A stretch of DNA of 38,284 nucleotides from Hormoscilla sp. (GTDB taxonomy: Bacteria; Cyanobacteriota; Cyanobacteriia; Cyanobacteriales; Desertifilaceae). Of this stretch, positions 1 to 38,284 are shown piece after piece. Made by a program: the position numbers and the translations under genes. Under the pieces are notes generated by a model. It did no database searches, was not told the DNA's origin, and worked only from the letters and a program-made list of their open reading frames with translations. The stretch lies in assembly GCA_051439505.1 (NCBI GenBank), contig JBFRWI010000220.1:1-38284 (forward strand), given 5' to 3'. Numbering within the stretch: position 1 is the stretch's first letter; each line of letters opens with the position of its first letter.

Positions 1-138
1 GACGCCCAGTTTAAGTTGGTGGTGAAAAATCTGCAACAATGCATCAATTATCTGAATGAAGCGAAGCATGAAATGACGCGGATGCGGCAGGTGCTAGAAA
101 AGCAGAAAGGGGGCGAGATATTAGATAAGGTAAGATGA
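1..138 (+). CDS. 3' end of a gene running in from the window edge; probable ZorA/MotA-like long-tailed membrane protein, paralog of 21627-23273
   Basis: Frame 1 is open to TGA at 136-138: DAQFKLVVKNLQQCINYLNEAKHEMTRMRQVLEKQKGGEILDKVR. The pattern L..C...L.EAK.E...R..LE matches the C-terminus of the 21627 ORF (LEACVRHLVEAKQEIYWLRETLE). It lies directly upstream of a MotB-like gene. Confidence 0.7.
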   Translation, partial: DAQFKLVVKNLQQCINYLNEAKHEMTRMRQVLEKQKGGEILDKVR

Positions 139-170
139 ACGAACCAGTGTGTCGGGTGGAAGTAGCGTCA

Positions 171-308
171 TAAGCAATTCAAAATTCAAAATTCAAAATT
201 CAAAATATGGCTGCGCCACAGATATGCGTGTCCTGCGCGAAGGGCAAAGCCAATGATCGCAATGGTTTGGGCGTTTCGGCCTATGCAATTTAAATGCACG
301 ACAGCTTA
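171..308. mobile_element. Short dispersed MITE-like element, copy 1 (TAAGC...GCTTA ends, AATTCAA heptamers at one end)
   Basis: It begins TAAGCAATTCAAAATTCAAAATTC and ends CCTATGCAATTTAAATGCACGACAGCTTA. The same ends recur at 2761-2886 (inverted), 9969-10071, 25474-25567 (inverted) and partially at 19578-19615. Confidence 0.7.
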
Positions 309-322
309 GGGGGTTGTGGAAT

Positions 323-1150
323 ATGCGTCGGAGATCGCAAGTAATAGAATCGTCGGAGGAGCTAAACATATGGCCAGCGTTTACAGACTTGATGTCGAAC
401 GCCTTCATGATTTTGAGTCTGCTATTGCTGCTGGCCCTAGTGAAATCGGTGTTTTTGAAGTCAGTCTCGGATGCGACGGAAAGTCGATCGCGAGAGTTAG
501 AGGAACAGATTGTCGAGTTAGAGGAGAAGTTGCGACAACGGTCAAATATAATTACGGGACTAGAGGAGGATGTAACGGGACTGGAGGGAAAGGTAGCCAG
601 TTTACAGAATGACTTGGGGAAAAGAACAACTATAATTACAGAACTAGAGGGGGAGGTGGAACGGTTAAAATCACCGCCCGTGATCGTGATTAGAGATTCC
701 CAGGAACGGAAATTTGAATCGGGAAGTGCGGATTTATCTGAGGGGTTAGTTAGCTTTATCAAGCAGGATTTGGTCAAGCAAATTGAATCTGAGGCCAAGA
801 ACTATCAAGGTTATGTGGTCGAGGTGATCGGTCATACGGACGGTCAGGTGAATCAAGGGCGATCGAGCAATCTGGATCTAATCTTAGAAAAGGTAGCCAC
901 GGGGAGTCAACCGGTAAGCAATCTCAGACCGGGTTCTAATGCGGATTTGGGGTTGATGCGGGCCTTGGCAGTGGTGCAGGAACTTCAGAAAGATGAGCGT
1001 TTAAAGAAAATGGGGTTAAAGTTTCGGGCTTATTCGGCGGCACAATTGTACCTGTCCCAGAATAGAGGCTACGCCCCAAGTAATCGGAATCCAGATCAAA
1101 GCAGGCGCAGGATTGAAATTCGCTTCTCTCCAGCAGCAGTAGAAAGATAA
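323..1150 (+). CDS. ZorB/MotB-like protein: single TM helix, coiled coil, OmpA-like peptidoglycan-binding domain
   Basis: WPAFTDLMS carries the conserved MotB/ZorB-type membrane Asp and is followed by a hydrophobic helix and a heptad coiled coil (ITGLEEDVTGLEGKV...). OmpA-domain motifs FESGSADL, VIGHTD and RRIEI follow. ATG 323 is preferred over TTG 314. Confidence 0.85.
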   Translation: MRRRSQVIESSEELNIWPAFTDLMSNAFMILSLLLLLALVKSVFLKSVSDATESRSRELEEQIVELEEKLRQRSNIITGLEEDVTGLEGKVASLQNDLGKRTTIITELEGEVERLKSPPVIVIRDSQERKFESGSADLSEGLVSFIKQDLVKQIESEAKNYQGYVVEVIGHTDGQVNQGRSSNLDLILEKVATGSQPVSNLRPGSNADLGLMRALAVVQELQKDERLKKMGLKFRAYSAAQLYLSQNRGYAPSNRNPDQSRRRIEIRFSPAAVER

Positions 1151-1170
1151 ACGTGGGGCGGGCGGATCGC

Positions 1171-1460
1171 CTGCCCGGCCCCGTGAGAGCAGCGAATATA
1201 TGTTGAAGAGCAAATACGACTGGGCAGTTATGGCAATGGATCGCGAGTATTTTAGCCTCTTAGTGCCGCAAGATCGGGAACGCCAAGCAAAAGAACGGCT
1301 AGAAACTATGTTAATAGAGGGCCTAGAGTCAGGACTTGCCGAACCGATGACCGCGCAAGACTGGGAGGAAATCAGGATGGCAGTACGAGAAAGAAGACGG
1401 CAATGCGGAAAGTGGGCTAGAAGTGAAGTCTGGCAGAACAAGCAAGATGCTTGGGCCTAA
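1171..1460 (+). pseudogene. Frameshifted, 5'-damaged ParD-family (ribbon-helix-helix) antitoxin
   Basis: One frame gives YVEEQIRLGSYGN (1199-1237). The +1 frame continues EYFSLLVPQDRERQAKERLETMLIEGLESG...DWEEIR. Joined, these follow the ParD/CC2985-type pattern. No adjacent ParE gene is seen. Confidence 0.65.
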
Positions 1461-1673
1461 CAAAGTGCTGTACCGCCGGCGATATTAGGCCCCACCGCCG
1501 GCGATCGCCACAGTTGTGTTTTCCTTAGTCCAGCTGAGAGAGTGTCCTTGTTATATAGTCTAAAAAAGACAAATAATGTCATATATTCATAATTTCCAGT
1601 AGGTCGGAAAGTCAATAAAAATACAGAAAATCAAAAAAGTTGGGAAAAATCTCAAAAATTTCTTAAGGATAAC

Positions 1674-1703
1674 TTGACAGGAAACAGAAAAAAGTGTTAA
1701 GTT
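1674..1703 (+). promoter_or_regulatory. Sigma70-type promoter upstream of the methyltransferase
   Basis: TTGACA at 1674-1679, an 18-bp spacer and an extended -10 TGtTAAGTT (1695-1703), preceded by A-tracts. Confidence 0.55.
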
Positions 1704-1973
1704 AAGCATGGACAGGGTCAGGAGATGCCGGTCAAAGCTGAGTGAGACAAGGGGTCGCTTTGGCAAGGGCGGCTGAAATCAAGGCCAGAGATGAAAGCGG
1801 ATAACTTGTTTGGTTACGGCCAAAAGAGAAGTGCCGACGCTCAAGCGCTGAACTTAAGAGTCTGCAAGAGAGGTATCCCGACGATCGGGCTCCGAGCTAA
1901 TATGGAGATTGTCGCCCTCTCCATAGCAAAGAGATAGAAAAATATCAAAAGTTGTCAACAAAAGGTAATTATT

Positions 1974-2672
1974 GTGAGTATAAACATTACTCAAACAAAA
2001 ACAGCCAATACAGCAAATACAGTCAGTAGTTTTGATGCAGTCAAGGAAGCCCACAAGCTTGAGGGAAATGCCGAACAGCTCGAAGAGTACTACGATGGAT
2101 GGGCGAAGAGCTATGACAGCGATGTAGACAACGAAGATTACAGTGGCCCGACTTACATTGCGGCCTATTTTGATTTGTTGCCCAAGCAAGAAGGCAAGTT
2201 TTTGAATTTACGCAATCAAAAGCTGGAAATCCTAGATGCAGGCTGTGGAACGGGCCTTGTCGGTCTGGAGTTACGTCGCAAAGGCTATCACAATATTGAT
2301 GGGTTCGATCTTTCCCATGATATGGTGAAGGAAGCATCAAAAACAGAGGCTTATCGCGATTTAAAGGGTGGATGTGACATGACTCAACGCATCGAAGCCT
2401 ACCCGGATAATCACTATGATGCGGCCATTAGTTGCGGGGTTTTCACCCTGGGTCATGTGCCACCGACAGCCCTGGAAGAGATGATTCGCTTTACTAAGTC
2501 TGGCGGGTTAGTAGTTGTGAGCACTCGCAAAAGCTATTACGACAGCACGGATTTTAAAGGGGTTTGCGAGCAACTCCAAGCAGAAAACAAGGTCAAGCTG
2601 ATTAGCTACATTATTGACGGTCCCTACATTGCCGAAGAAGGTGCTCACTACTGGGCTTTTCAAGTTTGCTAA
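1974..2672 (+). CDS. Class I SAM-dependent methyltransferase (METTL27/WBSCR27-like)
   Basis: Motif I ILDAGCGTGLVG, GFDLSHDM, YDAAISCGVFTLGH and N-terminal YYDGWAKSYD. GTG start with AAAGGT upstream. Confidence 0.85.
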   Translation: MSINITQTKTANTANTVSSFDAVKEAHKLEGNAEQLEEYYDGWAKSYDSDVDNEDYSGPTYIAAYFDLLPKQEGKFLNLRNQKLEILDAGCGTGLVGLELRRKGYHNIDGFDLSHDMVKEASKTEAYRDLKGGCDMTQRIEAYPDNHYDAAISCGVFTLGHVPPTALEEMIRFTKSGGLVVVSTRKSYYDSTDFKGVCEQLQAENKVKLISYIIDGPYIAEEGAHYWAFQVC

Positions 2673-2760
2673 AGTATTGGGCATGGCCGAGAGAATCTCT
2701 GGTAGTTATTGCCCGCTGGTTGTATGGCCAGAGCAAGGGCAAGAAAAATTGCTCTGCTCC

Positions 2761-2886
2761 TAAGCTGTCGTGCATTTAAATTGCATGGACCTACGCCTGA
2801 GATCCTTGTTATGGTCGGAGTTTCCCCTTCGCGCAGCGTGGCGCAGCCATATTTGGAATTATGAATTTGGAATTTTGAATTGCTTA
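2761..2886. mobile_element. Short dispersed MITE-like element, copy 2 (inverted relative to 171-308)
   Basis: TAAGCTGTCGTGCATTTAAATTGCAT...GTGGCGCAGCCATATTT...TTTTGAATTGCTTA is the reverse complement of the ends of 171-308. Confidence 0.7.
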
Positions 2887-3132
2887 AGTGGGTGGCTCTA
2901 ATGGGTTGCGTCTAGGTAAAGCGATCGCTACTCGGTTCATTATGTGGCATAGCTCCACGTGGATTCTCAAGAGGGTGCCAGAAAATCAAGAATATTGCTA
3001 TGATGGCAATATTATTGATTCTTGTGCTGACCCTGTTATATTGCAGGAAGCACAATCGAAGATGCGATCGGGCTTGTTTGGCCCTGGTTACGATCGTGCT
3101 AATTACTACATGAATAAGGAGGAGAAAAAGAA

Positions 3133-4071
3133 ATGGGATTGCCAGTGATATCCTTGGCAAAATTGAAAGACATCAAGGATTCAAACTCAGGGAATGAAGA
3201 ACACAAGCGTCTCTATGACGTCTGTTACAATCATGGTTTTTTCTATTTGAAAGATCATGGCATTTCAGCAGAGTTGGTTCAGCAAACGATCGATGCATCT
3301 CGGAAGTTTTTTGAGTTGGGAGAAGAAATCAAAAAAGCCTACGGTCACGACAAACAAACCGTTCATCCCCAGACATCGAGAGGCTACAGTCCCCTATACG
3401 GCGAAACCCTCAATGGAGAGAGTGGTGCCGATCCCAAGGAAATTTTTGACATCGGCAGAGACCGTCCGCCCTCAGATCTGCCTTTTACTGGTCCGAACTT
3501 GCTTCCTGATGACACTACAGCCCCAGGTTTTGCGGCCTGCCATTTGAAGCTTCAAGAGGAGATATTGACCAAAATTGTTCCCTCCCTTGTCAGGGGACTG
3601 GCAGTTGCATTGAACCTAGAAGCAGATTGGTTTGACCCTTATTTTGACGATCCGGTCTTAATCCATCGAACTGTTTACTATCCAGGTGCATATGCATCGG
3701 CAGGAAAACACACAGACACTGGCATTTTTACGGTGTTAATCCAAGAGTATTTCCCCACCCCTTCTCTACGGGTTTATGCCAACAATGCCTGGATTGATGC
3801 TGAATGTATAGAAGATACATTTGTCATCAACTTGGGAGATATGTTGCAATACTGGACGAATGGCTTATTCGTCAGCACTGCCCATGAAGTAATTCACAAA
3901 CTTCCCTGCAGTCGAGTGTCCATCCCTGTATTTGTATTTCCAAATACAAATACGATAATTGAGCCAATGGGAACGGATGAAAAGATCAATTCGACCGAGA
4001 TTATGGTGAAAAATTTTGAGTCAATTTGGGAGGATAAAACTGGGTCAGGTCGGGCTAAGGAATTGAAGTAA
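3133..4071 (+). CDS. 2-oxoglutarate/Fe(II)-dependent oxygenase, isopenicillin N synthase-like family
   Basis: DIOX_N-type LPVISL...GFFYLKDHGI, iron ligands HTD...H (KHTDTG; STAHEV), INLGDMLQYWTNG and the RxS motif (SRVSIP). RBS AAGGAGGAG lies upstream. Confidence 0.9.
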   Translation: MGLPVISLAKLKDIKDSNSGNEEHKRLYDVCYNHGFFYLKDHGISAELVQQTIDASRKFFELGEEIKKAYGHDKQTVHPQTSRGYSPLYGETLNGESGADPKEIFDIGRDRPPSDLPFTGPNLLPDDTTAPGFAACHLKLQEEILTKIVPSLVRGLAVALNLEADWFDPYFDDPVLIHRTVYYPGAYASAGKHTDTGIFTVLIQEYFPTPSLRVYANNAWIDAECIEDTFVINLGDMLQYWTNGLFVSTAHEVIHKLPCSRVSIPVFVFPNTNTIIEPMGTDEKINSTEIMVKNFESIWEDKTGSGRAKELK

Positions 4072-4141
4072 GAATCATCAACTTGCGGCAATTAAGCAAG
4101 AAGACTCGATAATGGCTAAGGGCTAATTGAGAATTCTGCAA

Positions 4142-4277
4142 GTCCTGGGAACTATCCTAGAGGTTCAGCCTCGGGTTGGAGAAGCTGGAGGCTTAGCCTC
4201 CAGAGGATCGTTCCCAGGTAAGCTGGAGGCAGAGCCTCAGAAGGGGCGTTCCCAGCCAGAGACTGCCCACGAGAAAA
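4142..4277. repeat. Palindromic dispersed repeat (GAGGC-N-GCCTC hairpins, GTTCCCAG arms); its last 30 bp recur at 5306-5335
   Basis: Hairpins CTGGAGGCTTAGCCTCCAG and GAGGCAGAGCCTC. GTTCCCAGCCAGAGACTGCCCACGAGAAAA is identical at 4248-4277 and 5306-5335. Confidence 0.7.
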
Positions 4278-4286
4278 AACTTGGAT

Positions 4287-4589
4287 CTAGAAAATTGCTG
4301 TATTTCCCAAAAAGGCAGTAGCGCCACCAAATGACAAATCGTCTAACTGTGAGGCAACTGGCAAATCGAAGGAACTCAAGAAAGCTTCAATCTCATCAGC
4401 AGTGGTACGATCTGCACCTTCTGCTACAGCTCCGCTAATCAAGGCATTACCTGTTAGCTCAAATAGATAGCGTAATATCAAGAGACCATCAGTTAATGCA
4501 TCATTTGTAAAACAAAATAGAAATTTTACTGCTAGAATACCATCGCTTAAGGCATCAGTTTCTCCATCACCGTCAATCCAGAAGGAGAT
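4287..4589 (-). pseudogene. Remnant of dockerin/EF-hand-like repeats from the C-terminus of a large secreted protein
   Basis: The minus frame reads IDGDGETDALSDGILAVKFLFCFT-NDALTDGLLILRYLFELTGNALISGAVAEGADRTTADEIEAFL, two fused DALxDGxL units. An in-frame stop lies immediately upstream and there is no credible start. Confidence 0.6.
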
Positions 4590-4731
4590 TCAGCTATTTT
4601 AGATTTCTTAACATAGGCGAGTTTATTTGTGCTTACCTGCTTACGGTAAAATCAAAGTGCCGCAATTGCGGTTAAGTCCGGAATATCCGCTAACATCGGA
4701 TTTAAGATGAGTGATGTAAAGGAGTGGGAAT

Positions 4732-5028
4732 TTGCGCTATCAGATTGCATTCTCGACAAATAGCTTGGCTCACTTGCGAATGCTGACGGTTCGACAACAG
4801 AGAATTATTATGGCAGCCGTTACCGAACAACTTGCCTATGAGCCAAACGTACCCACGCGCAACCGCAAACAAATGCGACCCAACCTCCTTGCAGTTTGGG
4901 AATTGCGGATTGATAATATTCGCGTTTACTATGATATAGAGGAGGATGAAGATGTAGTGGATATCCGTGCTATTGGCATTAAAGAAGGCAATCAAGTTTT
5001 TATTGAAGGGAAAGTGGTAGAATTATGA
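4732..5028 (+). CDS. Type II toxin, RelE/ParE superfamily
   Basis: 98 aa, YQIAFS...WELRIDNIRVYYDI...IRAIGIK pattern, RBS AAAGGAG and TTG start. It overlaps the next gene by ATGA. Confidence 0.85.
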   Translation: MRYQIAFSTNSLAHLRMLTVRQQRIIMAAVTEQLAYEPNVPTRNRKQMRPNLLAVWELRIDNIRVYYDIEEDEDVVDIRAIGIKEGNQVFIEGKVVEL

Positions 5029-5273
5029 GAAAAGTAGAAATATCTGAAGCTGAGGCCCCTTGGGCAGAGTATGTACAAGATCGAGAGCCGATTGTTTTAA
5101 CCCGTGATGGTCAACCAGTTGCGGCAGTGGTTCCCATCGAAGGCATCGATCTGGAGACGCTTATGGTGAGCATGAATCCTAATTTTATTGATATTATTGA
5201 GCGATCGCGCCAAAGTCAAAAAGAACATGGTCGGATATTTTTGGAAGAAGTCCGTCAGGAATTGGGAATATAG
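5025..5273 (+). CDS. Type II antitoxin, Phd/YefM family
   Basis: 82 aa with EPIVLTRDGQPVAAVVPI and C-terminal LEEVRQELGI. Coupled to the upstream toxin (toxin-first order). Confidence 0.85.
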   Translation: MRKVEISEAEAPWAEYVQDREPIVLTRDGQPVAAVVPIEGIDLETLMVSMNPNFIDIIERSRQSQKEHGRIFLEEVRQELGI

Positions 5274-5475
5274 TAGGGTGCCCAGTGCCCTTAGCTTGGT
5301 CGAAAGTTCCCAGCCAGAGACTGCCCACGAGAAAATTTTAGCCCGCGCAGGCGGTTGCCGCGCTGCGCTCGCAATGACATTGCTTTGTTTGTGTAGCCGG
5401 ACCCTTTAGGGTTCGGGCACGTTCGGGCACGAGGAAATGTGATATATTCAGTATGTACGATCGGGCTGAACTATT

Positions 5476-6582
5476 TTGAGTGAATCTTGTCCCACCGTTG
5501 CTCCCGGGCAACCCCTGACTCCTTTACAAAGAACGGCACTGCAATTGGTCGCTCGTCTCCATGGCGGGCGCGATGTGGTGCTGGCGATCGACCTAACGGA
5601 GAGTGTCGGTTTGAATGAAGAAGGTCGCCTGCGCCTGCGTCAGATTGTCTCAGATAGCTTGCAACCGCTCGATACTGTCTATGTCGTTCCTTTTGCCTCA
5701 ACCGTCGCCCCTCTAGAAGCCCCGATCGCATTCAAGAGCAATTCAGATGTCGATCGCATCATCCCAGGGATAGAATCTCAGTCGGATGGCAATTTCCGCA
5801 ATACAGATATTCAGCTTGCCGAGCTATCTATCTATCAGAAGCTGGCCCAAATTAATCAATGTCGCTTGACAGAAAATCAAGCAATTAAACCCCAGTCCGT
5901 GGTTTGGATTACCGATGCGCCTCTGGGTACAAAATTAGGCTCGGAATGGATTGAAACTCCTTTTGAGAGCGCATTTAGAAAAGAAAATTCTATCCCCAGT
6001 CAGCAGCGACGCGCTTGGATGCAATCTCTCCCCCTGCAAGAGCGATCGCTCTCCATTAGAACTAAGGACGAGCAAGTATATCAACTGACTGTGGTGGATA
6101 TTCCGCCGACGGTGCAGGAGTTCTGCACTCCCGCCCCCGGGGGCAAAGAAACCTGCTTGGTAAATGCTTACCTCTGGGGGCAATTGTGGTTACCGACTGC
6201 CGGTTTGGCGATCGGATTAATTGCCATCCTGTTTGCAGTAAAGACTTGGATGAGTTGGCAAAAGAAATGGCAGTTGATCGTGGATTTTGCTTCCGGACAG
6301 GAGGAACAAATATGTTATCTGCGACACAATCAACGGATCGCGATCGGGGAGTACGATGGTAATTGCGTTGATGCCATTGACTGTCCCGGGGATCCAGTGA
6401 GAGCATATTTAGAACGAAAAGGGAATAGTCTTTACCTAGTGCCAACCGGGTCAGGAAAAATTGATTGCAATGGCAGAGAAGTTACTCAGCGGACTCGCCT
6501 ATCTGGTAACCAGATGAGGCTGAATTGTCCCGATGGGAATAATCGCGATTTTGAACTCGCGATCTCAATTAAAAAATCCTAA
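5476..6582 (+). CDS. vWA-domain membrane protein with C-terminal FHA-like domain
   Basis: MIDAS-like VVLAIDLTESV, NTDI and VVWITDA; one TM helix (LWLPTAGLAIGLIAILFAV); beta-rich C-terminus (RIAIG...AYLERKGNSLYLVP...NGREV) resembling FHA. The TTG start is uncertain. Confidence 0.75.
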   Translation: MSESCPTVAPGQPLTPLQRTALQLVARLHGGRDVVLAIDLTESVGLNEEGRLRLRQIVSDSLQPLDTVYVVPFASTVAPLEAPIAFKSNSDVDRIIPGIESQSDGNFRNTDIQLAELSIYQKLAQINQCRLTENQAIKPQSVVWITDAPLGTKLGSEWIETPFESAFRKENSIPSQQRRAWMQSLPLQERSLSIRTKDEQVYQLTVVDIPPTVQEFCTPAPGGKETCLVNAYLWGQLWLPTAGLAIGLIAILFAVKTWMSWQKKWQLIVDFASGQEEQICYLRHNQRIAIGEYDGNCVDAIDCPGDPVRAYLERKGNSLYLVPTGSGKIDCNGREVTQRTRLSGNQMRLNCPDGNNRDFELAISIKKS

Positions 6583-6628
6583 CCTGTGGGATTATCGTTC
6601 GATTGCATGTTAAAATTATACGGGGAGT

Positions 6629-7399
6629 ATGGTGAAAAAAACTCAAGAATGGATCGAGAAGAAGCAGATATTTTTAGAGCAAGAAGACCTTCAGCACGTA
6701 CAGAAAGACTATGCCCAACGAAATCATATTGAAGGCAAAATAGTCGATGGTAGACTTGGACAGTTTCATAAAGATGTACACAGCCTCACTTACGATCCGG
6801 ATAGACTAGAGCGCGCCTATGACAAATATGCCCATGAGTATGATGAATTACTCCTGGAACTTGCTGGAGATGGCACATCCGGCTGTAGTCACTATACGAC
6901 CTTGTTTTTTAGTAGAGTTGTACCTATACAGAAAAATCTGCGCATCTTGGATGCAGGTGTGGGTACGGGCATCGGTGGAGTTGAACTGATTAATTTAGGC
7001 TATACACCGCTGGAGATCGTTGGCGTCGATCTGTCTTCAAAAATGTTGGTGCAGGCTGAAAAGCGAGGGGTTTATGAAGCACTTCATCATGCTCGCTTTC
7101 CAGAAACAGGTGATATTTTGCAGTCAGATGAGTTTGATGCGGTCTTATGTGCTGGAGGATTTAGCCATTCAGCGATGCCTGAGGTGGCGATGCCTGAGTT
7201 CGCGAGAGTCACCCGACCTGGAGGCTTCGTTGTGTTTAGCGTGCGCCAATCAGTCTATGAAGAATCTAACTCTCAAATGAAGGCTATGGTAAGTCGATTA
7301 GAGGAAGCTCGCGTCTGGGATGTTGTTGCTCAAGAGTGTGGAGCATACCTACCTGCTGATGGAGTGAAAGCGGTATACATTGCCTGTCGCGTTTGCTAG
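6629..7399 (+). CDS. Class I SAM-dependent methyltransferase (METTL27/WBSCR27-like)
   Basis: AYDKYAHEYD, ILDAGVGTGIGG, GVDLSSKML, FDAVLCAGGF, RVTRPGG. RBS GGGGAG. Confidence 0.85.
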   Translation: MVKKTQEWIEKKQIFLEQEDLQHVQKDYAQRNHIEGKIVDGRLGQFHKDVHSLTYDPDRLERAYDKYAHEYDELLLELAGDGTSGCSHYTTLFFSRVVPIQKNLRILDAGVGTGIGGVELINLGYTPLEIVGVDLSSKMLVQAEKRGVYEALHHARFPETGDILQSDEFDAVLCAGGFSHSAMPEVAMPEFARVTRPGGFVVFSVRQSVYEESNSQMKAMVSRLEEARVWDVVAQECGAYLPADGVKAVYIACRVC

Positions 7400-7452
7400 C
7401 ATATAGGTTGTTGCAGCCGGGGAGTACGATGGGGGTTTTGACCACACCCAGC

Positions 7453-7579
7453 AAAAATTGATTATAATGGCAGAGAAGTTACTCAGCGGACTCGCCTATC
7501 TGGTAGCCAGATGAGGCTGAATTGTCCCGATGGGAATAATCGTGATTTTGAATTCGCGATCTCAATCAAAAAATCCTAG
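7453..7579 (+). repeat. Direct-repeat copy of the last 127 bp of the vWA gene (6456-6582)
   Basis: Hand alignment gives 7 mismatches in 127 bp, ending on the stop codon (TAA vs TAG). A further 15-bp piece CGGGGAGTACGATGG (6345-6359) recurs at 7418-7432. Confidence 0.95.
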
Positions 7580-7603
7580 GGTGGGCACCGCCCACCATTG
7601 CCT

Positions 7604-7679
7604 CCCAACCTACGAACTTGACATCAATTTAATACCAAAGCCAGTTGGGTTTCGTGCCTCTACCCAACCTACGAATTAC
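7604..7679. repeat. Copy of the 66-bp REP-containing unit also arrayed at 12271-12445, preceded by REP TAGGGTGGGCACCGCCCACC (7577-7596)
   Basis: CCCAACCTACGAACTTGACATCAATTTAATACC...GTTGGGTTTCGTGCCTCTACCCAACCTACGAATTAC is shared with 12271-12445. Confidence 0.85.
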
Positions 7680-7705
7680 TGTCTAGTAAATACATTATAC
7701 ATCAA

Positions 7706-8686
7706 CTAAGTATTTTGGTCAGTAATTATTAAATCTGCGATCAAAGGTAGATGATCTGAACCTATATTTTTACCAGTTTTTATTTTGATAACTCTAATAT
7801 CTTGACTTACCAAACAATGGTCTATTGGAAGAGATAATAGCGGGTTGAAGCTTGGCCAAGAAGGAATTATCCCAAAGCCTTTTCGCGCATTATACAGTCC
7901 GGAATTACGAATTAAATTCTTATAAAATGGAGACCACATCGTTATATTCAAATCCCCAATGACTACAGTTGAGCTTTTCTGATTTGCTACATAACTGGCA
8001 ATTTCTGATAGCTGTTTATTCCGCAAATTAAACCCATCTTTGTCAATAGCAAAGCTGGGATGGGTTGCTAATATTGAGAGAGTTTTTCCCTGAATCTCGA
8101 TTTGGGTACTTACGGTTTTTCTTCCTCCCCCTAAATCTTGTATCGATGTATTTTTTAGAGGTATCTTACTATAAACTGCTATTCCTAAATTTACATTTTT
8201 ATCGAAAATAATTTGTGGATCTTGATGAATCACCCAATAAGAATAATCTTTTTGTAAAAGTTCTAATTTTTCTGCCCAAGCATCAGTCACTTCTATAAAT
8301 ATGGCTACATCGGGATTTTCTTCTTTTACTTCAGAGATTAATCGCTCATACTGTTGGTTCTTATATAATACATTCGCTTGCAAAAATCTTATTTTGCGAT
8401 CGCTCGGATCTTTGATTATATCTCGGGAAATATAAAACGGGATTACTTCTAATAAATTAATCGTCAGGCAGAATAAACTAATCAGCAACCATACAGGATT
8501 GCCAACCCATAAAAAAAACGATATCCCCAACAAGCTCAGAAATGTATATTGGATTTTCAAATGACAGGTTAGTTCGAGCAGATAGTGAAACTTCCCTAAA
8601 TAACTAGCCAGAGAACATAGAGTCACTAAGACGATGGTAATGACAAAAATCAAGTAGATTAGTTTTTCTATCCCCAAAATATCCAT
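7706..8686 (-). CDS. Membrane-anchored endonuclease/exonuclease/phosphatase (EEP) family protein
   Basis: Three N-terminal hydrophobic segments, then QANVL, PDVAIFIE, VIGDLN, PIDHCL and GSDHLP. AT-rich. Confidence 0.85.
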   Translation of the reverse strand: MDILGIEKLIYLIFVITIVLVTLCSLASYLGKFHYLLELTCHLKIQYTFLSLLGISFFLWVGNPVWLLISLFCLTINLLEVIPFYISRDIIKDPSDRKIRFLQANVLYKNQQYERLISEVKEENPDVAIFIEVTDAWAEKLELLQKDYSYWVIHQDPQIIFDKNVNLGIAVYSKIPLKNTSIQDLGGGRKTVSTQIEIQGKTLSILATHPSFAIDKDGFNLRNKQLSEIASYVANQKSSTVVIGDLNITMWSPFYKNLIRNSGLYNARKGFGIIPSWPSFNPLLSLPIDHCLVSQDIRVIKIKTGKNIGSDHLPLIADLIITDQNT

Positions 8687-8888
8687 AGGCTTTAATAAAT
8701 CCCTCCCTCGTCTGACGATACCATTAGTGGCACTTGCCCTTCTAGAGTGTCGGTACTGATACCGGGTACCAGAGCATTGATATCTCTAAGATAGCTGCAC
8801 TCCGAGACCCGGTCTCACCCTTGCTACTCGACGCTCTAGGAGACCTTAAATGATTATACCATTTTATTGGTGAAGCCTTTATGGCAAG

Positions 8889-9959
8889 TCAGCTCTTTTC
8901 CAGAGGAACGCCACCTCCCTGGCTGGACCGGTAGGCTGCTTCGACGCAGGACATGGTGACGAAGGCATCTTCCACCGAAGTGGGCAAGGGGCGAGATGGG
9001 TCTTCCAACTTGCGCATCAGGCTGGACATGGAACCGATGAAGGCTTCGGGGAACCACGACCCCCGGATCTCGTGGCGTTGCCACGACCCTTCGCCCTCCC
9101 CCCGCAGCAGGCAGACTTCAAATTCATCGCCAGTTCCCTTGGGATAATCCATCAGCACGCCCAGGCGGATCTTGATGGCTCCTTGGGTGCCCTCGAATTT
9201 CAAATAGGATTCCTGATGTTTCAGACCAAACTCATGACAGTGGTTGGTATTGATGGTGGCCCGGACAAACTCGCCATAGTCCAACATCAAGGTCGTGCGC
9301 ACCGAGGCCATCTTCATCATCTTGGGGTGCTTGACCGTTTTGGCGTAAACCCCCTTGGGATCCCCCAAGAATGAGCGGATGAGGTCGATATAGTGGATGC
9401 TGTGGTAAAGGATTTCCACCCGCTGGCACTTTTCCAAGAAGTCCCATAAATGCCAGGGGGTGTAAACCGTGACCCGCATCTCAATGTCGTGAAGCTCGCC
9501 CAGGTGACCTTCTTCGATCAGGTGGCGGGCCGCAATCACTGGCGGTGCCGTGCGCAACTGAAAATTAACCGCCGCAGTGTACTCCCGTTCGCGACAGATG
9601 CTCAACACCTGACGTGCCTGAGCTAGATCCTCGCCCATGGGCTTTTGGATCAATATCCCAGCCCCGAGGGGAAACTTGGGCAGCAGCCCCGGCAAAGCCG
9701 AAGCCGGTACCGCGATATCGAAGACTGCGTTTGCTGGAGCATTGGCTACAGCTTCTTCAACACTAGCGTAAACTTTGGGAATGGAGAATTTTTGAGCTAG
9801 CGATACTGCTTTGGACTGCTTGATATCAATAATTCCTGCTACCTTAAAACCAGCGATCTGATATGCTGGCAGGTGAGCATCGGATACAATGCCACCAGCA
9901 CCGATAATTACTATGGGTCGCGGCTGGTCGGGCATGGGAATTTGGTCGTCGATCTGCAT
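8889..9959 (-). CDS. Gfo/Idh/MocA family NAD(P)-dependent oxidoreductase
   Basis: IIGAGGIV, LIQKPMG, AVNFQLR and YHSIHYID. The start is placed at ATG 9959 (RBS GGAG) because the longer ORF begins inside a repeat. Confidence 0.88.
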   Translation of the reverse strand: MQIDDQIPMPDQPRPIVIIGAGGIVSDAHLPAYQIAGFKVAGIIDIKQSKAVSLAQKFSIPKVYASVEEAVANAPANAVFDIAVPASALPGLLPKFPLGAGILIQKPMGEDLAQARQVLSICREREYTAAVNFQLRTAPPVIAARHLIEEGHLGELHDIEMRVTVYTPWHLWDFLEKCQRVEILYHSIHYIDLIRSFLGDPKGVYAKTVKHPKMMKMASVRTTLMLDYGEFVRATINTNHCHEFGLKHQESYLKFEGTQGAIKIRLGVLMDYPKGTGDEFEVCLLRGEGEGSWQRHEIRGSWFPEAFIGSMSSLMRKLEDPSRPLPTSVEDAFVTMSCVEAAYRSSQGGGVPLEKS

Positions 9960-9968
9960 GACTCCACT

Positions 9969-10071
9969 TAAAAAATTCAAAATTCACAATTCACAATTCA
10001 CAATTGGGAAAGCCATTGAGAACAAGGGTTTCAGCTTTTCGGCCTATGCAATTTAAATGCGTGACAGCTTA
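9969..10071. mobile_element. Short dispersed MITE-like element, copy 3
   Basis: AATTCAA/AATTCAC heptamers, then TTTCGGCCTATGCAATTTAAATGCGTGACAGCTTA as in 171-308. Confidence 0.65.
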
Positions 10072-10154
10072 TTGGCTGACAAGTCCCTCAAACTGTAAAG
10101 GGTAATGTCTACTTTTTCTAGTATATAGCAAGGCTAAATCAATGGTTTAAGAAA

Positions 10155-10976
10155 TCACTTGATTTTTTTCCGTTTAGAGAAAATCAAGTCTATATATCCC
10201 CGTTTAGCTATGCGATCCTTCAGTAATTCACTGCTAGCTATTTCTAATTCCCCTATTTTATTAATCACGTACATAGAATAGTTTTTCTCTTGAAAAAAAT
10301 AGAGCAAGTCTGTTGGAGAAAACCCTAGTTCAGTTAAACTGCTTGGCATATATTCTAAAGCCACTACTACATCAGGATTAGCTGCCAAAGTTTTGGCCAT
10401 TCCTAAACAAACAGGTAATTCATATCCCTGAACATCAATTTTGATAAATTTTACAACTTTATTTTCCAATTTTTCTGCTACAAAACTGTCAACAGACAAC
10501 ATAGGAACAGAAGAAATCTTACTTAAATCAATCCCAGATTCCTGATATTCTTTAGTAGCGATTCTGTGATCGGCATGATGGTTTTCGTTATGCCAAAGTT
10601 GTACGGTGCCGTTGCTGTCTCCCACAGCAGCTTGAATCGGAATAATTTTTTCAATGGACTTGTGGACTTTGATAATTTCCCGAAGACTCAAAAAGTTTGT
10701 TTCATCAGGTTCAAAAGCATAGACAGTAAACCCGGGAGTCATTGCTTTAGAGAAAATCGTAGCGGTATAGCCTATATTTGCCCCAATATCTAATATGTTT
10801 CCTCCTTTGAAAATATCGGGATACTGCTGAGTTAGTCCCCAAAAAGGATCTTCTAAATATTTTTTATATAAAAAATAACAAAACCAGAATATTTTTTTTA
10901 ACCAGGGATTTCCTAGTAAACCAGTCTTATTGACTGAGCTATAGATAGATAGTAATAATTTCTGAAAAAATGGCAT
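10155..10976 (-). CDS. FkbM family methyltransferase
   Basis: ILDIGANIG, VYAFEP, AAVGD and FIKIDVQGYE. Confidence 0.9.
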   Translation of the reverse strand: MPFFQKLLLSIYSSVNKTGLLGNPWLKKIFWFCYFLYKKYLEDPFWGLTQQYPDIFKGGNILDIGANIGYTATIFSKAMTPGFTVYAFEPDETNFLSLREIIKVHKSIEKIIPIQAAVGDSNGTVQLWHNENHHADHRIATKEYQESGIDLSKISSVPMLSVDSFVAEKLENKVVKFIKIDVQGYELPVCLGMAKTLAANPDVVVALEYMPSSLTELGFSPTDLLYFFQEKNYSMYVINKIGELEIASSELLKDRIAKRGYIDLIFSKRKKIK

Positions 10977-11082
10977 TGATTATTCACCTATAGATATAAT
11001 TTTGCTGGAGCAGTTAACAAAGTATTAATCCCTCCCAATCCTCCTGGGGGAATTAGTGTTTTTCAATTGGGAGTATGTCAGA

Positions 11083-11853
11083 TCACGTCCTAACCTGTAA
11101 GGCAGTATGTAAAATCATATTTAAAAGTTGGAAACCGCCTTGGATATGTTTAATATTTGATTTCCCATAAGTCCTTGGTAAATATTTTACAGGAATATCC
11201 TGAATAGTTAAGCCAAGTTTTTGGCACCCAATGAGCAAATCAAAATCTCCAAAAGGATCGTATTTACCAAAGTCTGGCCAATTGGCTACTATCTGGAGAT
11301 AGTTTTCTTTGGTAATAGCTTTAGTTCCACAAAGGGAATCCTTAATTTCGACTCCCAATATGATTGATAGCAGTTTAGCCAAAAAGCGATTAGCAAGTTG
11401 ATTGAGCAATGGCATCGCTTTCAATGATACTGGATAGGTCAGTCGCGATCCATTCGCCATCTGACAATCACCTGAAGCGATCGCATCGAAAAATTTGGTT
11501 AATTCTTCGGGCTGAACGGTTAAGTCAGAATCTAGAATGATCAGGACATCACCTGTTGCCATGTTAAAACCCTGACGAACAGCATCGGCTTTTCCTTCAC
11601 CATTCTGCTGACATATTTTGATATCCCATTGCTCCTGATATAAACTCTTAACTCTCTTGATTTCTTCCCAAGTATTGTCTGAGGAATTCTTCTCAATAAA
11701 GATAATTTCTGTATGCTTGCCTAGTTTTGGCATTTTGGTAATGCAATCTTCAATATTACCGGCTTCGTTTCGGGCGGGTATAATTACACTTGCAGTCATT
11801 TGATAACCGGTGAATTCTTTTTGACAGGTATGGTATTCGAGATTTCTTTCCAT
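11083..11853 (-). CDS. Glycosyltransferase family 2 (dolichol/undecaprenyl-phosphate glycosyltransferase-like)
   Basis: SVIIPARNE, SSDNT, GKADAVRQG, ILDSDL, GSR and DSLCGTK. The start is placed at ATG 11853, which has AGGAGA 8 nt upstream. Confidence 0.88.
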   Translation of the reverse strand: MERNLEYHTCQKEFTGYQMTASVIIPARNEAGNIEDCITKMPKLGKHTEIIFIEKNSSDNTWEEIKRVKSLYQEQWDIKICQQNGEGKADAVRQGFNMATGDVLIILDSDLTVQPEELTKFFDAIASGDCQMANGSRLTYPVSLKAMPLLNQLANRFLAKLLSIILGVEIKDSLCGTKAITKENYLQIVANWPDFGKYDPFGDFDLLIGCQKLGLTIQDIPVKYLPRTYGKSNIKHIQGGFQLLNMILHTALQVRT

Positions 11854-12169
11854 TGAGATGATCTCCTGACTTTCTTCCTTAGGTATGACTGAGATACACC
11901 AGGGGGCGGGAGCCATACAGCAAAGACACTTATGTAACTTCTCACCGGTCTCGGGGCCGCGATCGGGTCGCGCCCCCTGGGCTTTCACAGTAATTAAACC
12001 ACGCTCACTCAAGTTGCGACCTACACAAACACAATGCCCAAATTTGCTGGACCCTGCCCTTTTCTAGTGCCAATATAGACTATCTTCATTTTGCCAAATA
12101 GCCTTTCTCAAAAACTCCGTCTTAGGTTATAAAACAACTCCGTCTTCAGGTCTATTTTTCGATGTAGCA

Positions 12170-12258
12170 ACTGACTGAGATGTACCAGGGGGCGGGAGCC
12201 TGGTCACGAAGGGTTTACAGCGATGAACATGTCTCTTGACTCACATTAAGCCGTCAGT
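12170..12258. mobile_element. Possible internally deleted IS/MITE remnant
   Basis: Imperfect inverted ends ACTGAC...GTCAGT. The left 29 bp (12172-12200, TGACTGAGATgtACCAGGGGGCGGGAGCC) recur with 2 mismatches at 11886-11914. Confidence 0.4.
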
Positions 12259-12270
12259 AAACAGCTAAAC

Positions 12271-12445
12271 TTAATACCTTGGCCGGTTGGGTTTCGTGCC
12301 TCTACCCAACCTACGAATTACGAACTTGACATCAATTTAATACCTTGGCCGGTTGGGTTTCGTGCCTCTACCCAACCTACGAATTACGAACTTGACATCA
12401 AATTAACACCAAGTCCAGTTGGGTTTCGTGCCTCTACTCAACCTA
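12271..12445. repeat. Tandem array of a 66-bp unit (~2.6 copies) containing the REP-like hairpin GTTGGG-TTTCGTGCCTCTA-CCCAAC
   Basis: Units start at 12271, 12337 and 12403. Confidence 0.9.
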
Positions 12446-14306
12446 TAAACTCCTGCACAATGGTTCCCGATCGCCTGGTGCTGGTGGGCGGTGCCCACCC
12501 TACTTTTTGACTGGTTGAGTTTCGTGGCTCAAGCAAACCTGCGATATTCAACTTTACACGATCGCGTAATCGTTGGCCGACTTTTTCTATCAGTTCTCCG
12601 ACTAACGTTTGCATTTGGGGCTTGAAGAAAATTTCTATGATTGCTAATGCCTCTTGACGATCTAAATTTGTCAATTCCAGGATCTGGGACTGAAGTTTTT
12701 GCAGCATTTCCTGGTTGAGATATTGCCAATTACCTGGGTTAGATGCAAGTACCAAACCTATTTTGGCTGTCACTTCCTCGAAGCCATTCACCAAAAGTGA
12801 TTCTGTTCCTGTTACTATTTCATCCACTAGGGCCCTGCGCACTGGCGTTCCCTGGTTTGAGTATAAAAACTCTAAGCTGCCAGTCAAAACGGTTCGCATA
12901 TTCCATTCGGGACTATCTCGCATCTGAGATAAGAGTACCTCTAATAACTCCCACCTGATTTTCCCATTTTCCCACAAGAGTTCTTGCAGACAGGAAGTCA
13001 ATTTTTTATCCGTCAACAATCTTTGGGCCACATAGGGATATATTTGACCAAATGGCTTCAACTCGGGATTGACTGCGATCGCCACTCCTTCTAAGGTTGC
13101 TAAGGAGCGAAAAATGAGCAAATAATAAGTAGGCAAGCGAAAGGGATGCTTGTAGATCAATGGGGAAAGCTTCTTAATCACGCTATTGATGCCAAATTCC
13201 GTTACCGAAGCAGTCAACACCTTGCCAAAAATATCCGCTAGTTCGGGAACGAGAAAGTTCAGATCGGTTTCCGGGGGCAAAAACCCTAGCTTAACATAAT
13301 CTTGGGCTAATCCTTCAAAGTCACCCGTGAGGATATGCATAATAGATTCGATGAAGCTATAGCGATATTCGGCGGTCACAAAGCTCATCATCCCGAAGTC
13401 TATATAGGCTAACTTACCCTCGGGGGTCGCTAATAAATTCCCCGGGTGGGGGTCCGCATGAAAAAAGCCGCTTTCCAGCAGTTGTCGCACGGAACAGTTG
13501 TATCCGAGATTGACAAAGTGGACCCCATCAAAGCGGCCACTATTCAACTGTTCGATTTCAGTTAATTTTACTCCTGCAATCCATTCCATTGTCAGCACCC
13601 GCTGGCCGGTATATTCCCAGTAAATGCGCGGGACGATAATGTTATTGTTGTTGGCATACAGTTTCCCAAAGCGTTCGGCATTGCGACCTTCGTTGATGTA
13701 GTCTAATTCTTCAAACAAGCGGCTAGCCAATTCGTCGATCAGGGCCATGAGATCGCTGTGAATGAAGGAGATAGATTTTTGCGCCCAGGCGGCAATTTGC
13801 CGCAGGATGTAAAGATCTAGGGAAATGCTCGATCGCAAACCCGGACGCTGCACCTTTATTGCTACGGTTTCCCCGGTTTTTAGTTTTCCTTTATAAACTT
13901 GCCCGAAGGAGGCGGCGGCCACGGGTTCGGCACTGATTTCGGCATAGATGCGATCGGGTGTTTGTCCCAGTTCTTCGGCGATCAATTCATAGGCGATCGC
14001 ATTGGGGAAGGAAGGTAATTGGTCTTGTAAATTGGTAAGTTCTTCAATATATATCGGCGGAATGATGTCGGGACGACAGGAGAGGATTTGTCCCAGTTTA
14101 ATGAAAGTCGGTCCCAGTTGGGTCAGGATTTGCCGCAGTTGCACCGCCCTAGGGGGCTGATTTTTCTGGATGCTACCGGTCAACCAGTCCCATAGCAAAG
14201 GGATGGCAAAGCCGACTGAGGTGCGGAAAATCGTCAAGCGCCGTCCCCATAGCAGTCCCGGACGCTGGCGATAAGACTTGTTCAAGGCTTGTGGATCGTA
14301 ATGCAA
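12438..14306 (-). CDS. ABC1/AarF/UbiB family atypical kinase
   Basis: LGPTFIKLGQILS, LQD, VAAASFGQVYKG, AIKVQRP, EELDY, FFHADPHPGN and YIDFGM. The TTG start is uncertain. Confidence 0.92.
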   Translation of the reverse strand: MHYDPQALNKSYRQRPGLLWGRRLTIFRTSVGFAIPLLWDWLTGSIQKNQPPRAVQLRQILTQLGPTFIKLGQILSCRPDIIPPIYIEELTNLQDQLPSFPNAIAYELIAEELGQTPDRIYAEISAEPVAAASFGQVYKGKLKTGETVAIKVQRPGLRSSISLDLYILRQIAAWAQKSISFIHSDLMALIDELASRLFEELDYINEGRNAERFGKLYANNNNIIVPRIYWEYTGQRVLTMEWIAGVKLTEIEQLNSGRFDGVHFVNLGYNCSVRQLLESGFFHADPHPGNLLATPEGKLAYIDFGMMSFVTAEYRYSFIESIMHILTGDFEGLAQDYVKLGFLPPETDLNFLVPELADIFGKVLTASVTEFGINSVIKKLSPLIYKHPFRLPTYYLLIFRSLATLEGVAIAVNPELKPFGQIYPYVAQRLLTDKKLTSCLQELLWENGKIRWELLEVLLSQMRDSPEWNMRTVLTGSLEFLYSNQGTPVRRALVDEIVTGTESLLVNGFEEVTAKIGLVLASNPGNWQYLNQEMLQKLQSQILELTNLDRQEALAIIEIFFKPQMQTLVGELIEKVGQRLRDRVKLNIAGLLEPRNSTSQKVGWAPPTSTRRSGTIVQEFIG

Positions 14307-14462
14307 GGTTTTTCTAGTCGCGTGTTTTTTCTATTTTCTCATGCCCGCGCGATCGGGGGCATCTCTATCCTAGCATAATATAAGCATTTTTGCTCAAAGC
14401 GCCGATCCAGCCGCTGGGCTCACCACCGGACCTGGGAATGAGGGCCCAGGACAATCCCAGAT

Positions 14463-14494
14463 TTGTAGAATCTTGACAGGGGTGATATAATCAC
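14463..14494 (+). promoter_or_regulatory. Sigma70-type promoter for the tubulin-like gene, with an inverted repeat over the -10 box
   Basis: TTGTAG (14463-14468), 17 bp, TATAAT (14486-14491) with extended TG. The palindrome GTGAT-ATA-ATCAC spans 14482-14494. Confidence 0.6.
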
Positions 14495-14585
14495 ATCACA
14501 TGTTAAGCAGACAATTGTAGGAGAAAACAAAAAGGATTAACACCGATAATATTATAATTATCTGCGTGGGGAGAAGATTACGACG

Positions 14586-17500
14586 ATGAAATCTACCGGT
14601 AACGAAGGACAGTTTCGCGGTATTAACCGCACGATTTGTATCGGATTAGGCGGAACGGGTCGCGACGTGTTGATGCGCATCCGCAGGTTAATTGTAGACC
14701 GCTATGGGGATTTGAGCAACCTACCAATTGTCAGTTTTGTCCACATTGACACTGATAAAGCAGCGTCCCAAGCATCGGGTTTGCGCACGGGGAGTACCTA
14801 TCATGGTGTTGACCTCAGCTTTCGGGAGGCGGAAAAGGTGAATGCGACTATGACTTCCACGGAAGTGACTAATTTTGTCCGGGGATTGGAAGGTCGAGAG
14901 ACATTCGATCGCCAAGGGCCCTACGCTCATATTGGTCGCTGGTTTCCCCCGCAACTGCTGCGAAACATTAAAGCAGTAGAAGAGGGTGCCAAAGGGATTA
15001 GACCTGTGGGTAGATTGGCTTTTTTTCATAACTATCGCCTGCTGAAAGGGGCAATAGAAGCAGCAGAACGGCGCACTCGGGGACATGAGGCCAGTTTACT
15101 CAAATCAGGGTTAAAGGTCGATCGGGGACTGAATATATTTGTGGTCTGTTCTCTCTGCGGCGGCACTGGTAGCGGCATGTTCCTGGATGTTGCTTATAGT
15201 CTCAGGCGAGATTACGGCGATCGGGGGGCCCAAATTGTCGGCTATTTAGTAATTAGTCCTCACTTGTACGGTAACGCGCCCAATATGAGCGCTAATACCT
15301 ACGCTGCGTTGAAAGAACTGAATCATTATACAACTCCGGGCACCAAGTTTGAAGCTTGTTACGATATGCGAGAATTGGCGATCGTGCAGGAAGAACGTCC
15401 GCCCTTTGACTACGCCTATTTAGTTTCCCACCAGACTTCGGGCCCCTATGAAATTTTTGCCCAAAGTAAGCTATGTAACGTGATTGCTCGGAAAATATCT
15501 CTGGACTTTTCCAGCGAACTGGGACCCGTGATGAAGGGGATGAGGGATAATTTCCTACAGCAGTTGCTGCAATGGGACGACCACCCCCGTCCGAATGTCC
15601 AGCGCTATTTAACTTTTGGACTGGCGGCAATTTATTTCCCCCGGGATATTATCGTGCAAATTGCTTTGACTCGGATTAGTTGGCAACTGGTGAATTTCTG
15701 GTTGAATGGGGAAGGACAAAGTCCCGATCCGCAACTGTTACTGGAACGTTTCCTGCTCACTTGGCATACGGATCTAAATCGTCGAGATGGGTTCGCTACT
15801 AAGCTGGAAGCTGCTGCGACAGAAGGTAACAAGAATTTTAGAAGTGCAATTAATGCCTGGAGGAATAAGCTAGAAAGAAGAATTGCTGATTGCCAAAATA
15901 AGGAAGATCGGATGGCCCTCAGACAGCAGTTGCCCCGGGAGTTTCGCGAACAATTCCGCAAAAATATGGCCGGAGATACGGAAAGTAGCCGTGGGATTTG
16001 GTTGACTAGGTTGCAACAGATTCGTCCCAGTCTGACAGCAAAATTACAGCGGGAGATTGATGGCTTTTTGGCGACTTTACTCACTCCGGGAAACCGGGAT
16101 TTCTCCATTAAAAGTACCCGGGACTGGTTGGAGGCGATCGCCACGGAACTGAATGCTTGGCAACGGGCGCTTGAAGAGCAAATTATGGAGCAAGGGGGGA
16201 CGCGCCAACTGGAAGATTTAGAGCGCCAATGGCAAGATGCCGAGCAGATAATTGCTGATATCGAGCAGAAGTTTAGACCCGTAGGGAAAAATGCTCAAGT
16301 GCAAGGGGAAGCGAAAAGGGTTCTGGGGCAAGTATGCGAGACGATCGAGCATAATTTTAACTTGGCAGTGAAGCAGGAATCCCTGCAAATTGTCAAGACT
16401 TTGCAAAAGCAGGTGCAAACCAGATCGACCAAAGTGGCGGCTTTCAGTCTGTTATTAGAAAATTTGCAGAGTGATTACGAACAAGCGGAAAGGAACTTGA
16501 AGCAACTGAATTTTGATGAGATGAGTGGGGAGGCAATCTTTGAGGAATCAGATTTAGAAAGTTGTTATAATATCTTGTTGCCACCAAAGGAATTTCGCTC
16601 TCAGTTGGTGCAAGTGAGTGGGGAATTACCCTCGGGACGGGGAGAATCTCTCGCTGGTTTGATCGGGGGCGATCGCCTGACGCCCAAACAACTGCAAAAG
16701 GAAATCGACCTGACAGTCGATCGGTTGTTTGGTTCTCGCAGCACGAATATTGTGAATTCGGCGATCGCCAGCTTCATGGAAAACTACTCCAGCGCCACCC
16801 GATCGACCCGCTTGGGACAAATTATGCAGGAAGCTGCGCCCCTGCTGCGCCTGAACTTGAGCGACCCCTATTTCCGCAATAGCGAGTCCAAAAGTAGTAC
16901 GATCGTGGGGTTTAAGGATGCGGACGAGCAGGAAATAAAAGAGTTCAAAGCCTTACTGAGAGAGGAGTTAGGAATTGCCGACGCCGTACTGAAGCCAACC
17001 CAAACCTCCTCGGAAATTTTAATCGTGACCGAGTACGCTGGTTTTCCCTTGAGACTGATCGAGGGTTTAGAGGAGATGCGCAAACCCTACAGTCGTCAAA
17101 AGAATGCCCCGGGATCTTTTGTCCATAACGACCATAACAGTTTATTTGCTGATATCATCCCTCCCGATGCGGGCACAATGGAGGAATTGGAGGATCTGTT
17201 CTATTCTTGCCTCGCCTTTAATTTAATTCAGCAAAACTCGGAAAAGTTGCAATTTCAATATTATGATAGCTTGCGAGATGGCTACCATACTGCTACTCTC
17301 AGTCCCGTCTGGCATCAAGCCCTCGAAGAACTCGCTAACCGAGAAGATTTGATTGCAGCTTTGCGCTCACTGCTGTCCCGGGCGATCGGGGAAATAGAAA
17401 AACAGCCCTCCCGCTGGAAAGGACATTATTTACCCAAGCTGCGACAATTTGTTCATCAAGTGGATAATTTACCAGAATCTGATGCTAATTATGCCTACAG

Positions 17501-17822
17501 AACTACGGTAGTGGGAATTCCCGCCACTACCGAAACGATCGCTAAGGAGGGGGCGATCGATCGCTTTCGCCGTCGCCTCAAAGAACAGTTCCAGTCCAAG
17601 CAGAAGCAAAAACCCATGCTGACTCAAAGTCCTCGCCAGGTGATTAAAGGTGAAATTATGCCAGCGGACGATCGACCTCGCACTCAAACACAAACTAAAA
17701 CTAAAACTCGGGGGGCGGAAGATGGGATGGCAAAACTGAAGCAGTTAGTGCAGATGAAAAAGGAGGGATACTTGACAGACGCCGAATTTGAAGCTGCCAA
17801 AAAACGCCTCTTAGGTCTTTGA
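14586..17822 (+). CDS. Tubulin/FtsZ-like GTPase (Tubulin_2/FtsZ-like 1 type) with long helical region and C-terminal SHOCT domain
   Basis: ICIGLGGTG, FVHIDTD, GAKGIRPVGRLAF, tubulin signature SLCGGTGSG, ANTYAALKEL and PPFD. C-terminal KLKQLVQMKKEGYLTDAEFEAAKKRLL fits SHOCT. Confidence 0.9.
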   Translation: MKSTGNEGQFRGINRTICIGLGGTGRDVLMRIRRLIVDRYGDLSNLPIVSFVHIDTDKAASQASGLRTGSTYHGVDLSFREAEKVNATMTSTEVTNFVRGLEGRETFDRQGPYAHIGRWFPPQLLRNIKAVEEGAKGIRPVGRLAFFHNYRLLKGAIEAAERRTRGHEASLLKSGLKVDRGLNIFVVCSLCGGTGSGMFLDVAYSLRRDYGDRGAQIVGYLVISPHLYGNAPNMSANTYAALKELNHYTTPGTKFEACYDMRELAIVQEERPPFDYAYLVSHQTSGPYEIFAQSKLCNVIARKISLDFSSELGPVMKGMRDNFLQQLLQWDDHPRPNVQRYLTFGLAAIYFPRDIIVQIALTRISWQLVNFWLNGEGQSPDPQLLLERFLLTWHTDLNRRDGFATKLEAAATEGNKNFRSAINAWRNKLERRIADCQNKEDRMALRQQLPREFREQFRKNMAGDTESSRGIWLTRLQQIRPSLTAKLQREIDGFLATLLTPGNRDFSIKSTRDWLEAIATELNAWQRALEEQIMEQGGTRQLEDLERQWQDAEQIIADIEQKFRPVGKNAQVQGEAKRVLGQVCETIEHNFNLAVKQESLQIVKTLQKQVQTRSTKVAAFSLLLENLQSDYEQAERNLKQLNFDEMSGEAIFEESDLESCYNILLPPKEFRSQLVQVSGELPSGRGESLAGLIGGDRLTPKQLQKEIDLTVDRLFGSRSTNIVNSAIASFMENYSSATRSTRLGQIMQEAAPLLRLNLSDPYFRNSESKSSTIVGFKDADEQEIKEFKALLREELGIADAVLKPTQTSSEILIVTEYAGFPLRLIEGLEEMRKPYSRQKNAPGSFVHNDHNSLFADIIPPDAGTMEELEDLFYSCLAFNLIQQNSEKLQFQYYDSLRDGYHTATLSPVWHQALEELANREDLIAALRSLLSRAIGEIEKQPSRWKGHYLPKLRQFVHQVDNLPESDANYAYRTTVVGIPATTETIAKEGAIDRFRRRLKEQFQSKQKQKPMLTQSPRQVIKGEIMPADDRPRTQTQTKTKTRGAEDGMAKLKQLVQMKKEGYLTDAEFEAAKKRLLGL

Positions 17823-17836
17823 TAAGCATCCTCGTC

Positions 17837-18010
17837 ACCCCGAAACCCCCACCCGAAACCCCCACCCGAAACCCCCACCCGTCACCCCCACCCTAAAGGG
17901 TAGGGCTACAAGAACAAAGCCCGCCTGCGCGGGCTGAAGAAAATTACCATTCTTATGTCTGAGATAACCTTCCCCGCCACCCCGAAAACCCCACCCGAAA
18001 CCCCCACCCG
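17837..18010. repeat. 13-nt CCCGAAACCCCCA repeats surrounding a palindromic segment that is duplicated at 21332-21495
   Basis: CCCACCCTAAAGGGTAGGGCTACAAGAACAAAG...GCCTGCGCGGGCTGAAGAAAATTACCATTCTTATGTCT at 17887-17960. Confidence 0.8.
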
Positions 18011-18478
18011 GGAACCACCCGGGAACCTCTACTTTAACTGGAAGCCTAGCCATCTAGGGCTGTCCCGGCTTAAGTTGGTAGCCGTAATTTAGGTCGATCC
18101 TGTTAAAATGGCTGAAACCCTGAGCCTGGGTAGAATGACCTGATCGACCTAAAAGTCCCTCGGTGAAAGGGTTTGATGCCAATTTAGGCCGTTTTTTTCG
18201 CAAAGTTCCCTTAGGTGGATTGTCATTCACTAAGCAAAAGAATTATAATGGAGGAGAAGCAGCAATGAGTGGTTGAGCTACAGTAATCTTTGATGCTCAG
18301 GCCACGGTTCGACCGGCAAGCTCTGGAGGCCAAAGTAGCCTGCGGCTTGGTGGGATAGATAGGCCAGTTGCGCTTGTCGAGACTTGATGAAGTCACGGAT
18401 GTGCTACGCAAACGAGCATTTTGGGGGATATGGAGCTTCCATAATCCTTGAATCGTAAATTTTTCCCAAGGAGGATCT

Positions 18479-19264
18479 ATGAAGATATTGATAATTTTGG
18501 TTCTTGCATCTCTTGTTTCGGCCTTGACTTCATGTGAAAGTATCCCAGAAGAATCTAAGGTTGAGATTAAAAAAAGAACTGACAAAGTTATTAAACATAC
18601 AAAAGATTATGTACAAGGGACCCTTGAGGCCAAATCAAACTTGGAATCAAATAATCAGCTTGAATATCAAAAGTCAATAGATGGTTCAATAGACAATATA
18701 GTTGCACTGAAAGAGCTGGGGGACCAGTCTAATCAGGAGATTGTTGATTTTTTAAGGGATAAAATTCGTGCTCGAATCAACGAAAATATATCACCTGAAG
18801 AAAAAGAAAAGCTAGAGGCGAAATTGTCTAAAAAAACGGGTTACATTAAAGAGTTTAAGGGTTACATCAAAGAGTTTAAGGATAATCAAACTCCTTCAGC
18901 TCTCACTGTTCTTATCGATCAGGTAAAAGCAATGAGCGATCGGGGACTGATTAATGGCAGTTACAGATTCGGAGCTATAGTATTTAGCTCATCTGGAAAA
19001 ATTTCACTTGCATTGCCTTTATCAACAGATTTAGGTAGTTTGTCCTTAAGCACACCTTTACTTTCCTCAAGTGAATTCAGGAAAATTGAGGTTAGGAACG
19101 CTCAAGAAAAATATTTAGAGCTTGAGGTGAGCAATTCCGATTCCTTCAAGTATTACTTATCTGAGAATAAGATTGAAGTAGATGGAGAACCTTATCCTTT
19201 GCCTGAAGATGCAGCATTCAAAGGAATAGAAATGCAGGATTCAAAAATGATATTATTCTTTTAG
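18479..19264 (+). CDS. Hypothetical lipoprotein
   Basis: RBS AAGGAGGA; signal peptide MKILIILVLASLVSALTSC with lipobox LTS-C19; internal 21-bp duplication (GYIKEFK x2, ~18839-18880). AT-rich. Confidence 0.75.
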   Translation: MKILIILVLASLVSALTSCESIPEESKVEIKKRTDKVIKHTKDYVQGTLEAKSNLESNNQLEYQKSIDGSIDNIVALKELGDQSNQEIVDFLRDKIRARINENISPEEKEKLEAKLSKKTGYIKEFKGYIKEFKDNQTPSALTVLIDQVKAMSDRGLINGSYRFGAIVFSSSGKISLALPLSTDLGSLSLSTPLLSSSEFRKIEVRNAQEKYLELEVSNSDSFKYYLSENKIEVDGEPYPLPEDAAFKGIEMQDSKMILFF

Positions 19265-19398
19265 CGATATTGTTTCAATAATGAGGGACAGTAGCGTTGG
19301 AACAATTATAGTAAGCCGTCACCCTCAGGAGTTGTGCAATATATAATCGTTTTGTGCTGTAAATTTTACCATGCAAGGGTTTTAACTGTAGTTGACAG

Positions 19399-19500
19399 GA
19401 TGGGATGGCCAAACTGAAGCAGTTAGTGGAGATGAAAAAGGAGGGATACTTGACAGATGCAGAATTTGACGCTGCCAAGAAACGCCTCTTAGGTCTTTGA
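19399..19500 (+). repeat. Direct-repeat copy of the last 102 bp of the tubulin-like gene; contains an intact 31-aa SHOCT-only ORF (19405-19500)
   Basis: 6 mismatches in 102 bp versus 17721-17822. It encodes MAKLKQLVEMKKEGYLTDAEFDAAKKRLLGL-stop. Confidence 0.95.
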
Positions 19501-19618
19501 TCGCCCTCGCCCTCTCGAACAAATTGGGCGGTATACAAAGCCCAAAATGAGGGGGGAATAGAGCTGGATGGGTTTCCAAATTTTGAATTTTGAATTTTGA
19601 ATTTTGAATTGCTTAGCT

Positions 19619-21262
19619 ATGGCATCATTTTCTCGAAAGATATGCGAAATTATTGATACCTTCTTAAAGAAGGGCGGGTCCCAGAACGGTTATGAAAAAA
19701 TTATCCTTTCCTCATGGGACCCCCGTTTCCCCAGTTTTCAGCAGGGATTTAATCGCCGTTGGTTTGCACCTAGTTTACAGGTGGTATATTTGTGCTTTAC
19801 GGCAGGGGGCGTCCGGAATGCCCTGGACGATGGGATTAAGGAGTACGGGGGCCACGTGAAAATTAAAAGCGGCGGACATTGCTACGAGGATTTTGTGTAC
19901 AACGATGAGACCCGGGCGATAATCGATGTAACGCCGATGAAAGGGGTGGGTTTCGATGAAGATCGTGGATATTTCCTGGAAGCGGGGGGAACCAACTGGA
20001 GCGCGTTTGAAGCTTTATTTCTAGATTACGGAAAGGTATTGCCAGCAGGTTCCTGCTATTCGGTGGGGTTGGGCGGACATATCTGCGGCGGGGGATACGG
20101 CCTGCTCTCCCGCCTGTACGGGTTGACTGTGGACTGGTTAACGGGTGTAGAAATTGTAGTGAAAGACGATGGGAAACAACCAGCGCGAACTCTCTATGTT
20201 TCCCAAGATAGCAGCGGAGATGAATATGACTTGTATTGGGCCCAATGCGGCGGCGGGGGCGGAAATTTTGGTATTATCACTAAGTACTATTTTAAGTCAC
20301 TGCCGCCAGCCCCCAAAAGTGCGATAATTTCTACCATTGCCTTTAGCTGGGAGGACTTAACTCTGGAGAGGCTGAGGGGCCTTTTAGAGTGGTATGCTCG
20401 GCTATCAGCCCGCACCGACAACGGTGAATTATTTGGCTTGTTTAAGCTGCAACACAAGGCAAGCGGTGAGATAAAGCTCCTGTTGCAAAGGGCCTTATTT
20501 GAGGACTCGGACCCAGTGGCCGCCGCCCTGGAAGGGATACAGTCTATGCATGGCGAACTTGGTGAGATATGCCCATACCGGCCCAAGCATACCTGTCCGG
20601 GAACTAAATACACATTTTATGAAGCGGTGCAAACTCTTAACGGTTCGGGACCCAACCGGCGGGGCAAGTATAAATCCGCCTATATGCGCAAAGGCTTTCC
20701 CCCGGACCAAGTAGAGGCGATATATGAAAATTTGCAGTGGATACCGGGTCCCGACTGTCTGGAGGGTCAGGAGGGTCCGGACTGTGTGGCAGAGGATATG
20801 AGGCAAAGTCTGGTACAGGTTAATACCTATGGCGGCGCTATTAACACCAAGAGTGCGACGGCAACGCCTATTCCTCAACGAGATTCTATTATGAAGCTTC
20901 AGTACCAAACTTACTGGCAGGACCCCAAAAAGGATGCTTACCACCTGCGATGGATCCGGAAAATGTATGGGGATGTCTACGCGCAAATGGGCGGTACCCC
21001 TGACCCGGCGCGGTACCCCGATAACAATGTCAATGGTTGTTATTACAATTACCCGGATACTGACCTGGGCGACAGGGCCGAGGGGCTGGATGCGGCCCTA
21101 TGGCTGTATTTCCTGGACAACTACCAGACGAACGATCGCAATTTGGTAAGGGTTAAAGGTCGCTGGGATCCAAATAATTATTTTAACAGCGCCCAGTCTA
21201 TTCCGGTTAAGCCATCAGGCCGGAAAACTAAGGGCGATCGGGCTTATGTTCGTAATTTATAA
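19619..21262 (+). CDS. Bicovalent FAD-linked oxidase, BBE-like/VAO-PCMH family; resembles hexose oxidase
   Basis: KSGGHCYEDF (His), PAGSCYSVGLGGH (Cys), GGGGGNFGIITKYYF, RGKYKSAY, CYYNYPD and KGRWDPNNYFNSAQSI. The start is placed at ATG 19619, after the repeat. Confidence 0.9.
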   Translation: MASFSRKICEIIDTFLKKGGSQNGYEKIILSSWDPRFPSFQQGFNRRWFAPSLQVVYLCFTAGGVRNALDDGIKEYGGHVKIKSGGHCYEDFVYNDETRAIIDVTPMKGVGFDEDRGYFLEAGGTNWSAFEALFLDYGKVLPAGSCYSVGLGGHICGGGYGLLSRLYGLTVDWLTGVEIVVKDDGKQPARTLYVSQDSSGDEYDLYWAQCGGGGGNFGIITKYYFKSLPPAPKSAIISTIAFSWEDLTLERLRGLLEWYARLSARTDNGELFGLFKLQHKASGEIKLLLQRALFEDSDPVAAALEGIQSMHGELGEICPYRPKHTCPGTKYTFYEAVQTLNGSGPNRRGKYKSAYMRKGFPPDQVEAIYENLQWIPGPDCLEGQEGPDCVAEDMRQSLVQVNTYGGAINTKSATATPIPQRDSIMKLQYQTYWQDPKKDAYHLRWIRKMYGDVYAQMGGTPDPARYPDNNVNGCYYNYPDTDLGDRAEGLDAALWLYFLDNYQTNDRNLVRVKGRWDPNNYFNSAQSIPVKPSGRKTKGDRAYVRNL

Positions 21263-21323
21263 GAATGGTGAAATAGTTATTAGATCGTTAAGTTAGTTAT
21301 GGATTTACAAATATGAGATGCAT

Positions 21324-21495
21324 CCGAAACACCCACCCTAAAGGGTAGGGCTACAAGAACAAAGTGCTCTCTGCTCTCCTCTCCGCATGCGCTAGGGCGC
21401 GCATGCTCCGGGATGCGCTTCCGCACTCGCTTTAGCGCTCGTGCTTCGGGATGCGCTGCCTGCGCGGGCTGAAGAAAATTACCATTCTTATGTCT
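21324..21495. repeat. Second copy of the tubulin-gene 3' flank, interrupted by a 93-bp GC-rich palindromic insert (21365-21457)
   Basis: 21332-21364 equals 17887-17919 and 21458-21495 equals 17923-17960. The insert has the hairpin GCATGCGC-TAGGGC-GCGCATGC and two copies of CGGGATGCGCT. Confidence 0.85.
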
Positions 21496-21527
21496 TCGAT
21501 CTCCCTCACTTTGATAAAATACGCTAT

Positions 21528-21580
21528 TAGTCGGTTTTAACCCACTTTAGCTATTAGCCGGGGGTTTGAACCCCCGGCGG
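21528..21580. repeat. REP-like palindromic repeat; inverted copy at 32933-32985
   Basis: TAGTCGGTTTTAACCCACTTTAGCTATTAGCCGGGGGTTTGAACCCCCGGCGG, with a near-identical reverse complement at the end of the 29975-32959 gene. Confidence 0.85.
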
Positions 21581-21626
21581 GATAACAGCGAAGTCTAAGA
21601 GGTTCATTAATATCGGAGGTTAGATC

Positions 21627-23273
21627 GTGTCTGACTGGTGGAAGCTATTCCCGCCCTACCTGCTAGTTCTGACTGTACTGTTGGTAATCCTACCCACTAT
21701 AGCTGCTATCTGCCTGCGCATCTCCCTTTACAGTCATCTGATTTTCCTAGAGTCTCGGGTACTGAGACTGATAAATGACTCCAGTCGGGGGATGCAACCG
21801 CAAATTGTGGAAAACCTTGAGCAAAGATTTCGGCAAGCTAGTAGCAACCTCGAACAGGTGAATACATTTGCTCTGATTTCGGGGCTATACAGCAAAGAAA
21901 AATTTAAGTTTTTGGGTTTTTCTTGGCGCTGCGTGCAGTGGGATGAATTTTGCCGCTACTTGCCGAATTTGTTGGTCGCCTTGGGTCTGCTAGGTACCTT
22001 TTTGGGCATCACTCTCAACCTTTTTAATCTGAGTATGACTATTACTCAACTTCAGAGAAATAATGTCACGGACGTGGCGGTTTTATTCCAGAAATTACAG
22101 TCCCCTCTCCAAGGCATGGGCATTGCTTTTATTACCAGTTTGCTGGCCGTAGCTTGCAGTGCCTTGTTGACAGTGGTAAACTTGCGTTGGAATACGAATT
22201 TAGCCAAGTCTCAGTTGATTCTCTCTTTAGAAGATTATCTGGACAACGTGTTACAACCAACCATTGAGGGTCATGGCCGACTGGATAAAGCTGTTAACCG
22301 CATGGTAGAGCAGCAGCATGAGTTTTTGACCAGATTTCACGATAATGTTACGGCAGCAATGGAGAGATCCTTGGGCAAGGTGGCAGAACAAATTGCTGCT
22401 GGTAATAGAGAAGCTACTGAACTGGCTACTCGCGTATACGATCGCTTTAGCAGAGCTGCTGGGACGATCGCCAATGCTGCGGATGAGTTCAACCATGCGG
22501 TGGCGGCCATGCAGGCCACTACTGAAGAATTTGCCGGGGTGGCTCAAATCTTCGAGCAGAGTCAGTTTGCTCGGAAGTTATCAACGGCGACAATGGGTTT
22601 GGTCAAGACCCAAGCAAAGTTCGATCGCTCTACTGTCAGTTTAGCAGAAACAGTGAAATCCATGGAAAGGACGGGGAAGATCCTAGGGAGTGCGAGTCAG
22701 CAGTTAGTGAAATTGCTCGGAGAAATTAGCAGTGCCAATCAAACTACCGTGCAAGTATTAGAGTTGCATCAGCAAAATCAGCAGTCTCTGCATAATATTA
22801 TTCCCGAATTGCAGCAAACTGTGGAGCGTTTTCAGTCAGGAGTTACAATTCTTAACAAAATGCAGTCCCAAATTGTGAATAAAGCTGATAGTATGGAAGG
22901 GGTGAAGGTAGAGCTGTTAAACTTGGTGACGACCATGAATCGCTATACAGACCAGATAAATCTGGCAATTCAGTATTTGGGTCAGCGCCTGACTAATAAT
23001 GTCCCAGCAGGTACTAGCAACCAGCAACTGCAAGCTGTGACCGCCCAGGTAAATCAGGGGATTCATTATTTGGGCGATCGCATATTAGCCATGGGGAAGG
23101 AAACCAATAGCAGCAACCAGCAATTATTGAAACAGCTGGAGGCATGTGTCCGGCATCTGGTGGAGGCGAAACAGGAAATCTACTGGCTGCGGGAAACCCT
23201 AGAACAGCCGGTAAAATTTAAGGATGACGCGAATTTTATCAACAAGTTGAGATCCCAATTGGACCGAAAGTAA
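21627..23273 (+). CDS. ZorA/MotA/ExbB-like membrane protein with ~350-aa helical cytoplasmic tail
   Basis: TM1 at the N-terminus, then PNLLVALGLLGTFLGIT and GMGIAFITSLLAVACS (MotA/TolQ/ExbB channel motifs with the conserved Thr residues), then a long Ala/Gln-rich helical tail. RBS GGAGG and GTG start. Confidence 0.8.
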   Translation: MSDWWKLFPPYLLVLTVLLVILPTIAAICLRISLYSHLIFLESRVLRLINDSSRGMQPQIVENLEQRFRQASSNLEQVNTFALISGLYSKEKFKFLGFSWRCVQWDEFCRYLPNLLVALGLLGTFLGITLNLFNLSMTITQLQRNNVTDVAVLFQKLQSPLQGMGIAFITSLLAVACSALLTVVNLRWNTNLAKSQLILSLEDYLDNVLQPTIEGHGRLDKAVNRMVEQQHEFLTRFHDNVTAAMERSLGKVAEQIAAGNREATELATRVYDRFSRAAGTIANAADEFNHAVAAMQATTEEFAGVAQIFEQSQFARKLSTATMGLVKTQAKFDRSTVSLAETVKSMERTGKILGSASQQLVKLLGEISSANQTTVQVLELHQQNQQSLHNIIPELQQTVERFQSGVTILNKMQSQIVNKADSMEGVKVELLNLVTTMNRYTDQINLAIQYLGQRLTNNVPAGTSNQQLQAVTAQVNQGIHYLGDRILAMGKETNSSNQQLLKQLEACVRHLVEAKQEIYWLRETLEQPVKFKDDANFINKLRSQLDRK

Positions 23274-23291
23274 GCAATAATTTTAGGGTAT

Positions 23292-23513
23292 AATGGTACG
23301 GAATTAAGTAAAAAAACTCTAATTTGTCATTGCGAGGGGGGGCTCAGAGGGTTTAACTTGTGTTATATATGAGTTAACCCCCCCGAAGCAATCTCATACC
23401 TCGCGGGGAGATTGCTTCGGGGGGGATCCTCGGCGATCGCCACAAGGTCGGTTTGGACTTCCCCCCCCCACGCTGCGCGAAAAATCGCAATGACAGCTTA
23501 AGTCAGTACCATT
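23292..23513. mobile_element. Inverted-repeat-bounded element containing a GTCATTGCGA...GAAGCAATC...GATTGCTTC...TCGCAATGAC palindrome
   Basis: Outer IR AATGGTACGGAATTAAG / CTTAAGTCAGTACCATT (15/17). The inner palindrome at 23325-23495 is related to 33295-33457. Confidence 0.6.
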
Positions 23514-23593
23514 CATTGTAAAATAGAATGAACGAGCCCCTTGACAATTAATCGATCTTATGGCAGAGTAAGAGCAGGCGATGGGATGGAGCA

Positions 23594-25450
23594 ATGGCAG
23601 ACTGGGAATTTCTGATCCAAAAAGAGGGCCTGAGGGCATGGTTGCCCCTAAAACCCCCGATCGCGCAACTAAAGTCGGGTCGCTATCGAGTAGTGGCCCG
23701 ATCGCACCGCGTGCATACGGAAGTGGAAGTGCGTCTGACTTATCAGTCACAAGGGCAGCGGTTGCAAAAATGGATTCGCCATACAAACGAGAACGGTTCG
23801 ATGCCGGTGTTTCCCTTCATCCACCTGGAACCGGGTCTGTGGGAAATTAGCTGTTCTGGTAACCTGATGTCGGAACTGGTAGGAGATAGCTGGAAACATA
23901 CGGTGCAGTTGCAAGTTTTGCCTGTAAACTCAGAGTCGGAAGTTGACCAACCGCAAGTTGAACTGGAAGATGAACATCCGACAATAGATCTAGAGGATAG
24001 CAGTCAAATGGAAGGTTTGCCTGTAAACTCAGAGTCGGAACTGGACCAACCGACACCAGAGTTAGTGGAAGCTTCGGTACCAGTCCCGATCGGGCTATCA
24101 CTTGACCAACGAACTTACATAGCGTTTCCCGGTGAGTCGATCGCCCTTGGGGGACAAGTATATCTGGTAGAGGAAAACGATCGCACATCTGAGTCGCAAA
24201 TAGAACCAAGAGTCAATAATTACGAATTACTGATTCTTCTGCGCCACCCAGAGAACTCCCAGACCATCAAGGAAATTCGTCAATTATTGTCCTTTGAGAT
24301 CCTGCCGGGACCTTTTGAATATTCCTTTGACCTGCCCCGAGAGTGCCAAACTCGCGTAATTTTGGGAGAACTGCAACTGTTTGACGTGACTTCAGGTTCG
24401 TCAATGGTAACTCAAGAGTTTACGATCGCCCTGGTGGTGCATGAGTCCATCGAGACGATCGCCCAGCAGACTCACTCCGTGCTCACTATTTTTCCCGAAC
24501 AGTTGGCCCTAGGTAAAGTTAAATCAAAAGCCGACTCCCGCAAGTCCCCACCGCAAGTCAAACCTGCAGTTAATCTCTCTTTTAACTTGGCGAAGGATCC
24601 TCCACAGCAAGAACGTCGTCAGAGCAATTTTCAACCCGCACCCTACAGCCCCATACCCGATCGCCTTTACCAACCAGACCCGGAAAAGTCAACCCGCAAG
24701 TCTCCCCAACTTCCTCCGATCGGAAATAAGTCCAATATCCCCGATCGCCCACCGGTAGAGTCGGAACCCAAAGATGTCAACCAGGATCGGCAACCGATCA
24801 AACCTCTCAGTTTGCCCCCCATCAAAAAGGGCGATCGCGCAGTTTGGTCACCCTTGGATAGAGAATTTCTGGGATTAAAATTTCAAGATCGTTTTACCGA
24901 AAGGCTGAAAATATTGGCTGAAGATCCCGAACCCTTACAAATATTGGAACCCAACCCATTGACCGACTCAGGGGAAGACTCTCATGAGTCCGAGGATCTG
25001 GGGGAGGATGAAATGTTTGTCTATGAAGAAATGAGCGGCGATCGCGCGGAATTAGTTGCTCCTACTCAGGGGGCGATCGAGCTTTACGAGGGGCCACCAG
25101 TGCCGAAACCAGAGTTGCAGGTGCCAGAGGGTGAATTAGTAGCAGGAGAGTCCATCATCATATTGGTAAAACTGCCTAATTTATTATCACGTTTTTATGT
25201 TAAATTATGGGTATTAGATCCGCAAACCCGCACCCTCTTAGAACCGCCGCGCTGGTTGACTAAATTTCAGCCTCACCTCTATCAGGAGGGGATGGAAACT
25301 AATACCGAGTTTCCAGTACCTTTTGGCTGCATGGAAATTCAAATAGAGGCGATCGCAGTTGAAGTTGCCACCGAACGGGAAAGCCACAAAGTGACAGTTA
25401 ACCGCATGGTAGTACCGCCTAATTTACCGGAATTGAGAATGGAAAATTGA
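23594..25450 (+). CDS. Conserved cyanobacterial-type hypothetical protein with Pro/acidic low-complexity linkers
   Basis: 618-aa ORF starting WEFLIQKEG.R.WLPL, with an internal duplication LPVNSESE.DQP and ordered N- and C-terminal beta-rich regions. Function not recognised. Confidence 0.7.
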   Translation: MADWEFLIQKEGLRAWLPLKPPIAQLKSGRYRVVARSHRVHTEVEVRLTYQSQGQRLQKWIRHTNENGSMPVFPFIHLEPGLWEISCSGNLMSELVGDSWKHTVQLQVLPVNSESEVDQPQVELEDEHPTIDLEDSSQMEGLPVNSESELDQPTPELVEASVPVPIGLSLDQRTYIAFPGESIALGGQVYLVEENDRTSESQIEPRVNNYELLILLRHPENSQTIKEIRQLLSFEILPGPFEYSFDLPRECQTRVILGELQLFDVTSGSSMVTQEFTIALVVHESIETIAQQTHSVLTIFPEQLALGKVKSKADSRKSPPQVKPAVNLSFNLAKDPPQQERRQSNFQPAPYSPIPDRLYQPDPEKSTRKSPQLPPIGNKSNIPDRPPVESEPKDVNQDRQPIKPLSLPPIKKGDRAVWSPLDREFLGLKFQDRFTERLKILAEDPEPLQILEPNPLTDSGEDSHESEDLGEDEMFVYEEMSGDRAELVAPTQGAIELYEGPPVPKPELQVPEGELVAGESIIILVKLPNLLSRFYVKLWVLDPQTRTLLEPPRWLTKFQPHLYQEGMETNTEFPVPFGCMEIQIEAIAVEVATERESHKVTVNRMVVPPNLPELRMEN

Positions 25451-25473
25451 GCATGGAAAATTGAGAAAATATA

Positions 25474-25567
25474 TAAGCTGTCGCCCATTGCATAGGCCGA
25501 TCTTCTGAAAGTATCTCAATTGGTTTTCCAATTTTTAATTTTGAATGAGAGAATTTTGAATTGCTTA
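25474..25567. mobile_element. Short dispersed MITE-like element, degraded copy
   Basis: TAAGCTGTCGC...ATTGCATAGGCCGA...TTTTGAATTGCTTA. Confidence 0.6.
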
Positions 25568-25683
25568 GTGGTAGCCCAGCAGACTGGGAATAAATGCGTT
25601 ACCCTAAAGGAGGATGGGCAATCGCCGCACCGTCGGTAAAGGCCCTGGGTGGCGCTCGAAGGAAAGCCAAAAAAGCCAGACCA

Positions 25684-27123
25684 ATGGACTTTTATATTAC
25701 CTGTTTTACTTTCGGATTGTTTCTTGTCATTTTTCTGTGGGTTGGCGCCCTTGCGGCCCAAGTTTCTACGGATAGGGATGCAGACTACTTACTGGGCGAT
25801 CGCTCCTTTGGGAGAATCTTTGTGGCTCTGAGTGCTGGCGCAACGGGTAACAGTGGGTTTATCATGGTAGGAGCGGTAGGAATTGCCTACTCAATGGGAC
25901 TTTCCGCTTTTCTGATGGTGCTTGCTAGTTGCTTAGGGGAACTGACGTTTTGGATGCTTTTTCCGGGGAAGATTAACCGGATATCCTCCGAGCAAGACTC
26001 AAAAACTGTTCCGGAGTTACTCGGTTGTGCGGTCAAGCAACCTCAAGGGAAAAGAATCGTTACTGCAATAGCCGCCCTCATTTCCATTATTTTTGTGGGT
26101 ACCTATACTGCCGCCCAATTTTCCGCAGCCGCCAAAACTCTCAATGTATTTTGGGGCATTGAACCCCATTTGGGAGTAGCGATCGCGGCAGCATCTATAC
26201 TGGTCTACTGCGTGACAGGGGGTCTGAGAGCTTCCATCTGGACCGATATCGTCCAATCTTTTGTGGTCATGTTCGTTTGCTTTGGCATGCTTGCGGTGGC
26301 AATTAGAGCTGGAGGAGGGGTTTGGGAAATTATTTCTCAACTCGATCGGATCGATCCTCAACTGATGAATATTACTGCCCAATTTAGCGGGTGGAATTTG
26401 ATCGCCTACCTGGTAGGATTTTTCTTTTTTGGCATCGGATTTGATTTGAGTCAGCCTCAATTTATCGTCAGGTTGCTCGCTGGACGGAGTCCGACAGAAG
26501 TTGCCCAAGCCCGATGGATTTACTTAGCTTACGTCTATTCTACCTGGAGTGCAATGGTTGCCTTCGGTATCATTTGTCGGGTGTTAATCCCCGATATTTC
26601 CGATCCCGAACAAGCTTTGTCCTTGTATGCTATGCAAAACTTCAATCCCTGGTTGGTGGGAATAGTCCTCGCTGGCATCTTTTCCGTTATTGCCTCCACT
26701 GCTGATTCCCAACTCCTGGTTTGTTCCAGTGCCCTGGGGAGAGATATTTTCCCTTATTTGGAGAGCAAAATGTCAAAAATATATGGGATAAAATATCAGC
26801 AGTTTATTACCTTGTTTGTCGGGGTATTAGCCGCGATCGCGACTATAAATCTCTCGGGGACAGTTTTTTCCTTAAGTATATTTGCGGTGGGGGCCTTGGC
26901 GGGTTCCATCGGACCGGCAATGCTGATTGCGATCTTGAAAAGGCGCACCCATGCTCTGGCTTTTATCAGTACGATGTTGGTGGGATTAATGACTGCTTTA
27001 GCCTGGGAAGCTTGGGTAGATAATCAAATTATTAACGAGATTTTTCCCAGCTTTTTAATGGCTTTGTTCGTCCACGAACTGTTAATGAAGACTGTTTTCA
27101 AGAAACGAGTTGGAGAATTTTAG
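25684..27123 (+). CDS. Sodium:solute symporter family protein (PutP/OpuE-like)
   Basis: DYLLGDRS, ALSAGAT, GGLRASIWTDIVQ, SQPQFIVR and STADSQLL, with about 13 hydrophobic segments. ATG 25684 is preferred. Substrate not determinable. Confidence 0.88.
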   Translation: MDFYITCFTFGLFLVIFLWVGALAAQVSTDRDADYLLGDRSFGRIFVALSAGATGNSGFIMVGAVGIAYSMGLSAFLMVLASCLGELTFWMLFPGKINRISSEQDSKTVPELLGCAVKQPQGKRIVTAIAALISIIFVGTYTAAQFSAAAKTLNVFWGIEPHLGVAIAAASILVYCVTGGLRASIWTDIVQSFVVMFVCFGMLAVAIRAGGGVWEIISQLDRIDPQLMNITAQFSGWNLIAYLVGFFFFGIGFDLSQPQFIVRLLAGRSPTEVAQARWIYLAYVYSTWSAMVAFGIICRVLIPDISDPEQALSLYAMQNFNPWLVGIVLAGIFSVIASTADSQLLVCSSALGRDIFPYLESKMSKIYGIKYQQFITLFVGVLAAIATINLSGTVFSLSIFAVGALAGSIGPAMLIAILKRRTHALAFISTMLVGLMTALAWEAWVDNQIINEIFPSFLMALFVHELLMKTVFKKRVGEF

Positions 27124-27344
27124 ATATTGGGCGATCGGGCTTTTGCCAAGGAAACCAAAAACCAAAAACCTCGTTCCCTGGGGTCGTCAGGGAACGAAAT
27201 TGAGTTGACGATATTTATTCTCATGGATGCACTGAGCACGCAGCTTGAATAATGAAATTGCTTTTATGGCTGTGGTGGTGGATGCTGGCTTAACCTGCTA
27301 TAATCAAGTATATCTTATCCAAAAGGCGATCGCGAAGTGCAACT

Positions 27345-27665
27345 ATGACATTGGCAGAATTAGAAACGCAACTCCTGGCCTTGACTCCCGCTGAAAAAGC
27401 GTCAGCCATAGGTATTTTAATTAAAAATTTGAGCAATGGTTCCCCAGGAATTACCAAGACTCCTGGGGTCTGTGGCGGTGAAGCTTGCATCGCGAGGACT
27501 CGCATCCCTGTTTGGTTGCTGGTGGGTTTTCGTCGTCAAGGTGCAACAGATGCTTATATCCTAGAAGGCTATCCCCATCTTACTGCTGCCGATCTGGTGA
27601 ATGTCTGGGCTTATGCTGATGCACACCCAGAGGAAATTGAAGATGCGATCGTCAAGAATAGGTAA
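27345..27665 (+). CDS. DUF433 family putative antitoxin
   Basis: ITKTPGVCGGEACIARTRIPVW...ILEGYPHLTAADL...AYA..HPEEIE. Confidence 0.88.
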   Translation: MTLAELETQLLALTPAEKASAIGILIKNLSNGSPGITKTPGVCGGEACIARTRIPVWLLVGFRRQGATDAYILEGYPHLTAADLVNVWAYADAHPEEIEDAIVKNR

Positions 27666-27674
27666 GCGTGATCT

Positions 27675-27710
27675 ATGGCAAGTTTGTAGGAGGATGAAAA
27701 TTTCTCACTC
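27675..27710 (+). pseudogene. Stub of a DUF5615/PIN-like toxin
   Basis: ATG GCA AGT TTG TAG GAG GAT GAA AAT TTC TCA CTC = MASL*EDENFSL, matching the M.+LY.DEN.P start of the toxins that normally follow DUF433. It has an internal stop and no continuation. Confidence 0.6.
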
Positions 27711-27803
27711 TTAGGATTATCTATTGTATTCTATCCGATATTCCTGGGGAGTGAATTAAATTAAGCTCTTGAGGAGAAAGTGAAGTCGTCAAAGGAGTCT
27801 AAC

Positions 27804-28040
27804 ATGAATCTATCATACAAAGCGATACAGTTTCTTATTGAAGCTATTGACTATCGGCTCGAAGCCTACGAGGAAAGGTTGAAGTTAATAGATGACATTG
27901 ATGAAGATGAAGCTTCTGACATTGGCAATGATTGTGGTTTTTTAGAATCGCTTCGTCACGATTTAGCGCAGACATTGCAAAATCGCGAGACTGTTCTACT
28001 ATCAGAGGAGACTTTCCCTCGTAAAGTCTCCTCTGTTTGA
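27804..28040 (+). CDS. Small acidic helical hypothetical protein
   Basis: RBS AAAGGAG 6 nt before ATG 27804; 78 aa forming two amphipathic helices around an acidic loop (DDIDEDEASD). Confidence 0.65.
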   Translation: MNLSYKAIQFLIEAIDYRLEAYEERLKLIDDIDEDEASDIGNDCGFLESLRHDLAQTLQNRETVLLSEETFPRKVSSV

Positions 28041-28083
28041 GACCGATCGCCCACTATCCTGCCCTCTTGCAAAAACACCATCT

Positions 28084-28153
28084 GTAGGGGCGAAGCATTG
28101 CGGCGAAAATCTGTGTTCTAAATGAATAATTTACATTCCGCAATGCTTCGCCC
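28084..28153. repeat. REP-like hairpin between convergent genes (possible terminator)
   Basis: Perfect 16-bp IR GGGCGAAGCATTGCGG (28088-28103) / CCGCAATGCTTCGCCC (28138-28153), preceded by GTAG. Confidence 0.8.
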
Positions 28154-28190
28154 GGCTTCGCGACGAAGAAACTTGAACATACCCGACTGC

Positions 28191-28443
28191 TTACGCGATC
28201 GCCTCCAGCAAGCCAAAAACAGCTTTCAGTTGAGAGCTGTTTTCTGAGTTGAACGGAAAGTTAAGCTCTTTAATCCGATCGGGAGTTTTCTGGGAGACTC
28301 TCATAATTTCAATACCTACCACATTAGGAGCGATCGTCAAAGTCATAAACTATCCCAGGAGCAACCTCTTCTGATTCGATAATTTTGGAGTCATTAAGGC
28401 GCAAATAAGCTGCATCTGCTTGTCCATCGAATTCTAAGAACAT
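28191..28443 (-). pseudogene. Frameshifted DUF2283 family protein (TA-associated)
   Basis: MFLEFDGQADAAYLRLNDSKIIESEEVAPGIVYDFDDR, then after a +1 shift NVVGIEIMRVSQKTPDRIKELNFPF...AIA-stop. Total length is 253 bp (3n+1). Absent from the ORF track. Confidence 0.8.
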
Positions 28444-28730
28444 AATTTTCCCATACTAATTTACTCTGTTGCCGAGATTTGACATTTCAATCTAATTTTA
28501 GTATATACTTATGATCTGCATTTCCCTACTGCAAGTACGGATGAACGGGTCCATATGGTATGCCTGTTCTGCGTAACGCCAGGGCCCCATCCACCTTTCA
28601 CCGGTGCATTGTAGGGTGGGCACCGCCCACCAGAAGCGGGTTTTGGTAACAACAACTGTTTGCGACCACACCCGTCACCCACCTTATCATGTAGTATATT
28701 ATTATCAGCAAGACCTCAAGGGCAAGATTA

Positions 28731-29978
28731 ATGACAAACAGCAATGCCACGCCAACCGCTCCAAATTCTCTTAAGCAGAACAAACGGTTGGTAGACACAG
28801 CCCTCGAAGATATTTTAGTCCCTGGACTAACGCCCTTCATCAAACGAGAGATGAAGAGGGTTTATAAAAAAGATTGGTTGCAAAAAGCACGAGAAAAATT
28901 GCAGCATTACCATCGGGATGGAAATGACCTGAACTGGGAAGACCCCCAAGTAATCCTGCAATTACTTTTGAACCATTGGCGCGATGCTTTCCTCCAACCA
29001 CCAGAATTCGACCACCAGGAGAAAAGTTTAGTGAGTAACTTGCTGGCTATTCGCGGTCAAGTTAAGCATAATGCTTTCAAGAAGTATGATAATGAATACA
29101 CGGATTACGTCCTTTACAATATGGAGCTACTGCTGAAGGCTGTTCCTAATGATAAGACCGCACGGGAAAAAGCGCAAGAGGTCCGGAAGCTAAGGGAAGA
29201 CTTTAGCCTTCCGGATGAAAGTACATTTGCAAAGCAGTTGGCAGTTAATATTCAACCAGATGATAATCCTTTCATTCCCCTGACTGGCAGAGTGGAGACT
29301 CCCCAACTGTTCTTTGGCAGGGAAAAGGAAATCCAGCGGGTATTTGAGACTCTTAATAGTGGTAGTAGCGTCGCCCTGATAGGCGATCGCTCAATTGGCA
29401 AGTCTTCCCTACTCTGGGCGATTTGCCAACAGGCAGAAAGCAAAATGACATCGCCTCGCAAGCCTATTTACATCAATCTACAATACATCTTAGACGATAA
29501 TGATTTCTACGAAGCCCTCTGTTATGAGGTGGGGATTGATGTCTGCAAAGGATATTCTTTGAATCGGGCCTTGAAGCAACAGCGTCCTCGACTGCTGCTA
29601 GTCCTCGATGAAGTGGAGAAGATGACTTGGGACGGGTTTACCAACCAGCTACGGGCACAACTGCGAGGTTTAGCTGAAGGGGGTGATGCGCCCTTGCGTT
29701 TAGTGGTTGCGGCTTCTACTTCTCTCGATAAATTGTTTCCCGACAGTCAGGCAATGGGCATGACCTCACCCTTCACAAACATTTGTATTGAAGAACGGAT
29801 TAACGCCTGGGATGAGGCAAGGGTTCGCGAGTTTATTAGTCACCGTCTCGCTACAACTCAGATCCTTTTTGAGGAGGATGATATTTCCCAGATTGTTCGG
29901 AAAAGTGGCGGTCACCCCAAGCGAGTGATGGATCTATGTCATACAATATATGAAGGCTACAAGGAGAAGACGCCATGA
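28731..29978 (+). CDS. Swt1-like HEPN domain fused to an AAA/STAND-type ATPase
   Basis: N-terminal GLTPFIKREMK.VY..DW...D.QVILQLL.NHWRDAF...SLVSNL..IRGQVKH (Rx4H). NPF...FFGREKE, Walker A GDRSIGKS, Walker B LLVLDE and SGGHP. Confidence 0.75.
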   Translation: MTNSNATPTAPNSLKQNKRLVDTALEDILVPGLTPFIKREMKRVYKKDWLQKAREKLQHYHRDGNDLNWEDPQVILQLLLNHWRDAFLQPPEFDHQEKSLVSNLLAIRGQVKHNAFKKYDNEYTDYVLYNMELLLKAVPNDKTAREKAQEVRKLREDFSLPDESTFAKQLAVNIQPDDNPFIPLTGRVETPQLFFGREKEIQRVFETLNSGSSVALIGDRSIGKSSLLWAICQQAESKMTSPRKPIYINLQYILDDNDFYEALCYEVGIDVCKGYSLNRALKQQRPRLLLVLDEVEKMTWDGFTNQLRAQLRGLAEGGDAPLRLVVAASTSLDKLFPDSQAMGMTSPFTNICIEERINAWDEARVREFISHRLATTQILFEEDDISQIVRKSGGHPKRVMDLCHTIYEGYKEKTP

Positions 29979-32959
29979 ACAAAAACAGTCCAGTTACCCG
30001 CTTATATTTAGCGCCCAAGCTGAAGCGACCCCTATCCTTGTGGAATCCCCTGGATTACCTGCGCCTGTTGTACTGGGTGTTTTTCTTTCCTCAGGCTTTG
30101 CGCTGGTATTTAGACACCTTCGGGGGCGGGTATATTCCTGCATCGGAAATGAATTGGCGCAAAGGATGGGAGTTACTGCGTCAGAATCCTATTCACCGTA
30201 AATTGTTGTTACAAGGGTTGCTGTTACAAGGGCTGCTGTTAGCTTTTATTAGATCGTCAGATATAGAAATATTTATTCAGCAAATGGGCTCTCCCATTAA
30301 TTGGGCGATCGTGGCCTATCAGGCGGTGCAAGGTGTAGCGTTTGGCGTGGGGTTTGGCGTGGTGATGCCTGTGATGTCTGGCGTGGCGTTTGGCGTGGCG
30401 TTTGGCGTGGCGTTAGTCGTGGCCTTATGGGCGATGTCTGACGTGGTGATACCTGTGGTGTTTGGCGTGGCAAGTGATGTACTGAAGGGCGTGTTGGAGG
30501 GTTTGATAAGGGACTTAGCAGAGGGTCTGGTAGGCTTAGCAAGAGGTCTGGCAGAGAGCACGCATGTAGCAACGGGCGTGATGTTGGCAATCGAGGTAGC
30601 AATAGTGGTAGCACTAGGGGTAGTCCTAGGGGTAGTCCTAGGGATAGTCCTAGGTGTGGCATTAGGTGTGGCACTAGGTGTGGCGTTTGGCCTGGTGACC
30701 GGAGTGTCGTTAGGCGTGGCGTCTAAGACGATCTTTCGCATGCTCAGGGGTGTGGCGTCTGGCCTGGCGTATGGCGTGGCCTTAGGCGTGGCCTTAGGCG
30801 TGGCCTTAGGCGTGGCGTTTAGCGTAAAGTCGGACGTGCCGTTTGGTGTGGTGTTTGGCGTGGTGTTAGTCGTGGCAGGGGGCATGGCGTCTGGCCTGGC
30901 CTTAGGCGTGGCCGGGGGCGTGGCGTTTGCCCTGGCGATCGCGCGTCCGGAAAACTGGCTGATTGGTTCGCTGCTCAACCTGCATTCTCTTCAGAATGGA
31001 AGCTGGCTGCTGCCGCGTATCACTGTAGTTCCCCTTCCTTATCTATCCTCTCGTTTGACAAATTGGCTGCGACAAGACTGGGAAACGGGTCTGCATAATG
31101 CTAACCAATTGCTGCAATACACCCTTCAGTTCATTCCCGTCATCGAAGCTGTAAATCAAGAACTGGCTCTACTTCCCCCAGAGCAGCTCATCTTTCGTAT
31201 GACTCAGCTTGCTGAAGATCCGTATGATTGGCAATTATTACGTTTTGCTTCCGCTTCTTTAAGTGCAGTAATGAAAGCAGAGGCTGTGGAAGGCTTTATT
31301 CTCTTCCCTCGCCCTTGGCGGGAACGCCTCCAGAGTCGTTTTGTAACGGAACCCCGCTTAGACACCCCTGCTCGTGCTGCTGGGGCTGGTTTCTGGTATC
31401 TACACATATTTCAGCCAGCAGAAGCAGCAGAAGCGTTTGCAGTTGTACGCTTTCTCCCCTATGGAGAGGAGCTATTTGTTCTTGCTCAAACCCTAGCAGT
31501 ATTTCACGAAGCTAAAGATCCCGCAACAATTTCCACCATTCAAGTACCCGCTTTCCCCAACGAACCGCTTTTGCGTTCGACAAGCTGGAACGCTATGGAC
31601 AGTTTGCGTAGAGTCGTTGAAGACGTGCAAGTCGTTCAACGTAGCGTCTCTCGTTCTACCCGTTCCTTTGCTCTCAACCGCGCCCTCGGAGAACTCACAA
31701 ATCTTCTCAACCAGTCTGACACATTACCTAAAGCCGAAGCAAGACTGATTGTCGATATCGCTCGAACTTGGCAAGCAACCCTACTCAACATGGCGGGTGA
31801 AGTCGGGGAAGTCTCCATCACCCAGCCCGTAACCAATCCTTACATTGCTGGCGATCCAGTGGAGGGAAATTTATTTGTCGGACGCGAGGACATCCTCAGA
31901 CAGTTGGAAGAATTATGGGTGATGAGTCCACAACTCCAGTCAGTCGTCCTCTTCGGACATCGGCGCATGGGCAAAACTTCTATCCTGCGGAATGTAGCCA
32001 ACTATGGGGGAGCGCAAGTACGAGTCATTTACGTGAACTTGCAGCGCCTGGGAGACATTTCCCAAGGGGTTGGAGAAGTGCTAATTGCCATTAGCGATGA
32101 AATTGCCACTGCTTTACAGCTTCCCCCTCCAGAAGATAAAGCAATGCTGGAACTTCCCGAACAAAATTTTCAACGCTACCTGAAAAAAGTCGTCGCCGAA
32201 ATTGACCGACAGGGAGTGATTATCGCCCTAGACGAGTTCGAGATAATTGAGGAATTGATCTCCGCAGGAAAAATTCCCTCCGGGTTTATGGGGTATCTCC
32301 GGGGTTTGGTGCAAATGAGTTCTAAAATAGCCTTCGCCTTCGCGGGTTTGCATACATTGGAAGAGATGACCGCTGATTACTTCCAACCATTCTTCGCCAG
32401 CGTCATTCCCATCCGGGTGGGTTTCCTGACTGCGGGTTCGACGCGCCAACTCCTCGCCAACCCCGGGGAAGATTTTCCCCTAGACTACCACCGGTCAGCA
32501 TTAGACCAAATCTATGATCTCACAGGGGGTCAACCCTATCTCGTACAATTGATCGGATTTCAGTTAGTGCGCCGCTACAACGACCAAGTGTTTGAATTAG
32601 GACGTACCCGGGACCCGGTTTTTACAGTAGAGGACGTGGAAGCAGTCATCAATGACGATTTGTTCGCGAGAGGTCGCTACTACTTTACGGGGGTTTGGGG
32701 TCAAGCTGCCCAGGGCCCATCAGGTCAGCAGGATATTATCAGAGCTATAGTACCCCATCGGGAAGGACTAAATCTAGAGGAAATAGCCCGCCATACTACA
32801 ATCGAGCATAGCAGTATACAGCCAGCGCTAGAAACATTAAGACGGCACGATGTCGTGGCGGAAAAAGAGGGGCGCTGGTACATTATTGTGGAACTGTTTC
32901 GCCGCTGGGTTTTGAACAATGAGTCTCCTGGCCCGCCGGGGGTTAAAACCCCCGGCTAA
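29975..32959 (+). CDS. Multi-TM (GVAx-repeat) membrane protein with C-terminal AAA/STAND-type ATPase and winged-helix-like end
   Basis: ATGA overlap with the upstream gene; long hydrophobic GVAF/GVAL repeat region; NPYIAGDP...FVGRED, Walker A GHRRMGKT, Walker B IIALDEFE, TGGQPYLVQL and ELFRRW. Confidence 0.85.
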   Translation: MNKNSPVTRLYLAPKLKRPLSLWNPLDYLRLLYWVFFFPQALRWYLDTFGGGYIPASEMNWRKGWELLRQNPIHRKLLLQGLLLQGLLLAFIRSSDIEIFIQQMGSPINWAIVAYQAVQGVAFGVGFGVVMPVMSGVAFGVAFGVALVVALWAMSDVVIPVVFGVASDVLKGVLEGLIRDLAEGLVGLARGLAESTHVATGVMLAIEVAIVVALGVVLGVVLGIVLGVALGVALGVAFGLVTGVSLGVASKTIFRMLRGVASGLAYGVALGVALGVALGVAFSVKSDVPFGVVFGVVLVVAGGMASGLALGVAGGVAFALAIARPENWLIGSLLNLHSLQNGSWLLPRITVVPLPYLSSRLTNWLRQDWETGLHNANQLLQYTLQFIPVIEAVNQELALLPPEQLIFRMTQLAEDPYDWQLLRFASASLSAVMKAEAVEGFILFPRPWRERLQSRFVTEPRLDTPARAAGAGFWYLHIFQPAEAAEAFAVVRFLPYGEELFVLAQTLAVFHEAKDPATISTIQVPAFPNEPLLRSTSWNAMDSLRRVVEDVQVVQRSVSRSTRSFALNRALGELTNLLNQSDTLPKAEARLIVDIARTWQATLLNMAGEVGEVSITQPVTNPYIAGDPVEGNLFVGREDILRQLEELWVMSPQLQSVVLFGHRRMGKTSILRNVANYGGAQVRVIYVNLQRLGDISQGVGEVLIAISDEIATALQLPPPEDKAMLELPEQNFQRYLKKVVAEIDRQGVIIALDEFEIIEELISAGKIPSGFMGYLRGLVQMSSKIAFAFAGLHTLEEMTADYFQPFFASVIPIRVGFLTAGSTRQLLANPGEDFPLDYHRSALDQIYDLTGGQPYLVQLIGFQLVRRYNDQVFELGRTRDPVFTVEDVEAVINDDLFARGRYYFTGVWGQAAQGPSGQQDIIRAIVPHREGLNLEEIARHTTIEHSSIQPALETLRRHDVVAEKEGRWYIIVELFRRWVLNNESPGPPGVKTPG

Positions 32960-33129
32960 TAGCTAAAGTGGGTTAAAACCGACTATAAACATTGTATCAA
33001 AATATAATGTAGGGTGGGCATCGCCCACCTTTACCCACGGTTGACAGTAGACATTGCCCACATTTGCAAGAAGGGGCGATCGATCGCATATCGGATATTG
33101 TAGGTGTACGGCATCAACAGCTTTGGGAT

Positions 33130-33700
33130 ATAAACCGATAAAATATCTATTGCCGTGCCCCGGCCCTCGCAAATGATGAACCGCGAATTTAACATCATCA
33201 ATATTAACCGATAATTTGCCGATGTCGTGCCCAGACATAAAATTGCCGATCGCCACCCGGGGCACGGCCAATACTTCTCGGTTAAGAATTTTATTTGTCA
33301 TTGCGAGGGGGGGATACATCGCGATTAACTTATGCACCAAGCGAGTTAACCCCCGAAGCAATCCCCGCCCTAGTCGTCGGGGAGATTGCTTCGGGGGGGG
33401 AATGAATGTATCAGCGGCGATCCTAACATGTCGGTTTGGGCCCCCTCGCAATGACAAGTTGTGAACCGAGAAGTATTGGGGGCACGGCGAATTGAACATT
33501 GTCATCCTTTACCGATAATTTGCCGATGCCGTGCCCCTACATTTACTTGCGATCGCCACCCGCCCATTGAACATCATCAATATTAACCGATAATTTGCCC
33601 ATGTCGTGCCCAGACAGAAAATTGGCGATCGCCACCCGGGGCACGGCGGATTTAACATTGTCATATTAACCGATAATTTACCGATGCCGTCCCCCGGCCC
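33130..33700. repeat. Degenerate tandem array of REP-like GGGGCACGGC/GCCGTGCCCC units
   Basis: AACATCATCAATATTAACCGATAATTTGCC..TGTCGTGCCCAGACA.AAAATTG.CGATCGCCACCCGGGGCACGGC occurs at ~33191 and ~33571. ACCGATA cores recur five times. Confidence 0.8.
33269..33478. mobile_element. MITE with 15-bp perfect TIRs and 10-bp target-site duplication (IS4-family-like)
   Basis: CAATACTTCTCGGTT (33269-33283) / AACCGAGAAGTATTG (33464-33478), flanked on both sides by GGGGCACGGC (33259-33268, 33479-33488). Confidence 0.9.
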
Positions 33701-33735
33701 TTGTTCTATCCTATATCAAGAGAGAGAAACGCTAT

Positions 33736-34200
33736 ATGCAAAAATCAGAAACCAAAGTAAATTATCTGGCGATCGGGTATGGAAATCAACTGCGAGGCGA
33801 TGATGGCATCGGACAGCAAGTGGCATTAGAGGTAGAACGTTGCCATTGGGAAAACGTGCGATCGCTGGCCCGGCATCAATTAACACCCGAACTAGCAGCG
33901 GAACTGGCGGAGGTAGACTGCGCCATTTTTGTAGACGCTTGTATTACCGGAGATGCAATACAAGTAATATCCTTAGAACCTCTGCCCTCCGAAGGATGCC
34001 AATTGGGACATTATCTCGACCCCCGATCGCTTTTATATCTGGCCCAATGGCTTTACGGCCACTCTCCCCAGGCATGGTTGATTTCAGTGCCGGGAGTCAA
34101 CTTTGAACTGGGCGATCGCCTTTCACCGGTTGCCCAACAGGGAGTGGCTGAAGCCGTATCACTAATTGAGGAATTAGTCAAGAAGAATAAAGTTTTATAA
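33736..34200 (+). CDS. hoxW: Hydrogenase maturation protease for the bidirectional NiFe hydrogenase
   Basis: IGYGNQLRGDDGIG, HQLTPEL (the HoxW-type HQL motif), AIFVDA and H.LDPRSLL. Confidence 0.85.
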   Translation: MQKSETKVNYLAIGYGNQLRGDDGIGQQVALEVERCHWENVRSLARHQLTPELAAELAEVDCAIFVDACITGDAIQVISLEPLPSEGCQLGHYLDPRSLLYLAQWLYGHSPQAWLISVPGVNFELGDRLSPVAQQGVAEAVSLIEELVKKNKVL

Positions 34201-34524
34201 CAAAAAGAGAGAAGGGGAGATTTGATGGTAAAGGTGGTATAGCCAGACCACAGCGGTTTTAACCTGATGTTAAACCGGACTCATTTCTGGGAAAAACACT
34301 ATGTCAGGAGAAGGATTTCCTAACTCAAATTGAATATTTGGGTAATTGTGGTAAAGTGGGCTAGTCTGTTGGTGAAATAAATTGTCTAGCAACCGGTAGT
34401 GAAAAAGGAAAATTATTGCCACCAGATGAGGGAGTAAAAATAGACCAATCGTGGTAAAGTACGATCGGGGAATGTTGGCTCAGTCGAGCGCATTGCAAAG
34501 AGTTCAATAATTGTGGAAGGAAAA

Positions 34525-37500
34525 ATGAGAAAAACTCGACAGAGAAGCTTGAAAGCTTTTCTCATGACAGTTCTGTTGATGATAGCGTCAGTCGGTGCGC
34601 TAGCGATCGGGCCCGATATAGCCCTAGCAGGAGCACAGGTTCTTCTGGCCACCAGTGAGCCTTATACTCAGGAAGTTGTGAAGCTCACGCTCCCTGATGA
34701 GACCGTTAATTGGCAAGCTGACAGTACTGTTGATGGCTCCGGCGCCGGTGATTTGGACGGGATCCAAGTCAACTACACAACCGTTAAAGTTTGGAACGCG
34801 GGGACATTTTTGGACGTTGACTGGGGAAAGATCCCTGCAACAAACGATGCCGTCGAATCCGGTGTTACCTATAAAAACGCAGGCATTCTAGGTGCAGACG
34901 CTCGCATCAACCCCACCCAAGAGCAAACCATTACCTTTGACAGCAACATTGAAAATCCTTTGCTGTTGGTAAACTGGACGACGGAGCAAATGTCCTTTGA
35001 CTTTGGTGATTTAGATGTGGAGTTACTAGACAGTAACCCCACCACTCTGGCAAACAACGTCATCACTTGCCCGGGTTCGGCGAACACTGCCAATGATGGT
35101 TTTGCCGTCAGGATAAAAGGTGTGTTTGGACCGGAAAATCCCTTGACGTTCGACATGACCTCTACGTCTAGCTTCCAGTCCGTAGGCTTTACATTGAGTG
35201 CCAAGAAAGCTGTAATGGCCCAAACAGGAGAAATTCAGGGCATCAAGTGGAATGACCTGAATGGTGATGGCATTCGTCAGGAGTCAGAACCAGCTTTATC
35301 CGAGGTAAAAATATACCTGGATTTGAATGAGAACCGCGTATTTGACCCAGGTGAACCAAGTCAGATTACAGACGCCAAGGGTCAGTATCGGTTTACGGGC
35401 TTGCAACCGGATACTTATATAGTGCGGGAAGTAGTGCCCACGGGCTTTAGCCAGACCTACCCAAAACCTCCCAAAGATGAAAATGGGGCAACGACCGAAG
35501 GATCGTTACAAATGATTAAGCCCAACCCTGCTGTAGCTGCTACCTTTATTGGTAATGCGGGCATATCTACAGATGGTTTGGGAACTACTGGTAGCGGGAC
35601 AATTCAAGCAGAAGTTCCGGCTGGATCGACCGTTGAATACGCATTCCTGCATATTGCCACTCGACAAATTCAACCAGGACAAATAGGCTTCGACGGTCAG
35701 GGAGTTTCCATCAGCTGGTTAAACAATGCCGAACCGGGACCCTTTCAATTTAAGACTGGACGGGCCGATGTCACGGGAATTGTGGCGAACAAAGTTGGCA
35801 GTAGCGGGGGAACTTTCAACTTTACCGTAGACGAAACGGTAACTGGCAATCCAGGTAATGTAGAAGGAACCAGCTTAACGGTAATTTACTCTAACCCCGA
35901 ATTACCAGAACGCACCATTCTGGTTTTGGAAGGCGGTCTGACAGGGCCGACTCCGAAAACCAACATTCTCTATCTGAACGAACCTCTAGATCCGACCATC
36001 CCGGGTTTTACTGCTCAAATGGCTTTGGGCATTCAGTTTGGTGTCTTGAATGGTACGCAATACAGCATGATCGATGTTAACGGTAAGCGCTTAACCAGTT
36101 CAGCCGGAGACTATGATGATGGCAGTGGTTCTAACGGTCAACTGGTAACGGTAGGAGGTGTAGGAGATACCCTCTCTAACCCAGTTAACTCGGTCAGCAC
36201 TACAGATAAAAGCGATGACGAGTTGTACGATCTGACTCCTTTCCTAACCAAAGGGGACGCATCTATTCGACTCGATACTGCTAACCCTTCTAATGATGAC
36301 TCGATTTTCCTGGTGGCGGTGATGTTTCCAGGTGCTGCTAGCGCTGAAGAACGGGGTTTCTATGAGGTTGACATCTCAGAAGGGACGATCGCTTCTGACA
36401 TTAACTTTGCTAATCTGCTTACCGGTAACGTGCCTCCGATCGCAGTAAATTCAATTCCCGACCAAACTGCAAAAACAACGGAAGCTTTCAGTTTCACGGT
36501 TGCGTCCGATAGCTTCAGCGATGCTAATGGTGACAACCTCACTCTCAGTGCAACTCAAGAAAATGGCGATCGCCTGCCAGCTTGGCTCAACTTTAATCCT
36601 CATACCGGAACCTTTAGCGGTACTCCTCCTGAAAGTGCTGTGGGTACTATCTCTATCAAGGTGACAGCTAACGACGGTCATGGCGGCACCCAAAGCGATA
36701 GCTTCAACCTCACGGTCCTACCGGGTAATAAAGCACCAGTGGTCGTCAACCCGATCGCAGACCAAGCTACAACCACAGGAGATGACTTTAGCTTTACAGT
36801 CGGGGGTGATACTTTTAGCGACCCAGATGGAGACAGTCTCACAAGAAGTGCAACTCTCGAAAATGGAGAACCCTTACCAGACTGGTTGACTTTTGACCCA
36901 GCGACTGGTACATTTAGCGGTACTCCAGCAGCAGGAGACAACGGCACGATCGCCATTCAAGTTACAGCCGATGATGGTAAAGGCGGTGTTGTCAGCGATA
37001 CCTTCAATCTGGTCGTTAATGGGGCTCCGGTGGTAGTCAACCCGATCGCAGACCAAACCGCCACCGCAGGAAAAGACATCAGTTTTCCAGTTCCCGGGGA
37101 TACCTTTAGCGACCCAGATGGAGACAGTCTTACAAGAAGTGCAACCCTCAAAAACGGGGATCCTCTACCGGACTGGTTGACCTTCAACCCAGCTACGGGC
37201 GAGTTTGCCGCTACTCCTGGTAATGGCGATATCAGCAGCATCTGCATTACCGTTACCGCTAATGATGGTCGTGGCGGCGTGACAAGCGATACCTTTAACG
37301 CGATCGTCCAATCTGTTTTAGCCGAAAAAGAGACCTTTATCAACCCAGACAACGGGCATATCTATTTCCTGACTGAGGCTTTAAGTTGGACTGAAGCCCG
37401 GGCAGAAGCAGAAGCAGTTGATGGTAATTTAGTTACTATCAATGACCTAGAGGAAAACGATTGGCTGTGGGGAACTTTCGGCACCGCAGAACCTTTCTGG

Positions 37501-37803
37501 ATCGGTTTGAATGACGCTGCCGAAGAAGGCACCTTCGAGTGGGTTAGCGGCCAAGATCCCGACATTTATTTTGATGACTACTGGTCTAGCACTCAGCCCG
37601 ATAGCGGCTACTATGGTGGCGAAGAGAAAGATTACGTAGTCATGAACTGGCGTGATGACAACGATCCCAGCGGCGGTTGGGGCGATGTCGAAAATGCTGG
37701 TCCAGGTTACGGCGAAGCAGTTCCAGGTATTGTCGAAGTGGAACCCGAAACTCTCGACTATGATCTGACTGTGTTGAAACCAGAACCGAAAGATTGTCAA
37801 TAG
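34525..37803 (+). CDS. Large secreted adhesin-like protein: signal peptide, SdrD-B-like domain, beta-rich domain, three cadherin-like/He_PIG repeats, C-type lectin domain
   Basis: Basic N-terminus plus hydrophobic core; GIKWNDLNGDG...TDAKGQYRFTGLQPDTYIVREV; three repeats of N.AP.VVNPIADQ...FSDPDGD.L...LPDWLTFDP.TGTFSGTP; NGHIYFLT...WTEAR...FWIGLND..EEGTFEWVSG. ATG 34525 has RBS GAAGGA. Confidence 0.85.
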   Translation: MRKTRQRSLKAFLMTVLLMIASVGALAIGPDIALAGAQVLLATSEPYTQEVVKLTLPDETVNWQADSTVDGSGAGDLDGIQVNYTTVKVWNAGTFLDVDWGKIPATNDAVESGVTYKNAGILGADARINPTQEQTITFDSNIENPLLLVNWTTEQMSFDFGDLDVELLDSNPTTLANNVITCPGSANTANDGFAVRIKGVFGPENPLTFDMTSTSSFQSVGFTLSAKKAVMAQTGEIQGIKWNDLNGDGIRQESEPALSEVKIYLDLNENRVFDPGEPSQITDAKGQYRFTGLQPDTYIVREVVPTGFSQTYPKPPKDENGATTEGSLQMIKPNPAVAATFIGNAGISTDGLGTTGSGTIQAEVPAGSTVEYAFLHIATRQIQPGQIGFDGQGVSISWLNNAEPGPFQFKTGRADVTGIVANKVGSSGGTFNFTVDETVTGNPGNVEGTSLTVIYSNPELPERTILVLEGGLTGPTPKTNILYLNEPLDPTIPGFTAQMALGIQFGVLNGTQYSMIDVNGKRLTSSAGDYDDGSGSNGQLVTVGGVGDTLSNPVNSVSTTDKSDDELYDLTPFLTKGDASIRLDTANPSNDDSIFLVAVMFPGAASAEERGFYEVDISEGTIASDINFANLLTGNVPPIAVNSIPDQTAKTTEAFSFTVASDSFSDANGDNLTLSATQENGDRLPAWLNFNPHTGTFSGTPPESAVGTISIKVTANDGHGGTQSDSFNLTVLPGNKAPVVVNPIADQATTTGDDFSFTVGGDTFSDPDGDSLTRSATLENGEPLPDWLTFDPATGTFSGTPAAGDNGTIAIQVTADDGKGGVVSDTFNLVVNGAPVVVNPIADQTATAGKDISFPVPGDTFSDPDGDSLTRSATLKNGDPLPDWLTFNPATGEFAATPGNGDISSICITVTANDGRGGVTSDTFNAIVQSVLAEKETFINPDNGHIYFLTEALSWTEARAEAEAVDGNLVTINDLEENDWLWGTFGTAEPFWIGLNDAAEEGTFEWVSGQDPDIYFDDYWSSTQPDSGYYGGEEKDYVVMNWRDDNDPSGGWGDVENAGPGYGEAVPGIVEVEPETLDYDLTVLKPEPKDCQ

Positions 37804-37817
37804 ACTCTCCCGAACGG

Positions 37818-37975
37818 GTGGGCATCCCTCACCTGAGAAGACAACTGTAGGGTGGGCACCGCCCACCGGGGATAACCCTAGTGGGCATCCCTCACCTGAG
37901 AAGACAGCTGTAGGGTGGGCACCGCCCACCGGGGATAACCCTAGTGGGCACCGCCCCCACAGGGGATAACCCTAG
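37818..37975. repeat. 63-bp tandem repeat (2.5 copies) containing REP GTAGGGTGGGCACCGCCCACC
   Basis: Units start at 37818, 37881 and 37944. The same REP occurs at 7577, 12484 (inverted), 28611 and, as a variant, 33009. Confidence 0.9.
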
Positions 37976-38152
37976 CTATAGATAAGGTGATGCCCACTTT
38001 ACTTGCTTAATAGCGATTTAGAAACCAGGTTTTTACTCCATACCTGGTTTTTTAATTCAAGCATATTAATCTCCCGAAACTGCGATTAAATGCCCCAACA
38101 TAAATTTTTGGTGTTGCACATTTTTGGGATGATAGCAGCCAATTTTTAAAAT

Positions 38153-38253
38153 TTGCTAATGGCTAATTGCTAATTGAAAAGAGTAAATAGATATTTATGA
38201 CTACAAATGACTATCTCAATTAGCCATTGACAATTAGCAATTAGCAATTAGCA
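38153..38253. repeat. Inverted heptamer STRR tracts (GCTAATT / AATTAGC)
   Basis: TTGCTAATGGCTAATTGCTAATTG at the left and CAATTAGCCATTGACAATTAGCAATTAGCAATTAGCA at the right. Confidence 0.75.
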
Positions 38254-38284
38254 GCCCTCATCATCCCGTCGTTGTGCAACGCCG

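Follow-up and report, generated by a model that had tools for sequence, protein, structure and literature searches.

A methyltransferase gene between two diverged copies of a vWA-like gene tail in Hormoscilla: an insertion scar consistent with single-crossover recombination

Introduction

The movement of small gene blocks that carry no mobility genes, such as toxin-antitoxin pairs, single enzymes or defence genes, is poorly understood. One kind of scar that is relevant here, the insertion with long target duplication, is said to have received its founding description from Nobusato et al. in 2000. It is also the subject of published work by Furuta, Abe and Kobayashi (2010, PMC2853133), whose sections on this scar describe it without giving a mechanism, report it from Microcystis and from competent species, and propose that amplification can occur via the flanking repeats. 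A second relevant case comes from E. coli cells that received donor molecules with homology on one side only: in the experiments described, 56 of 60 integrants resulted from a single crossover of a re-circularised molecule, which duplicated 109-950 bp of a gene-end locus, and 4 of 60 from homology-facilitated illegitimate recombination, which deletes DNA (PMC3240628).

Here we analyse a stretch of 38,284 nucleotides from Hormoscilla sp. (contig JBFRWI010000220.1 of assembly GCA_051439505.1, forward strand), hereafter the window, in which the 3' end of a vWA-like gene occurs twice, on either side of a methyltransferase gene. An initial annotation of this DNA had read the arrangement as a Campbell-type integration into a gene's 3' end, with an att-like character and an exchange of the encoded C-terminus. 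We compared the locus with those of congeners, with other repeats of the same genome (G000) and with metagenome contigs, and we weighed several mechanisms that may have generated it.

Results

The vWA-like host gene (5476..6582, plus strand; from the ORF list and orthologues) encodes a protein of 368 aa with a MIDAS-like N-terminal domain, a predicted membrane segment and a C-terminal tail. A repeat search showed that 6452-6581 recurs at 7449-7578, with 123 of 130 nt identical (95%, 7 mismatches) and a spacing of 997, in close agreement with the initial annotation, which had reported the last 127 bp of the gene as repeated 997 bp downstream with 7 mismatches. When the two copies were aligned, their identity was found to halt at the stop codon, which is TAA in copy A (6452..6582, plus strand), the copy that is joined to the gene body and followed by new DNA, and TAG in copy B (7449..7579, plus strand), a stranded remnant that lacks a usable start (with stops in frame at 7397 and 7439). 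Counting the stop-codon base, the copies differ at 8 of 131 positions, and each is confined to these two places according to a blastn search of the whole 6.47 Mb assembly. The encoded C-termini are nearly the same, differing at three residues (C/Y, N/S, L/F), so that the insertion can hardly be said to have swapped the C-terminus of the protein, as had been proposed.

The insert between the two tails is a block of 866 nt (6583-7448) with one methyltransferase ORF (6629..7399, plus strand, 256 aa), which is the sole long ORF between the copies and bears out the earlier description of repeats that bracket a single cargo gene. It is preceded by a spacer that runs from the stop codon to the methyltransferase start (6583..6628, plus strand) and that is without counterpart in congeners or at other methyltransferase loci. 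The additional 15-bp fragment that had been noticed upstream was also recovered: the 15-mer CGGGGAGTACGATGG occurs in exact copies at 6345-6359 (plus strand), where it marks the left edge of an originally longer duplication, and at 7418-7432. A third, partial copy (12 of 15 bases, 9 of them in an exact run; repeat family D6) lies over the ribosome-binding site and start of the methyltransferase gene (6621..6635, plus strand). A contig from metagenome run X2 links 7417 to 6345 via the 15-mer and contains a long form of copy B of at least 238 nt, starting from 6345. This shows directly that copy B was originally at least 238 nt long and that about 76 nt of it have since been deleted in this genome; the right junction (7400..7448, plus strand; 18 nt, the 15-mer and 16 nt, from the alignment and runs X1 and X2) is what remained after this deletion. 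The short form of this junction is present at full depth in run X1, whose contigs match the window junction 7159-7495 exactly at a depth of ~200.

The vWA-like gene was found at 95-96% identity in three congeners, G004, G001 and G003, and the methyltransferase gene is missing from all three. In these genomes, the end of an ABC1 kinase gene lies within ~85 nt of the vWA-like gene. The initial annotation had suggested a comparison of orthologous loci, and cargo-free loci with a single tail and no methyltransferase are indeed present in G004, G001 and G003. The sequence that follows copy B in the window (7580..7610, plus strand), a palindrome of the dispersed repeat family D4 that shares bases with the TAG stop, is the same as the sequence past the vWA stop in G004 and G003. 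It follows that copy B is the original gene tail, stranded next to its ancestral downstream flank, and that copy A is the one that precedes new DNA. When G001 was compared with G004 and G003, sequences diverged from the first base past the vWA stop, showing that homology between relatives does end at the stop codon. Altogether, these observations confirm that the repeat at the vWA locus is a real insertion scar.

Further to the right, the window contains a second, separate island (7611..12453; Pfam annotation) with genes for an EEP nuclease/phosphatase, a GFO/IDH/MocA oxidoreductase, an FkbM methyltransferase and GT2 proteins, every one of them on the minus strand. Repeat units of 66-69 nt (repeat family D3) enclose the island, its GC content ranges from 0.33 to 0.57, and it is missing in G004, G001 and G003, in which the vWA flank leads directly to the ABC1 gene. 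This ABC1 atypical kinase gene (12438..14306, minus strand; Pfam) is the conserved right-hand neighbour in the genus, with matches of 93.6-94.9% directly after the vWA gene in the three congeners.

The initial annotation had claimed that the same pattern recurs at the tubulin gene of the window, which proved correct. The last 103 nt (17721-17823, copy A; repeat family D8) of this Tubulin_2 gene with a SHOCT tail (14586..17822, plus strand; Pfam E 1.6e-103) match 19399-19501 with 94% identity and a spacing of 1678, and these are the sole two copies in the genome. The encoded tubulin tails differ by 2 residues. The cargo of this second scar (17823..19398, plus strand) consists of dispersed repeats and an ORF at 18479-19264 (261 aa, weak Endotoxin_N match) and has a low GC content; it is followed by copy B and an ancestral flank of 19502-19527 (together 19399..19527, plus strand), which corresponds to what follows the one tubulin tail present in G001. 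The tubulin cargo, present in G000, was also found in G004 at 94% identity, together with a copy B that has been trimmed to 69 nt and has a mutated stop, and not in G001, whose locus is cargo-free and carries the flank of copy B. Since G001, G003 and G004 are closer to each other (95.4-96.9%) than to G000 (92.3-93.8%), the absence of the tubulin cargo from G001, inside this group, fits a precise loss. A comparable scar at cobS is found in G001 and G004, each with a second cobS tail followed by a second, partial cargo start, and G002 is cargo-free there with the flank of copy B. In G000, the two cobS copies differ from one another at 3 of 127 bases and each differs from the copies of other genomes at 11-16, a likeness that fits gene conversion and equally well an in-place duplication from the resident allele.

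The footprint is not restricted to these genes. Among the 106 two-copy local direct repeats in the genome, 10 end at a stop codon with the partner downstream, under a strict rule by which one copy ends no more than 8 nt from the stop of an ORF that encodes 100 aa or more and the partner lies downstream and outside ORFs. In 1000 random shifts of the same 106 pairs, the number of such pairs averaged 0.35 and never exceeded 3; no shift reached 10. Offsets between repeat edge and stop cluster from -8 to +8 nt, and three pairs alone end at +30 to +34. It is this strict two-copy set, with its shift control, that carries the claim, as a broader and cruder scan gave 23 of 419 pairs, which is not clearly above a rough chance estimate of ~7-17. 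Adding a locus at a PA14 protein gene (C53), which is counted in this longer list alone because 33 nt of its partner copy lie within a 132-aa ORF, against the strict rule, we arrived at about eleven scars, with repeats of 50 to 329 nt. Their hosts include cobS, mutS2 and genes for a GT4 glycosyltransferase and a CHAT/TPR protein, among others, and their cargo in this genome is often a toxin-antitoxin pair or a methyltransferase. Congeners gave just two short matches to the GT4/PIN locus, both in G002. Roughly eight counterparts at 5' ends, in which the first bases of a gene are repeated upstream, were seen by eye, and their edges do not fall on the start codon. The initial annotation had singled out the vWA and tubulin genes as special sites for cargo capture or C-terminal exchange, and had named equally common duplications at unrelated genes, with invariant cargo, as an outcome that would count against this. 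Such duplications do exist at genes as unrelated as cobS, mutS2 and those for the GT4, PA14 and CHAT/TPR proteins. With about ten unrelated genes showing the scar, gene gain by ordinary recombination is its likely cause, rather than a special property of the vWA and tubulin genes.

The differences between the two vWA tails were then compared with standing variation in the genus. The 131-nt stretch has 8 sites that vary among congeners, and 5 of the 8 differences between copies A and B sit on these sites with matching states, when ~0.5 such coincidences would be expected by chance. At four of them (6455, 6467, 6546 and 6582), copy A has the state of G001 and copy B that of G004 and G003. The two copies also have three bases in common (6565, 6566 and 6579) that are unlike all three congeners, which gene conversion could explain as well as a duplication in place. 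From these alignments, copies A and B resemble two distinct alleles of the population, and one of them may have arrived together with the cargo instead of being made from the target. Moreover, they have diverged by 5-6%, about as much as the vWA gene bodies of different genomes (3.5-4.4%), yet the cargo is present in G000 alone, so that a diverged donor fits better than a duplication in place. The vWA gene is, in addition, a mosaic of allele patches over its full length, and the allele pattern of copy A could therefore postdate the event.

These alleles bear on the alternative that we take most seriously, by which the target was duplicated in place. The cargo would have entered a break just past the stop codon, and repair would have copied 238 nt of the resident tail, through widely staggered breaks or replication template switching at a microhomology, leaving two initially identical copies that both stem from this genome. 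A mechanism of this sort, itself without explanation, is the one first considered for insertions with long target duplication. Such an origin would account for the three window-specific bases common to copies A and B, and it agrees with the G000 cobS copies being far closer to one another than to those of any other genome. A donor with the vWA gene next to the methyltransferase gene was found neither at the 6 loci with methyltransferase homologues nor among the matches listed for 40 relatives, the partial third 15-mer at the left edge of the cargo (6621-6635) could be a microhomology used for template switching, and double-strand breakage is proposed as a common factor in the discussion of such insertions by Furuta et al. 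(PMC2853133). On the other hand, an in-place duplication leaves unexplained why the repeat edge falls no more than 8 nt from the stop at 10 loci, against 3 at +30 to +34: stop-hugging edges count against it because selection would need the edge to be merely at or beyond the stop. It also does not predict that 5 of 8 differences coincide with standing polymorphisms in matching states, and a divergence of 5-6% between copies that were once identical would need an old event, although the cargo occurs in G000 alone. We therefore see this origin as possible but doubtful, and a single crossover with an incoming tail as the reading that is favoured on balance.

Insertion into a gene's 3' end with restoration of the gene is typical of integrase-borne islands, and the precise placement of the insert at the stop codon could suggest that the repeats are attL and attR sites of a decayed or trans-mobilised island, whose integrase would be elsewhere or lost. 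The window has 67 ORFs that reach 80 aa or more, and in the 62 of them that were scanned with Pfam (the other 5 being nested same-strand ORFs) no recombinase or transposase family was detected, in line with the initial annotation, which had seen no recombinase in the window. Across the whole assembly, which is 93% complete, tyrosine recombinases (PF00589) gave no match, and the 9 matches to PF00239 are all on other contigs. When the 11 junction pairs were placed side by side, no shared motif was visible by eye, and the host genes differ, the repeats are unrelated to each other and their lengths range from 50 to 329 nt, all of which disfavours the proposed att-like site. The left edge of copy B is a decaying pseudogene piece rather than a defined core. 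Site-specific integration thus appears very unlikely.

The vWA label is weak (VWA_2, E 0.035, under the Pfam cut-off), and the protein gave nothing in NCBIfam, nor in a PDB sequence search at E up to 1. The cargo protein belongs to Methyltransf_11 (E 9e-14; also Methyltransf_25/12; Pfam), a class I SAM-dependent methyltransferase for which every NCBIfam match was under cut-off and which is not of a DNA methyltransferase family. Homologues with 75-81% amino acid identity were found on contigs of Moorena, Richelia, Xenococcus and Calothrix, with no vWA or tubulin gene within 4 kb at any of the 6 loci, and among the matches listed for 40 other genomes no DNA match covers the methyltransferase gene. 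The donor arrangement, a vWA gene adjacent to the methyltransferase gene, was accordingly seen in neither set. A similarity between the 3' end of a 2OG oxygenase gene (3988-4013) and the methyltransferase start (6614-6639) was considered and is treated as chance, because the alignment shows nothing past a 26-nt patch. A literature search on Tubulin_2 together with vWA gave nothing relevant. The vWA-like gene does directly precede the Tubulin_2 gene in 7 of 7 more distant relatives, and the presence of two scars at such a pair in one 38-kb contig might suggest that the pair recruits accessory genes, or exchanges C-termini, as part of the working of the system. The same scar at cobS, mutS2, GT4, PA14, CHAT/TPR and other genes, the lack of cargo in three congeners that keep both genes, and encoded tails that differ by just 3 (vWA) and 2 (tubulin) residues make this highly improbable, and there is no sign that the methyltransferase is functionally linked to the vWA/tubulin pair. 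The whole interval is a patchwork of strain-specific insertions, and the clustering of scars is explained by a tolerant and variable region.

It is just as improbable that the locus is an assembly artefact in which two strains of a metagenome-derived genome were joined via their common tail. The assembly does have 232 contigs, the runs that hold the locus best are sediment metagenomes with strain variants, and at k=31 an identical core of 40 nt leaves the four-arm linkage ambiguous in Logan contigs. Nevertheless, in run X1, at a depth of ~200, one contig ties the methyltransferase end to the variant bases of copy B and a separate contig ties these bases to the downstream flank. The 40-nt core is shorter than an ordinary read, and the same architecture is found in independent assemblies at the tubulin and cobS loci, including a genome in 6 contigs. 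A contig from run X3 (depth 7.7) that joins 7328-7465 to 6469-6644 was considered as a circular or tandem form and not retained, as an assembly path that crosses the identical core at k=31 would account for it just as well; in this run, the left arm of copy A and the right arm of copy B are without cover.

Finally, the geometry alone (a ~130-nt repeat that occurs at the 3' end of a gene and once more close by) recalls the template and variable repeats of a diversity-generating retroelement, a reading that we reject as having next to no chance of being correct, since the mismatch spectrum is not adenine-specific (A at 1 of 8 differing sites in copy B and 2 of 8 in copy A), the differences track ordinary congener alleles and no reverse transcriptase family was found in the same 62 of 67 window ORFs.

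Discussion

In this study, we found that an 866-nt methyltransferase block lies between two diverged tails of a vWA-like gene, with host DNA duplicated on both flanks and foreign DNA in between. The empty and filled sites among close relatives, the sharp edge at the stop codon and the allele pattern together favour plain single-crossover recombination with one-sided homology. We therefore consider it likely, with moderate confidence, that the block entered by a single homologous crossover (Campbell-type insertion-duplication) with an incoming tail and cargo, through general recombination and with no dedicated recombinase. The part of the initial annotation that saw a Campbell-type integration at the gene's 3' end thus stands: the insertion duplicated the 3' end and left the gene intact, and a recombinase-free version of this mechanism fits best. 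The swap of the C-terminus does not.

The incoming DNA would have come from another strain or species of the genus and would have carried its own copy of the tail together with the cargo. Homology between donor and recipient probably stopped at the stop codon, because intergenic DNA seems to turn over quickly here, and this would have set the right edge of the repeat. Because homology would have been available on one side only, integration may have proceeded via a circularised molecule and one crossover. The host gene would thereby keep copy A as its complete tail, and the other tail would be displaced behind the cargo as copy B. The flanking copies could later recombine with each other, leading to precise loss, tandem amplification or gene conversion, and copy B would otherwise decay.

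A bolder extension, which we offer as an improbable conjecture, is that units of tail, cargo and tail circulate as cassettes in an economy that needs no recombinase. If the two tails recombined, a circle with one tail and the cargo would be freed, and a single RecA crossover at this tail could bring it into any relative that lacks the cargo; units would stack into arrays, as may be the case behind cobS in G001 and G004, and toxin-antitoxin cargo would bias retention. In repeat-rich cyanobacteria, genes would then generally be gained and lost at the seam formed by the stop codon, like an integron without integrase. Whatever their full dynamics, the about eleven scars provide a model, open to testing, of how genes are gained, precisely lost and amplified without a recombinase. 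They also carry a lesson for annotation: a stranded gene tail marks an old gene end and a recent insertion, not a functional element of the neighbouring system.

How does this locus compare with described systems? In the displacement of Rhs/CdiA C-termini and in the type VI secretion effector-immunity modules of Vibrio cholerae, as presented in the relevant parts of PMC5361080, new modules are also placed behind a conserved anchor, the old 3' part is orphaned downstream, arrays are formed and no integrase is known. The displaced tips there encode different toxins and the protein is changed, whereas here the C-terminus stays the same and the cargo lies past the stop; rather than different C-terminal domains that each have an immunity gene, we found tails that differ by 3 residues and a methyltransferase as cargo. 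A toxin-antitoxin module behind MaOC1 in Microcystis aeruginosa is likewise a recombinase-free cyanobacterial cassette with two identical 152-bp direct repeats just downstream of the host gene, but the repeats described for it are intergenic (14 bp past the stop), come with inverted repeats and are not copies of a gene tail (PMC7935541).

The insertion with long target duplication is closer. As characterised in the sections of PMC2853133 that define it, it is a short block without mobility gene, flanked by a long and variable direct duplication (>30 bp) that is single-copy at the empty site, and the repeat can overlap a gene's 3' end. The vWA locus has a repeat of more than 30 bp, a single-copy empty site in G004 and G003 that share the flank of copy B, and an insert of less than 20 kb without mobility gene. 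It has no restriction gene; the presence of restriction and modification gene homologues in the insert defined the survey set in the same sections, and not the mechanism (PMC2853133). In contrast to the restriction-modification cargo treated there (PMC2853133), the methyltransferase that forms the cargo here is of the small-molecule type, and other scars of the genome carry toxin-antitoxin pairs or other genes. It also differs in that a single genome has about ten loci where the edge of the repeat coincides with the stop codon, and in that the two copies at the vWA locus appear to carry different population alleles.

As for the E. coli integrants, homology-facilitated illegitimate recombination resembles our case in that foreign DNA is anchored by one-sided homology, but in the events reported it pairs insertion with a recipient deletion of similar size, whereas recipient DNA is duplicated here (PMC3240628). 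The single-crossover integrants from the same experiments were obtained with a laboratory plasmid delivered by conjugation, whereas here the donor, the circular form and the entry route are inferred (PMC3240628). They otherwise offer the nearest likeness, with a gene-end segment duplicated around foreign DNA (109-950 bp there; 50-329 nt across the scars and 238 nt at the vWA locus here) and no dedicated recombinase, and this outcome was, in the experiments described, about ten times commoner than homology-facilitated illegitimate recombination (PMC3240628).

Duplicated 3' ends at two genes, vWA-like and Tubulin_2

The window is the complete contig C220, 1 of 232 in an assembly totalling 6.47 Mb, and ORFs stand in for gene calls throughout. 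A repeat search located the tail of the vWA-like gene (5476-6582) at 6452-6581 and again at 7449-7578 (130 nt, 95% identity, 997 nt apart), together with an exact 15-mer at 6345-6359 and 7418-7432. In pairwise alignment, the similarity between the tail on the gene body (copy A) and the stranded tail (copy B) starts at about 6452/7449 and ends with the stop codon (copy A: TAA; copy B: TAG). The sole long ORF between them (6629-7399) encodes a Methyltransf_11/25-type class I SAM methyltransferase, with matches to UbiE/MenG-like NCBIfam families that were all sub-threshold. In-frame stops at 7397 and 7439 leave copy B without a usable reading frame, and each copy is present nowhere else in the assembly beyond these two sites. 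The repeat bracketing a single cargo gene, as proposed in the initial annotation, is therefore real, and so is the second duplication that it had placed at the tubulin gene: Tubulin_2 (14586-17822) ends in 103 nt that encode a SHOCT tail and recur at 19399-19501 with 94% identity.

A palindromic dispersed repeat that occurs at many sites in the genome (GGGTGGGCACCGCCCACC; 7577-7600 here) includes the TAG stop of copy B. The vWA-like stop likewise lies inside this repeat in the related genomes G003 and G004, while G001 and copy A have TAA and lack the repeat. Just upstream of the vWA-like gene, a ParE/Phd-like toxin-antitoxin pair (4732-5273) is bracketed by two identical 30-nt direct repeats (4248-4277 and 5306-5335).

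Stop-codon scars recur at unrelated genes

Comparing the assembly with itself for local direct repeats of 50-600 nt, at least 80% identical and at most 8 kb apart, gave 446 repeats, of which 106 had only two copies. Ten of these 106 satisfied a strict rule: one copy had to end no more than 8 nt from the stop codon of an ORF of 100 aa or longer, and its partner had to lie downstream and outside ORFs. By comparison, 1000 random shifts averaged 0.35 such pairs and never exceeded 3. Offsets to the stop clustered tightly between -8 and +8, with only three pairs at +30 to +34. Further 3'-end duplications thus exist in this genome, and since unrelated hosts bear the same scar, it is not special to the vWA/tubulin pair. 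Hosts and cargo are diverse: cobS (UPF0175/DUF3368 toxin-antitoxin pair), a GT4 glycosyltransferase gene (PIN protein), a gene for a 157-aa protein (XisH/XisI), a PIN gene (short-chain dehydrogenase), mutS2 (methyltransferase fragments) and a DUF1822 gene (DUF2283-like ORF). At genes for a CHAT/TPR protein and a 117-aa protein, the insert is only a dispersed repeat of about 150 nt, and a PA14 protein gene, with TerB plus a methyltransferase as cargo, fails the strict rule. Inspection by eye of 11 junction pairs revealed no common motif.

At cobS (C38:20779-22429, L027), the last 127 nt recur behind the UPF0175/DUF3368 pair. The related genome G002 has an empty site with copy B's flank, G003 has a variant form, and G001 and G004 have tail-cargo-tail followed by a second, truncated cargo start (113 and 239 nt), which suggests tandem amplification and then decay.

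Cargo-free relatives indicate which copy is the old gene end

A DNA search for the window locus covered 41 genomes, the one carrying the window (G000) and 40 relatives. Three congeners (G001, G003 and G004) have the vWA-like gene at 95-96% identity, all three matches stopping at the stop codon, and among the matches listed, which were all but the 4 weakest, the methyltransferase cargo was covered in no other genome. Comparing orthologous loci thus did uncover cargo-free versions: in all three congeners, no more than about 85 nt separate the vWA-like gene from the ABC1 kinase gene, which follows with its 3' end (window 12515-13925). The 31 nt behind copy B (7580-7610) are the palindromic repeat found behind the vWA-like stop in G003 and G004, while the DNA behind copy A has no counterpart in the aligned loci of the three congeners. 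These flanks show copy B to be the old gene end, still in its old context, and copy A, the present working end, to be joined to new DNA. In seven of seven more distant relatives (loci L005-L011), the Tubulin_2 gene immediately follows the vWA-like gene on the same strand; in this genus, the minus-strand ABC1 kinase gene stands between them, so that the two scarred genes are an old pair split by the ABC1 gene.

Contigs from four metagenome runs were aligned to window 5900-8000. Run X1 (depth about 200) reproduced the window junction 7159-7495 with zero differences. In run X2, a contig continues beyond 7417 across the 15-mer and then resembles the sequence from 6360 on; together with an adjoining contig it departs from copy A at six positions (6390, 6422, 6435, 6436, 6463 and 6467). 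Depth in X2 was 77-90 for this long form of copy B and 34 for the short junction. Given the X2 contig, the duplication started at 6345 and was at least 238 nt long, of which the window copy B has since lost about 76 nt. This loss, together with trimmed and stop-less copies at other loci, shows copy B to be a decaying remnant.

At the tubulin locus, the one tail present in G001 runs into the flank of window copy B (19502-19527) and then into sequence from window 21516 on. The cargo is 94% identical in G004, where copy B is cut to its last 69 nt and its stop mutated, and G003 shows a copy A-type flank at a contig end. The tubulin genes of the three congeners are 95.4-96.9% identical to each other and 92.3-93.8% to that of G000. 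Horizontal gain could also have placed the cargo in G000 and G004, instead of loss in G001. Since both genomes have it and G001 is nearer to G004 than to G000 (in a species tree based on three loci), its absence from G001 is most simply read as precise loss through the two tails. Tubulin copy B contains an ATG-started 31-codon SHOCT frame (19405-19500), with 4 silent and 2 conservative changes from copy A; the G004 version is cut short and has no stop, so the frame is probably not conserved as a gene.

Allele pattern of the two copies

Including the stop, copies A and B differ at 8 of 131 nt. Eight positions of this stretch are variable in the three congeners, and five of the A/B differences coincide with them and show matching states. 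At 6455, 6467, 6546 and 6582, copy A has the G001 state and copy B the G004/G003 state; at 6509 this is reversed, copy B having the G001 state and copy A that of G004/G003. Differences unique to one copy number two in copy B and one in copy A. Against this pattern stand bases 6565, 6566 and 6579, which are common to both copies and found in none of the three congeners. The vWA-like gene is a mosaic of allele patches over its whole length. The cobS copies of G000 are only 3 of 127 bases apart and 11-16 from all other genomes' copies; copies so nearly alike show that the flanking copies can also be converted by one another or stem from a single allele.

Other features of the contig

A second, separate island of 4.8 kb (7611-12453) with minus-strand genes is absent from the three congeners. 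It holds four sugar-modification-type genes (EEP, GFO/IDH/MocA, FkbM and GT2), its GC swings from 0.33 to 0.57, and it is bracketed by a 66-69-nt repeat (one unit left, three right), making it a further insertion between repeats. Dispersed repeats right after the tubulin stop (17876-17972) recur at 90-91% identity right after a FAD/BBE oxidase gene (repeats at 21321-21507, gene at 19604-21262) that is absent from G001. Downstream of the tubulin region, a conserved ORF (21627-23273) resembles ZorA-type anti-phage proteins in NCBIfam, at a score below threshold (E 2e-10; 40 bits, cut-off 100). Within 1905-4071, a methyltransferase gene (1974-2672) and a 2OG-Fe(II) oxygenase gene (3133-4071) show just 78-81% identity to congeners, at other genomic places, and on a Moorena contig a homologue of the cargo methyltransferase is flanked by 2OG-Fe(II) oxygenase homologues. 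The contig also carries HEPN(Swt1)-STAND NTPase and AAA/ATPase_2 genes (28731-32959 and 30312-30936), the second with long 12-nt tandem repeat runs.

Possible mechanism and comparison with known systems

The absence of a recombinase, as first noted, holds in the window, where a Pfam scan of 62 of the 67 ORFs of at least 80 aa yielded no match to recombinase or transposase families. For PF00589, the family of tyrosine recombinases, the whole assembly (93% complete) gave no match, whereas all 14 control genomes did; contigs with mobile elements may have been lost from G000 in binning. PF00239 had 9 matches, all on contigs other than the window's.

We lean slightly towards single-crossover insertion-duplication by incoming DNA carrying its own tail copy and cargo. 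G001 and G004/G003 differ from the first base behind the vWA-like stop codon, so that homology between incoming and resident DNA would end at the stop, hence the sharp repeat edge. A duplication made in place, which we consider rather improbable, does not predict such an edge. An assembly artefact is unlikely, since X1 contigs join copy B's own variants to both neighbours and the same architecture occurs at other loci in other assemblies. A diversity-generating retroelement was rejected because copy differences are not adenine-specific, as was Rhs-type C-terminal displacement, since both tails encode the same C-terminus (compared with PMC5361080).

Donor insertion by single crossover has a parallel in E. 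coli: for donors with one-sided homology, PMC3240628 reports that re-circularised molecules had entered by a single crossover in 56 of 60 integrants, duplicating 109-950 bp of the gene-end locus, and only 4 of 60 were true, DNA-deleting homology-facilitated illegitimate recombination. The sizes and geometry of these single-crossover integrants match the window scar. The scar also fits the published "insertion with long target duplication", described in PMC2853133 as gene units without mobility genes between direct repeats that exceed 30 bp and occur once at the empty site, with examples from several phyla, Microcystis included. To that description, our analysis adds one genome in which such scars are numerous and are shown to peak at the stop codon, close relatives with the sites filled or empty, and allele data relevant to the mechanism.
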